The notes under the pieces were generated by a model. That model was given only the letters and a program-made list of their open reading frames with translations, was not told the DNA's origin and made no database searches. From Gammaproteobacteria bacterium (GTDB taxonomy: Bacteria > Pseudomonadota > Gammaproteobacteria > Pseudomonadales > Pseudohongiellaceae), in NCBI GenBank assembly GCA_030682575.1, contig JAUXNX010000014.1, forward strand, positions 3,839-67,838: a stretch of DNA of 64,000 bases. Direction: 5' to 3'. How positions within the stretch are numbered: the stretch's first letter is position 1; every line of letters begins with the position of its first letter. Positions 1 through 64,000 of this stretch are shown here, piece after piece. The position numbers were made by a program, and so were the translations under genes.

Positions 1-164
1 CCAGAGGCGGCCAAAGTACGGAAACGTGTTTCGCTACCAAACTCGGCCAGGGTTTGAGTTGAAATTTCTTCAATCAGTTTGTTGACGCTCATTTTTTTGC
101 GACGAGCCAATGCTTTTAATCGGTTGTGTTTGTCGTCGGGTAGCCGGATGGTTAAAGTAGCCAT
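1..164 (-). CDS. Ribbon-helix-helix (CopG/Arc-type) antitoxin-like protein; C-terminus cut by window edge
   Basis: Runs off the window, so it is absent from the ORF track. My reverse-strand translation from ATG 164-162 gives MATLTIRLPDDKHNRLKALARRKKMSVNKLIEEISTQTLAEFGSETRF... An N-terminal beta-strand (TIRLPD) followed by K.LA....S.N.LIEE is the usual RHH antitoxin pattern. It starts 4 nt after the stop of the PIN gene. Confidence 0.55.
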   Translation of the reverse strand, partial: MATLTIRLPDDKHNRLKALARRKKMSVNKLIEEISTQTLAEFGSETRFRTLAAS

Positions 165-168
165 GTTG

Positions 169-591
169 TTATCCTCGTAAAAATTGCTCAGGTGTCATTA
201 TGTGCAGCCCGGGAAATATCAGTTCAGAAGTTTTGATATCCCTGACATTGTTGGTAACAACACAGTAGGCATTGCCGGCAACGGCAAGCTCAATTAAAAA
301 ATTGTCGCCCTCGTCGGGCAGGTTTGGGCGCCATAGATAGTAAATGGGCACCCACTCGCAAATGCTGTAATAGGCATTGAGCAATTCTCGCAGCTCATTG
401 GGCGTCAGCGGGCATGGCTCCAGGATATGAGAGCGGCTTATCACGTCTTCATATTCCAAAAATAAGGTATTGCTAATCAATGGCTTGTAATGCCCTTGCA
501 AGCATAGGCGGATCAGCTCTCTGTCCGGGCCGCCAGGACCCAGCAGGGCATTGATCAGCACGCTGGTGTCTATGACTATGGAATTATTCAT
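169..591 (-). CDS. PIN-domain (VapC-like) putative toxin
   Basis: ORF 169..627. The likely start is the internal ATG at 591 (MNNSIVIDTSVLINAL...). The first strand ending in Asp (IVIDTSV) and later acidic positions (LEYEDV, DEGDNFLIELA, VVTNNVRD) fit the PIN acidic-residue pattern. Confidence 0.7.
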   Translation of the reverse strand: MNNSIVIDTSVLINALLGPGGPDRELIRLCLQGHYKPLISNTLFLEYEDVISRSHILEPCPLTPNELRELLNAYYSICEWVPIYYLWRPNLPDEGDNFLIELAVAGNAYCVVTNNVRDIKTSELIFPGLHIMTPEQFLRG

Positions 592-726
592 GCGCCAGAT
601 GGCTGCATATATGCTATCACTTCGCAACGCTGACTAAGCAACTAACCAGGCGCAGCAGTTCGTGCCGTCGGCGCTCGGATGGCAGCGTAGCTGTCACCGC
701 TGTGCGCGGCGTTATTCAGAGGCTCC

Positions 727-2073
727 CTAGATTGACACTCGCGTCAGGTTTTCCACTCCACTGGCTGTAACCAGCACATTGTCCTCGATCCTGATCCCGC
801 CCAGCGGGATCAGGGCATCCACCAGGTCCCAGTTGATCAGCTTGCCGCGCTCAGGCTGTTGAGAGTTGTTGCGCTCCGGATTGAGCAACTGGGGAATGAA
901 ATACAGGCCGGGCTCGATGGTGAACACCTGTCCCTTCTCGATCTTGCGGGTGTTGCGCAGTGCTGGATACTCGGAGGGTGGTGCCTTGATGTCGCCAAGC
1001 GTGTTGATCTGCCTGCCACCGACATCGTGCACCTGAATACCAAGCAAGTGTCCGACACCGTGCGGCATGAACAGCGTACTGATTTTCTGCTGCATCAGCT
1101 CGTCGAAGGAACCGTGACAGATTCCATGCTCCAACAGTATCTCTGTCACACCCTGCTGCGCTGCAATGTGAATATCGAGATACGAGATGCCCGGCACAAC
1201 GCGTTGCACGAGGCCCACTTCCAGTTCTTCCATTGCCTCTACCAGATCACTGAACAACGACAGGGTGTGTTCACGAGTGGAAGTGCGCGTGATGTCCGAG
1301 CAGTAGCCATTGACGCGACAGCCGGCGTCGATCAACAGCACCTGGCTTTGCGGAGCGACCTCGCGGCGCTTGTACTGGTAATGCAGAATTGCGGACTTCT
1401 CATCGAGCGCGACGATGTTAGTATAGGGTGTCTCCTCCTCCAGAATGTTGCACGCCCGCAGGTAAGCCATATGAATGTCGTATTCACTGCCAGCATTTTC
1501 GAACATGGCGCGCGCTGCCATATGTCCTTCCAGTGCGATGCGATTGGCCTTGCGGATACAGGCCACTTCGTAGTCGGTCTTGTACGCGCGGTGATAGTCG
1601 AGCCGGTCGAGCAATGCAGGAGGATTGTGGGCAGCAGGTGGTATGCCAATCGCGGTAGCGTAGTGAGTGTTCTCTCCAAGATACGCCAACTGTGATGGCT
1701 GCAGGCCGAGGCACTGCAACTGATCGGCTACCTCGCTGCTGCTCTCCAGCAAGTAGACAGTGAATGGCTCTGCTACCCAGTCTTCGAGTGTAATGTTCTG
1801 TTCATGCCAGAAATCCCTTGGCACCACCTGGAAGTAGACAGGCTTGTCGCCAGGTACGATCAGCACAAGTTGGTTGGGACGATTGACCGGCAACCAGTGC
1901 GTGAAGTGACCATACGCACGAAACGACACGGTCTGATCATCCGCGTAGTAGTACTGATCTGTGCCGCTGTGCAGCAGAATGGCACTGCACGCGTTGCAGG
2001 TTTCAGTCAGTGCGCTGCCATAGAGTGCGCGCAGGTGTTTGATGTGGTCTGCATAATGCTGGGCGAAGGACAT
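727..2073 (-). CDS. pepQ: Xaa-Pro dipeptidase (prolidase, M24B)
   Basis: 448 aa. Metal-site motifs of M24 peptidases are present: LIDAGC..NGYCSDITRT, HGVGHLLGIQVHD, FTIEPGLYF, GGIRIEDNV. Length and N-terminus resemble enterobacterial PepQ. Confidence 0.85.
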   Translation of the reverse strand: MSFAQHYADHIKHLRALYGSALTETCNACSAILLHSGTDQYYYADDQTVSFRAYGHFTHWLPVNRPNQLVLIVPGDKPVYFQVVPRDFWHEQNITLEDWVAEPFTVYLLESSSEVADQLQCLGLQPSQLAYLGENTHYATAIGIPPAAHNPPALLDRLDYHRAYKTDYEVACIRKANRIALEGHMAARAMFENAGSEYDIHMAYLRACNILEEETPYTNIVALDEKSAILHYQYKRREVAPQSQVLLIDAGCRVNGYCSDITRTSTREHTLSLFSDLVEAMEELEVGLVQRVVPGISYLDIHIAAQQGVTEILLEHGICHGSFDELMQQKISTLFMPHGVGHLLGIQVHDVGGRQINTLGDIKAPPSEYPALRNTRKIEKGQVFTIEPGLYFIPQLLNPERNNSQQPERGKLINWDLVDALIPLGGIRIEDNVLVTASGVENLTRVSI

Positions 2074-2226
2074 GTTTCACCTGTCATGAGTGGACTCTGA
2101 GTGCCATATTGGTGTGCCTGTCGAGCAGGACAATAACACAACCCCGCCGTCCTTGCTGGCCTGCAGCGATGGCGCTATGATGCGGACAAGCGGCACAAGG
2201 CAAACAACCCCGGAGAACATTAGAGC

Positions 2227-2646
2227 ATGAGCATCATCAAGGAATTCAAAGAATTTGCGGTGCGTGGCAATGTTGTGGATATGGCCGTCGGTATCATCAT
2301 CGGCGCGGCATTCGGCAAGATTGTTTCGTCCTTTGTCGCAGATGTGATCATGCCACCGCTTGGCGTTCTGCTCGGTGGAGTAGACTTCACTGATCTGACC
2401 GTGGTGTTGAGAGCCGCAGCGGGTGATGTTCCAGAAGTTACACTGCGCTACGGACTTTTCATTCAGACAGTGGTGGACTTCACCATCGTGGCCTTCGCCG
2501 TGTTCGTTGCCATAAAGTTCATCAACCGCCTGAAGAAGAAAGAAGAAGCATCACCGACACCTCCTGAGGTGCCACCTCCCCCATCAAAAGAGGAGCTGCT
2601 TCTTGCCGAGATTCGCGATCTGCTGAAGAAGCAATCCGACGCGTAA
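2227..2646 (+). CDS. mscL: Large-conductance mechanosensitive channel
   Basis: 139 aa. The N-terminus [46 protein letters not shown] is the canonical MscL signature. Confidence 0.95.
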
Positions 2647-2670
2647 CGGAAATCATAATAACAAGAGGTT

Positions 2671-3084
2671 GTGTCCATGAGTCGAGAGGCCGGACCGTTT
2701 CATCTGGACAGTACTTATTTTCGCTTGCGACCTGATGCGTCAGCGCAACCAATGCCGGTGGGCGACAGTTTCTGGAAGGATCTGAGCAGCGGCGCACTGG
2801 GTGACTTTCACAATGAGTATCTGGTGACGACTCACAGCTTCAGTGAGAACTGGCCCATGTGGGAGATGCATCCTAACGGGGATGAAATCGTCGTGCTGTT
2901 GTCCGGATCGGTTGATTTCATTCTCGAAAAAAAGACTGGCAACCGGGTGATGCCACTGCGGGATTGTGGTGGCTGGGTGCTGGTGCCGACTGGTATGTGG
3001 CACACGGCAAAGGTGCATGCTCCGAGTACCATGCTCTTCATCACAGCAGGCGAGGGCACGCAACACAGGCAGGTGGATCTGTAG
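2671..3084 (+). CDS. Cupin-domain protein
   Basis: 137 aa. HPNGDEIVVLLSG...VLVPTGMWH resembles the two cupin motifs. The track start is GTG 2671; ATG 2677 is an alternative. Confidence 0.5.
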   Translation: MSMSREAGPFHLDSTYFRLRPDASAQPMPVGDSFWKDLSSGALGDFHNEYLVTTHSFSENWPMWEMHPNGDEIVVLLSGSVDFILEKKTGNRVMPLRDCGGWVLVPTGMWHTAKVHAPSTMLFITAGEGTQHRQVDL

Positions 3085-3112
3085 TCATGGATTCGCAGTA
3101 TCAGGGGCGCAC

Positions 3113-3796
3113 ATGCTGACTCTCTACATCGCCAACAAGAATTACTCATCCTGGTCACTGCGACCGTGGATACTCATGCGTGTTCTCGACATTCCATTCG
3201 AGGAACGTCTGGTCCCGTTCACGGCTAATTCCAACTGGGAAGAATTCCGTCGTTTCTCACCGAGCGGCAAGGTGCCTGCTTTGGTGACGGATCATGGCAC
3301 TATCTGGGATTCGCTTGCCATCGCAGAGTTTCTGGCAGAGCAGCATGCGAATGTCTGGCCAGCGGAGCAGATGACTCGTGCCTGGGCGCGCTCGGCTTCC
3401 GCAGAAATGCATTCGGGGTTCGCCGTGTTGCGCGAGCGCTGTTCAATGAATGTCGGCGTGGAGATTCGACTGCACGAAACAGGTGATGCGCTGCGCAGGG
3501 ACATTGCGCGGGTCAATGAATTGTGGAAAGAGGGACTCGATCGCTTCGGTGGTCCATTTCTGGCGGGACCGCAGTTCACTGCTGTGGATGCGTTCTACTG
3601 CCCGGTGGCATTTCGCGTACAGACTTACGGCCTGAGGCTGGACGCTCCGGCAACGGCCTACGCGCAACGATTGCTCGCGCTGCCGCCCATGCTGGAGTGG
3701 ATGAAGGACGCCGTGGCCGAACCATGGCGGGATGAGGACCACGAGGAAGATTGTCTGCGCGCGGGAACTCTGTTGCGGGACTTGCGATTAAGGTGA
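3113..3796 (+). CDS. Glutathione S-transferase family protein
   Basis: ORF 2966..3796. The credible start is in-frame ATG 3113 (MLTLYIANKNYSSWSLRPW...). It has a GST N-terminal thioredoxin-like fold pattern (VPALV..., WDSLAIAEFL). It is a paralogue of 17212..17871. Confidence 0.75.
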   Translation: MLTLYIANKNYSSWSLRPWILMRVLDIPFEERLVPFTANSNWEEFRRFSPSGKVPALVTDHGTIWDSLAIAEFLAEQHANVWPAEQMTRAWARSASAEMHSGFAVLRERCSMNVGVEIRLHETGDALRRDIARVNELWKEGLDRFGGPFLAGPQFTAVDAFYCPVAFRVQTYGLRLDAPATAYAQRLLALPPMLEWMKDAVAEPWRDEDHEEDCLRAGTLLRDLRLR

Positions 3797-3799
3797 TTC

Positions 3800-4516
3800 A
3801 TGATTGATCCGGACAAGTTGCACAATCTGAAACGTTACACCGCCAATTTCTGGATGGAGTTTCGCGCAGTGGCGGTATTTCTGGTGTTGATGATTGCGTT
3901 CCGCAGTGCGGTGGCAGACTGGAGTGATGTGCCGACCGGCTCGATGAAGCCGACCATCATTGAAGGCGACAGAATTTTCGTGAAGAAGCTTGCCTACGAT
4001 CTGCGTTTGCCATTGACGCACATTTCTCTGTTGCGGCTCGCCGACCCCCAGCGTGGGGACATCATCATCTTCGATTCCGCTGTTTCCGAGTTACGCCTGG
4101 TCAAGCGAGTCATTGGCGTGCCAGGTGATGTGGTGGAAGTGCGTAGTGATGTTGTGTATGTCAACGGTGAACCGTTGCATTACAGCCTCGTTGAGGACGC
4201 AAGCGACTTCGACGGATCCGACTTCGCGCGGGATATGAGAGAGAGTATACAAGCCGACAACTCTGGCGATAATGACTTGCGAGAGTACACCGTAAGGATG
4301 ACGCGCGGCGGTCGCCTGTCATCCTATGGCCCAGTAGAGGTGCCGGATGACTCTTATTTCGTGCTTGGCGATAATCGCGACAACAGCGCAGACTCCCGTG
4401 TGATTGGTTTTGTGCCGCGCAGCGAAATCGTGGGGCGCTCCGATAGTGTGGTACTGTCGCTGGATTACGAGAATTCCTATCTTCCCAGAACGGAGCGGTT
4501 CTTCCACACACTCTAA
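3800..4516 (+). CDS. lepB: Signal peptidase I
   Basis: 238 aa. It has an N-terminal TM and catalytic Ser box GSMKPTI. It also has the Lys box LVKRVIGVPGD and the GDNRDNSADSR box. Confidence 0.85.
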   Translation: MIDPDKLHNLKRYTANFWMEFRAVAVFLVLMIAFRSAVADWSDVPTGSMKPTIIEGDRIFVKKLAYDLRLPLTHISLLRLADPQRGDIIIFDSAVSELRLVKRVIGVPGDVVEVRSDVVYVNGEPLHYSLVEDASDFDGSDFARDMRESIQADNSGDNDLREYTVRMTRGGRLSSYGPVEVPDDSYFVLGDNRDNSADSRVIGFVPRSEIVGRSDSVVLSLDYENSYLPRTERFFHTL

Positions 4517-4526
4517 TCAAAGCAGA

Positions 4527-5405
4527 TTATTTCTCACGCACCCGGATCAACCCTTCCTGAGCCACCGACACCACCAGCTCGCCACTCTGCCTGAAAATAT
4601 TGCCACGACTGAAGCCGCGTCCTGCCGAGCTGGAAGGGCTGTCCTGCACATACAGCAACCACTCGTCTGCACGGAAGGGGCGGTGAAACCACATCGCGTG
4701 ATCCAGACTGGCGACCTGCAGGCGGTTGGAGAACAGACTCATGCCATGGGGGCGCAGACTGGTTTCAAGGATGGTCATGTCTGAAGCATACGCAAGGATA
4801 TGGGCGTGCCAGGCATAATCATCGGGCAAAGTGGTGTTCAGCTTCATCCACACGCTGCGAGTTGGTGGGCGTTTTTCAGGATGCAGATAATTTTCCGATT
4901 CGACCTGGCGAAGGTCGATTGCAAATGGGCGAGAGAAGCGCGCCAGCATTTCTGCTGACATCGAGTCCTTGTATTGCTCCGCCAACTGCTTGCGTGTCAG
5001 ACAATGTTCCGGTGGTGGCACTGTTGGCATCTCGCTCTGATGCGAAAGCCCTGCTTCCAGCACCTGAAAGGACGCCGCCAGATTGAGGATGACTTCGCCG
5101 TTCTGCATCGCGCTCACGCGACGCGTATTGAAGCTCTTGCCATCTCGTAAACGTTCCACCACGAAAATGATCGGATGGTTCAGATCGCCTGGCCGCATGA
5201 AATAACTGTGCAGGGAATGCGGTTGCCGATCAGCAGGTACCGTGCGGCTTGCACTCAACAATGCCTGTGCAAGAACCTGCCCGCCATACACTCGCATCCA
5301 GCCCTCGTTCTTGTGCGTGCTGCGATACAGATCCACGTCCAGGGTTTCCAGTTCAAGATGGTCGAAGAGTTGTTGAAGCTGCTGATTGCTCTGGTCACTT
5401 GTCAT
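4527..5405 (-). CDS. tesB: Acyl-CoA thioesterase II
   Basis: ORF 4527..5501. The likely start is ATG 5405 (MTSDQSNQQLQQLFDHLELE...). A double hot-dog TesB pattern is present: LYRS...VYGGQVLAQAL, HSLHSYF, DHAMWFHRPF. Confidence 0.8.
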   Translation of the reverse strand: MTSDQSNQQLQQLFDHLELETLDVDLYRSTHKNEGWMRVYGGQVLAQALLSASRTVPADRQPHSLHSYFMRPGDLNHPIIFVVERLRDGKSFNTRRVSAMQNGEVILNLAASFQVLEAGLSHQSEMPTVPPPEHCLTRKQLAEQYKDSMSAEMLARFSRPFAIDLRQVESENYLHPEKRPPTRSVWMKLNTTLPDDYAWHAHILAYASDMTILETSLRPHGMSLFSNRLQVASLDHAMWFHRPFRADEWLLYVQDSPSSSAGRGFSRGNIFRQSGELVVSVAQEGLIRVREK

Positions 5406-5615
5406 GGGTCTTCTCGAGAAAGAAAGGTAAAAAAGATTGCGTGTTGATGTGGTGCAGTCTATCAGTTTCCCCCGTCTGTACGGCAATCGTTGTCTGACCA
5501 AGGCAATGGATCAGACGTGCCGTCCGGCCTGCCTTTACGGAGTCAGACGTCCCGCGTATGATCGGGCCTCAGCCGTAAAACGGCATTACAAGAACAAGAA
5601 AGTGAGGATTAGGGT

Positions 5616-6110
5616 ATGCGTCATTTCGGAGCGATTGCAGGTGCAGCCGTCCTGGTTTCGGCAGCAGTACTGTGGGGTAGCGATCAGGAACTCAATGCGG
5701 CGGCCAACGATCTTGAGGCCGTGAAGAGGCAGTTCGTTGGGCATTACGAACTCTTGAGCTTCATCTCCTATCCCGAAGAGGGGGGTGAAGTTGACAACAA
5801 TTACGAAGGTCGTATCACCTACGATGAACATGACAACATGACCGCACAGGGTATGCCGAAGGATCTGCCCGTGCGTGCTGCAGCCAGTGATCGCAATGTC
5901 AGTGGCGGCTTCGCCTACTATGGCGATGTGACGTGGGACATCGAAAATCAGATTGTCACTCATCATGTGAAAGGCTCGCCAAGTCGTGGCAGCTGGGTCG
6001 GAGAAGACAATGTGCGTCATTACGAGTTCGTGGACGGGCTGTTGAAACTCTCCATCGTGAATGAAGAAGGCCGTACCACCGGGACGTTGACCTGGCGCAA
6101 ATACGAATGA
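5616..6110 (+). CDS. Secreted lipocalin-like-domain protein (hypothetical)
   Basis: 164 aa. It has an N-terminal signal-like segment (AIAGAAVLVSAAVLW). FVGHYELLSF...GRITYDEHDNMTAQ...G.YYGDVTWD resembles the bacterial lipocalin-like domain. It lies 15 nt upstream of the DUF2868 gene. Confidence 0.4.
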   Translation: MRHFGAIAGAAVLVSAAVLWGSDQELNAAANDLEAVKRQFVGHYELLSFISYPEEGGEVDNNYEGRITYDEHDNMTAQGMPKDLPVRAAASDRNVSGGFAYYGDVTWDIENQIVTHHVKGSPSRGSWVGEDNVRHYEFVDGLLKLSIVNEEGRTTGTLTWRKYE

Positions 6111-6125
6111 GCCAGAGATCGGACG

Positions 6126-7646
6126 GTGAGTAAGACCCCGCAAAAACCCCTTTCCCGGTTCGACGCATGCTGGCTTGCCGAGGCTGTACGCCTTCACGAG
6201 CAGCAAGCAGCCAACGAATCCGCACTAGAGTTCTCAGAACCTTTCTCATTGCCTGAGTCGAACCCGCAAGGGTTCGAGGAAGCCTGGTTGTTGCGGCGCT
6301 CATATGTGCTTGGCACTGAACTGGGCATGCTCGATACCATCCACACGTGGCGCCGTCACGCGGGGATTGCACTGGTGCTGCTGGGTACGCTGGCAGTCAT
6401 TAGTGGTTTTACTGCAGCTCTCAGCTTCTTTGGTGCGGAGAATCGTCAAGTCAACGTGATCTGGACGCTGTTGGGCCTGATTGGTCTGCCGTTGCTGGCG
6501 TTATTGCTGTGGGTTGCCGGATTGGTCTTCAGCGTGGGTGGCAGACAGGGCAGAGGAGCTGGCGGCGTCTTCGGGCGACTCTGGTTGTGGCTGGTCAGTC
6601 GCTGGCCGCGCACTGAGCCAACCAACCCTTCGTCTGCGAGCGAACCTGCTCGCGATGAAGCGCCCGTGGTCTTCCGCGCCCCCCAAGTTGCCCATGACAC
6701 TGTAATACGAGCCCTTGCCGCGATGATGAGTCGCTCTGGAGTTGGGACATGGCTGCTCAGCTTCATCACGCACAGTCTGTGGCTGCTATTGCTCACAGCT
6801 ACACTGATCGCGATATTGCTGGTGCTGAGCTTGCGCAGCTACGGTTTTGTTCTGGAGACCACGATATTGTCGCCGGAGGTTTTTACACGGCTCGTGCAGG
6901 GTTTTGGAGCGCTACCGGCACAGATCGGTTTCGCAGTGCCCGATGCGGACATGATCACTGCAGCCCTGACGGGCGAGGTCGTGACGCAGGTTGAGTCAGC
7001 GCGCAGGGCCTGGTCCTCGTGGCTGATCGGCGGCCTGCTCGTCTATGCTGTTTTCCCTCGTCTGTTGGCGTGGGGGCTCAGTCTCGTGCGATTGCTGGTT
7101 TTGTTTAGTCGCACAGGACTGGATCTGAGTCTTCCGGGATACGCGGATTTGTTGGCCAGGGAAGTGCGTCGAGCCTCTCCCGGTATCGTGGATGCGGCGC
7201 CACCAGCCCCGGCTGTGCGCCGCGTTGCTGATGTACATCGCGTGCCCGGTCGTGGTGCCGTGTTGTTGGGGTTGGAGTTGCGAGGGACCATAGCCTGGCC
7301 GCCAGGAGGCATTGCCAATGCACGTCCGCTATTCACTGTGGCCGAAATTGTCGACAGCCGCGAACAGCGACGCCTTGTGCTGACGCGCTTCAAGGCCGAG
7401 CCTCCTGCACGGCTTCTCGTCGCCTGCGATGCAGGCCTCTCTCCCGATCGCGGTGCTCTGGAATGGTTGGTGGATGTCTCACAATATGCGGGTGAGTTGC
7501 GTGTGTGGTTGCTTGATGCGCAATTAGAGGCGGGACAAGAACGGTTACATGCCTGGCGCGATAGTCTTGGCGCTATTGGTCTGGCTGGCAACCGCGTGAT
7601 TTCCGGAGAAACTGCCGCTTTCGATTGGTTGAACCGCCATGACTGA
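6126..7646 (+). CDS. DUF2868-family polytopic membrane protein
   Basis: 506 aa with a GTG start. It has several TM helices and an Arg/Ala-rich C-terminal half. It overlaps the downstream GTPase gene by 8 nt. I recall DUF2868 + GTPase/DUF3482 as a conserved pair in pseudomonads. Confidence 0.55.
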   Translation: MSKTPQKPLSRFDACWLAEAVRLHEQQAANESALEFSEPFSLPESNPQGFEEAWLLRRSYVLGTELGMLDTIHTWRRHAGIALVLLGTLAVISGFTAALSFFGAENRQVNVIWTLLGLIGLPLLALLLWVAGLVFSVGGRQGRGAGGVFGRLWLWLVSRWPRTEPTNPSSASEPARDEAPVVFRAPQVAHDTVIRALAAMMSRSGVGTWLLSFITHSLWLLLLTATLIAILLVLSLRSYGFVLETTILSPEVFTRLVQGFGALPAQIGFAVPDADMITAALTGEVVTQVESARRAWSSWLIGGLLVYAVFPRLLAWGLSLVRLLVLFSRTGLDLSLPGYADLLAREVRRASPGIVDAAPPAPAVRRVADVHRVPGRGAVLLGLELRGTIAWPPGGIANARPLFTVAEIVDSREQRRLVLTRFKAEPPARLLVACDAGLSPDRGALEWLVDVSQYAGELRVWLLDAQLEAGQERLHAWRDSLGAIGLAGNRVISGETAAFDWLNRHD

Positions 7647-9105
7647 CTCTTCCGTACACAATGCTTCCCTGACCTCCGCAGACAGCCCGAGCGCTCGTGG
7701 ACCGTTGCGTGTCGCAGTGGTGGGGCATACCAATACCGGCAAGACCTCGTTGTTACGCACTCTCACTCGCGATACAGGTTTCGGAGAAGTGTCCGCTCGT
7801 CCTGGCACGACTCGTCACGTGGAGGGGGCACGATTGACCGTTGGCGCTGAACTGATCGTGGAGTTCTACGATACTCCCGGTATGGAGGATGCCATCGCGC
7901 TGCTTGAGTTGCTGGATGCCCAGGCATCAGGTGGAGGACGGCGCCTTGATGGACCAGGCCGGATTCAGCAGTTCCTGCAGTCGCCCGCCGCCAGTGGGCG
8001 CTTCGAGCAGGAGGCGAAGGTGTTGCGGCAGATGCTTGCCAGTGATGCCGCTGTTTATGTCATCGATGCACGTGACCCGGTGCTGGCGAAGTATCGCGAC
8101 GAGCTGGAGATTCTGGCCAACTGTGCCGTGCCGATTCTGCCGCTGCTGAATTTTACCCGCGATCCGCGTGCCGACGAACGTGGTTGGCGTGAGGCGCTGG
8201 CAAGGCTGGGTTTGCATGTCCTGGTGAGTTTCGACACAGTGGCGCCGGTGCGCGGCGGCGAGCGAGTCTTGTACGAGAAATTGGCGACATTCCTCGACCA
8301 GCGCGGGGAGTCGCTGCTGCGACTGACTGCCAGTCAATCCCGTGAGGCACAGCAACGGCGCATTGCTGCAGCCCGCTTGGTCGCTGAATTGTTGATCGAT
8401 GTGGCAGCCTGTCGTGTGCGAGTCGAAAGCGCCGATACTCCGAGTGCCCTTGATGCGACTGTGACGGAACTGAATCGTCGGGTACGTGCACGGGAGCAGA
8501 GCTGTGTCGATGCCCTGCTGGGCCTGTATCGTTTCAGTCGACAAGATGTCGCCACTACCCATCTGCCCTTCAGCGAGGGTGGTTGGCGGGACGATCTGTT
8601 TGATCCCAGGACCCTCACAGCCTTTGGTATATCCCTTGGCGGTGGGGCGGCTGCAGGTGCCGCTGCCGGTCTTGGTGTTGATCTCATGCTGGGAGGAACG
8701 ACTCTGGGTGCCGCTGCTGCCATCGGAGCGTTGATGGGCGGTGGGCTGCAGACGATCCGCCGCTTCGGTCGACGCATTGGCAGGCAGGCACTCAGCGCCG
8801 TCACGGGCAGTCGTTATCTGCGGATTGATGACCACATACTGCAGATTCTTGCGACTCGGCAACTGTTTCTGGTGCAGGCTCTGCAGGCGCGTGGTCACGC
8901 GGCCATTGAGCAGATCGCCGTGGAGGACATCTCAGCTCCGGCGCTCTGGCAGGGACGTTTGCCAGCAGTGCTGCAGAAAGTGCGCGAGCACCCGGATTGG
9001 TCCGGTCTCTATCACGTCACGAGTTGGGACAGTGGTAGACAGCGCAGCCTGGATGAGGCGACCAGGGTGTTGGAGCAAGCACTGGCGGATATGGTCTCCA
9101 GGTGA
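7639..9105 (+). CDS. Membrane-anchored GTPase, DUF3482 family
   Basis: 488 aa. P-loop VVGHTNTGKTSLLRTL, G2-like GTTRHV and G3 DTPG are present. The C-terminal half carries a glycine-zipper TM region (GGGAAAGAAAGLGVDLMLGGTTLGAAAAIGALMGGG). Confidence 0.7.
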   Translation: MTDSSVHNASLTSADSPSARGPLRVAVVGHTNTGKTSLLRTLTRDTGFGEVSARPGTTRHVEGARLTVGAELIVEFYDTPGMEDAIALLELLDAQASGGGRRLDGPGRIQQFLQSPAASGRFEQEAKVLRQMLASDAAVYVIDARDPVLAKYRDELEILANCAVPILPLLNFTRDPRADERGWREALARLGLHVLVSFDTVAPVRGGERVLYEKLATFLDQRGESLLRLTASQSREAQQRRIAAARLVAELLIDVAACRVRVESADTPSALDATVTELNRRVRAREQSCVDALLGLYRFSRQDVATTHLPFSEGGWRDDLFDPRTLTAFGISLGGGAAAGAAAGLGVDLMLGGTTLGAAAAIGALMGGGLQTIRRFGRRIGRQALSAVTGSRYLRIDDHILQILATRQLFLVQALQARGHAAIEQIAVEDISAPALWQGRLPAVLQKVREHPDWSGLYHVTSWDSGRQRSLDEATRVLEQALADMVSR

Positions 9106-9189
9106 TTGTCCGAAGTGTAATACCGGCGCTAATATTCCGCGCAGTAGATCCCGGGTCCCCGGTGATCGTCCTGATCCCTCGGATGAACC

Positions 9190-9552
9190 ATGAGTCACCC
9201 AATCCTTTTCAGCATCTCACTGCTCACCCTGAGCAACGTATTCATGACCTTTGCCTGGTATGCCCATCTCAAGGACATGAGCCAGAAGCCCTGGCTCGTC
9301 GCCGCCCTGCTGAGTTGGGGTATCGCGCTATTCGAATACCTGCTGCAAGTGCCGGCCAATCGGGTGGGCTATACGGTGTTTTCTCTCGGACAGCTGAAGA
9401 TCATGCAGGAAGCCATCACGCTGACGGTCTTCGTGCCCTTCGCGCTGTTGTATATGCGCGAACCACTCAAGCTCGACTATCTCTGGAGTGCGCTGTGCAT
9501 CATGGGTGCAGTATTCTTCGCCTTTCGCAGCAAACTGTTTGGCGAGGCGTAG
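9190..9552 (+). CDS. DMT-superfamily small membrane protein (DUF486)
   Basis: 120 aa with four hydrophobic helices. The N-terminus ...LLTLSNVFMTFAWYAHLK... is typical of DUF486 proteins as I recall them. Confidence 0.65.
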   Translation: MSHPILFSISLLTLSNVFMTFAWYAHLKDMSQKPWLVAALLSWGIALFEYLLQVPANRVGYTVFSLGQLKIMQEAITLTVFVPFALLYMREPLKLDYLWSALCIMGAVFFAFRSKLFGEA

Positions 9553-9664
9553 AGTCAAGATATGGCCGCACAAGCCGTTGATTGATTCTTGTGATGATGT
9601 GGTTTACTTTCGCCGAACCCGATTTTCGAACCGATCATCAACGGCATCTCCCAGGTGACCCATC

Positions 9665-10972
9665 ATGTACACGTCTGACAACAAGAAAAAGAATTGCGAA
9701 GACCTGTCGCTCCGAGAGCAAATGGCAAAAGCACTGAGTACTGCCACGCTGCTCAGTCTTCTGTTGCTGACCTCTCTGTCCGGGGGTGTGTTGCAGCACG
9801 CCCATGCCCAGTCGGATGCCAGTGCGCTCAACTGGGTTACCACATGGTCCGCCAGCCCCAGCTCGTTGCCACCGGGCATGTTACCGCCAGAGACGATTGC
9901 CGACGCATTCAGTGATCAAACCCTGCGTCTGATACTGCATACCAGCATCGGTGGTGACATGGTGCGGGTGCGTGTTTCCAATACGCACGGCAACAAGCGC
10001 CTGCATATTGGTGCCGCTACCATCGCGTTGCAGTCCGAGGGCAGTGGTATCGTTCCGGGTTCACTCACCCGTCTGACCTTCGGTGGCGAAGAGAGCATCA
10101 CCATCTCCCGCGGAGGTCTGGTGTTCAGTGATCCGGTGCCGTTCAACGTCCCGCAATTGAGCAATCTGAGCGTCAGCCTCTATCTGCCTGAGCCGAGCGG
10201 CACTGTCACCACGCATCTGGCGGCGGCACAGACCAACTATGTGGCAAGCGGCAACGCAACAGCCAATACAGAGCTGAGCGGCGCCGAAGAGATTGTTGTT
10301 TGGAACTACCTGACCGCCGTCGATGTAGGGCGCCGCGATGACATCACCGCCATCGTGACGCTTGGTGATTCGATTACCGATGGCGTGGGCTCCAATCGTG
10401 ATCTCAACAATCGCTGGCCGAACTACCTTGCCAGGCGTTTGCTCACCGACGACAATGCGCCCGATTTTGCGGTTGTGAATGCTGGCATCAGTGGCAATAG
10501 AGTTCTTCAGGAGAATTCCGCGCGCTTTGGCGAAAACCTGCAGGTGCGCTTCGAGCGCGATGTGCTGGCGCTCAGTGGAGTGAGTCATATTGTGCTGCTC
10601 GAGGGCATCAACGACATCGGTATGGGCAACATGTTTCCGGGTGAGCACGTTGCTCCGGAGGAGATCATTGCGGGTTATCGGCAGATCATCACTCGCGCTC
10701 ACGCCAAAGGACTGAAGATCATTGGTGCCACGTTAACTCCTTTTGAAGGCGCCGGGTATTACACCGAAGAAGGCGAACAGAAGCGGCAAGCTGTGAACGC
10801 GTGGATTCGCACGAGCGGCGAGTTCGACGGCGTGATTGATTTCGAGATACCCGCACGCGATCCGTCACATATCACACGACTGGTGCCGTCCTACACGTCA
10901 GACAATCTGCATCCGAACGACGAAGGCTACAAGGCGATGGCGGATGCGATCGATCTCGATCTGTTCAGATAA
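9665..10972 (+). CDS. Secreted SGNH/GDSL hydrolase
   Basis: 435 aa with a signal peptide. Block I is TLGDSITDG, block III GINDIG, block V DNLHPND. An alternative start is ATG 9722 (MAKALSTATLL...). Confidence 0.75.
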   Translation: MYTSDNKKKNCEDLSLREQMAKALSTATLLSLLLLTSLSGGVLQHAHAQSDASALNWVTTWSASPSSLPPGMLPPETIADAFSDQTLRLILHTSIGGDMVRVRVSNTHGNKRLHIGAATIALQSEGSGIVPGSLTRLTFGGEESITISRGGLVFSDPVPFNVPQLSNLSVSLYLPEPSGTVTTHLAAAQTNYVASGNATANTELSGAEEIVVWNYLTAVDVGRRDDITAIVTLGDSITDGVGSNRDLNNRWPNYLARRLLTDDNAPDFAVVNAGISGNRVLQENSARFGENLQVRFERDVLALSGVSHIVLLEGINDIGMGNMFPGEHVAPEEIIAGYRQIITRAHAKGLKIIGATLTPFEGAGYYTEEGEQKRQAVNAWIRTSGEFDGVIDFEIPARDPSHITRLVPSYTSDNLHPNDEGYKAMADAIDLDLFR

Positions 10973-10984
10973 TCAATGCGTACT

Positions 10985-11019
10985 TGATTCATCTGCAGGC
11001 ATTATCCGCAGATGAATCA
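10985..11019 (+). terminator. Hairpin after the SGNH hydrolase gene
   Basis: A 12-bp perfect stem, tgattcatctgc / gcagatgaatca, with an 11-nt loop, lies 13 nt after the stop. No T-tract follows, so terminator function is uncertain. Confidence 0.4.
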
Positions 11020-11053
11020 GGCGCAACTCAATGTATAAACTCCAAGGATTCAA

Positions 11054-12130
11054 ATGAAATACCAAGGCAGTCCCGATTTCACTCACCAGCAGGCTGACAA
11101 GATCGGTATCCTGATTACCAACCTCGGCACTCCCGATGCGCCAACACCCAAGGCGCTGCGCAAGTATCTCAAGGAATTTCTCAGTGATCCCCGCGTGGTG
11201 GAAGCACCACGTCTTATCTGGTGGTTTGCGCTCAATGGCGTGATCCTGAACATTCGTCCGCGTCGTTCCGCGAAGTCCTATGTCAAGGTATTCACGGAGC
11301 AGGGCTCGCCATTGCTGTTTCATACTCGGAATCAAGCACAGGCACTGCAGCAGCACTTCATTGCACACGGCCGTGACGATCTGCTCGTGGATTTTGCGAT
11401 GCGCTACGGCAGCCCCGCGCTTCCAGACGTGATGGAGTCGATGTTCAAGCGTGGTGTGCGCAAGCTGCTGGTGCTGCCGCTGTATCCGCAGTATTCCGGT
11501 TCTACAGCCGGGTCCACCTTCGATGCGATAAGTGCAGATTTCACCAGGCGGCGCTGGATTCCCGATTTTCGTTTCGTATCTCACTACCATGATTACGCCC
11601 CGTTCATTGCGGTAGCGGCGCAGCGCGTTGAGGCCCATTGGGCTGAGCATGGGCGTGCCGACAAACTGCTTTTCTCCTACCATGGTCTGCCACTGAGCTA
11701 CTTGCAGTCAGGTGATCCCTATCACTGCGAGTGCTACAAGACTTCGCGATTGATTGCGGAAAAACTTGGGCTGAACGAGAGTGAGTACATGACCACATTC
11801 CAGTCACGCTTCGGGCGTCAGGAATGGTTGAAGCCATACACCGACATGACGCTGAAAGCGTTTCCGGAACAGGGCGTGAAATCGGTGCAGGTGTTCTGCC
11901 CGGGTTTCTCTGCCGATTGTCTGGAGACCATTGAAGAGATCGCCGAAGAGAACAAGGAATATTTTCTGCACGCCGGTGGTGAGCGTTATGAATACATCAC
12001 GGCATTGAATGATCGGCCCGAGCATATCGAGGCGCTGGCCAGTCTTGTGCTGGATAATCTGCAGGGGTGGAGTGTGCGTGCGGATGCCGCGAGGGCGGGG
12101 CGCGCGAGTGCGCTTGGTGCGGGGTTGTAG
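11054..12130 (+). CDS. hemH: Ferrochelatase
   Basis: 358 aa. KIGILITNLGTPDAPT..ALRKYLKEFLSDPRVVE and a later ...YHGLP... pattern are classic HemH. Confidence 0.9.
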   Translation: MKYQGSPDFTHQQADKIGILITNLGTPDAPTPKALRKYLKEFLSDPRVVEAPRLIWWFALNGVILNIRPRRSAKSYVKVFTEQGSPLLFHTRNQAQALQQHFIAHGRDDLLVDFAMRYGSPALPDVMESMFKRGVRKLLVLPLYPQYSGSTAGSTFDAISADFTRRRWIPDFRFVSHYHDYAPFIAVAAQRVEAHWAEHGRADKLLFSYHGLPLSYLQSGDPYHCECYKTSRLIAEKLGLNESEYMTTFQSRFGRQEWLKPYTDMTLKAFPEQGVKSVQVFCPGFSADCLETIEEIAEENKEYFLHAGGERYEYITALNDRPEHIEALASLVLDNLQGWSVRADAARAGRASALGAGL

Positions 12131-12158
12131 CGGGTTTTCGCTGACGGGTCAGGGGGCT

Positions 12159-12216
12159 GTTCGCCTGCGAGCAGGCTCCTACATAGTGCCCTGTAGGAGC
12201 CTGCTCGCAGGCGAAC
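12159..12216. repeat. REP-like perfect 25-bp inverted repeat between convergent hemH and tolC
   Basis: gttcgcctgcgagcaggctcctaca (12159-12183), an 8-nt loop, then tgtaggagcctgctcgcaggcgaac (12192-12216). I checked the arms base by base as exact reverse complements. The motif tgtRggagc...gcgaa resembles pseudomonad REP elements. Confidence 0.8.
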
Positions 12217-12231
12217 GCTGGCCTCTACCGG

Positions 12232-13584
12232 CTACGGCGCCGCAGTCGCCGGCTGTTCTTCCAACCACTGATTCAGATCGATGATGTCCTGGGGGGTCAG
12301 AAGACCCGTGATCTGTTTGAGAAGCAATGTATCTATCACATAATTGTATTTCGCATCGGAATAATTTCGCAGGGCGATGAACAGCTGCTGTCTTGCCTGC
12401 AATACGTCCACAATGTTGCGCGTGCCTACTTCATATCCCACTTCAATCGCGTCCAGTGCACTTTGCGCAGAAGTGATTGCCTGCTGACGCTGGGAAATGA
12501 CCAGTGCATCGGTGTTCACTCTGCGGAATGCATTACGTACGTCCTGTGTCGTCTGTCTGCGCGTGAGGCTCAGAGCCTCTTGCTGTGCGACTACGTCATA
12601 CTCCGCAGCGCGACGTCTGGCCTGCACGCCTCCACCGCTGTACAGAGGAACGTTGATGGTCAGGGCCAGTGATGTGCCGTCGATGGCACCGGCGAAACGT
12701 TGCGAGCCGTCCGCTGACTGACTTCCTGCTGTCACGTTGTGGTTGAACCCGGCTTGAAGAGCAATAGTAGGGAGGTGATCGGCCTTGCGAGCCTTCAGGT
12801 TGAAACGCTGGGCTTCGAGATTGTAGCGTGCTGCTGCAAGCGCCAGATTGCTGTCCATAGCCTGCGCAGTCCATGACTCCACAGTGCCGTCAGCATTTAC
12901 AATCGGAAAGTCTTCACGCAACACTTCCAGATTCGGATGTGGTTGGCCAGTAATGGCCTCAAGCGCTTCATAGCCACTCGCCAGAGCGTCTTCCGCCAGA
13001 ATCGTGTTGTTGCGTGCCAGATCATACGCGGCCTGACTTTCGTAGACCTCCGTGATTGCGATCAGGCCAACTTCCTCGCGCTGCCGCGTCTGCTCGAACT
13101 GACGCTGGGCGGCCTCCTCCTCCTGACGGCGTGTCGTCAGATTGTCGATGGCACTCAGGACATCGAAATAGGCTGTCGCTACACGGATAATCAGGTTCTG
13201 TTCTTGCGCCGCGAAACTGATGGCGCCAGCCTGGTCAGACTGTTTGGCGCTTTGGTAGGCGTACCAGGCAGACAAGTTGAAGACAGCCTGGCTCAGACTC
13301 AGTCGATAACCGTGGGAGTTCTGACCCGGGCGGAAACTCATCTCACCGGGGATTCCAGATGTTTGGCGAGTGGTATTACCTGAAAGCGCTACGCTGGGTA
13401 GCAGCGCCGCACGCCCCTGATCAAGCTGTGTGTGGCGTGACATATATTGTGCTTCGGCCTGACGCAGCGTGGGGTCGTTGTTCATGGCCAGTTCGAGGAT
13501 TGATAGTAGATCGTCAGCCAGCGCGGGCGCCGAGCCGACAGAGAGACAAACCAGAAGCCCGAGGCGTTGAGTAAATCGTCCCAT
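12232..13584 (-). CDS. tolC: TolC-family outer-membrane efflux channel
   Basis: ORF 12232..13701. The likely start is ATG 13584 (MGRFTQRLGLLVCLSVGSAPALADDLLSI...), which gives a signal peptide. It has the two-repeat OMF architecture and TolC-like N-terminal motif LL.....A...DP.LRQA. Confidence 0.85.
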   Translation of the reverse strand: MGRFTQRLGLLVCLSVGSAPALADDLLSILELAMNNDPTLRQAEAQYMSRHTQLDQGRAALLPSVALSGNTTRQTSGIPGEMSFRPGQNSHGYRLSLSQAVFNLSAWYAYQSAKQSDQAGAISFAAQEQNLIIRVATAYFDVLSAIDNLTTRRQEEEAAQRQFEQTRQREEVGLIAITEVYESQAAYDLARNNTILAEDALASGYEALEAITGQPHPNLEVLREDFPIVNADGTVESWTAQAMDSNLALAAARYNLEAQRFNLKARKADHLPTIALQAGFNHNVTAGSQSADGSQRFAGAIDGTSLALTINVPLYSGGGVQARRRAAEYDVVAQQEALSLTRRQTTQDVRNAFRRVNTDALVISQRQQAITSAQSALDAIEVGYEVGTRNIVDVLQARQQLFIALRNYSDAKYNYVIDTLLLKQITGLLTPQDIIDLNQWLEEQPATAAP

Positions 13585-14009
13585 AGTGAATAACCTTATA
13601 TTGGTAGAAACTTTTGTTAAAACCTTCTGAGGATGTGAATTGCGGTCGTCTTGACGAAAAAGCAGTTCCCCGCGCTGGCGCCACTGGAAAAGAGCCCTCA
13701 ACGTGATTTCTCGGCTAGCGGCATTCTACACAGTGTCACTATAGGTGACAAACCAGCGAGCCAACTAAATAGCCCGGCTTTTCAGCCTGTGCCCTCGAGT
13801 TTTCCCGACTCCGCTTTGTACGAATGGAAACCCGATTTCGGTTGCCCGGAGTCCAAATCACTCGTCCTTGTGGTCCGACCGCTCTGTGACAAGGGAAGCC
13901 GGATTGAGGCATAATGCAGCCCGGTACAAAAGACACCCAGAGCAGCCAAGGCGCCCGGAAACCTTGTTGCAAGCCATCAGACCTGCCCGGTCGCAAGATT
14001 AAAGGATAG

Positions 14010-15896
<1,887 letters not shown>

Positions 15897-15930
15897 AACA
15901 CAGAAAATAGAATTCAGGAAGAGAAGATAA

Positions 15931-17010
15931 ATGTCCAACCCACGCATAGACGACACCAACATCGCTTCCATCGAAGCGCTGATCACCCCGGAAAAGCTCA
16001 AACAGGAACTGCCTCTTGAAGGCGCTGCACTCGAATCCGTGCGCACCGCCAGGCAGACCATCTTCAACATCCTGGATCGCAAGGATCATCGCCTGTTCAT
16101 GGTGGTTGGCCCCTGTTCGATTCACGATGTCGATGCGGCCATGGAATATGCGCATCGTCTGAAGAGGCTCGCAGCCGAAGTGCAGGACACCCTGTATCTG
16201 GTGATGCGCGTCTACTTCGAGAAGCCACGCACGTCTATAGGCTGGAAAGGCCTGATCAACGACCCGCACATGGATGACTCGTTCAAGATTGAGGAGGGGC
16301 TGCGCAAGGGCCGCAAACTGCTGCTGGATATCGCCGGTCTTGGGCTGCCGACCTCGACTGAGGCGCTGGATCCGATTTCTCCTCAGTACCTGCAGGATAT
16401 CATTGCCTGGTCCGCCATCGGCGCACGAACCACCGAGTCGCAGACGCACCGCGAAATGTCGAGCGGCCTGTCCTCGCCTGTTGGTTTCAAGAACGGTACC
16501 GATGGCGGCCTGACCGTGGCGATCAATGCGATGCAGTCCGTCAGCAGCCCGCACCGATTCCTCGGTATCAACAGTCAGGGACAGGTGTCTGTCGTGACGA
16601 CCAAAGGCAATCCCTACGCGCATGTCGTACTGCGTGGTGGCAGTTCAGGACCCAACTACGATTCCGTGCATGTGGCTCAGTGCGAGGCGGCTCTGAAGAA
16701 GGGCAAAGTCAGTAGCAACATCATGATCGATTGCAGCCACGCCAACTCCAACAAGGACCCGGCGGTGCAGTCGCTGGTCCTCAAGGACGTGACGCATCAG
16801 ATTCTGGAAGGCAACCAGTCGATCATCGGTGTGATGATCGAGAGTAATCTGAATTTCGGCAATCAGAGTATTCCGAAAGATCTGTCACAGCTCAAATATG
16901 GTGTGTCGGTGACGGATGCCTGTATTGCCTGGGATGAGACTGACAGAAGTGTTCGGGAGATGGCGGCCAAGCTGCGGACGGTGTTGCCCGGGCGCACTGC
17001 ACCGGTTTAG
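15931..17010 (+). CDS. aroG: 3-deoxy-7-phosphoheptulonate (DAHP) synthase, class I
   Basis: 359 aa. DHRLFMVVGPCSIHD, KPRTSIGWKGLINDP and IMIDCSHANS are present. The isozyme (Phe/Tyr/Trp-sensitive) cannot be told from the sequence by eye, so the symbol is generic. Confidence 0.85.
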   Translation: MSNPRIDDTNIASIEALITPEKLKQELPLEGAALESVRTARQTIFNILDRKDHRLFMVVGPCSIHDVDAAMEYAHRLKRLAAEVQDTLYLVMRVYFEKPRTSIGWKGLINDPHMDDSFKIEEGLRKGRKLLLDIAGLGLPTSTEALDPISPQYLQDIIAWSAIGARTTESQTHREMSSGLSSPVGFKNGTDGGLTVAINAMQSVSSPHRFLGINSQGQVSVVTTKGNPYAHVVLRGGSSGPNYDSVHVAQCEAALKKGKVSSNIMIDCSHANSNKDPAVQSLVLKDVTHQILEGNQSIIGVMIESNLNFGNQSIPKDLSQLKYGVSVTDACIAWDETDRSVREMAAKLRTVLPGRTAPV

Positions 17011-17134
17011 AAGGAGCGTATCCGTGCGGGGGGGGCGCGAATGGGTTCAAGCTCAATCAATTGCGAGTATGGCTCGCCCCCACGAGTATGGCATTGGTTT
17101 ATGTGAGAGGGGCCGCCTGCAAACGCCGCTGGCA

Positions 17135-17160
17135 ATTCGCTGGCAGGGCCCGCTCCCACA
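17135..17160. repeat. Single REP-like half-site related to the 12159..12216 element
   Basis: The reverse strand reads tgtgggagcgggccctgccagcgaat. It shares the tgtRggagc 5' end and gcgaa 3' end with the arms at 12192..12216. The middle differs. Confidence 0.35.
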
Positions 17161-17172
17161 TAATGCTGTGAT

Positions 17173-17206
17173 CAAACAGGTTCGTCGCTTACGGCGAACC
17201 TGTTTG
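17173..17206. terminator. Bidirectional terminator-like hairpin between DAHP synthase and GST genes
   Basis: A 15-bp stem caaacaggttcgtcg / cggcgaacctgtttg (one G-T pair) with a 4-nt loop ctta. It ends 6 nt from the GST stop codon. Confidence 0.55.
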
Positions 17207-17211
17207 GATAA

Positions 17212-17871
17212 TTACATGTAGCTCACATTGCTCTTGGCCACCGACTCCTCTTCTGCACGGCCCTGTTCAATCCACGTCTGTACGTGCGGGTTGGCGAGCA
17301 AAGTGTTGGCGTAACGTTGAGCCTCCTGGCTCAGCGTGGCGCCGTAGGACTGAAAGCAGACTGCCATAGGTGCATACATGGCATCGGCGATGGAGAAGCG
17401 ACCAAACAGGTAGTCTCCCCCTGCGCCGTGCTTGCGACGGCAGCAGCTCCAGATGGCGTCAATGCGGGCAATCTCGTCAGCCAACTTGTCGGACACGAAC
17501 AGATTCACCGAGGCCTTGCAGTTCATCGGCCAGTCTTTTTTGAGGTTCGGAAACTCGGAATGGATTTCTGCACAGACTGAGCGAGCACTGGCGCGCTTTT
17601 TCGGGTTGGCAGGCCAGCCACGACCTTCCAGCAGCTGTTCGGAAATGTATTCAGCAATGGCGAGGGAATCCCATACAGTAGTCTCGTTATGCAGCAACGC
17701 AGGCACTTTCAATGACGGGGAATATGGTCCAAGTTTCTCGGCAGTATTCTTCTGGTACAGGGCAATGTTCACCTCATCGAAGGAGATCCCAAATTCCTTG
17801 AGCAACAACCAGGGGCGCATGGACCAGGAGGAATAGTTCTTGTTGCCGATGATCAGTTTTATTTGACTCAT
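17212..17871 (-). CDS. Glutathione S-transferase family protein
   Basis: 219 aa. MSQIKLIIGNKNYSSWSMRPWLLL...VPALL...WDSLAIAEYI matches the signature of 3113..3796. Confidence 0.75.
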   Translation of the reverse strand: MSQIKLIIGNKNYSSWSMRPWLLLKEFGISFDEVNIALYQKNTAEKLGPYSPSLKVPALLHNETTVWDSLAIAEYISEQLLEGRGWPANPKKRASARSVCAEIHSEFPNLKKDWPMNCKASVNLFVSDKLADEIARIDAIWSCCRRKHGAGGDYLFGRFSIADAMYAPMAVCFQSYGATLSQEAQRYANTLLANPHVQTWIEQGRAEEESVAKSNVSYM

Positions 17872-18252
17872 TTAAAACACTCCACTGAAAGTCCGCGATG
17901 CCGTCGCTACCGGAGGAGAAAGTTGGAACCGATTTCTGACTACTGCGATTATCCTTCACCAGCATTTAGTGGGTTATTTTTTGATAAAGTTCCGAGCGAA
18001 CACAACGAATCTGAATACTCACTGAACATAGTCCATTGGTAGCGATTAAACACGGTGTTTATTGCGCCCGAAAGCAACAATACGGGCATTACACTGACTG
18101 AATATGGCAGAAAAATGGCGGGGCATTTAGGGTGATTCGCGGCTTGACCCAATGCTCACTATTACACCGTAAATACTGTATAGTTGACGTGAAAGTGCTC
18201 GGTAAATGCGGCATCTGCATGGGTTTCGGGTAGTTTCGCTGAATGAGGTGGA

Positions 18253-18978
18253 ATGGTGTATATGGCGAGAAGAATTGCGATTGTGGAAGATGAGGCGGCC
18301 ATCCGAGAAAACTATGCGGATGTACTGCGCAAGCAAGGCTACGAAGTACAGACCTATGCCAACAGAAAGGATGCCATGCGCTCCTTTGATCTGAGACTGC
18401 CTAATCTGGCGATTATCGACATTGGCCTGGAAAATGAGATTGATGGCGGTTTCACCTTGTGCCAATCGCTGCGCTCCATGTCGGACACTTTACCGATCAT
18501 TTTCCTGACAGCCAGGGACAACGATTTCGATACCGTGAGTGGCCTGCGCATGGGTGCGGATGATTACTTGACCAAAGACATCAGTCTGCCTCACCTTTCG
18601 GCACGCATTGCGGCCTTGTTCAGGCGGCTCGATGTGCTGGATCAGCCGACCTCTCCAGAAAACCTGTTGCAGCGTGACAAACTCACACTGGACATCGGAC
18701 GTCTGACTATCCAGTGGGACAACATCCCGGTGCCGTTGACCGTCACGGAATTCTGGATGGTGCACGCATTGGTGAAATTTCCCGGTCACGTCAAGAGCAG
18801 GCAGGTTCTGATGCAGGAATCCAAGATATTTGTGGATGGCAGCACCATCACTTCTCATGTAAAGAGAATCCGCAAGAAGTTCATCCAGGTGGACGACGAC
18901 TTCGATTGCATTGAGACTGTCTACGGCATGGGGTATCGCTGGAATACCCAGAATACGTCCGGTAGCAGTGACTCATAA
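18253..18978 (+). CDS. OmpR-family response regulator
   Basis: 241 aa. The receiver has IAIVEDE, acceptor AIIDIGL, FLTARD and LTKD. The C-terminal winged-helix has ...TVTEFWMVHAL......R..L........VTSHVKRIRKKF...IETVYGMGYRW. An alternative start is ATG 18262. Confidence 0.85.
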   Translation: MVYMARRIAIVEDEAAIRENYADVLRKQGYEVQTYANRKDAMRSFDLRLPNLAIIDIGLENEIDGGFTLCQSLRSMSDTLPIIFLTARDNDFDTVSGLRMGADDYLTKDISLPHLSARIAALFRRLDVLDQPTSPENLLQRDKLTLDIGRLTIQWDNIPVPLTVTEFWMVHALVKFPGHVKSRQVLMQESKIFVDGSTITSHVKRIRKKFIQVDDDFDCIETVYGMGYRWNTQNTSGSSDS

Positions 18979-19005
18979 CAACAGGATTCATAACAGCGAC
19001 ACATA

Positions 19006-21204
19006 ATGTCCCGTTTCCTCAAAAACCCGTTCGGTATCCGGTTCAAGCTGGTATTTCTCTCCAGCTTCCTGCTGGTCATCCCTTGGCTGGGCTATCAGTA
19101 CATTCTTGAAATGGAAGAGTATCTGCGCCGAGGGCAGGAGCAGACGGTGCTGGGCACGGCTCGGGCACTGGCCACGGCGCTGAACGAGAGGCCCGAGCTG
19201 TTCGACGAGGGCAGTTACGGCCCGGCCCGTCAGAGCGACGATCTTTACGTCTATCCGATATTCTATCCACTGGCCCTGGACGACAACACGCTTGTGGACT
19301 GGCAGGACTATCAGCGCTATGAGTTGTCCTACGGCAAGAACGACACAATTGGCACGTTGCTGAACCCGCGCAGTCCTTTTGCCCGCTACTACCACTACGA
19401 TAACTCCCTGAACTTCAAGCTGCTGGTAGGCGAGTACAACCGCTCCCTGTATGCCTACCTGAAGGTGACCGACGATGTCGTGGTGTACCGCAGTCAGGAG
19501 AGTCTCAGTATCCACCGTAATGACTTCCTGCAAATCTCGTTGGTGACGCAGGAGGGCGAGCTCAAGCGCTATGTGATCTCCCCCCGGGGTCCGGAATTCA
19601 TCTATGCATACGAGGTGGGGAACGACCTGCGTGATCTCTCCTCCCTGTCTCACGAGGATCGTATCAGCGGTCAGTGGTACGAGGTGCCGGGAGGATATGA
19701 GGTGGAGTTGCGCTTACCGCTGACCATGCTCGGTGACCAACTCGGGTTTGCTATCTATGATGTGGACGATGAGGCTGGCAGGGGTGTGTCGTCTGTTGTT
19801 GCTACGTCAGATGTCAATGATCGAGAGCGCCTGGGCTCTTTGCGTAGACCTACTCCAGAGATTGACCGCATAGTGGAAGGCATGGGCCACACCAATTCCC
19901 GCATTCAAGTGGTTGATCGTGCGGGACGGATTCTGCTCAGCGTTGGCGATATACAGTCTGCCACGGGGCTGGTTCTGAGTGAGCCACCCTATCAGGAGCG
20001 CATTAACAAGTACTGGGTATTCATTGAGGACAATGTTCTGCATCCACTTTATTACAGGCTGCTCACCAAACCCTCCAACGACTTCATCGATGAACTCTAT
20101 GTCGGGGGTACTGTGGAGGGACAGCACATCGCCTCCGCACTCGGTGGCGAGCCGCAGACTCAGTTCCGCACCCTGGACGATACGCAAACGCGGATTCTGG
20201 AAGCGGCGCATCCCATTCTTGCTGATGGCGAAGTCTTGGGGGCCGTGATTGTCGATCAAAACATGAACGGCATTCGTACCTTCCGTAATCAGGCGCTGGA
20301 AACCCTCTTCAATACCATTCTCGGGGTAATGGTGATTATTTCGTTCGGGCTTTTTGCATTTGCGTCGCGCATCTCGGCCCGTATCCGAGATTTGCGTAAC
20401 CAGGCAGAAAACATCATCGATGATAATGGTCGTCTGCAAAATACTATTGTTGCGAGTCGCAGCTCGGATGAAATCGGCGATCTCTCGCGTAGCTTTTCCA
20501 GTATTGTGGAACGCCTTGGCCAATACACGAATTATCTGGAGAACATGTCATCGCGTCTTTCTCATGAGTTGCGTACACCGGTGACTGTGGTGCGTTCATC
20601 TCTGGAGAATCTGGGGTTGGTCTCTCAGGGTAAGGAATCGGAGATATACATTCAGCGAGCAGAAGAAGGCATCAACCGCCTCAACCTGATCCTCACCAAC
20701 ATGAGTGAAGCAACCCGCTTGGAGCAAATGCTGCAAACTTCAGAAAAGGAGCGTATTGATCTCGCCAAGGTCATTAATGGTTGTGTGGAAGGTTATCGAC
20801 TGGCCTATCCTGATTTTGAACTGACTGCCGACATTGATGGGCCTGTAATGATCGAAGGGGTTCCGGAATATATCGCACAGTTGATGGACAAGTTGATTGC
20901 CAATGCAGTGGAGTTTTCTTACGAAGGAAAACCCATTTCCATATTCTGCAGGGCGATACGAGATCAGGCGGTCGTGAGGGTATCCAACTATGGGCCGTTC
21001 CTGCCTGAAGAAATGAAGGGTAGGCTGTTCGATTCAATGATCTCGGTGCGTCCACAGGAAAAGCAGAAGCAACCGCATCTGGGTATCGGATTGCACATCG
21101 CACGCCTGGTGACAGAATTCCATCACGGTCAGATCAGAGCAGAGAATCTGCGCGATGCCGAGGGTGTCGCGATCACCCTGGCGATTCCTTTGCTCGACGT
21201 ATGA
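19006..21204 (+). CDS. Sensor histidine kinase with large periplasmic domain and HAMP
   Basis: 732 aa. It has TM1 near the N-terminus, an extracytoplasmic region of about 400 aa, TM2 and a HAMP (DEIGDLSRSF). The H-box is LSHELRTPVTVV, the N-box LIANAVEF, and the G-box is GIGLHIA. Confidence 0.85.
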   Translation: MSRFLKNPFGIRFKLVFLSSFLLVIPWLGYQYILEMEEYLRRGQEQTVLGTARALATALNERPELFDEGSYGPARQSDDLYVYPIFYPLALDDNTLVDWQDYQRYELSYGKNDTIGTLLNPRSPFARYYHYDNSLNFKLLVGEYNRSLYAYLKVTDDVVVYRSQESLSIHRNDFLQISLVTQEGELKRYVISPRGPEFIYAYEVGNDLRDLSSLSHEDRISGQWYEVPGGYEVELRLPLTMLGDQLGFAIYDVDDEAGRGVSSVVATSDVNDRERLGSLRRPTPEIDRIVEGMGHTNSRIQVVDRAGRILLSVGDIQSATGLVLSEPPYQERINKYWVFIEDNVLHPLYYRLLTKPSNDFIDELYVGGTVEGQHIASALGGEPQTQFRTLDDTQTRILEAAHPILADGEVLGAVIVDQNMNGIRTFRNQALETLFNTILGVMVIISFGLFAFASRISARIRDLRNQAENIIDDNGRLQNTIVASRSSDEIGDLSRSFSSIVERLGQYTNYLENMSSRLSHELRTPVTVVRSSLENLGLVSQGKESEIYIQRAEEGINRLNLILTNMSEATRLEQMLQTSEKERIDLAKVINGCVEGYRLAYPDFELTADIDGPVMIEGVPEYIAQLMDKLIANAVEFSYEGKPISIFCRAIRDQAVVRVSNYGPFLPEEMKGRLFDSMISVRPQEKQKQPHLGIGLHIARLVTEFHHGQIRAENLRDAEGVAITLAIPLLDV

Positions 21205-21216
21205 TTCTGTTCGCGA

Positions 21217-21783
21217 TCAATGCTTTCCAGTATAGAAATCCGGAGCGTTGTCCTTCACAACAGGAGAGTCCTGAGCCCAGGCGTGACAAGTGTTCAGCAC
21301 CACGGGCTTCTTGCCCAGATGAGAAATGTCTGAATCGGGTTTGTTTGCGCGATGCTTCTTCAGTGGCATGATGGTCTGAAACGCCACCGTTGCCATTGGG
21401 TAGAGCAACTCAGTGATATGCGTGCAACCTGCTACCCCACCTACTCTCTCGCGAATACCTTCGCGCCAGCCAGGCCCCATGGTGAGTCCTTTCAGTGATG
21501 CATAGTTTGGAGCAATGTCAGGACAGATGGCGAAGGGACTGTTTTCGGTGGAGGCCTCTACTCTCTGTACGATGAAACTGCTGTCCACGGTCACGCGCAC
21601 CAGCATTTCGTGCAAGGCCATGCCAGGAGTGACTTCGCCGCGCCAGTTGTTGCGGAAGGCATAAGTCTTCGTGTCTGTCATGTGTGCTTCGATATCGAAC
21701 AAACCATCTTCGCGTTCGTAACCTTTGAAGGTTATGGCTCGAGTGTGGATGTGGATGCGTGGTGCAGGTGTTGACAAGGGCAT
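21217..21783 (-). CDS. DUF2889-domain protein
   Basis: 188 aa. The pattern ...GLFDIEAHMTD.K.Y....... and GVAGCTHITELL..MATVAFQT matches my recollection of DUF2889. Confidence 0.6.
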   Translation of the reverse strand: MPLSTPAPRIHIHTRAITFKGYEREDGLFDIEAHMTDTKTYAFRNNWRGEVTPGMALHEMLVRVTVDSSFIVQRVEASTENSPFAICPDIAPNYASLKGLTMGPGWREGIRERVGGVAGCTHITELLYPMATVAFQTIMPLKKHRANKPDSDISHLGKKPVVLNTCHAWAQDSPVVKDNAPDFYTGKH

Positions 21784-21912
21784 GGTGGAGACCTCTTCTG
21801 CCCGAATCGGTTTCAGAGCGACCGTCAGTGCAGAATTTTAACCGTGTTGGGAGGGCGCGGATTATAACCCGGTTACTGACAGCCCTGTAAATATTGGTCA
21901 ACTCCAGACAGA

Positions 21913-22656
21913 TCACAGAGTTTCTACCTGAACGTCCGCATATTCGTACAGAATCACCACGCTCTGAGGCCTGCCATCGTCGTTCGCGAGATTGCTCGTG
22001 CCTTTGAACATCACCAGTCGGCGCGACTCCAGATCATAGGCAAGCAGCAGCGGTTCCAAAAACCAACCGACGACGCGCAGCAGTCCGGCCGGTCTGATCA
22101 GCAGGCATAGAATATCTCCTTCTGCCTGCGCACACTCCTGACGGTCGACCGGGGTAATGCTGATGCGCACAGATTCCAGACGTGATGGGACATAGAAACG
22201 GGCTCCCGCCGAGCGTCCGGATCGAAGGGTCTCCCATTGACTGCGGACAAAGGGATCGAATCCAGCATCAATGACAAGCTCATTGCTTGGAACCAGCGTT
22301 TGCGATTCCAGCGCGCTGCCGCCGCGTTGAAAGCCCGTTTGCAGATAGTTATCGGCATAGCGGGCAAAGAAGCGTGTCTGTGACCGCAGGTCTGTTTGTT
22401 CAACCGCAGGGGCCGTGAGAGATCGGGAGTAGTCTATCTGTTTCCTGGCGATCACGCGCTCATCGTCGGCAATGTATTCGATGCGTCCTGAAAGGAGTTC
22501 CGTTGTTGGTGCCAGATAGTGGAATTCACGATATAGAAAGATGCCATCGTCTGCTGACCTGGCAGTGCCTGTAACCCAAGGGGCTTCTACAGCTAATGCT
22601 GCAGCATTGGTGATGATGATATTCATGCCAAGCATGAAGATAAGGATACGAATCAT
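21913..22656 (-). CDS. Secreted hypothetical protein
   Basis: 247 aa with a signal-peptide-like N-terminus (MIRILIFMLGMNIIITNAAALA). Its start overlaps the stop of the DUF2878 gene (4-nt overlap). I recognise no family. Confidence 0.4.
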   Translation of the reverse strand: MIRILIFMLGMNIIITNAAALAVEAPWVTGTARSADDGIFLYREFHYLAPTTELLSGRIEYIADDERVIARKQIDYSRSLTAPAVEQTDLRSQTRFFARYADNYLQTGFQRGGSALESQTLVPSNELVIDAGFDPFVRSQWETLRSGRSAGARFYVPSRLESVRISITPVDRQECAQAEGDILCLLIRPAGLLRVVGWFLEPLLLAYDLESRRLVMFKGTSNLANDDGRPQSVVILYEYADVQVETL

Positions 22657-23189
22657 GAGAGAATTTCCAGCGTCCTGTTAATGGCTAAACGCTCTACAAT
22701 TGATTCACGCAGCAGCAGAAGACAAGGAAGCACTATGGCCCACGCGGCACCTATACCAACGAGTGACAACCACGTCGGGACCATCATGTCGATGTCGGTC
22801 AGGCCTGCACCTACGCTGTACGACAGGGGGGCGAAGATGCCTGCGAATAATGCACTCACCAACAAGTGCTTCTGGAACCAATGCATGGCATAACCAATGG
22901 TGGTTGCAAACAGAAACCACAGGCAGATCATCCACAGAGGTTGAACAGCAGTAGCAGATTGCAGAAGGCCGATTTTCAGAAGTGCCAGATCAAACATGAA
23001 TCCCATGGTGCCTGCGCTGGACAGAAAGATGAGCTCCGTGCGCTTCTCTCTCACCGTCGCGAGATGAAAGATCAGGAAGACAATAGTCGTAATGACTGCC
23101 ACTCGGTTCCCTCCCAGTACGCACATGGGCCAGCTCAATTGAAATGCCAACCCATTCACAACAGCGTATTGTCTGTCGTTGAAAATCAT
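22653..23189 (-). CDS. DUF2878-like integral membrane protein
   Basis: ORF 22653..23252. The likely start is ATG 23189 (MIFNDRQYAVVNG...), 1 nt after the upstream stop. It has about 5 TM helices. Its position downstream of a CFA-synthase-like gene is typical for DUF2878. Confidence 0.5.
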   Translation of the reverse strand: MIFNDRQYAVVNGLAFQLSWPMCVLGGNRVAVITTIVFLIFHLATVREKRTELIFLSSAGTMGFMFDLALLKIGLLQSATAVQPLWMICLWFLFATTIGYAMHWFQKHLLVSALFAGIFAPLSYSVGAGLTDIDMMVPTWLSLVGIGAAWAIVLPCLLLLRESIVERLAINRTLEILS

Positions 23190-23190
23190 A

Positions 23191-24519
23191 TCAGACGTCC
23201 TGGGCTGCTGGCAGTCCAATGCGAGGTGTGTTTCTGAATTGCGGTTTGGCAATCAAAATCTGCGCTGTATGGATCACCCGCTCCATGAATCCACCCTGGC
23301 AGTACGCCAGGTAATAGTCCCACATCCGCATGAACTCGGTCGTGAAGCCCAGCGCCTGAATCTCTCTGCTTCGGTCGAGGAAATTGTGTCGCCAATGCGA
23401 AATTGTCAGCGCATAGTCCCGGGTGATGTCTTCCAGGCCGATGATCTGCATGTCGGTATCTTTGCTGACATGGTGTGCGATGACACTATTGCTGGGCAGG
23501 CATCCGCCGGGAAATATGTAACGTTGAATGAAGTCCACTGCGTACTTCGCCTTCTCGTAACGCTGGTCGGAAATCGTGATGGCCTGAATCAGCATGAGAC
23601 CGTCAGCCTTGAGTAGAGACGAGCACTTCCCAAAATAATTTGCGTAATACTCGTGTCCAACTGCTTCGATCATTTCCACAGAAACGAGCTTGTCATACTC
23701 ACCGTCCAGATCGCGATAGTCCTTCAGGAGCAGCTTGATGCGATCCTGAAGTCCCGCCTCACGAATGCGTTGTTCTGCAAACATGAATTGCTGCTGCGAC
23801 AGCGTGGTTGTGGTGACGCGACAACCGTAGCGACTGGCGGCATGAATTGCCAGCGAGCCCCAGCCGGTTCCGATCTCCAGCAGATGATCTTCGGGCTTCA
23901 ACTGCAGGCGCTCGCAGATATGCGTCAGTTTGTTCAACGACGCCTCGTGCAGCGGTGTGGCATCGGTCGGAAATATTGCTGCCGAGTACATCATGGTGGA
24001 ATCGAGAAACTGAGCGAAGAAAGTATTGCTCAGATCGTAGTGCGCAGAAATATTGCGGCGTGAACCTTCACGGCTGTTGGCGTTGAGACGGTGCATCGTG
24101 CGCGTGGCCAGTCTCTTGAACCAGGAGCGCTCGCCATCCACGCCATCCAGTACGTGCAGATTCAGAACGATGACTCTGACCAGCGTGATCAGATCGTTCG
24201 ATGTCCAGTTCTGATGCATATAGGATTCGCCGCAGCCGATGCTGCCGCCGCGGACAAGATCTGTATAGAACTCCTGGCTCAGCACCTGGATGTGTGCCGT
24301 GAGAGCATCGGGGTTGTCTTCACCGTAGCACTGCTGTTTGCCTTCGTCATCCAGAATGATTCTGCCTGTGCGTAGTTGCGATAGCACTCCAAGTACAAAA
24401 CTGCGTGCCCAGCGATCGAAGACTCCCGGTTTGCGCTGTGCTTTCGCAACGCGCGTAGAGGAGTGGTTCATCTCTGTACTTGCCTCAAGTCCGGCGGATT
24501 TCATGCTCACGGATTTCAT
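23191..24519 (-). CDS. Cyclopropane-fatty-acyl-phospholipid-synthase-family SAM methyltransferase
   Basis: ORF 23191..24852. The probable start is ATG 24519, forming an ATGA overlap with the DUF1365 stop. The SAM motif is LLEIGTGWGSLAIHAA. CFA-synthase-like blocks are HYDLSNTFF and MYSAAIF. Other matching stretches are EMIEAVGHEY and IFPGG.LPS. Confidence 0.85.
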   Translation of the reverse strand: MKSVSMKSAGLEASTEMNHSSTRVAKAQRKPGVFDRWARSFVLGVLSQLRTGRIILDDEGKQQCYGEDNPDALTAHIQVLSQEFYTDLVRGGSIGCGESYMHQNWTSNDLITLVRVIVLNLHVLDGVDGERSWFKRLATRTMHRLNANSREGSRRNISAHYDLSNTFFAQFLDSTMMYSAAIFPTDATPLHEASLNKLTHICERLQLKPEDHLLEIGTGWGSLAIHAASRYGCRVTTTTLSQQQFMFAEQRIREAGLQDRIKLLLKDYRDLDGEYDKLVSVEMIEAVGHEYYANYFGKCSSLLKADGLMLIQAITISDQRYEKAKYAVDFIQRYIFPGGCLPSNSVIAHHVSKDTDMQIIGLEDITRDYALTISHWRHNFLDRSREIQALGFTTEFMRMWDYYLAYCQGGFMERVIHTAQILIAKPQFRNTPRIGLPAAQDV

Positions 24520-25346
24520 GGGGTCAATTTCTCTCCTGTAATGATCTGGCTGTGTCCGAAGTAGGGGATGCGCTTTACCAGCAATTTCAAGGCCTGCCAG
24601 TAGATCGATAGACCTACCTTTGCCGTCATGAAGGGGTGGCGCAAGAGAATGCGATTGAGTGTCTGCGGAGTGATCTCCACGCGGCGCAGGCCCACGGTGG
24701 CATTGAATGCCTCTGTACCATCTTTCCAGTTCTGCAAATGAATACTGATTGATGTAGCGGGTGTCCTGCTTTGCCAGTGATAGGTCATATCCATGGGCAT
24801 GAAGGGTGAAACGTGCATCTGTTTGCTGAAGCTGTAGCTCTGGTGGCGGCAACCGGACTCGCAGGGAATCACATATGGGATGCGTTCATGCCAGGGGGTA
24901 TTGGTGACTTCCGCGACTATGTAGCGCAGGTTGTCCTCGTCATCGAAACAGTAATAGCAACTTATCGGATTGATCAGGTAACCGAAGTAGCGCAGATTGG
25001 TCAGCAACCTGATGGGCCCGTTCAACGTCTCGCCTGTAGCATTCTCAATGCATCGTCGCACCGCAGTATCCAGCGACGGAATTTCGGGAGACATGTAGTC
25101 GCTGCGTCGGAACCAGGCCAGATTGAAGCGGCGGGCAGACCAGAAGATGGCTCCCGAGAAAATGCGATCCAGTTCCGTCAGATCCAAATACATCATGAAT
25201 ACCTTGTAAGTGAATTCATGAGGTTTTGGAGAGAAGCGCCGGTGTCTCACACTACCCTCGAAAATTGCGCTCTTGAAAGTGTTCTGCTGGATGCTTGCCA
25301 TAATAGTGGTAGTCCGCTTTTGTTCTTCCCTGGCTTCAGCGGCCAA
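24516..25346 (-). CDS. DUF1365-domain protein
   Basis: 276 aa. IFEGSVRHRRFSPKPHEFTYKVFMMYLDLTELD is the hallmark DUF1365 N-terminus. An alternative start is ATG 25301. Confidence 0.75.
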   Translation of the reverse strand: MAAEAREEQKRTTTIMASIQQNTFKSAIFEGSVRHRRFSPKPHEFTYKVFMMYLDLTELDRIFSGAIFWSARRFNLAWFRRSDYMSPEIPSLDTAVRRCIENATGETLNGPIRLLTNLRYFGYLINPISCYYCFDDEDNLRYIVAEVTNTPWHERIPYVIPCESGCRHQSYSFSKQMHVSPFMPMDMTYHWQSRTPATSISIHLQNWKDGTEAFNATVGLRRVEITPQTLNRILLRHPFMTAKVGLSIYWQALKLLVKRIPYFGHSQIITGEKLTP

Positions 25347-25791
25347 TACGCTTGTTGATGTAGCGGATGATCCTGCCCAGCACTGGAAGGTGCTGATAGA
25401 TCATGGCACCAAGATCGTAGAAGTCTTCGTGGTAGTAAATCCTGTCGGTAAAGCGGATCTGGGTGATGCCCCGCACAGTCACCTCTTTGCCACCTGCCAA
25501 TGCCTGATTGCTGAAACGCATCAACCAAGTGATGGTGGCCCAGTTCTCTCCGCTCTGTTCGTCCGTGTACTCGAATCCGATGCCACTGGAGTTGGCATAC
25601 AGATTCTTCATGTAACCCTTCAGCGCAAGAATTCCCAGAATGGTGTGCAGGGGGTCGCGGAACTCGATGTCCTGAGTATAGATCCTGTCAATGCGCTCCA
25701 GGCTGGCCATCGAACCCTCCTGATAGAAGGACTTGAAGTCCTGAAGAAGGGCCTTTCTGCGATTGTCTGCCACTTGGCTGCTGTCGTTCAC
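25336..25791 (-). CDS. NTF2/SnoaL-like family protein
   Basis: 151 aa with a GTG start. F...Y......L..IY..D..F.DP is the NTF2-like pattern. It is the first gene of the operon that faces the ECF sigma gene. Confidence 0.6.
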   Translation of the reverse strand: MNDSSQVADNRRKALLQDFKSFYQEGSMASLERIDRIYTQDIEFRDPLHTILGILALKGYMKNLYANSSGIGFEYTDEQSGENWATITWLMRFSNQALAGGKEVTVRGITQIRFTDRIYYHEDFYDLGAMIYQHLPVLGRIIRYINKRIGR

Positions 25792-25878
25792 GGTGGTGGA
25801 TTCCTGTGCCTGTTGCTGGCGGTCATTGAGAACTCTGGCCCGGTTGAAGTCGGTGGTGCTTTACAATTCTGTATTGTC

Positions 25879-25904
25879 TACGCCAGCAGAGTCGGATCGG
25901 ATCA
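25879..25904 (-). promoter_or_regulatory. ECF (RpoE/ChrR-type) promoter-like motif TGATCC-N16-CGTA facing the NTF2-DUF1365-CFA operon
   Basis: The reverse strand reads TGATCC gatccgactctgctgg CGTAG, about 85 nt upstream of the GTG at 25791. It has the same architecture as the motif at 25982..26007. Confidence 0.5.
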
Positions 25905-25981
25905 AAGTGTTGGACGGGTAGATAGAACGGGAGACACCTCCTTGCCCTCCTCGATCAGTCAAGAAAGAGTTTGCACTGTTC

Positions 25982-26007
25982 TGATCCAGAGAGCAGGCTG
26001 CAGCGTA
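25982..26007 (+). promoter_or_regulatory. ECF (RpoE/ChrR-type) autoregulatory promoter-like motif TGATCC-N16-CGTA
   Basis: The plus strand reads TGATCC agagagcaggctgcag CGTAA, with 49 nt between the CGTA and the sigma-factor start (26057). I recall TGATCC as the -35 element of ChrR-linked ECF sigma factors. Confidence 0.5.
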
Positions 26008-26056
26008 AACCCACTCAAACAAGGCTCTTGCAGAGCAAATATAGACAGGAATTTCC

Positions 26057-26668
26057 GTGACAGGCAGCGACGACATCAACAGCAGGAAAGCCGCTTCCGG
26101 GTGGGGCACGCAAACAGTGCCTGACCCTTGGGAGGCGGGTCTGCGCAAAGTGGCGCAAGGCGGTGATCGCGCGGAATTCCGCAAGATCTTCGATCACTTC
26201 GCGCCTCTTATAAAAGCCTTTCTGATGAAAGGTATGTCTGCATACGCTGATCGCTCGATGGCCGAGGAGATGACACAGGAGGTCATGCTCAAGGTGTGGA
26301 ACAAGGCAGCCTCGTTCAATAGCGGCAAGGCGAGTGTCAACACCTGGATATTCACGATTGCGCGGAATACCCGTATCGATTTCATTCGTCGGAATGAGCG
26401 CGCAGACCGCAGCATCGACATAGAGGACATCTGGCATGAAGCGGATTCACCGGAGCCACTGGTCGATCTGCAGCAGCGACGGGTGGAGGCGGTTATCCGC
26501 AACGCACTTTCCACATTACCGGAAGAACAGGCGCTGGTGCTGGAGAAAGCCTTCATTGACAGTAAATCACACAATGAAATTGCAGAAGAACTGGATTTGC
26601 CATTGGGTACCGTGAAATCGCGAATCAGACTCGCACTGAACAAACTGCAAATCCTTATTGATCGATAA
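26057..26668 (+). CDS. ECF sigma-70 family RNA polymerase sigma factor (RpoE/ChrR group)
   Basis: 203 aa with a GTF-free GTG start. Region 2 is ...EEMTQEVMLKVWNKAASF......NTWIFTIARN..IDFIRR. Region 4 is LPEEQALVLEKAFIDSKSHNEIAEELDLPLGTVKSRIRLAL. A ChrR-type anti-sigma gene follows. Confidence 0.85.
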   Translation: MTGSDDINSRKAASGWGTQTVPDPWEAGLRKVAQGGDRAEFRKIFDHFAPLIKAFLMKGMSAYADRSMAEEMTQEVMLKVWNKAASFNSGKASVNTWIFTIARNTRIDFIRRNERADRSIDIEDIWHEADSPEPLVDLQQRRVEAVIRNALSTLPEEQALVLEKAFIDSKSHNEIAEELDLPLGTVKSRIRLALNKLQILIDR

Positions 26669-26684
26669 ACGTACAGGTAAGCAC

Positions 26685-27437
26685 ATGATTTCCTATCATC
26701 CTGACTCAAGATTCCTGACTGACTTCGCTGCGGCCAATCTGCCTCTGTCGGAAGCAGTATGTGTCTCAGCGCATCTGGAGTTCTGCGGTAAGTGTCGAGC
26801 GCACGTCCAGCAGCTTGCAGACATCGGTGGACACATGCTCTCTCGGCTGCAGCCCCAGGAGGTCGAAAAGACCAGTTTCGAGCGTTTGATGTCGCGTATC
26901 GGTAGCGGTGATGGAGCGCAGCAGGCGGTAGCCGATGCCATCCTGCCGACGCCTTCTGTAGCAGCATCGGAACCAGTGGTGGCGGTGGAAGAATCTTCCA
27001 GGGCGAGCGCTGCAGGGGTCTTCCTGCCTCGTGCTCTGCGTCGACTTTCAGCAGGAGGTCTCCATAATTTGAGCTGGGTCCAACTGGGTAATGCGCTGCG
27101 GGTAGCGCCAGTCAGAATTTCCGGAGATGTCCGCGAGACCGCCATTTACGACATCAAGGCTGGCGGCAGAATGCCTGAACACGAGCATCGGGGCGAAGAG
27201 ATTACAGTCCTGCTCAAGGGCAGTTTCTCCGATGCCGAGGGGAGTTACAATCGGGGTGACTTCGTGGTGCGCAATGCCGGTGAGGCACACCAGCCAATGG
27301 CCACGCAGGACACAGACTGCATCTGTCTGGTGAGTCTGGAGAAACCTGTGCGTCCACGTGCATGGTTCTACCGACTGTTGGAGCCTTACGTGCAATATCG
27401 ACTGCAAAAGACGCTTGAGCAAAATACCGCATTCTGA
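26685..27437 (+). CDS. chrR: ChrR-family anti-sigma factor (zinc-binding ASD + C-terminal cupin)
   Basis: ORF 26658..27437 starts at TTG; ATG 26685 is more likely (MISYHPD...). The ZAS motif H-x3-C-x2-C is in SAHLEFCGKCRAHV. The C-terminal cupin has PEHEHRGEEITVLLKGSF. Confidence 0.8.
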   Translation: MISYHPDSRFLTDFAAANLPLSEAVCVSAHLEFCGKCRAHVQQLADIGGHMLSRLQPQEVEKTSFERLMSRIGSGDGAQQAVADAILPTPSVAASEPVVAVEESSRASAAGVFLPRALRRLSAGGLHNLSWVQLGNALRVAPVRISGDVRETAIYDIKAGGRMPEHEHRGEEITVLLKGSFSDAEGSYNRGDFVVRNAGEAHQPMATQDTDCICLVSLEKPVRPRAWFYRLLEPYVQYRLQKTLEQNTAF

Positions 27438-27508
27438 TCACGGCGGTTTGTCTGATCCTGTTATGTTCGCCTGTTGTGCCCGACCTTATCTGCGTAAAGT
27501 GCAGCGCT

Positions 27509-27535
27509 GGCCGCCCAATGGGCGGCTTTTTCTTT
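27509..27535 (+). terminator. Rho-independent terminator after chrR
   Basis: ggccgccc aat gggcggc followed by tttttcttt. Confidence 0.7.
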
Positions 27536-27619
27536 GGTGTCGCAGGTTCGCTCGGGCATAATGCCTCCATCAAATATTCAACGACCAACCCAAATCAGCT
27601 ACATACAAGGAGCAACTCC

Positions 27620-27901
27620 ATGGCATCAGCTACCGCCAGACATATACTCGTAGATACCGAAGCAACGTGTCTGGAACTGAAAGCAAGAATCGAGGCAGGA
27701 GAAGATTTTGCAGCCATTGCCAGGCAATACTCTTCCTGCCCTTCGCGTCAGCAGGGCGGCGATCTGGGGCGTTTCGGGCCGGGTCAGATGGTAAAGGAAT
27801 TCGACAAGGTCGTGTTCAGCGCAGAGCCCAACACCGTGCAGGGACCAGTGCGAACGCAGTTTGGCTATCACCTTCTTGAAGTTACAAGTCGCACAGAGTG
27901 A
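27620..27901 (+). CDS. ppiC: Parvulin-type peptidyl-prolyl isomerase
   Basis: ORF 27476..27901. The real start is ATG 27620, preceded by aagga. The 93-aa product MASATARHILV.....C..L...I..G.DF..IA...S.CPS...GG.LG.F..G.MV.EFD..VF resembles PpiC. Confidence 0.85.
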   Translation: MASATARHILVDTEATCLELKARIEAGEDFAAIARQYSSCPSRQQGGDLGRFGPGQMVKEFDKVVFSAEPNTVQGPVRTQFGYHLLEVTSRTE

Positions 27902-27923
27902 TTATGAACAGACCCGATAAACG

Positions 27924-28586
27924 ATGACTTCCCCTCAATCAGATTATGGTATTGACGATGTTGTGCTGACGAGTCGCGCAGCCGGTTATCGGGGGTTCTT
28001 TGCCATCGACAAGATCCGGTTGCGGCATAGATTGTTCGCGGGCGGATGGAGTCGGGACTTCGAGCGCGAACTGTTTGTGCGTGGCCCCGCTGCAGGAGCT
28101 CTGCTTTACGATCCGGTTCTCGACAGGGTCGTGTTGGTGGAGCAATTTCGTATCGGTGCCATGGAGAGCGCTCAGCGCGATGGCAAGAGCCCTTGGTTGC
28201 TGGAAATCGTGGCGGGCATCATCGATCTGGGCGAATCTCCAGAGGAGCTGGCAAGGCGCGAAGCAGAAGAAGAGGCTGGCTGCGTGATCAGTGCAATGGT
28301 ACCCATTGCTCAGTACTACAGCAGTCCGGGTGGCAGCAGCGAGCTAGTCAGCCTGTTCTGTGGTCGGGTGGACGCCAGTAGCGCTGGGGGTATCCACGGC
28401 GTTGAGGAAGAGAACGAAGACATTCGTGTGGTTGTGCTATCGTCAGATGAGGCATGGCAGGCCATGCTGGATGGTCGGATGAACAATGCGATGACGATCA
28501 TTGCCATGCAGTGGCTGGCCATTAACAAACAGGCGCTCAGGCAGCGCTGGACATTGAGTGCACAGGCAGAAAAACGTGATGAATAA
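27924..28586 (+). CDS. nudF: ADP-ribose pyrophosphatase (Nudix)
   Basis: 220 aa. The Nudix box is GIIDLGESPEELARREAEEEAG. Its position upstream of DUF1249-cpdA matches nudF/aspP in other gammaproteobacteria. Confidence 0.8.
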   Translation: MTSPQSDYGIDDVVLTSRAAGYRGFFAIDKIRLRHRLFAGGWSRDFERELFVRGPAAGALLYDPVLDRVVLVEQFRIGAMESAQRDGKSPWLLEIVAGIIDLGESPEELARREAEEEAGCVISAMVPIAQYYSSPGGSSELVSLFCGRVDASSAGGIHGVEEENEDIRVVVLSSDEAWQAMLDGRMNNAMTIIAMQWLAINKQALRQRWTLSAQAEKRDE

Positions 28587-29160
28587 CAAGCAATACGTTA
28601 TCAATCTGAGTCGCCAGATGGCGGACTGCGACGCCAATTATATTCGTTTACTAAAGCTGATGCCTGATCTAGAATCTTTCCGAATTGCATGCCTTGAAAG
28701 CCTTGCCAATACTGCTTTGGGTGGCAACCATGAAGGCGCGGTTCCAGGCTTCCGAGTGAGGGATTTTTGCAGTATCGGCGCGATGAATTCAGATACTGAT
28801 TGCACAAGAGAATTCGTCATAGCGTCACCCGTTGGCGAAGGGGAAGAAACCAGGGTCCGGATCAGTACCTTGGAAGTCTTTCGCTACACAAGCACTCTTG
28901 AAATCGTGCAACTGACCAGAGTCAGCCGCTGGATCAGTCCTCCGGGCATTCTGGTTCGTCTCTATCATGACGCGGCTACAGCAGAGGCTGTGGCCTATCA
29001 GGGGCATCGGTCTTTTTTGGCAAAATACGCGACACCTAATTCAAAAATGTATCATCAGGATGAGAAGAGACAGATAAACGAATTCCTGGGTGAATGGCTG
29101 AGTCTGTGCATACAGGCCGGTCGAAGTCTCAAGGCACCAACATTCATCTGTGCTGCTTAA
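28579..29160 (+). CDS. DUF1249 (YqiB-like) protein
   Basis: ORF 28558..29160. The likely start is ATG 28579 (MNNKQYVINLSRQMADCDANYIRLLKLMP...), overlapping the nudF stop by 8 nt. Its position between nudF and cpdA is conserved. Confidence 0.6.
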   Translation: MNNKQYVINLSRQMADCDANYIRLLKLMPDLESFRIACLESLANTALGGNHEGAVPGFRVRDFCSIGAMNSDTDCTREFVIASPVGEGEETRVRISTLEVFRYTSTLEIVQLTRVSRWISPPGILVRLYHDAATAEAVAYQGHRSFLAKYATPNSKMYHQDEKRQINEFLGEWLSLCIQAGRSLKAPTFICAA

Positions 29161-29163
29161 ATT

Positions 29164-29982
29164 ATGAACAGAGAGCAAGCGGATACTCCGTTGAGAGTGG
29201 TACAGATCACCGACAGCCATCTGTTTCGTGACCCCACGGCTGCGCTTCTGAAACTCAATACTCAAATCAGTTTTGACCTTGTGCTTGAGCTGGTGCAGCG
29301 CAAGGAAGAGAATATTGATCTGATCCTGGCGACTGGTGACATTGCTCAGGACGCTTCCATGGAAGCATATGTGCGTTTCGGAGCTGCGATGGAGCAGCTT
29401 GGCGCACCTTTCTACTGGATTCCCGGCAATCATGATCGCCGCGCGGTGATGGAGAAGGTGGCAGCGCACAAGGATGCGTTCATCAATCTTGTGAAATCAG
29501 GCAACTGGCAGATTGTCATGCTGGATTCGAGTATTGTGGGGGAAGTTCACGGCAATCTGGCACCTGAAGAATTGCAGCACCTCGAGTCTTGTCTGCAGGC
29601 AGCGCAAAATGACCCCGCCATCGCACATACTCTGGTGTGTCTGCATCACAACCCTGTCCCGGGGAGTGCCCTGTGGATGGATGGCATAGGCCTGCACAAT
29701 GACGAAGAGTTTCTCGCCATCGTGGATCGTTTCAAGACAGTGCGTGCCGTTGTATACGGACACATTCATCAGGAGCTCGACTTCTTGCGCAAAGGTGTGC
29801 GCTACTTATGCACCCCTTCCACCTGCATTCAGTTCAAGCCGGATGTGGAAGACTTTGCACTCGATGATCTGAACCCTGCCTATCGTTGGTTCGATCTGCA
29901 TAGGGATGGCAGTATCATCAGCGGTGTGGAACGGGTGACGGGACACGTTTTCGACGTGGATCACAGCTCCACGGGTTACTGA
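29164..29982 (+). CDS. cpdA: 3',5'-cyclic-AMP phosphodiesterase
   Basis: 272 aa. Calcineurin-like metallophosphoesterase motifs are present: QITDSHL, TGDIAQD, PGNHD, LHHNP, GHIH. Confidence 0.85.
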   Translation: MNREQADTPLRVVQITDSHLFRDPTAALLKLNTQISFDLVLELVQRKEENIDLILATGDIAQDASMEAYVRFGAAMEQLGAPFYWIPGNHDRRAVMEKVAAHKDAFINLVKSGNWQIVMLDSSIVGEVHGNLAPEELQHLESCLQAAQNDPAIAHTLVCLHHNPVPGSALWMDGIGLHNDEEFLAIVDRFKTVRAVVYGHIHQELDFLRKGVRYLCTPSTCIQFKPDVEDFALDDLNPAYRWFDLHRDGSIISGVERVTGHVFDVDHSSTGY

Positions 29983-29985
29983 CTG

Positions 29986-30630
29986 GTGAGTGACGCGTCG
30001 ATGGCGCTCAGACGCCCCTGCGACTTTTTCCTGCTCTATCTTCACGGATTCAACAGTTCTCCACTTTCCCACAAGGCCAGAGTGACGCATGACTACTGCG
30101 TGGCATTGGGTGCGGGCGACAGAATCGGGGTGCCGGAACTGCCGCATGTGCCAGAGCAGGCAATCGCGGAGATGTGCGCAATCATCGAGGCGCAAACTCT
30201 GCCAGTGGCGTTGATCGGTAGTTCGCTCGGTGGCTACTACGCCACCTGGCTTGCAGAGGAGTATGGTCTGCGCGCGGCACTCATCAATCCGGCAGTCAAC
30301 CCGGCAGAACTTTGGCATGAGCATCTGGGCGAGAATCGCAACTATTACTCCGGCAAGCGTTACGAGATTACCGAGGAGTACGTGGAACAACTGCGCCGTT
30401 TGGAGAGATCAGCCCTGCAGAATCCGCAGAACCTGCTGTTGTTGGTGCAAACCGGCGATGAAACGCTGGATTACCGCCTGGCGGTAGACAAGTACAAGTC
30501 GGCAACGAGTATAATTCAGGACGGTGGCAACCACAGCTTCGTGAACTATGAAGCGATGCTGCCCGACATATTCAGATTTCTCGCCAGCGACAACCCTGCC
30601 AGCAGCCACAATGAGAATTACACGCAATGA
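29986..30630 (+). CDS. yqiA: YqiA-family esterase
   Basis: 214 aa with a GTG start. It has YLHGFNSSP and GSSLGGYYA (nucleophile elbow). Its stop overlaps the parE start by 4 nt. Confidence 0.75.
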   Translation: MSDASMALRRPCDFFLLYLHGFNSSPLSHKARVTHDYCVALGAGDRIGVPELPHVPEQAIAEMCAIIEAQTLPVALIGSSLGGYYATWLAEEYGLRAALINPAVNPAELWHEHLGENRNYYSGKRYEITEEYVEQLRRLERSALQNPQNLLLLVQTGDETLDYRLAVDKYKSATSIIQDGGNHSFVNYEAMLPDIFRFLASDNPASSHNENYTQ

Positions 30631-32540
30631 GCAATAGCTACAACGCCGATGCCATCGAAGTCCTGACCGGACTCGACCCGGTACGCAAACGTCCGGGAAT
30701 GTACACAGATACCACCCGCCCCAACCACCTCGCCCAGGAAGTCATCGACAACAGCGTCGACGAGGCTCTTGCCGGACACGCGAAGAATATCTCCCTGACA
30801 CTGCACAAGGACGGCTTCATCGAAGTGACCGACGACGGTCGTGGCATGCCGGTGGACATGCATGCAGAAGAGAAGGTCAGCGGTGTTGAATTGATCCTCA
30901 CGCGTCTGCATGCGGGCGGCAAATTCTCCAACAAGAACTACAAGTATTCGGGCGGCCTGCACGGGGTGGGGGTGTCGGTCGTGAACGCGCTGTCCAGTCA
31001 TCTGGAAGTGATCGTGCGCCGCGATGGCATTGTCTATCAGATGAAATTTCGCGATGGCGAGAAAGCGTCTGAACTGACACCGGTTGGCACAGCGCCCAAG
31101 CGCATGACTGGCACGACTGTGCGTTTTCTTCCCGACGAAAAATATTTCGACTCCAGCAAGATTTCCGTGCCGCGTCTCAAGCATGTGCTGCGTGCGAAGG
31201 CAGTACTGTGTTCCGGACTGCGCGTCACCTTCATCGACAACTCCGCTGGCGAGGACAAGAGTCAGAGCGAAGAGTGGTTCTACGAAGATGGCCTCACCGA
31301 TTACCTGACCAGTTCCACGCGCGGCTGGCCCACACTGCCAGAGTTGCCATTCACCGGCTCCATGCAGGGCAATGACGAAGCGGTGGAGTGGGCAGTGCAA
31401 TGGTTGCCGGAAGGCGGCGAGGTGACAGCGGAGAGTTATGTCAATCTGATTCCCACCGCGCTCGGCGGCACGCATGTCAATGGTCTGCGCACTGGTCTGC
31501 TCGATGCGCTGCGCGAATTCTGCGAATTTCGCAACCTGCTGCCGCGTGGATTGAAACTGACACCCGAAGATGTGTGGGAGCGTTGCTGCTACGTGTTGTC
31601 GGCAAAGATGCTGGACCCCCAGTTTTCAGGTCAGACGAAAGAGCGTTTGTCGTCACGTCAGTGCGCGGTATTCATCGCTGGTGTTGTGAAGGATTCGTTG
31701 AGCCTGTGGCTGAACCAGCACACGGCAGAAGCGGAGTTGATTGCGGAGCTGTGCATCAGCAACGCGCAGAGCCGCATGAAGGCCAGCAAGAAAGTCGAGC
31801 GCAAGAGAATCACGAGCGGCCCCGCATTGCCAGGCAAACTCGCCGACTGCTCGACACAGGACGTGATGGCGGGTGAGTTGTTTCTCGTGGAAGGTGATTC
31901 CGCAGGTGGCTCAGCGAAACAGGCGCGAGATCGTGAGACGCAGGCGATCATGCCACTGCGCGGAAAAATCCTGAACACGTGGGAAGTGGACTCCAGCGAA
32001 ATTCTCGCGTCGCAGGAAGTACACGACATCGCCGTGGCACTCGGTGTCGATCCTGCGTCCGACGACATCAGCGGATTGCGCTACGGCAAGATCTGCATTC
32101 TCGCGGATGCGGACTCTGACGGGTTGCACATTGCGACGCTTCTGTGTGCGTTGTTTGTGCGTCACTTCCGCCCAGTGGTGCAGGCTGGTCACGTATATGT
32201 TGCGATGCCGCCGTTGTACCGCATCGACATCGGCAAGGAGGTTTACTACGCGCTCGACGAACAGGACAAGAACGGCATTCTCGATAGACTCGTCGCGGAA
32301 AAGAAAACCGGCAAACCGAACGTCCAGCGCTTCAAGGGCCTTGGCGAAATGAATCCCCTGCAGTTGCGCGAGACCACGATGAATCGCGACACGCGCCGTC
32401 TGGTGCAGTTGACTCTGGACGATCACTTGCACGCGAGTGATACCAACGAGATGCTCGACATGCTTCTGGCCAAGAAGCGTGCACCTGATCGCAAGGTGTG
32501 GTTGGAGGAGAACGGCAATCTCGCCGACTTCGCCGAGTAG
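30627..32540 (+). CDS. parE: DNA topoisomerase IV subunit B
   Basis: 637 aa. It has the GHKL ATPase N-terminus (EVIDNSVDEA, GGLHGVG) and Toprim (EGDSAGG, DADSDGLHI). It is followed by parC. Confidence 0.95.
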   Translation: MSNSYNADAIEVLTGLDPVRKRPGMYTDTTRPNHLAQEVIDNSVDEALAGHAKNISLTLHKDGFIEVTDDGRGMPVDMHAEEKVSGVELILTRLHAGGKFSNKNYKYSGGLHGVGVSVVNALSSHLEVIVRRDGIVYQMKFRDGEKASELTPVGTAPKRMTGTTVRFLPDEKYFDSSKISVPRLKHVLRAKAVLCSGLRVTFIDNSAGEDKSQSEEWFYEDGLTDYLTSSTRGWPTLPELPFTGSMQGNDEAVEWAVQWLPEGGEVTAESYVNLIPTALGGTHVNGLRTGLLDALREFCEFRNLLPRGLKLTPEDVWERCCYVLSAKMLDPQFSGQTKERLSSRQCAVFIAGVVKDSLSLWLNQHTAEAELIAELCISNAQSRMKASKKVERKRITSGPALPGKLADCSTQDVMAGELFLVEGDSAGGSAKQARDRETQAIMPLRGKILNTWEVDSSEILASQEVHDIAVALGVDPASDDISGLRYGKICILADADSDGLHIATLLCALFVRHFRPVVQAGHVYVAMPPLYRIDIGKEVYYALDEQDKNGILDRLVAEKKTGKPNVQRFKGLGEMNPLQLRETTMNRDTRRLVQLTLDDHLHASDTNEMLDMLLAKKRAPDRKVWLEENGNLADFAE

Positions 32541-32609
32541 TGAGTGACGCTGAATCGCGCATCACAATAAAATCGTATCTATCAATTCGTACTGACAGCA
32601 GACTGAACC

Positions 32610-34865
32610 ATGACCCAGAACATCACAGTGAACGAAGACGGCGTCGAGCAGATATCCCTGAGCAGCTATTCAGAACAGGCCTATCTGAACTACTCCATGT
32701 ACGTGATCAATGATCGCGCGCTGCCGCATATCGGCGACGGATTGAAGCCGGTGCAGCGGCGCATCATCTACGCGATGTCCGAGCTCGGCCTCAAGGCCGG
32801 CGCGAAATTCAAGAAGTCCGCGCGCACCATAGGCGACGTGATAGGTAAGTTCCATCCTCACGGCGACTCGGCGTGCTATGAAGCGATGGTGCTGATGGCG
32901 CAACCCTTCAGCTACCGCTATCCACTGGTGGACGGGCAGGGCAACTGGGGGTCGCCGGATGATCCCAAGTCGTTCGCGGCGATGCGTTACACCGAATCGA
33001 AACTGCGCAAGTATGCGGATCTGCTGCTCTCCGAACTCGATCAAGGCACGGTCGAGTGGAAACTGAATTTCGACGGGACACTCGAAGAGCCCCAGATTCT
33101 GCCCGCGCGTCTGCCGAATGTGTTGCTCAACGGTGGCAGCGGCATCGCCGTCGGCATGGCGACGGACATTCCGCCGCACAATCTGCGCGAAGTGGCGAGT
33201 GCGTGCATTCACCTGCTGGATGATCCTGCAGCCACCGTCGCAGATTTGCTGACGCATATCAAAGGGCCGGACTTTCCGACTGCCGCCGAGATCATCAGTC
33301 CCCGCGAGGATATCGTGGCGCTGTACGAAACCGGCAGAGGTTCGGTGAAGGCGCGCGCTGTCTATCAGGTAGAGAGCGGTGATGTGGTGATCACCGCATT
33401 GCCGTATCAGGTCTCCGGTGCCAAGGTGCTGGAACAGATTGCTGCGCAGATGCAGAAAAAGAAACTGCCGATGGTGGTGGACCTGCGCGATGAATCCGAT
33501 CACGAGAATCCAACGCGCATCGTGATCGTGCCGCGCTCCAATCGCATCGACGCCGATGCGCTGATGCTGCACCTGTTTGCCACGACGGATCTGGAGCGCA
33601 CCTACCGCGTCAACTTCAACATGATCGGCACCAATGGTCGGCCCCAGGTGAAGGACCTGCGCGCACTGCTGACCGAGTGGCTGGAATTCCGCACGGAAAC
33701 CGTCAGACGCCGCCTGCAGAATCGTCTCGATCGCATCCTGCAGCGCCTGCACATTCTGGAAGGCCTGCTGACTGCGTTCCTCAACATCGACGAAGTCATC
33801 CATATCATCCGCACCGAGGACAAACCCAAGCCAGTGCTGATGGCGCGCTTCGCGCTGTCGGACATTCAGGCAGAAGCGATACTGGAGTTGAAACTGCGCC
33901 ATCTGGCCAAACTGGAAGAAGTGAAGATCAGAGCCGAGCAGGAAGATCTGGATGCGGAGCGTGAGCGTCTGCAGCAGATTCTGGGTTCAGCCGCGCGCCT
34001 GAAGTCACTCATCAAGAGAGAGATCACCCAGGACGCAGAAGATTTCGGCGATGCGCGCTGCTCACTCCTTGTGAATCGCGTGGAGGCCCAGGCCTTCAGT
34101 GAAACAGAGCTGATGTCCACCGAGCCGGTGACGGTGGTGTTGTCCGCGCGCGGATGGGCGCGTGCAGGCAAGGGTCACGATCTCGATCCAGTGACTCTGC
34201 AATATAAAGCTGGTGACAGCTTCAAGTTTGCTGCGAAAGGCCGAAGTAACCAGAATGCGATCTTCATTGATTCGATGGGACGTACGTACTCAGTACCGTC
34301 ACATTCGCTGCCGACAGCAAGGGGGCAGGGTGAACCTTTGACCGGGCGCCTGACGCCGGAATCCGGTGCCACCTTCGAAGGGGTACTGATGGCCGATGAT
34401 AATCAGCAGGTGCTGCTGGCCAGTGATGCCGGTTATGGTTTTGTCGCGAAAGTGGCGGAGCTGCAGAGCAAGAACAAGTCTGGCAAGAGCGTGCTGAAGC
34501 TGCCTTCCGGAAGCAAAGTGCTGCCGCCACTGATGGTCAAGGATTACGCCAATGACACTGTGGTTGCGATTACCAACGAGGGGCGCATGTTGATGTTTGC
34601 ATTGTCGGAATTGCCGGAGCTGCCGCGCGGCAAGGGCAACAAGATCATCAGTATCGCCTCCGCAAGAGCCAGTGAGCGATTGGAATATGTGGTTGCGCTG
34701 TGTGTGCTCGGTAGTAATGACGTGTTGACCGTGTACGCAGGCAAGCGTCACCTCAACATGAAGGCGTCGGATCTCGAGCATTACAGGGGTGAGCGTGGAC
34801 GACGGGGTAACAAGTTGCCGCGCGGCTTCCAGAATGTTGACAGAGTTGAGGTGACAGAGGGCTGA
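32610..34865 (+). CDS. parC: DNA topoisomerase IV subunit A
   Basis: 751 aa. It has [17 protein letters not shown] and the catalytic AAMRYTE tyrosine motif. Confidence 0.95.
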
Positions 34866-34871
34866 CAAAGT

Positions 34872-37800
34872 GTGAAGGGTTACCTCAGTATCTACATGAA
34901 GGTGCTTTGCCTGATGATGGGCGTGTGCCTGACGCCTTCCACTTTTGCGCAGAATGATGATCGCTTCGTGCTGCAATTGAAATGGGAGCACGAGTTCCAG
35001 TTTGCTGGTTATTACGCTGCGTTGTGGCAGGGCTTCTATGCGGAACAGGGGCTGGATGTCGAGATTCGCTCCGGCATGACACCGGATGGCAGATTTCTCG
35101 CACCGGATCAACAACTGCTGCAGGGGAATGCAGATTTCGGCATCGGTGGCATCGATGCCCTCGTGGGTCGCGGCAACGGCCACCGGTTTATCGTCCTGTC
35201 ACCCGTGTTCCAGCGCTCCCCTGTTGCAGTCTTCACACTTGATAGTGTTCCTATTGACTCCCTTGAGCGATTGAGCAGGTTGCGCATAGCGGCAGTAACC
35301 GATGACTACATGCAGGTTCAGATCGAAGCAATGTTCATGGCGGGTGGCATCGACCCGGCCAGCGTTCAGTTCATCGACGCTGAGGCCAGTGTGGATTCGC
35401 TGGTAGCCGGGCTTGCGGACGCGATCGTCACCTACGATATCTCGGCGAGTTTTCGTGCGCGGGAACTCGGTATCGAACTCAACTCTCTTTATCCAGGCGA
35501 CAACGGTATAAATTTCTACGGTGACGTTCTCTATACAACGGAGGAAGTTCTCGCTCGCAATCCAGAGCAGGTCGAACGCTTTGTGCAGGCCAGCCTGCGC
35601 GGCTGGCGCTATGCGCTGGAAAACCGGGAAGAGATTGCCGACAGAATCTCAGTCCAACTGCCACGCTATGCTTATCGCTATGATGACTTCTCTGGTTACA
35701 ACCGACACTTCGCTGGCCTCATCGACAACTACATTCACTACCCGCTGGTACCTCTGGGGCACAATCAACTGGAGCGTTGGCAGCATGCCTATTTCCTTCT
35801 GGAACAACTGGGCCTGATCGAGCAGGGGTTCAGTATTGATGAACTGCTACCCTTGATGGTACGAACTCCGGAAGCAGTCAGCGACGTTGCGGTGTGGGTG
35901 ATAGTCTCACTGGTACTCATTCTGTTGATGATCATGATGGTGCTGGTACGACCTCTGCATCTGCGCCTGCTGGTGGCCGCCCCATTATTGATTCTGATGG
36001 CGGAACAGCTCATTGAGACACGCTACAAGTTTCTGTTGGGAGAACAGCAGCGACTTGAGGTATCTGACCAGCTCAGCACCATTCGTTATCAACTGGAGAG
36101 TCGCCTCTCCAACAATCTCTCGTTGATCAATGGATTGTCGGCGTTTATCGCGTCCAACCCGGATTTTTCACAGTTGGAGTTCGACACCTATGCCGCCATG
36201 GTGCTTGCACGTGAACCTTCGCTGATCAACCTTGCAGCGGCCCCCGAACTCGTTATCCGTTATATCTATCCATTGCAGGGTAATGAAGCCGCTTTGGGTC
36301 TGGATTACAACGCGACCCCTGAGCAACAACAGGCAGTGCAAAGAGTGATACAGACGGGCTCCATGGTGATTGCAGGACCGGTTGATCTGGTGCAGGGCGG
36401 TGCGGCGTTCGTCGGCCGCGCGCCAGTTTATACGATAGATGCTCAAGGTAATCGATTGCTATGGGGTATCGTCTCGGCTCCAATTCCCGTGTCCTATATC
36501 TACAGCGAGACTGATCTGTTCGATCCATCCTCAGGTCTGGAGATTGCCATTCGCGGACGTGATGGTCTCGGTGCCGAGGGCGATGTGTTCTTTGGCCCAG
36601 TGGAGGTGTTCGAAAATCCTGGCACTGTGACCATGCCTGTCGTGCTTGGGGGCGGTTCCTGGCAGATTGCTGCCCATGCCTATCAGGGGGAGGCCACCAC
36701 TGAGCCTGGGATACTGCTGCTGCGATTTGCCAGTCTGATCGCCGCCATGCTGATCATGTCAGGTATCTATTTTCGTCACCGGACGGTCCAGAAGGAGCGC
36801 GCTTACGAGCAGGTCATTTTCCGTAACGAACAGTTCCTGCGGGAAGTGGAAACAGTCTCGCGGGTCGGTGGCTGGCGTCTTGACGCAGATGGTGTGTTTA
36901 CCGAAGTGTCACGGCAGTTCATACAGATCATGAATCTGCCCGCCGATCGTAATCCTGCATCGCTTGCGGACATCTCCGAATTGTTCTCGGAGGAAACCGG
37001 TGCCGTGCTCAGGTTGTTGCTTGAGCGCGCACAATTGCGTGGTGATGGTTTTGACACTGAATTGCGTTTGCAGCGTCGCGATGGCGAGCACGTTTGGCTG
37101 CACATCCGCTGTGAAGTGGTCGAGCTTGCTTCAGAGCGGCGCGAACTGGTCGGAGCAATTCAGGACGTCACACAAGCCAAGGAGGCGGACAGCCTGATTG
37201 AATATCAGGCTAACTTCGACGCGCTCACGGGGCTGGCCAACCGTTCGCTGTTCCGCGACCGGCTCGACAATGCGCTTGCCATGGCCAGACGCAACAGCAC
37301 CAAACTGGCGGTACTGTTCATCGACCTCGACAACTTCAAATCCGTCAACGATAACCTCGGTCACGATGTGGGCGATGAAGTGCTGATAGAGACATCCCGG
37401 CGCATACGCAACTGTGTGCGTGAAGTGGACACGGTTGCGCGCTACAGTGGTGATGAATTCATTGTGGTACTGCGCGATGTATTCTCGGAGTCTGCTGTCT
37501 GGCGCATCGTGGACAACATCGTGGCCGCCGTGGGTGATGCCTACACCCTGCGTACGCATCAGATTTACTGTGGCGCGAGTGTGGGAATTTCTTTCTACCC
37601 GGACGATGCGAATGACGCCGATACCCTCATCATCAAGGCTGATCAGGCCATGTATGAAGTGAAGAAATCCGGACGTAATGGCTGGCAGTTCTATACCGAT
37701 GAGATGCAGAAACAATCCGAACGTCGCCACCATTTGTTCAACGAACTGGTTACTGCATTGAACCAGGGTGAGTTGACTGTGCATTATCAGCCAATCAAGT

Positions 37801-38495
37801 GTCTTTCCACAGGTCTGATCAGTGGCTGCGAGGCGCTGGTGCGCTGGCGCAGGTCGGATGGGACCTACGTGCCACCGGACACGTTCATTCCGCTTGCCGA
37901 GGAGAGTGGTCTCATTATTCGTATCGACTATCTCGTTCTGACATCCGCCCAGCAATTCATTCGCGCATTGAACGCAGAGCTTGGTATTCAGATAGGACTC
38001 TCGGTGAATGTCTCGACGCGGCTGTTGTACATGCGTGACGAATCAGCGCAAGCCTGGTTTTACGCGATCAAGGCGCCGGGCAACACACCAATGACGGTTG
38101 AGATTACGGAGCGTGTTCTCGTCGAGGATGCGACCCGTGCCCGCCATGTGCTCGACGAACTCAATACGGCGGGTGTCAGCATTTCCATCGATGATTTTGG
38201 TACGGGTTATTCAGGGCTCAGTTATTTGTCCCGTTTCCCGGTGCAGGGGATGAAAATAGACCGATCCTTTGTCGCCAAGATCGGCAAGGTACACACAGAA
38301 GAAGCGTTGATTGAAACCATGCTGTTGATGGCGGCAAAGCTCAATATAAAAGTGGTAGCAGAGGGGGTGGAAACGCAGCAGCAACTCGACTTCCTAAGCA
38401 ATGCGCATTGTCACTATGTGCAGGGATACTTCATCGGTAGACCCATGCCGGCAGAGGAATTTCGAGACTATCTCATCTCCACTCTGGTGTGGTGA
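34872..38495 (+). CDS. Multi-sensor c-di-GMP enzyme: periplasmic SBP(NMT1-like)-TM-TM-CHASE-TM-PAS-GGDEF-EAL
   Basis: 1207 aa. The start is GTG 34872 or ATG 34896, which gives a signal peptide. The NMT1/SsuA-like SBP has QLKWEHEFQFAGYYAA. The CHASE-like block is GLDYNATPEQ...GPVDLVQGGAAFVGRAPVY. The PAS is followed by a GGDEF with an I-site and variant A-site (REVD-TVARY-SGDEF). The EAL looks intact (EALVRW, DDFGTGYS, KIDRSF, AEGVET, QGY). Confidence 0.85.
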   Translation: MKGYLSIYMKVLCLMMGVCLTPSTFAQNDDRFVLQLKWEHEFQFAGYYAALWQGFYAEQGLDVEIRSGMTPDGRFLAPDQQLLQGNADFGIGGIDALVGRGNGHRFIVLSPVFQRSPVAVFTLDSVPIDSLERLSRLRIAAVTDDYMQVQIEAMFMAGGIDPASVQFIDAEASVDSLVAGLADAIVTYDISASFRARELGIELNSLYPGDNGINFYGDVLYTTEEVLARNPEQVERFVQASLRGWRYALENREEIADRISVQLPRYAYRYDDFSGYNRHFAGLIDNYIHYPLVPLGHNQLERWQHAYFLLEQLGLIEQGFSIDELLPLMVRTPEAVSDVAVWVIVSLVLILLMIMMVLVRPLHLRLLVAAPLLILMAEQLIETRYKFLLGEQQRLEVSDQLSTIRYQLESRLSNNLSLINGLSAFIASNPDFSQLEFDTYAAMVLAREPSLINLAAAPELVIRYIYPLQGNEAALGLDYNATPEQQQAVQRVIQTGSMVIAGPVDLVQGGAAFVGRAPVYTIDAQGNRLLWGIVSAPIPVSYIYSETDLFDPSSGLEIAIRGRDGLGAEGDVFFGPVEVFENPGTVTMPVVLGGGSWQIAAHAYQGEATTEPGILLLRFASLIAAMLIMSGIYFRHRTVQKERAYEQVIFRNEQFLREVETVSRVGGWRLDADGVFTEVSRQFIQIMNLPADRNPASLADISELFSEETGAVLRLLLERAQLRGDGFDTELRLQRRDGEHVWLHIRCEVVELASERRELVGAIQDVTQAKEADSLIEYQANFDALTGLANRSLFRDRLDNALAMARRNSTKLAVLFIDLDNFKSVNDNLGHDVGDEVLIETSRRIRNCVREVDTVARYSGDEFIVVLRDVFSESAVWRIVDNIVAAVGDAYTLRTHQIYCGASVGISFYPDDANDADTLIIKADQAMYEVKKSGRNGWQFYTDEMQKQSERRHHLFNELVTALNQGELTVHYQPIKCLSTGLISGCEALVRWRRSDGTYVPPDTFIPLAEESGLIIRIDYLVLTSAQQFIRALNAELGIQIGLSVNVSTRLLYMRDESAQAWFYAIKAPGNTPMTVEITERVLVEDATRARHVLDELNTAGVSISIDDFGTGYSGLSYLSRFPVQGMKIDRSFVAKIGKVHTEEALIETMLLMAAKLNIKVVAEGVETQQQLDFLSNAHCHYVQGYFIGRPMPAEEFRDYLISTLVW

Positions 38496-38556
38496 TTCAG
38501 GGCTCACCTTCAGCATAAATTCTGTGTTATCTTCGCCTCAAAAATATGGTGGCAAG

Positions 38557-40911
38557 ATGATATCAAGACCTGCAAGACACTGGCTTCCACTGGCGATGTT
38601 GTGTGTAGGCAGCGATGCCTTTTCTCAGCAGGGTGCAGTTGCCCCCGCTCCTCTTTCCGCTGCGCAAAATCCCGTTGTGCAAACTCGCATTGAAGAAGTC
38701 ATTGTCAGTGCGCGTCGCCGTGACGAAGACAGTCAGCAGGTTGGCCTCACGCTGACATCAGTGGGTCACGAAGAACTGCAACGGGGCTTCCTGCGGAATC
38801 TTCCCGATCTTGCGAGCAGTTTGTCGAATGTCGAACTCTTCGATGATTACGGCGGGCAGGGTCTGCCCGTATGGGTAATCCGCGGCGTCGGTCTGCAGGA
38901 CTTCAACGCCAACAATACACCGACCGCTGCTGTGTATGTGGATGAGGTATATCAGAGTTCCTCCGTTCAGGGTGGCAGTGGTTTGTTCGATACCGGGCGG
39001 GTTGAAATCATCAAGGGGCCGCAGGGCGGGCTTTATGGTCGCAATACCAGTGGAGGCGTGGTCAGGCAACTCACTCGGCGTGCGAGCCTGCAGGGCAACG
39101 AAGGATATGTGAGCGCTGCGACCGGTAGTTGGGATGACCAGTCGATCGAGGCAGCTACCAACCAGATGCTTTCGGAAACGTTGGCAGTTCGTCTTGCCGG
39201 ACGCATCAATCGCAGTCAGGACGCCTGGCAGACCAGTATTCCCTCCGGGAAGACGCATGGCAAAAAGGATACATGGGATCTGCGCTCGTGGTGGCTGCTG
39301 GAACCGTCTGAGCGCTCTCGATTCGAACTGAAGTTGTATGGTGGTGAGAATGATTCGGAGCTGCCGCTCGTTCGCTCCATTGGTCTCTACGATGCCACTG
39401 GGGGTTTCTGCACAGCCGTTCTTGCAGGGCGACGCGACGATGCCAACTGTCTTAACTATGCGGGTCTGGTAAATGTTCTCACGGGTGCTGACACGCCCTC
39501 CCTCTCGCCATCGATCCAGAATCGCAATGGTTCCACATCTCTTTCCAGTCCATTGAATCGTCTTGATAACAGTCATGTCGGCAGCACACTGATGTTTACC
39601 ATGGATACTGCATGGTCGGTGCTGGGATCGCCCCAGTTACAGGCGATCAGCAATGTTGAAAATTTCGACTATGGTCTGAGTTTCGACTATGACGGTTCAG
39701 GTGCGGAGCTTGGCCATCAGATCACCAGTAGTGAAATCAGGACTGTCTCTCAGGAACTGCGGTTGGTTTCTACAGCTCAGTCAGCCTTGAACTGGCAGAT
39801 CGGCGCGCTACTCAGTCGCGAGGAATTCGTCGAGGACAGACAGTTTCGTCTACAGGACAATATTCCGGTTGGTCTGGTGCACGGACAGCTCGACTACGAG
39901 CAGGTGACCCGATCTCGTGCAGCCTATGCATTGGCCGATTACACAATCGATGATCGCTGGTCGGCCACCGCGTCGCTGCGTTATACAAAGGAATGGAAAA
40001 CTTATCGCGACGGCAGTGTGCGCGCTCCGGCATTTCCACCGCCCTTCGATGTGGTCGTGAGCAATCTCAATGGTGATTACTCGCTGGGTAGTCGCTGGTC
40101 CGGTGCCTTGGGGCTGAACTGGCAGGTAAGTGACAACACGCTCGTCTATTCGTCACTGTCGCGCGGTTTCAAGGCTGGGGGGTTCTTCGGCGGTTTCATC
40201 TTTGATCCTGCCGAGTTTGCCCCCTACAAGGAAGAGACCGTACTGGCATGGGAGAGCGGGTTCAAGATGCAGCGTGCCGATGATCGTCTGCGTTTGAATG
40301 CCGCTGTGTTCTATTACGACTATCGCGATGTGCAGGGTTTTGCCAATGTCGAGACTGGTCCGACCGGTGGTGCCAGTCTTGTCCTGGAGCGTCTCACGAC
40401 ATTGGGCGATGGTGAACACTCCGGAGTGGATGTTGATCTGATGTGGCTGCCGCATGATGGCTGGATCGTCGCAGCCAGTCTGGGCTATCTCGACGCCCGC
40501 ATCAACAGTGGTGGTGGCACAACGCTCAACATTCTGAAACAGGTAGTCAGCACTGAGGGTGAGCGAGCGTATGCTCCACACGTGAGTGGCAGTTTCGCCC
40601 TGGGTAATGTCCGTCAGATATTCGACGGTTTCATGTTGGAGATTGGTGCGTCGTGGCATTATCGCAGCGACTTCTCAGGCACGTTGGTCTCGCCAGTGGA
40701 GAAAGCAGTCAGCAGTCTTGATGCTTATGCGTTGATGGATGCATATGTGACACTGACCCCTGCGGAAGGTAGCTGGTCACTTTCTCTACTTGGGAAAAAT
40801 TTGCATAATAAAGTGTATTCTCCTCGCAAGGTATACGATTCACTTGGCAGTTATGTCGAGATAATGGGACAACCGCGCACATGGGCTCTTCAGGCTCGAT
40901 ACAATTGGTAG
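38557..40911 (+). CDS. TonB-dependent outer-membrane receptor
   Basis: ORF 38401..40911. The likely start is ATG 38557 (MISRPARHWLPLAMLCVGSDAFSQQ), giving a signal peptide. It has a plug domain (EEVIVSARRR, IRGVG, VYVDEV, IEIIKGPQGGLYGRN). The C-terminus ends in an aromatic residue (...RYNW). Confidence 0.85.
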   Translation: MISRPARHWLPLAMLCVGSDAFSQQGAVAPAPLSAAQNPVVQTRIEEVIVSARRRDEDSQQVGLTLTSVGHEELQRGFLRNLPDLASSLSNVELFDDYGGQGLPVWVIRGVGLQDFNANNTPTAAVYVDEVYQSSSVQGGSGLFDTGRVEIIKGPQGGLYGRNTSGGVVRQLTRRASLQGNEGYVSAATGSWDDQSIEAATNQMLSETLAVRLAGRINRSQDAWQTSIPSGKTHGKKDTWDLRSWWLLEPSERSRFELKLYGGENDSELPLVRSIGLYDATGGFCTAVLAGRRDDANCLNYAGLVNVLTGADTPSLSPSIQNRNGSTSLSSPLNRLDNSHVGSTLMFTMDTAWSVLGSPQLQAISNVENFDYGLSFDYDGSGAELGHQITSSEIRTVSQELRLVSTAQSALNWQIGALLSREEFVEDRQFRLQDNIPVGLVHGQLDYEQVTRSRAAYALADYTIDDRWSATASLRYTKEWKTYRDGSVRAPAFPPPFDVVVSNLNGDYSLGSRWSGALGLNWQVSDNTLVYSSLSRGFKAGGFFGGFIFDPAEFAPYKEETVLAWESGFKMQRADDRLRLNAAVFYYDYRDVQGFANVETGPTGGASLVLERLTTLGDGEHSGVDVDLMWLPHDGWIVAASLGYLDARINSGGGTTLNILKQVVSTEGERAYAPHVSGSFALGNVRQIFDGFMLEIGASWHYRSDFSGTLVSPVEKAVSSLDAYALMDAYVTLTPAEGSWSLSLLGKNLHNKVYSPRKVYDSLGSYVEIMGQPRTWALQARYNW

Positions 40912-40938
40912 CGTGTAGGAATTTTCCTACACGCTACC
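40907..40938 (+). terminator. Hairpin overlapping the TBDR stop codon
   Basis: ggtagcgtgtagga attt tcctacacgctacc is a 14-bp perfect stem with a 4-nt loop. No T-tract directly follows, but AT-rich DNA does. Confidence 0.5.
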
Positions 40939-41402
40939 AATTATGCTTCCGTATTGCGATTTGGTTGTCTTCAGAAAAAGCACTCTGAAATGTGAAAAAC
41001 CCATTTTTTTCAGAGTATTTCTTCCGTTTTTGAAATGTATCAGGTCTCCTTCAATTACAAATCCGTGCTCTTGTTCTGTTCCAGAATCTCTTCAAAAATT
41101 CGCCCGCCGCAGTTTCTCTTTGTGAACCAATCATGTTGTAACACCAACGCTTCCAGGATTCTGTAACTATTCCTGGTGTATCGTATTATCATGCCTGCGT
41201 TGAAAAACTTTTCAATCCCGCTTCAGCCTGAACCAGATCCGGCGTCGAAATCTTCAGTGTCTTCTGTTTCAGGTGCTAGCCATCGCAACATTCACTGACT
41301 GGCACATTGCCAGACCCTGTCACTGACCCGCGCAGCGACCCATGTTGTGATTCGAACTTCAAAACCCACCATCATCTGAACTGCAAGCTTAGGAGCAATA
41401 CC

Positions 41403-42257
41403 ATGGAACTGCGCAAAACTGTCGACTCAGACGCCCATATCAACCGTATCAAAAGTTTCCCGATGCCGATGAGTCCCGGGCTGTACAAAGTATTCGAGCA
41501 AAGCGAGGAACAGCAAAAACTCGCCGTGCTGAACAGAACCGTCAGAGAGAAACTCGGTGAAGATTATCAATTGAAGACGTATTGCGGAGAGGAAGTACTC
41601 GACATCAGTGAGGCGACCTTCGACGCTCTGGCAATCTGCTACAAGACCGTGTTCAACGAAAGCTGGGGAGAATCCTGGACAGAGAGCTCGGCGAAACAGG
41701 AAATCAAGGACAGCCTGCGCTGGGACCCGAACCGGATTCCCTTGCTTTCCCTGCTGTACAAGGGCGAAGACATCATCGGTTTCTGCTGGGTGCTGCTTCT
41801 GGACAGGCAGGCCCTGAGCATGGAGCGTGATATGCCCTGGGAGCTGTCAGATGCCGAGAAGGCAAACGGCATGGCCATTTCCGGCTACTGGATGGAAGAG
41901 GTGGTCAAGAAAGACAAGATCATGTTCATCAAGGAGCTGGGTGCCTTGAAGGAACATCGCCAGAAGGTGTCGCCGTTCCTGTCCATACCGCTTTTTGAGA
42001 GAGCTGTGAAGTTGGGCTATGATGTCGCCTTTTTGTGGACCAACGTCTACAGCAAAGCTTTCAAATGGGGGCTTGGCGTCGGATTCTCTCCGGTGCACTT
42101 CTTTATCACCAATAATCTGTTGCTCATGTACGGAAGCGTCAAGGGCTCGCTGGATACACTCAAGGCGGTAGTAGAAGCGTCATTCAGCAAACAGAGTCAG
42201 TACTTCATGATAAAGAACATCAACAAGTACCTGCTCAAAGGCGAAACAAGGAATTGA
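41403..42257 (+). CDS. Atypical GNAT-fold acyltransferase-like protein (unclassified)
   Basis: ORF 41307..42257. The credible start is ATG 41403, 7 nt after aggag. The product is 284 aa. GNAT-like elements are FNESWGESWTESSAKQEI, IIGFCWVLLLD and IMFIKELGALKEHRQKVSPFLSIPLFERAVKLGYDVAFLWT. The canonical Q/R-x-x-G-x-G/A loop is not obvious. Confidence 0.45.
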   Translation: MELRKTVDSDAHINRIKSFPMPMSPGLYKVFEQSEEQQKLAVLNRTVREKLGEDYQLKTYCGEEVLDISEATFDALAICYKTVFNESWGESWTESSAKQEIKDSLRWDPNRIPLLSLLYKGEDIIGFCWVLLLDRQALSMERDMPWELSDAEKANGMAISGYWMEEVVKKDKIMFIKELGALKEHRQKVSPFLSIPLFERAVKLGYDVAFLWTNVYSKAFKWGLGVGFSPVHFFITNNLLLMYGSVKGSLDTLKAVVEASFSKQSQYFMIKNINKYLLKGETRN

Positions 42258-42267
42258 TCCATAGCGT

Positions 42268-44364
42268 ATGAACTACATTTTCGTGCCCAATGCCATCGTG
42301 CTGATCCTGCTGGGCCTGTATACATGGCGGCAGAATCCCGGACGGCTGTCACAGTGGTACCTGGTGACAAACGTAGCAGTGGCAATATGGGCACTGTGTT
42401 TTCTTGCGTTGCATGAACTCCAGGCCGTGATACCGATCAACCCGGTATCACAGGTGCAGCTTGTCACAGCGCTGGTATTTGCCAACGGTTTTTACTACAC
42501 GAGCGTGCTCTACCCGAATCCGGAGAGCATGCCTGGCAGGATCATCAATGCCATCAACGCATTGGTCATGCTGACGTTCACGGTTCTAGTGCTGTTCACC
42601 GACTATGTCTCACGGGCAGTCCTTGAAGAAGGTGTGGTGGTATTCGTCGACGGTGCCGGGTATCTATTCTACTCACTCTATCTGGTGCTGCTGGGAACAC
42701 TGACCATCGTGAACCTTGTGCGCAGCTATCGGCGCTATCCTGAATACAGGATACGAGTCGCCTATATGCTCACCGGACTCGGATTGTTCATCCTGATGGC
42801 AATCATCTTCGACCTGGTGCTGGTACTCATGGGTAATTATGAATTGCTGGTGGTAGGTCATCTGGGTTCGGTATTTCCTTCGTTGTTCTTCGCGTATGCG
42901 ATTACAAAGCACGATCTGCTCGATATCAAACTCGTGGTACAGCGCAATACTGCCAAGATCATTGTCGCATTGCTGGTGGTGACCACACTGGTTCTCGCCT
43001 TCGAGTTATCCTTGATAAGTCGACCATGGAGTCTGCTGTTCATCTGCTTGACGGGTGTGTTCTGGGCATTTGTAGCAGGACCACTTGAGGTCAAGCTCGT
43101 GACAACAGCCAGACGCAAGTTTGTGCGCAACTGGTACGATCCAGAAGGAATTCTGAATCGCCTCGCCGGCAAGCTGGAGCTTGAGAAGAATCGCCGTGAC
43201 ATCTTCCGGAAGCTTATTGAGGAGCTTGATGACACTTTCGAGCTTGAACGTGCTCACTCCATCGTGGCGGTGCGTGGAGATGACGACCGCCTCATATGCT
43301 ATGAGTTGCTTGGTGGTGCAGAGCACAATCTGCAGAGCGAGCTTTCGGTGGACGATGAGTTCATGGAGGAGTGCAGGAACAGAACGGGGCCGACTGAATT
43401 GACCACGTTCAGTGCAGGCACTTTGCAGCGATTTGCAGCACTGGGTCATACTGATCCGGAGAAATCCCTGGTAGTCCCGTTCTTCTCCCCCGAGATACTT
43501 GAAGGCGTCCTGGTGCTGGGCGAGCGCAGCAATCAGGATGCGTTCAGCCAGAAAGATCGGCAGTTTCTGATGCGTCTCGTCAGCTACGTGTCGGCGATTC
43601 TTTATCGCCTGACTCCTTTCGAGAAACTCGAAAAACTCTACTTTGAAAACCAGAGACGCCTGCACGAAGCAGAAATACAACTGGTGCGTGGCGAAAAGAC
43701 CCGGGCGATCGCTCATGCGACCCGTCAGGCCCATCACGAAATCAGAACGCCGCTGAACATCATTCGTCTCGGAGCAAGACGCATCAAGGACATGGAGTCT
43801 GCGGAAAAGTACAAGGAGATCATCGAGGCGCAGATCGAGAGGGCCATGGAAATTGTGGAGGAAACCCTGGCGATCACCGATGCGGAGGGCGGAGAGGAAG
43901 ATCGGTATCAGTCTGTCGATATCAATCAGGTTGTGACCCGATGTCTGCGGCTGCTGCCAGAGTCCATGCATGAAAGGGTGCTGGTGCTCCAGGAAGATCT
44001 GCACGTCGTACAGGGAATCCCCAGTGAAATGCAGGTGCTGTTTTCCAATCTGTTGAAGAATGCGGTGGAAGCGATGCCTGAGCGCGGTACCCTCACTGTC
44101 CGTACTTTCGAGGAAAGAGGAGAGATCGTGGTTACCATCGGCGATACCGGCAATGGCATTGCTCCGGAGTTGCGGGAAAAGATCTGGGAGCCCTACTTCA
44201 GTGGCAAGGTGACAGCAGCAGGCAATATGACTGCGGGCAGAGGCTGGGGGCTCACGATATGCAACAGGATCGTGACAGAGCACAAGGGAACGATTCAATT
44301 CACGAGCGATACGGGTAAGGGGACGACGTTCACTGTGCGGCTGCCTTACCAGCTACTTGCGTAA
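42268..44364 (+). CDS. Polytopic (7TM-type) GAF-like sensor histidine kinase
   Basis: 698 aa with the ATG 10 nt after the GNAT-like stop. The first ~270 aa form 7-9 hydrophobic helices with short loops (HisKA_7TM-like). A GAF-like middle follows. The H-box is AHHEIRTPLN, the N-box LLKNAVEA, G1 GDTGNGI and G2 GRGWGL. Confidence 0.8.
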   Translation: MNYIFVPNAIVLILLGLYTWRQNPGRLSQWYLVTNVAVAIWALCFLALHELQAVIPINPVSQVQLVTALVFANGFYYTSVLYPNPESMPGRIINAINALVMLTFTVLVLFTDYVSRAVLEEGVVVFVDGAGYLFYSLYLVLLGTLTIVNLVRSYRRYPEYRIRVAYMLTGLGLFILMAIIFDLVLVLMGNYELLVVGHLGSVFPSLFFAYAITKHDLLDIKLVVQRNTAKIIVALLVVTTLVLAFELSLISRPWSLLFICLTGVFWAFVAGPLEVKLVTTARRKFVRNWYDPEGILNRLAGKLELEKNRRDIFRKLIEELDDTFELERAHSIVAVRGDDDRLICYELLGGAEHNLQSELSVDDEFMEECRNRTGPTELTTFSAGTLQRFAALGHTDPEKSLVVPFFSPEILEGVLVLGERSNQDAFSQKDRQFLMRLVSYVSAILYRLTPFEKLEKLYFENQRRLHEAEIQLVRGEKTRAIAHATRQAHHEIRTPLNIIRLGARRIKDMESAEKYKEIIEAQIERAMEIVEETLAITDAEGGEEDRYQSVDINQVVTRCLRLLPESMHERVLVLQEDLHVVQGIPSEMQVLFSNLLKNAVEAMPERGTLTVRTFEERGEIVVTIGDTGNGIAPELREKIWEPYFSGKVTAAGNMTAGRGWGLTICNRIVTEHKGTIQFTSDTGKGTTFTVRLPYQLLA

Positions 44365-44880
44365 TTCCTTGGCCCAGCGTGCTTCTCGCTCGATCAGGAT
44401 TTCCCGCAGTATTTCCGCTTCCTTGTGAATGACTATACGCTTGAGAATTGTCAGAAGCTCGTTCTCTTCAAAGGGTTTGACAATATATCCGGAGGCGAGC
44501 CCCAGTGTGGGATCCTTGGCCAGTTGCAACCGCTCCTTGTCGCTGTATGCGGAAAAAATCACGATAGGAATGTGACGCTTGAAGGGGCTGCGCCCTTCCT
44601 CACTACGCAGTCTCTTGATGAATACTTCACCATTCATTCTGGGCATCTGCCAGTCGAGCAGAATGCAGGCGACGCCGTTACTGAGGAAATTGAAGCCACG
44701 TTCATGCGTCTTCAGGATGGCAAATGCGTGCTCGCCATCATAGGCAGGAATCGCTTGATACAGCCCGGTTTCGTTGATGATTTCCACAACGAGATCCGAT
44801 TGATCTCTGTCATCTTCGACAACCAGTACCAATGGTTTGGGTTTCATGGTCACGATCTTGGCTGCAGAATATTCTGCCAT
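44353..44880 (-). CDS. Stand-alone CheY-like response regulator with short C-terminal helix
   Basis: 175 aa. If the start is ATG 44847 (MKPKPLVLVVEDD), it is 164 aa. The acceptor is ILLDWQMPRMNG, with FSAYS and IVKPF. Its 3' end overlaps the convergent kinase gene by 12 nt. Confidence 0.8.
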   Translation of the reverse strand: MAEYSAAKIVTMKPKPLVLVVEDDRDQSDLVVEIINETGLYQAIPAYDGEHAFAILKTHERGFNFLSNGVACILLDWQMPRMNGEVFIKRLRSEEGRSPFKRHIPIVIFSAYSDKERLQLAKDPTLGLASGYIVKPFEENELLTILKRIVIHKEAEILREILIEREARWAKELRK

Positions 44881-45272
44881 GCCCTCCAGGTTTTTCTGAA
44901 AACGAATACCGGCCCCTGAAAGATGCCTGTCAGCAATGCAAAGGGCAGCAGTACCAGAGTAATCAGTGTATTGGCAAGAATCACCAGAAAGGGGAAAGGC
45001 TCGCGCTTGTATTCTGTCTGTATCTGGCTGTTGGTCAATGCTACCAACTCAATCGGTTTCGACTTCATGCGATGAGTAAGAATGGCAGAAGTAAACTTGT
45101 TGTAGCTGCGTAATGGATAGCGCTTCCACTGTATGATCTGCAACCGATTGAGATCTATCCAGTTTTCATAAACAGCCAGAAGTTTGAAAAAAACGCCGCC
45201 AAGAACTCCGTAACATACGCTCCAGACGAGAATCAGAGGAAAGAGTACGATGGTCAGTAATCCGTTAAGCAT
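44850..45272 (-). CDS. Small integral membrane protein (hypothetical)
   Basis: The track ORF 44850..45278 begins at TTG; ATG 45272 is more likely. It has an N-terminal TM (LLTIVLFPLILVWSVCYGVLGGVFF) and a C-terminal hydrophobic hairpin (FPFLVILANTLITLVLLPFALLTGIF). It sits directly upstream of the CheY-like gene. Confidence 0.4.
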   Translation of the reverse strand: MLNGLLTIVLFPLILVWSVCYGVLGGVFFKLLAVYENWIDLNRLQIIQWKRYPLRSYNKFTSAILTHRMKSKPIELVALTNSQIQTEYKREPFPFLVILANTLITLVLLPFALLTGIFQGPVFVFRKTWRAWQNILQPRS

Positions 45273-45475
45273 AGTCAAACTCCATGTTTGCTCTTGCGTG
45301 GTACTGCACTTCGTAAATCCAGAATTTGTTTATCATCTCTGTGTTTCTGATTTTCCCTGACACTGTTATACACTAACGCCTGCCTGCCCTGATCTGCAAC
45401 CACTGTGATCGGGTAATTGGCGTTATTGTCCCGGTTTTCACCGAATGAACATCAACGCATCGCAGAGATTTGTGC

Positions 45476-47047
45476 ATGAAAACCAATACGCTCGTCAAAG
45501 GTCTTCTAGCGTTGGCGTATTCGGCGCTCTATGGCCTTATGACATGGCTGCTCACCGATAGTGTTAATGACCCGTTGTTCCAGGTTTTGTTTCATATCGC
45601 ATATATAGCATTCATCTGTCTGACCTACGATCTGTTCTACCCCTATATGCTGATGGGTTTCAAGTCATCGCGTGGCAATCTGCCGATAAATCGACTTGGC
45701 TCCTTTGTCGAGACCATTAATGCCATGCATGAGCACACCGATCTGGATTCGTTGCTGGGTTTTGCATCGAAGGCGCTGACAGATCTGCTGAGAGTTGAGA
45801 GCACCACGATCTTTGTGTGCGATATTCTTGCCGGAGTGCCCGATGCAGCGCAGAAGCAGATGATTCAGTGGCGCCCTGAAAGTCTGGTGAGAAGTGATGG
45901 TGTGGATGGTATCGGCAGCGATAGTGCGGAAACGCGTATTCTTGATGAGACCAGTGCTCTTCAACAATATGCTCGACAACACAGGGGAGTATTGCTGGCG
46001 GCACGAAGTCCCGACGTAGTTGCGCGGGAGATGCACGAGTACAATGCCGAACTTGTTGTATCCGCTCATAGCGAGCAGCGACTTCTGTGCCTGCTGCTTC
46101 CAGGACGACGACTTCCTCACAGCAATCACAATGACGATGAACTGCCCCTTTTGCAGTTCTTCAGCAGACAATTGAACATCGCTATTGATCGCATTGATGC
46201 GTTGCGTAAACAGCAGGTCAGAAAGGAGGCTGCCTACGCGGAGAAGATGGATCTGCTTGCCAGTCTTAGTGCGAATATTGCACATGAGATGCGTACGCCG
46301 TTATCGGGAGTGCGTGCAAGTATCAGTGGCGTGGAGTCCTATTTGCCTGATTTGCTGGAGGGATATCGCCATGCCAGCGCACTGGAACCAGCACGTTTTG
46401 TCCCCATTCGAACGGAGCATGTGGAGATGCTGGAGAACACGCCAGCCCGCATCAAGGCGATGGTGGACCAGGCCAATACGGTTATCGATCTGTTGCTGGT
46501 CAATCTGCGCAATCGCACACTGGACCGTTCAAGTTTCACTGAATGTTCAATGGCCATCTGTGTTGTCGAAGCAGTGCAGACCTATCCTTTCAAGCGCAAC
46601 GAGCGGCAGAAGGTGAGCCATGCAATCGAGCAGGATTTCGTGTTTCCCGGCGTTCCCGCGATGATGATCTATGTTCTGTTCAACCTTCTCAAGAATGCGC
46701 TCTACAGCGTGGAAGCCGCCTGCAAGGGAGGCATACACATTGCGTTGGAGAAAGACGCGAAAAGCAATAGAGTAGTCTTCACGGATACTGGTCTCGGAAT
46801 TGATGCTGATGCGATTCCGAGAATATTCGAAGGATTTTTTACTACCAAGAGTGAAGGCACCGGAGCTGGGCTGCCGTTCTGCAAGCGGACGCTGAACAGT
46901 TTTGGCGCGCAGATTCATGTCAGTTCGGTGAAAGGGGAATACACAACATTTACCCTGGAATTTCCGGTATCGGCAACATCATCTCTGAAAACTGTTGACG
47001 ATACAGTGTCTAGTGCAGAAATTTCTGCCCCCCAGCCGGTGCGCTGA
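45476..47047 (+). CDS. Intramembrane-type sensor histidine kinase (2 TM, GAF-like, HisKA-HATPase)
   Basis: The track start is TTG 45470; ATG 45476 is more likely. Two N-terminal TM helices are joined by a loop of about 7 aa. A GAF-like region follows. The H-box is ANIAHEMRTPLSGV and the N-box LLKNALYS. G1 is FTDTGLGID, followed by FTTKSEGTGAGLPFCKR. Confidence 0.8.
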   Translation: MKTNTLVKGLLALAYSALYGLMTWLLTDSVNDPLFQVLFHIAYIAFICLTYDLFYPYMLMGFKSSRGNLPINRLGSFVETINAMHEHTDLDSLLGFASKALTDLLRVESTTIFVCDILAGVPDAAQKQMIQWRPESLVRSDGVDGIGSDSAETRILDETSALQQYARQHRGVLLAARSPDVVAREMHEYNAELVVSAHSEQRLLCLLLPGRRLPHSNHNDDELPLLQFFSRQLNIAIDRIDALRKQQVRKEAAYAEKMDLLASLSANIAHEMRTPLSGVRASISGVESYLPDLLEGYRHASALEPARFVPIRTEHVEMLENTPARIKAMVDQANTVIDLLLVNLRNRTLDRSSFTECSMAICVVEAVQTYPFKRNERQKVSHAIEQDFVFPGVPAMMIYVLFNLLKNALYSVEAACKGGIHIALEKDAKSNRVVFTDTGLGIDADAIPRIFEGFFTTKSEGTGAGLPFCKRTLNSFGAQIHVSSVKGEYTTFTLEFPVSATSSLKTVDDTVSSAEISAPQPVR

Positions 47048-48062
47048 TGTGATCTCTATACGGAACGATGTCTTCGGGTCGATACTTGCGGAGCAGATTC
47101 TTTGCAACTTCAGCTGGTAGCAGCGCACAGTAGTAGGGGGCGCGATCCGAAATGCGCTCGGCAGGCACATAGTATTTTTTCCAGTTCGCAAGAATCCCAG
47201 CATCTATTTTCTCGTGATCATTGGTCACGTTGAACAGAGGCATCATGGCGCCTTTGTTCAATGCTTCGATCAGGTCCTGAGGCGCCTGTACCTCTACGCA
47301 TTGCTGATGATGGCTGCGTAGTCGGGATTCTGGCAGCACCAGCAATATGGAGACAGTCCCTTTTTCGTCCAGCAGGAAGAAGCCCGAATAGGGTTCGTCG
47401 ATGAGGTAATATTCAGCGACCTTGCGCTTCGCCAGAATCTCCCGGAAATAATTCACGAACTCCGGGTTGTTGATGAAACGACTCTGATTGTTGGCGATCA
47501 CAGGGTCCGTGATCAACTTGAATGTCCTGCTGAAATAATGCTGCTGCAGATTGGCAATGGAGCGGTTGAGTTTTGCTTCGAGATTCTGGTCTTTCTTGCT
47601 GATGTATTGATCGATCAGCCCATCATTGAAGGCCTGCACCGCCAAGTCGGTGTCTGCCTGACCAGTCAGCAGGATTTTCTTTACATAGGGATTGGTCAGG
47701 CTTATGCAGTACTCGAGGCCATTCATTTCCGGCATGGAATAATCCACTACGACAACGGTTGGCGTGGAGAACCGCGCGGGGTTATAGACTTCCTTGTAGA
47801 TCTCGTTGATGTCGATGTGGTTCAGCGTGTCAGAATCGAACGGGCCCGTTTTGTAGGACGAGTAGCAGCGTCGGATCATCTCGATATGCTGGTTTGAAGC
47901 GTTCACATGATCAAGCGCCTGGCTGGCAGACTGGAACAGCCGATAGCTGAGATTACGCCTCAGCAATAGACTGACGGCGTCGAGAAAGTCCGGATCGTCG
48001 TCTACCAGGACTACCTGCGTCGGGTAGTAGAACAGGTGACAGATCGGGAAGTTGATGTCCAT
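47010..48062 (-). CDS. Atypical response regulator, LqsR-like (receiver with insertion + uncharacterised C-terminal domain)
   Basis: 350 aa, with GGAG 8 nt upstream of the ATG. The acidic pocket is VLVDDDPDF. An insertion of about 45 aa precedes the acceptor strand TVVVVDYSMPEMNG (Asp107 by my count). LLTGQAD and YISKK follow. The ~170-aa C-terminal domain has no motif I recognise. Its 3' end overlaps the convergent kinase by 38 nt. Confidence 0.55.
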   Translation of the reverse strand: MDINFPICHLFYYPTQVVLVDDDPDFLDAVSLLLRRNLSYRLFQSASQALDHVNASNQHIEMIRRCYSSYKTGPFDSDTLNHIDINEIYKEVYNPARFSTPTVVVVDYSMPEMNGLEYCISLTNPYVKKILLTGQADTDLAVQAFNDGLIDQYISKKDQNLEAKLNRSIANLQQHYFSRTFKLITDPVIANNQSRFINNPEFVNYFREILAKRKVAEYYLIDEPYSGFFLLDEKGTVSILLVLPESRLRSHHQQCVEVQAPQDLIEALNKGAMMPLFNVTNDHEKIDAGILANWKKYYVPAERISDRAPYYCALLPAEVAKNLLRKYRPEDIVPYRDHISAPAGGQKFLH

Positions 48063-48201
48063 TACGAAGCTCCATGTGTTGAACCTGGGGCTACCTTTCC
48101 CAGCGGCCCTTTTAACAGTGACATTCGACAGTGGCTTTCAGCGGTTGCCTGCGACTGACGAAAGGATGTTACTGGTTAGCCTGTCATGTTGCAAAGTCTT
48201 G

Positions 48202-49620
48202 TCAGAACGTCATTTCCTGGGATAGCAGATGCTCGACCTGGCGGCTGAGCAGTGCCTTGTAATTGACCATGGGCTCATTTACCAGCCAGGTCTTGATGAA
48301 CTCACCGTTGCTGTCGTCCACTACTTCGTTGAATTCTTCCGTGATGAGACGAGTGTCCGCATCGGCCTGAATATAAACTGCTTCGCTGATGATCAGTGTG
48401 CCATCGGGACCCTCTGCGCAGATCTGCCGTGTCAACGCCAGATTCTCGCCTGCCACGGTGTAGCTCTGCTGTTCGAGCGACAGCAGCACCCCAGTCAGCA
48501 GCTCGCCGCAATGCAGCCCGGCCTTGAACTGCAGTGACGGCAGCGATTGTGCTTCAAGCTCGCGTCCCAGCGTATCGGCCAGTTCCAGGAAAAGCAGTGC
48601 TGCGCAAACCGCATGGAAACTGTGATCTTCATCAGTCTGTGCCGCGCCGAATGTAATGAGTATCTCGTCACCCGCGCACTTTTCGATATTGCCGTTGTAT
48701 AGCTGAGTCACCTTGTGAATGTAGAAGTAATAGGTGTTGAGAAGCTCTACGGTCTCCAGCGGTTCCTGTTCATGCAGAGCGGTGCGGTAGTTGCTGATGT
48801 TCAGATGCAGGATGCTGACGATGGTGCTGCCTGGTTTACGGTAGGCAGGGGGTGTCTGCACAGTGACCGGAACTTCCGGCTCTTCTCCAAAAATCACCTG
48901 ACGGTTCTCCGGATCTTCGAGTTCGTAGATCATGCGATTGTATTGACGAATCAGCATGCCCACTTCATCACCCCGGTCGCCATAGGGGCATGGTTCCGGC
49001 TCGCCTTTTCTCACGCTTTGCACGGAAGCGCTCAACATCCGCAATGGGAATGTTATGAAATACTGGGAGATTGCCAGAGTCACGCTCACGCCGGCAAGAA
49101 TCAGCAATGCCAGGGCTGCAAGCATGAAAATAAAATTACGTGTGACCCCTTGTTCGATATAACGCTGGTCAAGATGGATTCTGACATAACCGGCCAATGA
49201 GTCCTGCAATGCAATCGGTGCTACATAACTGCCGAACAGATCAGTGCTGGCAGTCGCAACGGATGCGCCCGAGATGGCAATCACCTGATCGTCAATACTC
49301 AGGATTGCCACCTGAGAGATTGCCGCTTCCCGGGTCAGTTGATTAAGCAAGACGTTCATGCTGATGAGGTCGTTGGCCAACACAAGTTCTGTGGCCAGAA
49401 TGGCCGTTTGCCTGGCAAGGGTATTGCCAAGACTGTCTGCCTGTTGCCGAAGAATGTTCTCGGTTGTCAAATTGGTAACCAACCAGAACACGCACATGGC
49501 CAGTATGACCAGCGCCGAGGTGCTGATGGCGAGTTTCTGTCCGATAGTCAGTTGAGAGGCATGCTGGGCGTAAAGCCTGGACTCGTAGTCCTGGTCTCGT
49601 GACAGGTTATCTATTGGCAA
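48202..49620 (-). CDS. Membrane-bound HAMP / class III nucleotidyl cyclase-domain protein
   Basis: 472 aa with a TTG start (no in-frame ATG before TM1). It has two TM helices flanking a periplasmic segment of about 110 aa. HAMP has GDEVGMLIRQYNRMI. The cyclase homology domain has EKCAGDEILITFG and KAGLHCGELLTG, and later YTVAGENLALTRQI. Where the canonical F.D(I/L).GFT motif should be, I read LHLNISNYR. Confidence 0.7.
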   Translation of the reverse strand: MPIDNLSRDQDYESRLYAQHASQLTIGQKLAISTSALVILAMCVFWLVTNLTTENILRQQADSLGNTLARQTAILATELVLANDLISMNVLLNQLTREAAISQVAILSIDDQVIAISGASVATASTDLFGSYVAPIALQDSLAGYVRIHLDQRYIEQGVTRNFIFMLAALALLILAGVSVTLAISQYFITFPLRMLSASVQSVRKGEPEPCPYGDRGDEVGMLIRQYNRMIYELEDPENRQVIFGEEPEVPVTVQTPPAYRKPGSTIVSILHLNISNYRTALHEQEPLETVELLNTYYFYIHKVTQLYNGNIEKCAGDEILITFGAAQTDEDHSFHAVCAALLFLELADTLGRELEAQSLPSLQFKAGLHCGELLTGVLLSLEQQSYTVAGENLALTRQICAEGPDGTLIISEAVYIQADADTRLITEEFNEVVDDSNGEFIKTWLVNEPMVNYKALLSRQVEHLLSQEMTF

Positions 49621-49716
49621 GATTTGTCTCTTCCGGTGATGTCCGGCAGTGTGGTCGCGCTATGGTTGCGGTGTGATTGTGCGCTTTGGTGGACAAGTGT
49701 AATCAATCGCAGGGGG

Positions 49717-51780
49717 TTAACGGAAGGAATCCAGTGTCAATTCTTCGTCCTGCACGAAGCTGAAATCCAGTTTGTCGGTCGGTTCCTGCAGGAAATTGCC
49801 CTGGACGAAGTTGACGTTTGCCTGCCATAGCAGCGGCAGAAGATTGATCTGATCGATCATCGGAGCTATGACCAGCAACCCTTTGGCATGCAGCGCGTTC
49901 ACGGTGGTGTTGAGCTTGTCGCGCTGTACAAGATTCAGACCGATATCTTCAAGCAGTGACTTGTCCAGCTTCACGTAGGCGGCGCTCTCGTGTGGAAGGT
50001 ACTTGAATGGCGTGAGCGTACAGCCGAAGTGGGTGATCGACAGGTTGATGCGTAACTGCTGCAGTTGCTGACAGAAACGATTGACCTCATCAGGTGAGCT
50101 GACGATGTCCAGTTCACTGATCTGCAGCACGATGTGGTTCGCAGTCTGGCGCTTCTCGTGCATGTGCTGTTGCAGCCAGGGAAGGAAGTCGGGGCTGACA
50201 ATGGAGTTATGTGTCAGGTTGACGATCAGTTGCAGGCTTGCATCATTGCGCTCTTGCAATACTTGCAGTGATTTTTCTGCGACCCATCTGTCTATCCTTT
50301 CTCCAAGGCCATGCTGATTGGCCAGTTCCAGAAAGCGCGGCGGATAGATCATGTACCCTTTGTCTTGAAGCCTGATGCGGACCTCATAACGCTGGACCTC
50401 ATCTTCCTTGAGACTGACGACTGGCTGAAAAACCAGAACGAAGTCTTCGTTCTCGAATGCGGCTTCCAATCGTTGGTACATCTGTTCAGGCGTGCCGTAT
50501 GGGTCTGCCGGGACATCTCCTCTGTTCTGCATGTCACGCATGGTAAGGCTGTGACGGGCGCGGGTAATGATTGTCTCTGCAGCAGGAGATACTTCGTTGA
50601 TGATGGCCAGTCCCGAGCTGATTGTGATCGTGCTGCCAGATGGCAGCAGCTTCTGCAGACCCTCTCCAAGACTGGCGCAGATGGTGTCGAGCAGTTTTTC
50701 ATTTCTGGAGCTGCGGGCAGTGTGCAGCAGGATCGCGAACTCGTTGTCGCTACAACGACTGAGTACAGAGCCTTTGGGGGCAGACTTGCCTAGCAGGCGC
50801 GCGGCATCGGTCAACAGCATATTGGCCGCCGGTCGCCCGGACAAGGTGGAAAATTCTTCGAAGCCGGTAATCATGATCAACAGTAGAACGCTGTTTTGAT
50901 GCTCATAAATAGCATCTGCTATGGCCTGATCGATACGCGCCAGCAGGCTGTTGCGGTTGAGCAGATTGGTCACCAGATCCTTGCTTTGCTGGGCTTTGAT
51001 CTTGGACTGCATCTCGATATTGCCGGTTGCAGGGCGCAGAATTACTTGCTGGCTGCGTTCATCTTCGTAAGGAACCACGGTGCATTCCATGGTCAGGCGG
51101 GTCCTGGAATCGGGACCGGTAATACCATGGAAGAGGCAACCCCTGTCTGCGTCTTGCGGATCACGCAGAAATTGCCTCACGGCTTCGACATCCTGTTCAT
51201 CCACAAGATCGAGAAAAGGCACGCTGCGAAGTTCGGCGCCATCGTGGTATCCAAAGAGACTCGCATAGGCTTGATTTGCGTAGATGTGTAAACCTTCGTG
51301 CAGGTAGCACACGGCGTCTGATGCGCTGTCCAGCAATAGTTGGTAACGCTGCTGCAATTCCCTCAGTGCTGCGCTGGTCTTGCGCTGGCATCTGCGCACG
51401 TCGAGATTGCCCAGTTCGCTCCGGGTAATGCTCACAAGCTGCGCGCATTGTTGTTGGTTCTGCAAGTTGCCGACGCAGGTGTTGAGAATGGTTTCCGGTA
51501 GTGCGCTGCCTTGTGCCACGCCAATAGCCAGTGCTGGTAGATCCTGATCCATTTCCCTGAGAACTGTGTGCAGTTGCTCCAGGGATATGTGTTTATTGTC
51601 GGCGAAAATGAAGAGCAGATCCCAGGTCTTGATATGCAAACGTTCGCGCAGATAGTCTTCATCGCGCACAGCTTCTGCGTGCACACTCAACCCCGCCTTG
51701 CGCAGCAGGTTGATGAGCAACTCGCCGTCCGCGAGAACGTCGGCAATAATCAACACATTGATAATCGGTTTTTGATCCAT
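49717..51780 (-). CDS. fimX: FimX-like degenerate REC-PAS-GGDEF-EAL c-di-GMP receptor protein
   Basis: 687 aa. The receiver-like N-terminus lacks the acidic pocket (VLIIADVLADGE). The PAS is followed by a degenerate GGDEF (SDNEF). The EAL has YEVRIRL in place of EAL/EVL, and THFG in place of DDFG. Domain order, length and position near parC match my recollection of P. aeruginosa FimX. Confidence 0.7.
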   Translation of the reverse strand: MDQKPIINVLIIADVLADGELLINLLRKAGLSVHAEAVRDEDYLRERLHIKTWDLLFIFADNKHISLEQLHTVLREMDQDLPALAIGVAQGSALPETILNTCVGNLQNQQQCAQLVSITRSELGNLDVRRCQRKTSAALRELQQRYQLLLDSASDAVCYLHEGLHIYANQAYASLFGYHDGAELRSVPFLDLVDEQDVEAVRQFLRDPQDADRGCLFHGITGPDSRTRLTMECTVVPYEDERSQQVILRPATGNIEMQSKIKAQQSKDLVTNLLNRNSLLARIDQAIADAIYEHQNSVLLLIMITGFEEFSTLSGRPAANMLLTDAARLLGKSAPKGSVLSRCSDNEFAILLHTARSSRNEKLLDTICASLGEGLQKLLPSGSTITISSGLAIINEVSPAAETIITRARHSLTMRDMQNRGDVPADPYGTPEQMYQRLEAAFENEDFVLVFQPVVSLKEDEVQRYEVRIRLQDKGYMIYPPRFLELANQHGLGERIDRWVAEKSLQVLQERNDASLQLIVNLTHNSIVSPDFLPWLQQHMHEKRQTANHIVLQISELDIVSSPDEVNRFCQQLQQLRINLSITHFGCTLTPFKYLPHESAAYVKLDKSLLEDIGLNLVQRDKLNTTVNALHAKGLLVIAPMIDQINLLPLLWQANVNFVQGNFLQEPTDKLDFSFVQDEELTLDSFR

Positions 51781-52150
51781 GCCGGCTCTGTCAGCGACTG
51801 AGTAAACGCCTGAATTGTCCCTTGGGCGGGGCTCCGGGTAGCAGAGGCGAGTTTAGCACAGTAATCCTGACCATCTGAGAAACAGATCACCTTGTTAAAC
51901 TTCAATATATCACGAAGAAAGGGGGTTGTTTTGCGGAGTGTGAACCAGTCCATGTATGATGGGCAAAGTCTGGTTGTAAGGGAGAGGCCGCGCATAAAAA
52001 TCCCGAATTGCGCTGATTTTATGACCCTGCTGCGTGTAAACTGCCAATGTCATTGCATTGGCAGTCCTGTGGATCTGCTACTGATTGTGGTGACCTGAAT
52101 GGATTTTTCAAAACTGGGTGTCGTGCCCTGTTGCCACGGGTTGAGGAAAT

Positions 52151-52492
52151 ATGCCTGATAACAATAATCGCGATAGCACGGATGACGATAGCAGGAAGCG
52201 GGAGGAAAGACAGATCAGATTGGATGACATTCGCCGGGCAAGAAACCGCTTGTTCGTCTGCTTCTGGACGTTTCCCGTGTACGTGCTGGCAGTGACACGC
52301 GTCCTCGATTCGGGAAATTCAACGAGCACCATCATGTTCGCCTACATGCTCCTGTATGCCTGGTTCGGCGTGAATGCATCGGTCAAGCGCTGCCCGGATT
52401 GTCACGAGCAATTCTTTGTGAAGAAATTCTTTCTGAATCCTTTCTCCGGGAAATGCGCACACTGTGGCATTGCCTTGAAAGCCCAGGGGTGA
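52151..52492 (+). CDS. Small membrane protein with C-terminal zinc-ribbon-like CxxC...CxxC (hypothetical)
   Basis: 113 aa. It has a charged N-terminus and two hydrophobic helices. The C-terminal motif is CPDCHEQF...CAHCG. Confidence 0.3.
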   Translation: MPDNNNRDSTDDDSRKREERQIRLDDIRRARNRLFVCFWTFPVYVLAVTRVLDSGNSTSTIMFAYMLLYAWFGVNASVKRCPDCHEQFFVKKFFLNPFSGKCAHCGIALKAQG

Positions 52493-52531
52493 GGAGTCTC
52501 TTTGGTAGTGGTGCCAACCCAGTGCCTGGAA

Positions 52532-53218
52532 TCAGTGGGGGCGCGCTCCGAAGATCGCCGTACCGATTCGCACAATGGTCGAGCCCTCCGCGATTGCTGC
52601 CTCGAAGTCGGCACTCATGCCAATCGATAGTGTATCCATTTGCGGATAGTGTATAGCGAGTCTGCCAAGCATTTCCGCCAATGGACGAAATACCTGCCGT
52701 TGTTGATCAAGGTCTGCACAAGGCGCTGGAATAGCCATCAGTCCACGTAACCGCAGGTGCTGCAGCTTGCTTATCTGTGTGCACAGCCCCTCTGCCTCCT
52801 CCAGGCTTGTGCCTGATTTGGTGTCTTCTGCTGATAGATTGATCTGGATACATATATTGAGAGGTCCTTTTGTGGCGGGCCTTTGCGCGTCAAGACGCTG
52901 AGCGATCTTGAGGCGGTCGACACTATGCACCCAGTCGAAATGCTCAGCGATATCGCGCGTCTTGTTGGACTGTATGGGGCCGATGAAGTGCCAGCGGATA
53001 CCTGGCAGGGGCAGAGTAGTAATCTTGTCCAGCGCTTCTTGGACATAGTTCTCACCGAAATCATGCTGACCGGCTGCATATGCCTCGCGTATCAGTTCCG
53101 GACTTTGAGTTTTACTGACAGCAAGCAAGCAGACGCTGTCTGCCGCTCTGCCGGACTGCTCCGCGCATTTCGTGATCTGCTTGCGAACTGTAGAAATGTT
53201 TTCTGCTATGCTTGCCAT
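52532..53218 (-). CDS. yggS: YggS-family pyridoxal-phosphate homeostasis protein
   Basis: ORF 52532..53248. The likely start is ATG 53218 (MASIAENISTVRKQI...). LLAVSKTQ carries the PLP lysine. FGENYVQE, WHFIGPIQSNK and LSIGMS are present. Confidence 0.85.
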   Translation of the reverse strand: MASIAENISTVRKQITKCAEQSGRAADSVCLLAVSKTQSPELIREAYAAGQHDFGENYVQEALDKITTLPLPGIRWHFIGPIQSNKTRDIAEHFDWVHSVDRLKIAQRLDAQRPATKGPLNICIQINLSAEDTKSGTSLEEAEGLCTQISKLQHLRLRGLMAIPAPCADLDQQRQVFRPLAEMLGRLAIHYPQMDTLSIGMSADFEAAIAEGSTIVRIGTAIFGARPH

Positions 53219-53288
53219 CGCTGCACTATAACAAAACAGCCGTGACATGGCATGACCACAACACTTTGAAGCAGGGGCCTACATCACC

Positions 53289-54323
53289 ATGGATATCACC
53301 GAACTACTGGGTTTCAGTGTCAAACAGGGTGCATCAGACCTGCATCTAACCGCCGGAATGCCGCCGCTGATCCGTGTTGACGGAGATATGCGCAAGATCA
53401 ACATACCGCCCATGGATCACAAGGAAGTCCACGGTCTGATCTACGAGATCATGACGGACAAGCAGCGCAAGGATTACGAACAATTCATGGAGACGGACTT
53501 CTCCTTCGAGGTGCCGGGTCTGGCGCGTTTCCGGGTCAACGCCTTCAACCAGAATCGCGGTGCCGCCGCTGTGTTCCGGACAATTCCTTCCAAGGTGCTG
53601 TCGATGGAACAACTGGGAATGGGGCAGGTCTTCCGCGATGTATCTGATCTGGCGCGCGGACTGGTGGTGGTGACCGGACCGACGGGCTCGGGCAAGAGTA
53701 CGACACTGGCCGCGATGATGGATTACGTGAATAACACCCGCTATGAACACATCCTCACGATCGAGGATCCCATCGAATTTGTCCACGAGAGCAAGAAGTG
53801 TCTGGTCAACCAGCGGGAAGTGCATCGAGATACCCTCGGTTTTGCAGAGGCACTGCGCTCGGCCCTGCGTGAAGACCCGGACATCATTCTGGTGGGCGAA
53901 CTGCGAGATCTGGAAACCATCCGGCTGGCGTTGACTGCAGCGGAAACAGGTCACCTGGTGTTCGGTACCTTGCATACCACCTCGGCAGCAAAAACCATCG
54001 ATCGTATAATCGACGTGTTCCCCGCAGCGGAGAAAGCGATGGTAAGATCAATGCTGTCTGAGTCGCTGCAGGCAGTAATCTCCCAGGCTCTTCTGAAGAA
54101 AAATGGTGGCGGTCGTGTTGCTGCGCACGAAATCATGATTGGCACACCGGCGATCCGCAACCTGATTCGCGAGGACAAGGTGGCGCAGATGTACTCTGCC
54201 ATTCAGACAGGTTCTTCCTATGGCATGAAGACGCTGGATCAGTGTTTGAAGGAGCTTGTGCAGAAAGGCACGATCACGAAAGAAGCGGCGCGCTCGAAGG
54301 CAAAAATGCCGGATTCATTCTGA
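53289..54323 (+). CDS. pilT: Type IV pilus retraction ATPase
   Basis: 344 aa. It has ASDLHL..G.PP..R..G and Walker A GPTGSGKSTT. It also has the Asp box TIEDPIEF, Walker B ILVGELRD and the PilT AIRNLIRE motif. Confidence 0.9.
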   Translation: MDITELLGFSVKQGASDLHLTAGMPPLIRVDGDMRKINIPPMDHKEVHGLIYEIMTDKQRKDYEQFMETDFSFEVPGLARFRVNAFNQNRGAAAVFRTIPSKVLSMEQLGMGQVFRDVSDLARGLVVVTGPTGSGKSTTLAAMMDYVNNTRYEHILTIEDPIEFVHESKKCLVNQREVHRDTLGFAEALRSALREDPDIILVGELRDLETIRLALTAAETGHLVFGTLHTTSAAKTIDRIIDVFPAAEKAMVRSMLSESLQAVISQALLKKNGGGRVAAHEIMIGTPAIRNLIREDKVAQMYSAIQTGSSYGMKTLDQCLKELVQKGTITKEAARSKAKMPDSF

Positions 54324-54336
54324 ATACATTAAACCC

Positions 54337-54356
54337 TTCGCTTGCTTGCAAGCGAA
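54337..54356. terminator. Hairpin between convergent pilT and ruvX
   Basis: ttcgcttg cttg caagcgaa is an 8-bp stem with a 4-nt loop in the 40-nt convergent spacer. Confidence 0.4.
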
Positions 54357-54363
54357 CAGCCGT

Positions 54364-54804
54364 TCAAGTAAACCTTGCAGCCAGTTCGTTGAACCAGGCT
54401 TCCAGAACCAGTTGGGCAGAGAGACAGTCCAACTGTGCTTCTGACTCTCCTCTCATTCGTTGCCCGCGCGCCTCGAAAGTGCTGAGTCGTTCATCCATTC
54501 CATAGCAGGGTTTTGCATAACGGCCATTCAGGCGATTGCCGAACTTGCGCGCGCGTACCAGCAGTTCGCTCTCGCTGTCATCCATGTTGTAGGGAAGGCC
54601 CACGAGGAAAGCATCCGGCTTCCAGTCATTCATCAGCTTGTCGAGCGCCTGCCAGTCAGGAATTCCATCTCTTGCCGATACCGACGCAAGCGCGGTCGCT
54701 GTTCCTGTCAGAGTCTGCCCGAAGGCGACGCCAATCCGTTTGGTGCCGAAGTCGAAACCCATCACGGAGAACTCGCGGGATTTCTTGACAGGGAAACTAT
54801 CCAT
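54364..54804 (-). CDS. ruvX: Holliday-junction resolvase-like protein RuvX/YqgF
   Basis: ORF 54364..54834. The likely start is ATG 54804. MGFDFGTKRIGVAFGQ is the YqgF signature. Confidence 0.8.
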   Translation of the reverse strand: MDSFPVKKSREFSVMGFDFGTKRIGVAFGQTLTGTATALASVSARDGIPDWQALDKLMNDWKPDAFLVGLPYNMDDSESELLVRARKFGNRLNGRYAKPCYGMDERLSTFEARGQRMRGESEAQLDCLSAQLVLEAWFNELAARFT

Positions 54805-54843
54805 ATCAGTGCAACGTCCGGTGAGAAAAGACACAAGGTACTC

Positions 54844-55446
54844 TCATGAATGCCCTGCAAAGGAAGAAAGCTGGCTCAGACTCACGCCCAGTATTGACGC
54901 GGCGGATTCAGCCTTGGCGGCGTGATCGGTAGAAAAGATGAGAGCAGGCACAGCGGGCACTGTCAGCCAGAAATTCTCGCTGATCTCTTTTTCAAGCTGG
55001 CCCGCTTCCCAACCTGCACAACCCAGTGCCACCATGTAATTCTCCGGCCCCTTGCCGATAGCGATATCCGCAAGAATGTCCTTGGACATCGAGAGACTGA
55101 GCTCACGGGTGACCGGCAGCGTGTACTCCCACTCGCGCCCGCTCTCGTGCAGGATGAAGCCTTTGTTCTTTTCAACGGGGCCGCCGCTCATCACGCGTTG
55201 ACTGTGGAAGATGATGTCACCGCGCTTCTGTTCTGTTTCAATGCCAAGCTCGGCAAGCAACTCTGCGACGCGCATGTTCGATGGCTTGTTGATGACGATA
55301 CCGAGAGCTCCATCGTCACTATGCTTCCACAGATAGGTGACGGTGTGGGCAAACCAGGGGTCGTCAAGATGCGGCATTGCGATCAGAAACTGGTTCGCGA
55401 GTGTCCCCGGTACTGCCTCGTATTCCATGTCAGAGTTCTGATTCAT
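54844..55446 (-). CDS. algH: YqgE/AlgH-family protein
   Basis: ORF 54844..55653. The likely start is ATG 55446 (MNQNSDMEYE...). LANQFLIAMPHLDDPWFAHTVTYLWKHSDDGALGIVINKP is the YqgE/AlgH signature. Confidence 0.8.
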   Translation of the reverse strand: MNQNSDMEYEAVPGTLANQFLIAMPHLDDPWFAHTVTYLWKHSDDGALGIVINKPSNMRVAELLAELGIETEQKRGDIIFHSQRVMSGGPVEKNKGFILHESGREWEYTLPVTRELSLSMSKDILADIAIGKGPENYMVALGCAGWEAGQLEKEISENFWLTVPAVPALIFSTDHAAKAESAASILGVSLSQLSSFAGHS

Positions 55447-55462
55447 GTCGGCTCGATTGTTC

Positions 55463-56335
55463 TCACTCGCTTGAGAATGAATTGCCACGATGAAAGCGCC
55501 AGGTGCGGATGATTTCCAGAATGTCCACATCAGCCTGTAATTCCGGTGGAAAGGGATCGAACGGAGCGGCAAGACTGACGATCTGTACTGCGGCCTCATC
55601 CAGCACGCGCTGTCCTGACGACTGCAAAATGCGAATCTCCTGCACGGATCCATTCGGGCGCAGTGCCACCAACATGCGCAGGCTGCCGAAAATTTCCTGC
55701 GAACGAGCCTGCTCGGGATAATTCAGGTTGCCGACAGCTTCGATGCGCTTGCGCCATGAATCCAGATAGAGAGCATCATGGCGCTTTTGTGTGGATGCAG
55801 AAGAGATTGTGTACTTGCGTGGTCGCTTGGCGTACTCCTGCTGTTGCAGGTCGAGTTGTGCCTGCAGGCTTGCAATCGCAAGGCTCAATTCTTCGGGAGT
55901 AGCCTGTTCGGAAAGGGGATTGTCGGTCTCTGGTGCATCTTCCTCCAACTGTTGCTCGATGCTGAGCTCCGCAGTGGTAGAAGTCAGCAGCGCGAGATCT
56001 GTCGGCTCCACCTGTTGATTGGGAGCGGGCGCTTGTGGAATTGGATCGACCTGTTGTATCACTTCGTCGTGAAACTCGGCTTCTATGGGTGTGCTCGGCG
56101 CTGCAGCCGTGTCGAGCGAACCACTGCCGGACTGATTTTCCTGGGCGATGAAGTCGGCCTGGTCCGGTGCGACGTCGCTGCGGTATTGCGCGAGAGTGAT
56201 CTCGATGGCGGGTGCGCTGTTGGTTTCTTCCAGAAAACTGAAGCCCACTCCCGCGATCAGCATGATGTGCAGACATGCCGACAGGAATATGGTGAAGCCG
56301 AATCGCTCCTTGCTCAGATCAGTATTTTGAGTCAT
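55463..56335 (-). CDS. tonB: TonB-family energy transducer
   Basis: 290 aa with an N-terminal TM (FGFTIFLSACLHIMLIAGVGF). A Gln/Glu/Pro-rich linker follows. The C-terminal TonB domain has YPEQARSQEIFGSLRMLVALRPNGSV.. and ILQSSGQRVLDEAA. Confidence 0.75.
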   Translation of the reverse strand: MTQNTDLSKERFGFTIFLSACLHIMLIAGVGFSFLEETNSAPAIEITLAQYRSDVAPDQADFIAQENQSGSGSLDTAAAPSTPIEAEFHDEVIQQVDPIPQAPAPNQQVEPTDLALLTSTTAELSIEQQLEEDAPETDNPLSEQATPEELSLAIASLQAQLDLQQQEYAKRPRKYTISSASTQKRHDALYLDSWRKRIEAVGNLNYPEQARSQEIFGSLRMLVALRPNGSVQEIRILQSSGQRVLDEAAVQIVSLAAPFDPFPPELQADVDILEIIRTWRFHRGNSFSSE

Positions 56336-56386
56336 GGGTCCTGGCTCATGGGCCTGGTAGTTTTCAGTGTAATGTTCTGCCCGGGA

Positions 56387-57355
56387 TCAACTTTTGTGGG
56401 AAAGCTTCTTCTCTATGCAATTCATCAGATCACCGGCGATGTCGAGATTATACGCCTTATTCAATTCGCGGACACAGGTGGGGCTGGTGACGTTGATCTC
56501 GGTGAGATAGTCGCCAATTACATCAAGCCCCACAAATAGCAAACCCTTCGCCTTGACAACATCGCGCACCTGACTGGCGATCCAGCGATCCCGATCACTC
56601 AACGGTTGTGCAACGCCGGTGCCGCCGGCTGCCAGGTTGCCACGCGTCTCTCCCTGCATTGGCACCCGGGCAAGTGCATAAGGTACCGGGTCTCCGTCAA
56701 TCAGCAGAATGCGTTTGTCGCCCTCGACGATTTCAGGAATGAAACGCTGCGCCATGATCGGTGTGCGGCCGTGCCCGGTAAGAGTCTCGATGATGACGCT
56801 GACATTTGCATCATCCTTCTTCAAGCGGAATATGGATGAGCCGCCCATGCCGTCCAACGGCTTGAAGATCACATCGCCATGTGTGGCATGAAACGCTTTC
56901 AGTACGGAAGGCTTGTTGCTGACCACCAGCGGCGGACAGCACTGCGGAAACTGGGTGGCGAAGAGTTTTTCGTTGCAGTCACGCAGGCTCTGCGGTTTGT
57001 TCACCACGAGACAGCCGGCGTTCTCGGCCTGCTCCAGCATATAGGTGGAGTAGACGTACTCGTTGTCGAAGGGCGGATCCTTGCGCATCAGAATCACATC
57101 GAGATCGCCCAGTGGTTGTTCGACCTGCTCTCCCAGAGTAAACCACTGCTTTTCGTCCCAGGCGACCGTCAGCGGGCGGGTCAGGCCCATCGCGACGCCA
57201 TCCTTCAGATAGAGATCAGACTGCTCCATGTAGTGGAGTTCCCAGCCCCGCTCCTGAGCAGCCATCAACATGGCGAGACTGGTGTCCTTCTTGTAGCTGA
57301 TGGTCTGGATCGGGTCCATTACGATGCCCAGTTTGATGTCCGGTCTGATGCTCAT
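56387..57355 (-). CDS. gshB: Glutathione synthetase
   Basis: ORF 56387..57433. The likely start is ATG 57355 (MSIRPDIKLGIVMDPI...). It has an ATP-grasp fold and GshB blocks (ILMRKDPPFD, NKPQSLRDCNEKL, AQRFIPEI..GDKRILLIDG). Confidence 0.9.
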   Translation of the reverse strand: MSIRPDIKLGIVMDPIQTISYKKDTSLAMLMAAQERGWELHYMEQSDLYLKDGVAMGLTRPLTVAWDEKQWFTLGEQVEQPLGDLDVILMRKDPPFDNEYVYSTYMLEQAENAGCLVVNKPQSLRDCNEKLFATQFPQCCPPLVVSNKPSVLKAFHATHGDVIFKPLDGMGGSSIFRLKKDDANVSVIIETLTGHGRTPIMAQRFIPEIVEGDKRILLIDGDPVPYALARVPMQGETRGNLAAGGTGVAQPLSDRDRWIASQVRDVVKAKGLLFVGLDVIGDYLTEINVTSPTCVRELNKAYNLDIAGDLMNCIEKKLSHKS

Positions 57356-57541
57356 GTCTATGCCTGTAGTTCTGAATGGATGAGGGGTTGCAAGGCAGAC
57401 CCGCGATTGTGGAAACAAGTTGGGGCAGATCATAACGCAAGTCGACGATCGTATCGACGCACGCGGTCGCGGGATTACCGAACGTGTGCTAAACCTTTAT
57501 GCAGGAGCGAGAATGTAAATCGGCAACAGGAGAAGTTCGAC

Positions 57542-58039
57542 ATGGATGCTCAAACAGCGGCGATCGACCCCGCGCTAGCCACACCTGCAGCGCTCGACAA
57601 GAATACCCACCATTCCCCCATCAAGGTGCTGCTCGTCGATGACAGTAAAACCATCCGCCACAGTGCCCGGCAGATACTGGAGGAGGCGGGTTGTCACATT
57701 ACTGTGGCAGAAGATGGCTTTGATGCACTGTGCAGGATTGCGGCGGTGCGGCCCGACATTGTCTTCATGGACATCATGATGCCGGGGCTTGATGGTTTTC
57801 AGGCCTGCGCGCTGATCCGTGCCAGTCCGGAATTCGGGACCACTCCGGTGGTGCTGGTCTCGGCCAATGACGGTTTGCTGGACCGCGCGCGGGCGGAGCT
57901 GGCTGGTGCCCGGCGTTACATCCTCAAACCGTTTCGCAAGAACGATCTGCTGGGCGCCATAACTGCGCTTGTCTCCCGCTCAGTGTGCAAAGACAAGGAA
58001 GATAAGGAGCAGGCCAGTGGCGCGCATCCTGGTGATTGA
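57542..58039 (+). CDS. pilG: PilG-like single-domain response regulator
   Basis: The long ORF 56879..58039 is antisense to gshB for most of its length. The credible start is ATG 57542, after aggagaag. The receiver has VLLVDDSKTIR, acceptor IVFMDIMMPGLDG, VSAND and ILKPF. Its position after gshB matches pilG in Pseudomonas. Confidence 0.7.
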   Translation: MDAQTAAIDPALATPAALDKNTHHSPIKVLLVDDSKTIRHSARQILEEAGCHITVAEDGFDALCRIAAVRPDIVFMDIMMPGLDGFQACALIRASPEFGTTPVVLVSANDGLLDRARAELAGARRYILKPFRKNDLLGAITALVSRSVCKDKEDKEQASGAHPGD

Positions 58040-58388
58040 TGACTCCCCGCTGCAAAGTCTATGCATGAGCCGCATCCTGCAGACGCTCAGCCACGACGTG
58101 TTATGCCATGCAGACTCGCAGCAGGCCTTGCAAGTCGTGAATCGTCAACAGGTTGATCTGGTGTTGGTCGAATTGCTCATGCAGACGGGCAATGGGTTCG
58201 AGACCGGGCTGTTATTGCGCGAAGCAGGCTATTCCACAGTAGTGCTGCTGACCGGCGTATACCGAGAAACTGACGAGATCTGGGCCCGAGCATTGGGTCT
58301 CGCCGGTGTCATTACCAGGCCGCAGGCACCAGAGCGCCTGCAAACCAGGATCAATTCGATATTGATGAAACAGGGTACTTGCCGGTAA
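58017..58388 (+). CDS. Atypical receiver-domain protein (PilH position) with Glu at the phospho-acceptor site
   Basis: ORF 57969..58388. The likely start is GTG 58017, 6 nt after aaggag. ARILVIDDSPLQ keeps the acidic pair. The acceptor strand reads DLVLVELLMQTGNG (Asp to Glu). The conserved Lys position reads VITRP (Lys to Arg). Confidence 0.6.
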   Translation: MARILVIDDSPLQSLCMSRILQTLSHDVLCHADSQQALQVVNRQQVDLVLVELLMQTGNGFETGLLLREAGYSTVVLLTGVYRETDEIWARALGLAGVITRPQAPERLQTRINSILMKQGTCR

Positions 58389-58404
58389 CAGCGGAGGGCG
58401 TCAG

Positions 58405-61400
58405 ATGTCCAGGGAGTTGGAGTTGTCTTTGCCTGCGGCATTGAGCAGACCTATGCAGGCTTGTGTCATGCAGTGTGGGCAGAGCGTCGTGACCTTTCTG
58501 CAGGGTAACAATCAGGAGGCGTTGGCAAACTCCCGTGTTCAGTTGACCCGACTCGGCGGTCTCTGCCGATTGCTGGGTGCGCGGCGTGCCGCGTTGTTTT
58601 GCATCGAGCTGGATGCGCTTCTGCTTTGCTTCAGCTCTGGCGGTGCTCAGTCCGTGCGGATGTTGGTGGGCAAGTCTGTTGTGCAGCTACAACAGTTTCT
58701 TGCGCGATTGTCTCGTCCTGCCTCGGACGAGGAGTTCGACATGGCTCGCATCAATATGCTGCGCACTGCGCGTGGAAAGATGGCGTTGCCAGTCGACTCC
58801 TCGTGCTGCGAGAGGTCAACGGTCGGTGCTCAATTCCCATTGCCGGATTTTCCTCACCTTGTGCTGGAAAAAATCGCAACACTGCAGGCTGGAATGAACG
58901 GCATTGAAGATCAGGTTGATCCGGAAGCACAGAGGGAGCATGGTCAACATCTTGCTGGCCTTGCGTCGCTGCTGCAGGTGTGCGGACTGCCTATGGAGAT
59001 GCGCTGTCTGCCGAGAGCGTTGGTGCATCTTGAGCTGCACTTTCGCTATCTGTTGGAGCACTATTATCCGTGCTACCCGGAGTGTCTGCGAGAAACAGCA
59101 CGGCTTGATGTCGGCGACTATCTTCTCTTCAGTGCTCACAGCAGTCTCGTGTCAATCCTCAACGGAAAACTTGTTGCATTGGTGAGTTCTCTGGCGGAAA
59201 TTGCAAATGACAGGTTCGAGGAGGCCTTGACACCAGGAATCAGCATCGCTGCGAAAGAATTGATACACATCAGCGGCTCGATTCACCTGCTTTCGCACAG
59301 TGGAATTTCGACGGCGATTTCTGACAACTTGTGCTATCTGATGAAGCACGGCGAAAAACTGTGCAGAAACATGCACTGCAGTGTTGGCAACGTGTATGCC
59401 GCTGCGGAAAGTGGAAAGGCAGGGGGTTTGCTTCTGTTAAGAGTGTTGCTGCTGGCGCGGAAGATACTTGAGCAAAGTGGCAAACTTGATCGCCAGGGTG
59501 AAAACCTTGTGCGAAAAATAGCCCGTGACTGTGAGCGATTCGTGTCGCAGAGGCAGCGAGATCTGCGTTGCAACATGATGACCATGCATCGGGTAGATAA
59601 CGAGTTGCTTGCCTGCGCCAACAACGAAATTGAGCACTATCGCTCCATTCTATCTGTCTGTCTTGATGAAAGCAGGAATGCTCACGGTATTCACTACGTA
59701 AGCGAGACGCTGTGTACGACAGTGAGCAAGCTGTCGCTGGCAATGCTGAGTGTGGGGCAAGCTGCTTTTCACGCAATTGTTGAAGCATTGCGCGGGAGTT
59801 TGACTCTCGGACTGGAGCATCAGCAAGGCACAGATCCTCTGCTGCAGAATGTACTCGCTTCGTTGTGCGGCATCCTGCAACGGCCTCTCCCCGTTGTTCC
59901 CGAAGAGGCGTGGCTGGGTGAAACTGAGTTGCAACAGTTCTCCGAATGCATCGACTTGTTCGTGACACAGACGAAGTGGTCGCTATGTGTGGCAGAGTCA
60001 GCGGTCTCTATCGAATGTCGCAGTGGAGACGAGTCGGAAAGCCGAGCTCGAATTGCCATTGAGCTACTGCCACTTCATCTTGCCAGGAATATTCGTGACC
60101 TGCTTTTCTGCGCGGAAGAGCTGGCAAAGTGTGCCGGGAATCCGGAGAGTTTCGAGGCATTGAACAGACGTCTGATCGTGGAGCTGCGAATGCTTGCGTC
60201 AGGAGCCCGCGCTCTGTATGTACATCGCGTTGCACGCCTGAGCACTGTGTTGGCGGAGGTGCATCAGGCACTGGCAGGACGCAGAGCAGATCTGCAGGCA
60301 GACATTGGCAATGCTCAGCATTTGCCAATGTCTTTGTTGGTAATGGCGCATCGGCAACTGCGCAGTGGTCTCAATCAGGCGGCGGCACGTCAGGAGGTCA
60401 GCAGCAACCGGGAGATCATTGCTGCTCTGTACCAGTGGCTGGAAGATCATTCTCGACAAGTCGCAACCTCGCAAGCAACAGAGAGCTTCGAAATATTTCT
60501 GCGCGAGACCGAGGAAATCATGGCCGCTATCGAAGAAGGCGCCAGGAAGCCCCCGGGAGATTGCGATACAAGATCGCTTCTGCACCACCTTCATACACTC
60601 AAGGGCAATGCCAGGCTGTTCAGCTGTGATGTGATAGCCACACTCTGCCATCGCTGCGAACAGTCATTGCTGTCTGCACCGCACACGCTCCACTCCGCAT
60701 CTGCCGTTGCCGAGGCTTCGGGCGGTGCGATCTACTCACCTCGCACATCTGGAGTCGAAGCTTCTGCAGGTTCGAATTTCCGTAGATTCACAGCACTGGC
60801 GCAGGAACTTCGGGCAGCTATTGATGAGTTGACGTCTCTTGGAAATCGTCCGGAAGATGGTCAGGCAGGCACTCATGACAAGTACAATCCAGCAAGGATT
60901 CCGCTTGCACAGGCGCAGGAGCGCGGCATCGTCATTCCCGCTGTTTCTCTGCAGCGTATGGCAGAGCTGGCGGTGGCCGCACGCACTGGCAGTCGCGCCA
61001 TGAGCGATGTGCTGCAGTCATGTAGTCACAATGCAGAGCCGACACGCCTGGCTTTGCTCGGGGACCTGCTGATTGAGCAGGAACGCTGCACTGTGCAGCT
61101 TGATGAAGAGATTGCAGGCTCCAGGCAGATAAGTTTCGCGCGACTTACTCCACGCCTGCAACGTCTCGTCGGTCGTCACGCCAATCTGCTGGACAGGCAG
61201 TTGCGCTTCAGCGTCTGCAATGACGAATTGCGCGCTGATCGATTATTGGTTGAAAGCCTCGTGGCACCTCTTGAGCATCTGTTGCGTAATGCTCTCGATC
61301 ATGGCATTGAGTCAGTGCAGGAAAGAAGGGCGCGCGGCAAGCCTGACAGTGGCACTATCACCCTGTCTTTGAAGGAGAGCGAAAACTCGATGGAGATCAC

Positions 61401-61710
61401 ACTGACAGATGACGGTGCCGGTATCGATCCCGATGCGCTGACGGCACACGCCATGCGCCTCGGTCTGTCAGTTGATTTGCAGGCGGGGGCAAAGGAACGC
61501 CTTCAATGGCTGTTCCTGCCCGGCTTCAGCTCCAGGGAACTGGCAACCGAGGATGCTGGACACGGCATCGGACTGGCGATGGTCGACAGCACTGTTGCCC
61601 GGCTTGGTGGGCGGGTTGAGGTGGAGTCCATGCCGGGCCAGGGGAGTTGTTTCCGGATCGTGTTGCCCCGCGGACTGCCGCGTTGGGATATTGGTGCGAA
61701 GCCGGTATAA
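58405..61710 (+). CDS. ChpA/FimL-like CheA-type histidine kinase lacking CheW-like and receiver domains
   Basis: 1101 aa with ggaggg 6 nt upstream of the ATG. The helical N-terminal region of about 700 aa is FimL/ChpA-like. One clear Hpt motif is LLHHLHTLKGNARLF. The CheA-type catalytic domain has LEHLLRNALDHGIE, LTDDGAGID and GHGIGLAMV. The protein ends about 25 aa after the ATP-binding domain. Confidence 0.75.
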   Translation: MSRELELSLPAALSRPMQACVMQCGQSVVTFLQGNNQEALANSRVQLTRLGGLCRLLGARRAALFCIELDALLLCFSSGGAQSVRMLVGKSVVQLQQFLARLSRPASDEEFDMARINMLRTARGKMALPVDSSCCERSTVGAQFPLPDFPHLVLEKIATLQAGMNGIEDQVDPEAQREHGQHLAGLASLLQVCGLPMEMRCLPRALVHLELHFRYLLEHYYPCYPECLRETARLDVGDYLLFSAHSSLVSILNGKLVALVSSLAEIANDRFEEALTPGISIAAKELIHISGSIHLLSHSGISTAISDNLCYLMKHGEKLCRNMHCSVGNVYAAAESGKAGGLLLLRVLLLARKILEQSGKLDRQGENLVRKIARDCERFVSQRQRDLRCNMMTMHRVDNELLACANNEIEHYRSILSVCLDESRNAHGIHYVSETLCTTVSKLSLAMLSVGQAAFHAIVEALRGSLTLGLEHQQGTDPLLQNVLASLCGILQRPLPVVPEEAWLGETELQQFSECIDLFVTQTKWSLCVAESAVSIECRSGDESESRARIAIELLPLHLARNIRDLLFCAEELAKCAGNPESFEALNRRLIVELRMLASGARALYVHRVARLSTVLAEVHQALAGRRADLQADIGNAQHLPMSLLVMAHRQLRSGLNQAAARQEVSSNREIIAALYQWLEDHSRQVATSQATESFEIFLRETEEIMAAIEEGARKPPGDCDTRSLLHHLHTLKGNARLFSCDVIATLCHRCEQSLLSAPHTLHSASAVAEASGGAIYSPRTSGVEASAGSNFRRFTALAQELRAAIDELTSLGNRPEDGQAGTHDKYNPARIPLAQAQERGIVIPAVSLQRMAELAVAARTGSRAMSDVLQSCSHNAEPTRLALLGDLLIEQERCTVQLDEEIAGSRQISFARLTPRLQRLVGRHANLLDRQLRFSVCNDELRADRLLVESLVAPLEHLLRNALDHGIESVQERRARGKPDSGTITLSLKESENSMEITLTDDGAGIDPDALTAHAMRLGLSVDLQAGAKERLQWLFLPGFSSRELATEDAGHGIGLAMVDSTVARLGGRVEVESMPGQGSCFRIVLPRGLPRWDIGAKPV

Positions 61711-61746
61711 TGCCGCCTTCGTTTTCCGACACTGGTAGACAATGCA

Positions 61747-62265
61747 TTGAAAACACTAGGGTTCGCCTGGGGAATTGGTGGGATACTCCTGCTTCTGTTG
61801 TTCGCCGTGGTGCGCCTGGGGCCCATGGCACTGGAACTTGCCACGGTTGAGCTGCAGCAGTTGCACTGGTTTTCCCTCGCCGTCAGCATTCTTTACATGG
61901 CCTACGCCGAAGGCTACAAGGGTTTCCATCTTGGCTTTGCTCCCCGCGTGGTGGCCCGGGCCAGCTACCTGAGTGCCAATCCCCGTCCCCTGCATATTCT
62001 GCTGGCCCCTGCGTTCTGCATGGGGTACATCTATGCCACGCCGAAGCGCAAACTGCTCTCATTCGGCCTCACCGGCATGATCATCTGCTTTGTTCTACTG
62101 GTGCGCCTGCTGCCCCAGCCCTGGCGCGGCATAGTTGATGCGGGCGTGGTGACGGGCCTGGTGCTGGGCATGGCCTCGATCGTGTACTTTCTCCTGCAGC
62201 GGCTTTGTTTTCCCGAGGAGGCAGTCAATGCAGTAGCGACCGACGTGCCGGAGCAGTCGCGCTGA
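61747..62265 (+). CDS. Integral membrane protein (hypothetical)
   Basis: 172 aa with a TTG start in the track, so the start is uncertain. It has 4-5 hydrophobic helices. I recognise no family. Confidence 0.35.
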   Translation: MKTLGFAWGIGGILLLLLFAVVRLGPMALELATVELQQLHWFSLAVSILYMAYAEGYKGFHLGFAPRVVARASYLSANPRPLHILLAPAFCMGYIYATPKRKLLSFGLTGMIICFVLLVRLLPQPWRGIVDAGVVTGLVLGMASIVYFLLQRLCFPEEAVNAVATDVPEQSR

Positions 62266-62325
62266 CCCTCTGGGGACGAGCGCTGTCGACGAACAGAACT
62301 GCCTCACACAAAGTGACTCTCGAGA

Positions 62326-63237
62326 ATGCAGAACAACCATAAAAAAATCAGCTCTTGCGCCATCATCGTGACGTACAACCCGGGGCCACAGGGCCTGATG
62401 GCACTTGTTCAGCAGATATCCAGGCAGTGTGATTTTCTAGTCATCGACAATGCTTCTGCCAATCACGACTCCTTTATTCCTTTGATTCGCTCCACTGCGC
62501 GCTGCGTTGGCGTACATCAACTGGACAGCAACATCGGTCTGGCCAGTGCGCTCAATATGGGGCTGCGTGACGCGCAGTCTGCGGGCTATGGTTTCGCGGT
62601 GCTCTTCGATCAGGACAGTCAGGTGCCAGTGTCTTTCTTTGCCAACCTGCAGACGGCTTACATGGAAGCGACGCGACTCTGCGGCCCGCGGGTTGCCGCC
62701 ATTGGGCCGCGTATCCGCAATCCGTTGAATGACAGGCAGATGCCCTTCAAACTTTTCAGTCGCCTTTTCAAGCGTTCTGACATCAAGGTTCCCGGTAGTG
62801 ATCGTCTATTCCATGCAGACTTTCTCATCTCATCGGGTTGCCTGCTGGCTCTTGAACACTTCGATGAAATTGGACAGATGAAGGACAGCTATTTCATCGA
62901 CAATGTCGATCTGGAGTGGTGCTTCCGCGCCACCAACAAAGGCTTCCTGCTGCTTGGCACCGATCACACGCACTTGCTGCACAGCATTGGTGAAGAAGCA
63001 GACAGCAGGTTGGTGCGAGCCGGTGTGATGGTCAGTCACAGCCCGCTGCGCAGTTACTATTCCACGCGCAACCGCATACATTTGTGGCGACAACCTCACG
63101 CGCCGCTTGGCTGGAAGCTGCGCGACGTGCCGCGCTTCTCACTCAAGGCGCTGTGGCTGCTGTTATTCTCGCCGCATCGTGCCGACTACTGGGACAACAT
63201 CCGCGATGGCATCGCCGACTCCAGAGGATTGGAATGA
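62326..63237 (+). CDS. Family 2 glycosyltransferase (rhamnosyltransferase-like)
   Basis: 303 aa. It has IIVTYNPG, VIDNASAN and GLASALNMG. It also has LFDQDS, and a YFIDNVDLEWCFR pattern typical of WbbL-like GT2 enzymes. Confidence 0.7.
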   Translation: MQNNHKKISSCAIIVTYNPGPQGLMALVQQISRQCDFLVIDNASANHDSFIPLIRSTARCVGVHQLDSNIGLASALNMGLRDAQSAGYGFAVLFDQDSQVPVSFFANLQTAYMEATRLCGPRVAAIGPRIRNPLNDRQMPFKLFSRLFKRSDIKVPGSDRLFHADFLISSGCLLALEHFDEIGQMKDSYFIDNVDLEWCFRATNKGFLLLGTDHTHLLHSIGEEADSRLVRAGVMVSHSPLRSYYSTRNRIHLWRQPHAPLGWKLRDVPRFSLKALWLLLFSPHRADYWDNIRDGIADSRGLE

Positions 63238-64000
63238 TGAGCGATCAGCAGCCGCGCATCGCGATCCTGATGCCGACATGGAACAGTGTCAGATTCCTCC
63301 AGGAGCAGGTTGATTCTCTTCTCTCGCAGACTTATCAAAACTTTGTCATCGTGACGCGTGACGACGGTTCGTCGGACGACAGCACGGCATTGATGAGCGT
63401 GTATGTTGAGGCGCATCCTGAACACTTCCATGTGGTAGTCAGTGACGGTAGAAATCTCGGAGCAAGTGGCAGTTTTGCGTGCTTGCTCGATTATGCATTG
63501 GCAAACAAGAATGCGCTTGGTCTGCAGAAAGCGTATTTGATGTTCTGCGATCATGACGACATCTGGTTCCCTCACAAGATTGCGGTGACGATGCAGAAAA
63601 TGCAGGATCTCGAAGCACTTCATCCTGGCATGCCTGCACTGGTACACAGTGATCTGCATGTCGTCGATGATGAAAGGCGTCAAATCGCGCTTTCCTTCTT
63701 CCAGTATCAGGGCATTCAACCGCGCCGGAATGGTTTTTCCAGAATTCTGGTGAGCAACACCGTGACTGGCTGCACGGCACTGATCAACGAAGAGCTGGCG
63801 ACACTTGCCATGCCGATTCCCGCAGATGCGATCATGCATGACTGGTGGCTGGCACTGGTGGCGAGTGCGTTCGGAAAGATTGTCTACATTGACGAAGCGC
63901 TGTTGGATTATCGTCAGCATGATGCGAATGCTATTGGGGCGCGCGAATATTTAAGGTCGGAGCGTCCCAACCTGCTGGTGAGACTCTTCGACAATCGGCA
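63234..64000 (+). CDS. Family 2 glycosyltransferase, 3' end beyond window
   Basis: Open to the window end, so it is absent from the track. My translation from ATG 63234 (ATGA overlap with the upstream stop) gives MMSDQQPRIAILMPTWNSVRFLQEQVDSLLSQTYQNFVIVTRDDGSSDDS...FCDHDDIW...TGCTALIN... This is a GT2 DxD-type signature. Confidence 0.7.
   Translation, partial: MMSDQQPRIAILMPTWNSVRFLQEQVDSLLSQTYQNFVIVTRDDGSSDDSTALMSVYVEAHPEHFHVVVSDGRNLGASGSFACLLDYALANKNALGLQKAYLMFCDHDDIWFPHKIAVTMQKMQDLEALHPGMPALVHSDLHVVDDERRQIALSFFQYQGIQPRRNGFSRILVSNTVTGCTALINEELATLAMPIPADAIMHDWWLALVASAFGKIVYIDEALLDYRQHDANAIGAREYLRSERPNLLVRLFDNR

What the first reader, a model, noticed from the sequence alone, without database searches (positions are those of the whole stretch)
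41403..44364. Unclassifiable GNAT-like enzyme 10 nt upstream of a polytopic 7TM-GAF histidine kinase: candidate signal-synthase/receptor pair
The 284-aa product of 41403..42257 shows only a loose GNAT signature. I see the FNESWGESW helix, the IIGFCWVLLLD strand, and then IMFIKELGALKEHRQKVSPFL where classical GNATs carry the Q/R-x-x-G-x-G/A CoA loop. It also has an N-terminal extension of about 90 aa and an internal insertion. I cannot place it in a characterised acyltransferase subfamily.

Its stop is 10 nt from the ATG of a 698-aa kinase. The first ~270 aa of that kinase are 7-9 membrane helices with almost no exposed loops, a design used for membrane-soluble ligands. A GAF-like module and an intact HisKA/HATPase core follow.

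An enzyme next to a membrane-embedded kinase is the layout of LuxM/LuxN, CqsA/CqsS and LqsA/LqsS. LuxI-type and N-acyl-amino-acid synthases are themselves GNAT-fold. My hypothesis is that the enzyme makes a lipophilic acylated signal that the adjacent kinase reads.
Basis: partly seen in the sequence, partly recalled or inferred. Interest (0 to 1): 0.7.

Follow-up and report, generated by a model that had tools for sequence, protein, structure and literature searches.

The report
Uncatalogued acyltransferase locked to 7TM sensor
A small enzyme of an undescribed family always sits next to a membrane-embedded sensor kinase, and in most relatives a histamine-making enzyme lies between them, so the pair may make and sense an acylated-amine signal, which is unproven.

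Summary
ORF 41403-42257 (284 aa, "X284") ends 10 nt before a 698-aa HisKA_7TM / GAF-like / HisKA / HATPase_c kinase. X284 hits no Pfam or NCBIfam model, but a confident AlphaFold model is a GNAT fold. Its nearest structures are Naa60, FeeM, arylalkylamine and agmatine N-acetyltransferases, and LasI.

The family is tiny: 140 representatives among 1.84 billion proteins, none of 50 sampled with a Pfam hit. It is tightly linked to the 7TM sensor. In 35 of 35 informative species-level genomes a 7TM sensor is the next sensor gene on the same strand.

Eleven lineages have X-HDC, and 8 of the 10 readable past HDC continue into the sensor. One cassette carries an acyl-CoA ligase. In another the 7TM module is fused to a PP2C phosphatase instead of a kinase. 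The window's clade has lost HDC, yet X284 is under strong purifying selection and keeps every family-conserved residue.

Best reading (about 0.4): X N-acylates a biogenic amine and the 7TM module senses the product. The chemistry and the ligand are inferred, not shown. I rate it a new variant of a known kind, interest about 0.7.

The parts
41145..41402 (+). Conserved 5' leader or promoter region of the X284-kinase unit. It holds the palindrome CCAGGATTCTGTAACTATTCCTGG (about 41154-41177) upstream of a -10-like TATTAT, plus predicted hairpins.
   Evidence: nhmmer finds it only in the closest clade (L001-L006, L009; 181-257 bits). There is no Rfam match. RNAalifold predicts 39 pairs, only 3 with compensatory changes. 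Evidence for function is weak.
41403..42257 (+). X284: a 284-aa soluble GNAT-fold protein of an uncatalogued family, the putative amine N-acyltransferase.
   Evidence: ORF and RBS. No Pfam, NCBIfam or PDB sequence hit. AF2 model pLDDT 82; Foldseek top hits are all GNATs. dN/dS 0.04-0.10. No TM segment.
42268..43086 (+). Polytopic membrane sensor module of the kinase (HisKA_7TM residues 9-220 plus two further helices to about residue 273).
   Evidence: Pfam PF16927, 30.9 bits above the cut-off. Hydropathy. Helix pattern of the low-confidence model. This same module is what stays next to X and HDC in other lineages, including as a SpoIIE fusion.
43189..43602 (+). GAF-like cytoplasmic domain of the kinase (residues 308-445).
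   Evidence: GAF_2 scores 21.6 bits, below the gathering score. The orthologous position in the L038 kinase has clear GAF domains at 51.7 bits.
43726..44364 (+). HisKA dimerisation/phospho-acceptor domain and HATPase_c catalytic core of the kinase. It is not a hybrid kinase (no receiver domain).
   Evidence: HisKA 35 bits, HATPase_c 84 bits. The H-box HEIRTPL, N-box and G-boxes are visible in the translation.
44353..44880 (-). RR175: a single-domain receiver protein, convergent with the kinase and overlapping its 3' end by 12 nt. Likely cognate phospho-acceptor.
   Evidence: Response_reg 61 bits. Syntenic in all loci with enough flank, 49-90% identity.
44850..45278 (-). orf142: a conserved small membrane protein (2 hydrophobic segments) of unknown function.
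   Evidence: Syntenic in all long loci. Hydropathy. No significant Pfam hit.
45470..47047 (+). HK525: a second histidine kinase whose catalytic core is most similar to that of LuxN.
   Evidence: HisKA and HATPase_c. NCBIfam LuxN_Vibrio 115 bits against a cut-off of 1550, so it is not a LuxN equivalog. Syntenic.
47010..48062 (-). RR350: a receiver domain followed by about 190 aa with no family match.
   Evidence: Response_reg 45.7 bits only. Syntenic.
48202..49620 (-). AC472: a membrane-anchored HAMP and class III nucleotidyl cyclase.
   Evidence: Guanylate_cyc 46 bits, with weak HAMP and SMP_2 hits. Syntenic.
49717..51780 (-). PAS-GGDEF-EAL protein at the distal end of the conserved signalling island.
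   Evidence: EAL 159 bits, GGDEF 62 bits, PAS. Syntenic.
38551..40911 (+). TonB-dependent receptor upstream of X284. It is present in some clades and replaced by direct adjacency to the GGDEF-EAL gene in others.
   Evidence: tblastn synteny. A Plug and TonB_dep_Rec gene also lies divergent from X in L044. An inverted repeat follows its stop at 40910-40939.
34872..38495 (+). 1207-aa periplasmic-sensor GGDEF-EAL protein at the proximal end of the island.
   Evidence: Translation. Syntenic directly upstream of X in the 63-74% identity clade.

Best explanation
X284 belongs to a small, uncatalogued family of GNAT-fold acyltransferases that works with a HisKA_7TM membrane sensor.

Proposed mechanism. 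X transfers an acyl group (donor unknown: acetyl- or acyl-CoA, or acyl-ACP) onto a primary amine. In most lineages that amine would be histamine, made on the spot by a pyruvoyl histidine decarboxylase encoded between X and the sensor. The resulting N-acyl-amine is amphipathic. It is read in the membrane by the 7TM bundle, possibly with the GAF-like domain, of the adjacent kinase. The kinase then phosphorylates the single-domain receiver RR175 and feeds the neighbouring network (HK525, RR350, a cyclase, and GGDEF-EAL proteins). In the window's clade HDC has left the cassette, so the amine must come from elsewhere in the genome or from outside.

Shown: the fold; the gene linkage; the triad in relatives; intact HDC catalytic residues; purifying selection on X284.
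Inferred: catalysis by X; the amine acceptor; the acyl donor; that the product is the sensor's ligand.
For: 1. GNAT fold. The model has pLDDT 82 and pTM 0.79. Foldseek gives 366 PDB hits at E<=1e-3, and the top 50 listed are all GNAT-type. They include amine N-acetyltransferases (dopamine/arylalkylamine 8wme and 4fd6; agmatine 7ciu) and N-acyl signal or lipid synthases (FeeM 2g0b, TMt 0.66; LasI 1ro5).

2. A real, constrained gene. dN/dS is 0.04-0.10. Twenty-four positions are conserved family-wide, including the polar residues C79, Y80, N85, S87, E90, E178, T213, S217 and Y276. That is the pattern expected of an active site.

3. Linkage to the sensor. In 34 of 34 informative HDC-less reference genomes the 7TM kinase is the next gene, with a gap of 10-120 nt. 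An independent low-GC lineage, L057, shows the same.

4. The triad. X then HDC occurs in 11 lineages (L038, L043, L044/45, L048, the P0075 contig, L050, L051/61, L052, L053, L054, L059/60). In 8 of the 10 readable past HDC a 7TM sensor follows. Searching from the HDC side gave an X gene upstream in 4 of 4 loci.

5. HDC looks catalytically competent. It keeps the Ser-Ser cleavage site, the DRAE/GQINM block including the residue aligned with Asp63, and the equivalent of Glu197, compared with the Lactobacillus 30a enzyme.

6. The sensor module is what travels with the enzymes. In L054 X-HDC is flanked by two HisKA_7TM-SpoIIE phosphatases.

7. Lipid-type neighbours in two cassettes. L038 has an alpha/beta-hydrolase and an AMP-binding acyl ligase directly upstream of X. 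L054 has a fused thioester reductase and aminotransferase.

8. One cassette has the layout OmpR-type RR > X > HDC > 7TM HK. It recalls agrBDCA, where signal synthesis and sensing share one operon.

9. Microbial N-acyl-histamines exist, but no enzyme has been assigned to them (bioRxiv 10.1101/2024.10.31.621412).
Against: - No chemistry has been demonstrated.
- The CoA pyrophosphate loop is non-canonical (R-Q-K-V-S-P) and varies in length across the family, so donor binding is uncertain.
- The window and the whole Pseudohongiellaceae-type clade have no HDC or acyl ligase in the cassette or within 64 kb.
- Fatty-acyl enzymes accompany only 2 of about 12 cassettes, so a long-chain, lipophilic product is not established. 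Plain N-acetylation is equally possible.
- Two X-HDC pairs (L043, L052) have no sensor nearby.
- Gene adjacency cannot tell 'product is the ligand' from 'sensor regulates the enzymes'.
- All genomes are uncultured MAGs from a limited set of lineages.
Confidence: 0.4

Rival explanations
1. The sensor regulates the enzymes rather than reading their product. The 7TM module would sense something else (membrane or envelope state, pH, histidine or histamine). X, and HDC where present, would be a co-transcribed output or homeostatic arm, for example amine detoxification or neutralisation by N-acetylation.
For: Co-transcription of a two-component system with the genes it controls is common (established knowledge). 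One cassette has an OmpR-type DNA-binding regulator at its head. Most top structural neighbours are plain N-acetyltransferases. Only 2 cassettes carry fatty-acyl enzymes.
Against: The window island has no DNA-binding regulator; RR175 is a bare receiver. The classical HDC acid-resistance partners (antiporter, HdcB, HisRS) are absent from every X cassette. Keeping the 7TM module while its output switches from kinase to PP2C phosphatase is easier to explain by ligand specificity than by shared target genes. X stays with the sensor after HDC is lost.
Confidence: 0.3
2. X acts on, or together with, the signalling proteins rather than on a small molecule. It would be a protein-lysine acyltransferase modifying the kinase or the receiver, or a catalytically inactive GNAT-like domain that binds a cytoplasmic ligand (such as an acyl-CoA) and modulates the kinase.
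For: The CoA loop is degenerate. In one metagenome contig X is fused in-frame to a HisKA and HATPase_c core (P0061/L046). The top Foldseek hits are protein N-terminal acetyltransferases (Naa60, NatD).
Against: The L046 fusion joins X to the core of HK525, and the RR350-like and cyclase-like genes follow in the window's order. That is the pattern of a deletion between X and HK525. It occurs on a single contig. X-HDC pairs exist with no kinase at all (L043, L052). The near-obligate HDC partner points to small-molecule amine chemistry.
Confidence: 0.12
3. X is a helper for the decarboxylase, analogous to HdcB, which matures pyruvoyl HDC in Gram-positive hdc operons.
For: X sits immediately next to HDC in 11 lineages.
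Against: X has no similarity to HdcB: hhalign probability 0.15% and BLASTP E=10. X is a GNAT fold. X persists under strong purifying selection in 35 or more genomes whose cassette lacks HDC. No residues distinguish HDC-linked from HDC-less X proteins.
Confidence: 0.03
4. X is an ordinary housekeeping or antibiotic-modifying acetyltransferase that lies next to an unrelated kinase by chance.
For: GNATs are abundant and often unannotated (general knowledge).
Against: There is no match to any Pfam, NCBIfam or PDB family. The family has only 140 representatives among 1.84 billion proteins. Its members are almost always next to a 7TM sensor and/or HDC.
Confidence: 0.02

Closest known systems
Arylalkylamine / dopamine / agmatine N-acetyltransferases (insect AANAT-type GNATs; PDB 8wme, 4fd6, 7ciu)
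   Same: Both have the GNAT fold, and these enzymes are among the best Foldseek hits (E about 1e-6, TM about 0.45/0.56-0.6). They N-acylate the primary amine of decarboxylated amino acids, including histamine (established knowledge). That is the chemistry the HDC neighbour suggests for X.
   Different: There is no detectable sequence similarity. X lacks the glycine-rich CoA loop. X has a family-specific beta3-beta4 insertion and a C-terminal helix. X is bacterial and linked to a sensor.
FeeM-type N-acyl amino acid synthases and LuxI-type AHL synthases (PDB 2g0b, 1ro5)
   Same: These are GNAT-fold enzymes that make N-acyl signalling or lipid molecules and have non-canonical donor (acyl-ACP) sites. 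FeeM ranks third in Foldseek (E 3.8e-7, TMt 0.66) and LasI is also listed.
   Different: X and 50 relatives hit neither Autoind_synth nor Acetyltransf_5 nor any other Pfam model. The acceptor would be a decarboxylated amine, not an amino acid or SAM. No LuxR-type receptor is present; the partner is a membrane kinase.
LuxM/LuxN, CqsA/CqsS, LqsA/LqsS and agrBDCA synthase-receptor loci
   Same: The layout matches: signal-producing enzyme(s) are encoded next to a polytopic membrane histidine kinase that binds a hydrophobic or amphipathic autoinducer within its TM bundle. One cassette (RR > X > HDC > HK) resembles the agr operon logic.
   Different: The synthase folds are unrelated (LuxM/AinS type, PLP-dependent CqsA/LqsA, AgrB peptidase; established knowledge). 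The sensor here is HisKA_7TM (PF16927), not a LuxN, CqsS or AgrC family member. The kinase here is non-hybrid. In the window only HK525's catalytic core resembles LuxN, far below the cut-off.
Classical pyruvoyl histidine decarboxylase operon hdcP/C-hdcA-hdcB-hisS of lactic acid bacteria
   Same: The cassette HDC belongs to the same family (PF02329, 96-127 bits) and keeps the Ser-Ser cleavage site and the catalytic Glu.
   Different: X cassettes have no histidine/histamine antiporter, no HdcB and no HisRS (compare). X is unrelated to HdcB. The window itself has no HDC.

Membership tests
GNAT (GCN5-related N-acetyltransferase) superfamily | Characteristic mixed alpha/beta fold (beta1-alpha1-alpha2-beta2-beta3-beta4-alpha3-beta5-alpha4-beta6) | tested here: met
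   The AF2 model (pLDDT 82, pTM 0.79) has this order of elements. Foldseek gives 366 PDB hits at E<=1e-3, and every listed hit is a GNAT-fold protein.
GNAT (GCN5-related N-acetyltransferase) superfamily | Motif A pyrophosphate-binding loop Q/R-x-x-G-x-G/A between beta4 and alpha3 | tested here: not met
   X284 has R186-Q-K-V-S-P. The loop lacks glycines and varies in length across the family. A weak profile alignment to 2jlm and 6yga places it exactly at this motif with a one-residue deletion.
GNAT (GCN5-related N-acetyltransferase) superfamily | Match to a sequence model of the acetyltransferase clan (Acetyltransf_1, _3, _5, _7, _10, FR47 and others) | tested here: not met
   X284 gives 0 Pfam families at E<=1. 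None of 50 diverse members gives a hit at E<=0.01. No NCBIfam hit.
GNAT (GCN5-related N-acetyltransferase) superfamily | Acyl-CoA (or acyl-ACP)-dependent acyl transfer to an amine | not testable with these tools
   This needs enzymology. The only computational support is the conserved polar residues.
LuxI-type AHL synthase (PF00765 Autoind_synth) | Sequence match to Autoind_synth, including the conserved N-terminal R/F/W/E/D/R residues | tested here: not met
   No Pfam hit. LasI appears only as a generic GNAT structural neighbour at rank 39.
N-acyl amino acid synthase (FeeM/NAS, PF13444 Acetyltransf_5) | Sequence match to Acetyltransf_5 | tested here: not met
   No Pfam hit. The structural similarity to FeeM (TMt 0.66, 16% identity) is no better than to many other GNATs.
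HisKA_7TM sensor histidine kinase (PF16927) | N-terminal 7TM region matching PF16927 above the gathering score, followed by HisKA and HATPase_c | tested here: met
   30.9 bits against 28.6 for residues 9-220; HisKA 35 bits; HATPase_c 84 bits.
LuxN / CqsS / LqsS autoinducer sensor kinases | Equivalog-level match to the family (for example NF041945 LuxN_Vibrio) and hybrid HK-REC architecture | tested here: not met
   The 698-aa kinase does not list LuxN among its NCBIfam hits and has no receiver domain. HK525 scores 115 bits against the 1550 cut-off.
Pyruvoyl-dependent histidine decarboxylase (PF02329), for the partner gene in relatives | HDC family match, Ser-Ser self-cleavage site and catalytic Glu | tested here: met
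   PF02329 at 96-127 bits. The alignment to 1hq6/1ibt puts the query's S73-S74 at Ser81-Ser82. It keeps the DRAE/GQINM block and the equivalent of Glu197. No such gene occurs in the window. Specificity for histidine is not tested.
HdcB (HDC maturation protein) | Sequence or profile similarity to HdcB | tested here: not met
   hhalign probability 0.15%; BLASTP E=10.

The most novel reading that the evidence does not exclude
X, pyruvoyl HDC and the HisKA_7TM sensor form a previously unrecognised class of bacterial chemical signalling system. A dedicated GNAT-fold synthase makes N-acyl-histamine-type (N-acyl biogenic amine) autoinducers, and the orphan HisKA_7TM domain is their membrane receptor. 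The window's clade would be a derived version that has uncoupled amine supply from the cassette, perhaps sensing or converting amines made by other pathways or by other organisms.
Probability: 0.3. Interest if true: 0.85.

Novelty: new variant of a known kind. Interest (0 to 1): 0.7.

Why it matters
First, it would assign a first ligand class and a biological role to HisKA_7TM. This sensor domain is widespread in bacteria and archaea, and the literature I could search mentions it only in domain censuses.

Second, it would give a first dedicated biosynthetic route for microbial N-acyl-histamines or N-acyl-amines. These have been detected by metabolomics without any assigned enzyme.

Third, it would add a new autoinducer chemistry alongside AHLs, CAI-1/LAI-1 and AIPs. 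The organisms involved are abundant but uncultured freshwater and marine gammaproteobacteria (Pseudohongiellaceae, SAR86-labelled and Pseudomonadales MAGs).

Even if the signalling idea fails, the X family is a compact, well-defined GNAT family that Pfam lacks. Its strict gene neighbourhood makes it easy to test.

Tried and rejected
- Sequence searches of X284 against Pfam, NCBIfam and PDB found nothing. A 50-sequence profile against PDB gave only sub-threshold GNAT motif-A alignments.
- The search for related loci with the broad X alignments A2 and A3 failed because no stretch was conserved enough. I searched from the HDC side instead.
- The second homologous-protein search, with the broad profile, recovered few distant members because of its word index. 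I looked up the representative proteins directly.
- The third search, with the 7TM region, returned only 6 proteins. The shallow alignment gave a model with pLDDT 58. I did not run a fold search on it, because matches to a low-confidence model would be meaningless.
- HdcB-analogue hypothesis: rejected.
- X-kinase fusion as Rosetta-stone evidence: downgraded. It looks like a deletion joining X to HK525 on one contig.
- Riboswitch or known RNA in the 490-nt leader: no Rfam hit, and covariation is weak.
- HDC, acyl ligase or alpha/beta-hydrolase elsewhere in the window: none.
- X homologues on plasmids in PLSDB: none.
- Residues distinguishing HDC-linked from HDC-less X proteins: none found.
- I could not inspect the model's coordinates for an acyl-chain tunnel, so chain length is open.

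Full report
**1. Observation**

The two ORFs are as described. X284 runs 41403-42257 on the + strand. It starts at an ATG with a TAGGAG ribosome-binding site 8-13 nt upstream. Its TGA stop ends at 42257 and the kinase ATG is at 42268, so the gap is exactly 10 nt.

The 698-aa kinase carries these domains:

| Domain | Residues | Score |
|---|---|---|
| HisKA_7TM | 9-220 | 30.9 bits (cut-off 28.6) |
| GAF_2 | 308-445 | 21.6 bits (below the 28.6 cut-off) |
| HisKA | 487-541 | 35 bits |
| HATPase_c | 586-695 | 84 bits |

Hydropathy finds seven strong and about two weaker hydrophobic segments in residues 1-273. X284 has none, so it is probably a soluble cytoplasmic protein. X284 matches no Pfam, NCBIfam or PDB sequence, even at permissive thresholds.

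**2. What X284 is**

Only 47 clusters of homologues turned up among 5.8 billion clustered proteins. All are unnamed and all come from Pseudohongiellaceae or Pseudomonadales-type MAGs. An exhaustive HMM search of 1.84 billion representatives found 140 relatives at E<=1e-3, 46 of them at E<=1e-30. None of 50 diverse members hits any Pfam model.

An AlphaFold model built on 31 sequences is confident (pLDDT 82, pTM 0.79) and has GNAT topology. Foldseek against the PDB returns 366 hits at E<=1e-3, and the top 50 listed are all GNAT-type. The list is headed by Naa60, FeeM, dopamine/arylalkylamine N-acetyltransferases, PaiA and NatD. Agmatine N-acetyltransferase and LasI appear further down. TM-scores are about 0.45 on the query and 0.55-0.74 on the targets, at 8-18% identity. 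This places X284 in the superfamily but not in any subfamily.

IMFIKELGAL is beta4, and the loop that follows (R-Q-K-V-S-P) replaces the glycine-rich CoA pyrophosphate loop. That loop also varies in length across the family.

Two details need correcting. The N-terminal extension is about 50 aa, not about 90. The beta3-beta4 insertion is a conserved family feature.

The gene is under strong purifying selection, with dN/dS of 0.04-0.10, similar to the kinase.

**3. Linkage to the kinase**

A scan of one genome per species returned 40 loci. tblastn with the window's proteins shows a conserved island:

[TonB receptor and/or GGDEF-EAL] > X > 7TM kinase > <RR175 <orf142 > HK525 > <RR350 <HAMP-cyclase <PAS-GGDEF-EAL

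This order is kept down to 37-40% identity of X. A clean tally gives 34 of 34 informative HDC-less loci with the 7TM kinase as the next gene on the same strand. Five loci are cut off at a contig end, and one (L038) is described below.

**4.

The most distant genomic hit, L038 (33% identity, GC 40%), carries an operon-like run with 0-15 nt gaps:

alpha/beta-hydrolase > AMP-binding acyl ligase > X > pyruvoyl histidine decarboxylase (PF02329, 127 bits) > HisKA_7TM-GAF-GAF kinase

Contig look-ups for distant representatives showed the same core repeatedly:

| Locus or contig | Arrangement |
|---|---|
| L043 | X > HDC > SDR > MarR |
| L044/45 | TonB receptor < X > HDC > 7TM kinase (43% identical to the window's) |
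| L048 (GC 25%) | X > HDC > HisKA_7TM |
| P0075 contig | OmpR-type RR > X > HDC > HisKA_7TM kinase > dCache protein |
| L050 | X > HDC |
| L059/60 | X > HDC > 7TM |
| L061 | X > HDC > HisKA_7TM (45 bits) |

Searching metagenomes from the HDC side gave four new loci, and all four have X immediately upstream. Three of them have a 7TM sensor downstream.

In total X > HDC occurs in 11 lineages. Of the 10 readable past HDC, 8 continue into a 7TM sensor.

The cassette HDC keeps three features of the Lactobacillus 30a enzyme. These are the Ser-Ser self-cleavage site, the DRAE/GQINM block including the residue aligned with Asp63, and the equivalent of Glu197. It is therefore probably an active pyruvoyl decarboxylase. 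Specificity for histidine is inferred, not tested.

**5. Which part of the kinase matters**

In L054 the X-HDC pair is flanked on both sides by proteins with a HisKA_7TM module fused to a SpoIIE/PP2C phosphatase. A fused thioester reductase and class III aminotransferase follows. The 7TM module therefore stays with X-HDC while the output domain changes. That is most simply explained if the 7TM module's specificity relates to what X and HDC make or use.

A second HDC-less lineage (L057, GC 32%) has X directly followed by a 7TM kinase that is 30% identical to the window's. HDC has therefore been lost from, or was never in, the cassette at least twice.

The window has no HDC, acyl ligase or similar enzyme within its 64 kb. 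It is ordinary chromosome, with parE/parC, thiC, gshB and pilT around the island.

Comparing 16 HDC-less and 11 HDC-linked X proteins shows 24 positions conserved in both groups and none that separates them. X probably does the same chemistry in both settings.

**6. Mechanism**

The parts list across cassettes is an amine source (HDC), sometimes an acyl activator, a GNAT-fold transferase whose structural neighbours include amine N-acetyltransferases and N-acyl-signal synthases, and a membrane sensor with almost no exposed loops. That fits synthesis of an N-acyl-amine that the 7TM bundle detects. It would be N-acyl-histamine where HDC is present. The kinase would then signal to the bare receiver RR175 and into a neighbourhood rich in second-messenger enzymes.

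My step-by-step confidence:

| Claim | Probability |
|---|---|
| X is functionally coupled to the 7TM sensor | about 0.9 |
| X is a catalytically active acyltransferase | about 0.7 |
| Its acceptor is a biogenic amine such as histamine | about 0.55 |
| Its product is the sensor's ligand | about 0.4 |
| The product is long-chain and lipophilic rather than N-acetyl | about 0.3 |

No step beyond gene linkage and fold is demonstrated.

**7. Rivals**

- *Sensor regulates the enzymes (0.3).* The sensor would control X and HDC as an output, for example amine detoxification. This remains quite possible, because adjacency does not give direction. Against it: the classical HDC acid-resistance partners (antiporter, HdcB, HisRS) are absent; the window island has no DNA-binding regulator; and the sensor module is kept across different outputs.
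- *X acts on or with the signalling proteins (0.12).* The single X::kinase fusion (P0061/L046) looks like a deletion joining X to HK525's core.
- *HdcB-like maturation factor (0.03).* Rejected.
- *Chance adjacency of a housekeeping acetyltransferase (0.02).* Rejected by the synteny and by the rarity of the family.

**8. Comparison with known systems**

In function and layout this resembles LuxM/LuxN, CqsA/CqsS, LqsA/LqsS and agrBDCA. It is not a member of any of them. X has no LuxI, FeeM, LuxM or CqsA family match. The kinase is HisKA_7TM and non-hybrid, not a LuxN or CqsS type.

X is a GNAT by fold, but it fails the sequence-model test and the motif-A test.

Full-text searches found no description of the cassette. 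HisKA_7TM appears only in domain censuses. N-acyl-histamines are reported from microbiome metabolomics without an assigned enzyme. Other query combinations found nothing relevant.

**9. Verdict**

Novelty: a new variant of a known kind, namely a synthase/receptor locus built from an uncatalogued GNAT family and an orphan sensor domain. Interest: 0.7.

The main caveats are that there is no biochemistry, that all genomes are uncultured, and that the window's own clade lacks the decarboxylase.

Noticed in passing
window 41145-41402: The ~255 nt before the X284 start codon are conserved at DNA level in the closest clade only (L001-L006, L009). They include a palindrome whose arms change in a compensatory way between subclades (CCAGGA...TCCTGG versus GTCATGAC...GTCATGG), just upstream of a -10-like TATTAT, plus predicted hairpins. 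There is no Rfam match and covariation is weak. This may be an operator and/or a structured 5' UTR.
   Followed up: partly
window 34872-51780: The X-kinase pair lies inside a conserved ~17-kb signalling island. It holds two large GGDEF-EAL proteins, a second kinase with a LuxN-like core (HK525), a bare receiver (RR175), a small membrane protein (orf142), a HAMP-cyclase, and RR350. RR350's ~190-aa C-terminal region matches no family.
   Followed up: partly
window 44353-44364: The 3' ends of the kinase gene (+) and the RR175 gene (-) overlap by 12 nt, convergently. This could couple their expression or termination.
   Followed up: no
L054:460-9941: Two paralogous HisKA_7TM-SpoIIE (PP2C phosphatase) proteins bracket X-HDC. 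A 1120-aa fusion of a thioester reductase (NAD_binding_4) and a class III aminotransferase follows, an arrangement that could turn an acyl thioester into an amine.
   Followed up: partly
L046:638-2242: A 534-aa ORF fuses an X-like domain in-frame to the HisKA and HATPase_c core of an HK525 orthologue. RR350-like and cyclase-like genes follow, so this is apparently a natural deletion variant of the island. It was seen on one metagenome contig only.
   Followed up: partly
L052:2225-10437; L059:4470-6731: Some X-HDC pairs sit in mobile-element contexts: ParA/ParB, resolvase and primase in L052, and a serine recombinase and DprA in L059/L060. The cassette may therefore move horizontally.
   Followed up: no
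L041:8001-8747 (P0115): A far relative of X (18% identity; profile E 2e-12) lies on a conjugative-plasmid-like contig between TrwC/TraG genes and an AbiEi/AbiEii pair, with no HDC or 7TM sensor nearby. It probably belongs to a separate subfamily.
   Followed up: no
L007, L008, L017, L024, L036 (record titles): Several MAG records carrying this Pseudohongiellaceae-type island are titled Klebsiella pneumoniae, Klebsiella sp. or Enterobacteriaceae. Their gene content and synteny match the other gammaproteobacterial MAGs, so the record taxonomy is probably wrong.
   Followed up: no
window 40910-40939: A perfect 12-bp inverted repeat (GTAGCGTGTAGGAAttttCCTACACGCTAC) lies right after the TonB-dependent receptor stop and is conserved in L001 and L002. 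It looks like a terminator but has no T tract, and it separates the receptor gene from the X-kinase unit.
   Followed up: no
L057:5016-6870: In the low-GC HDC-less lineage, an ATP-grasp enzyme (433 aa) and an unannotated 160-aa ORF lie directly upstream of X on the same strand. ATP-grasp ligases form amide bonds, so this could be part of an alternative chemistry.
   Followed up: no
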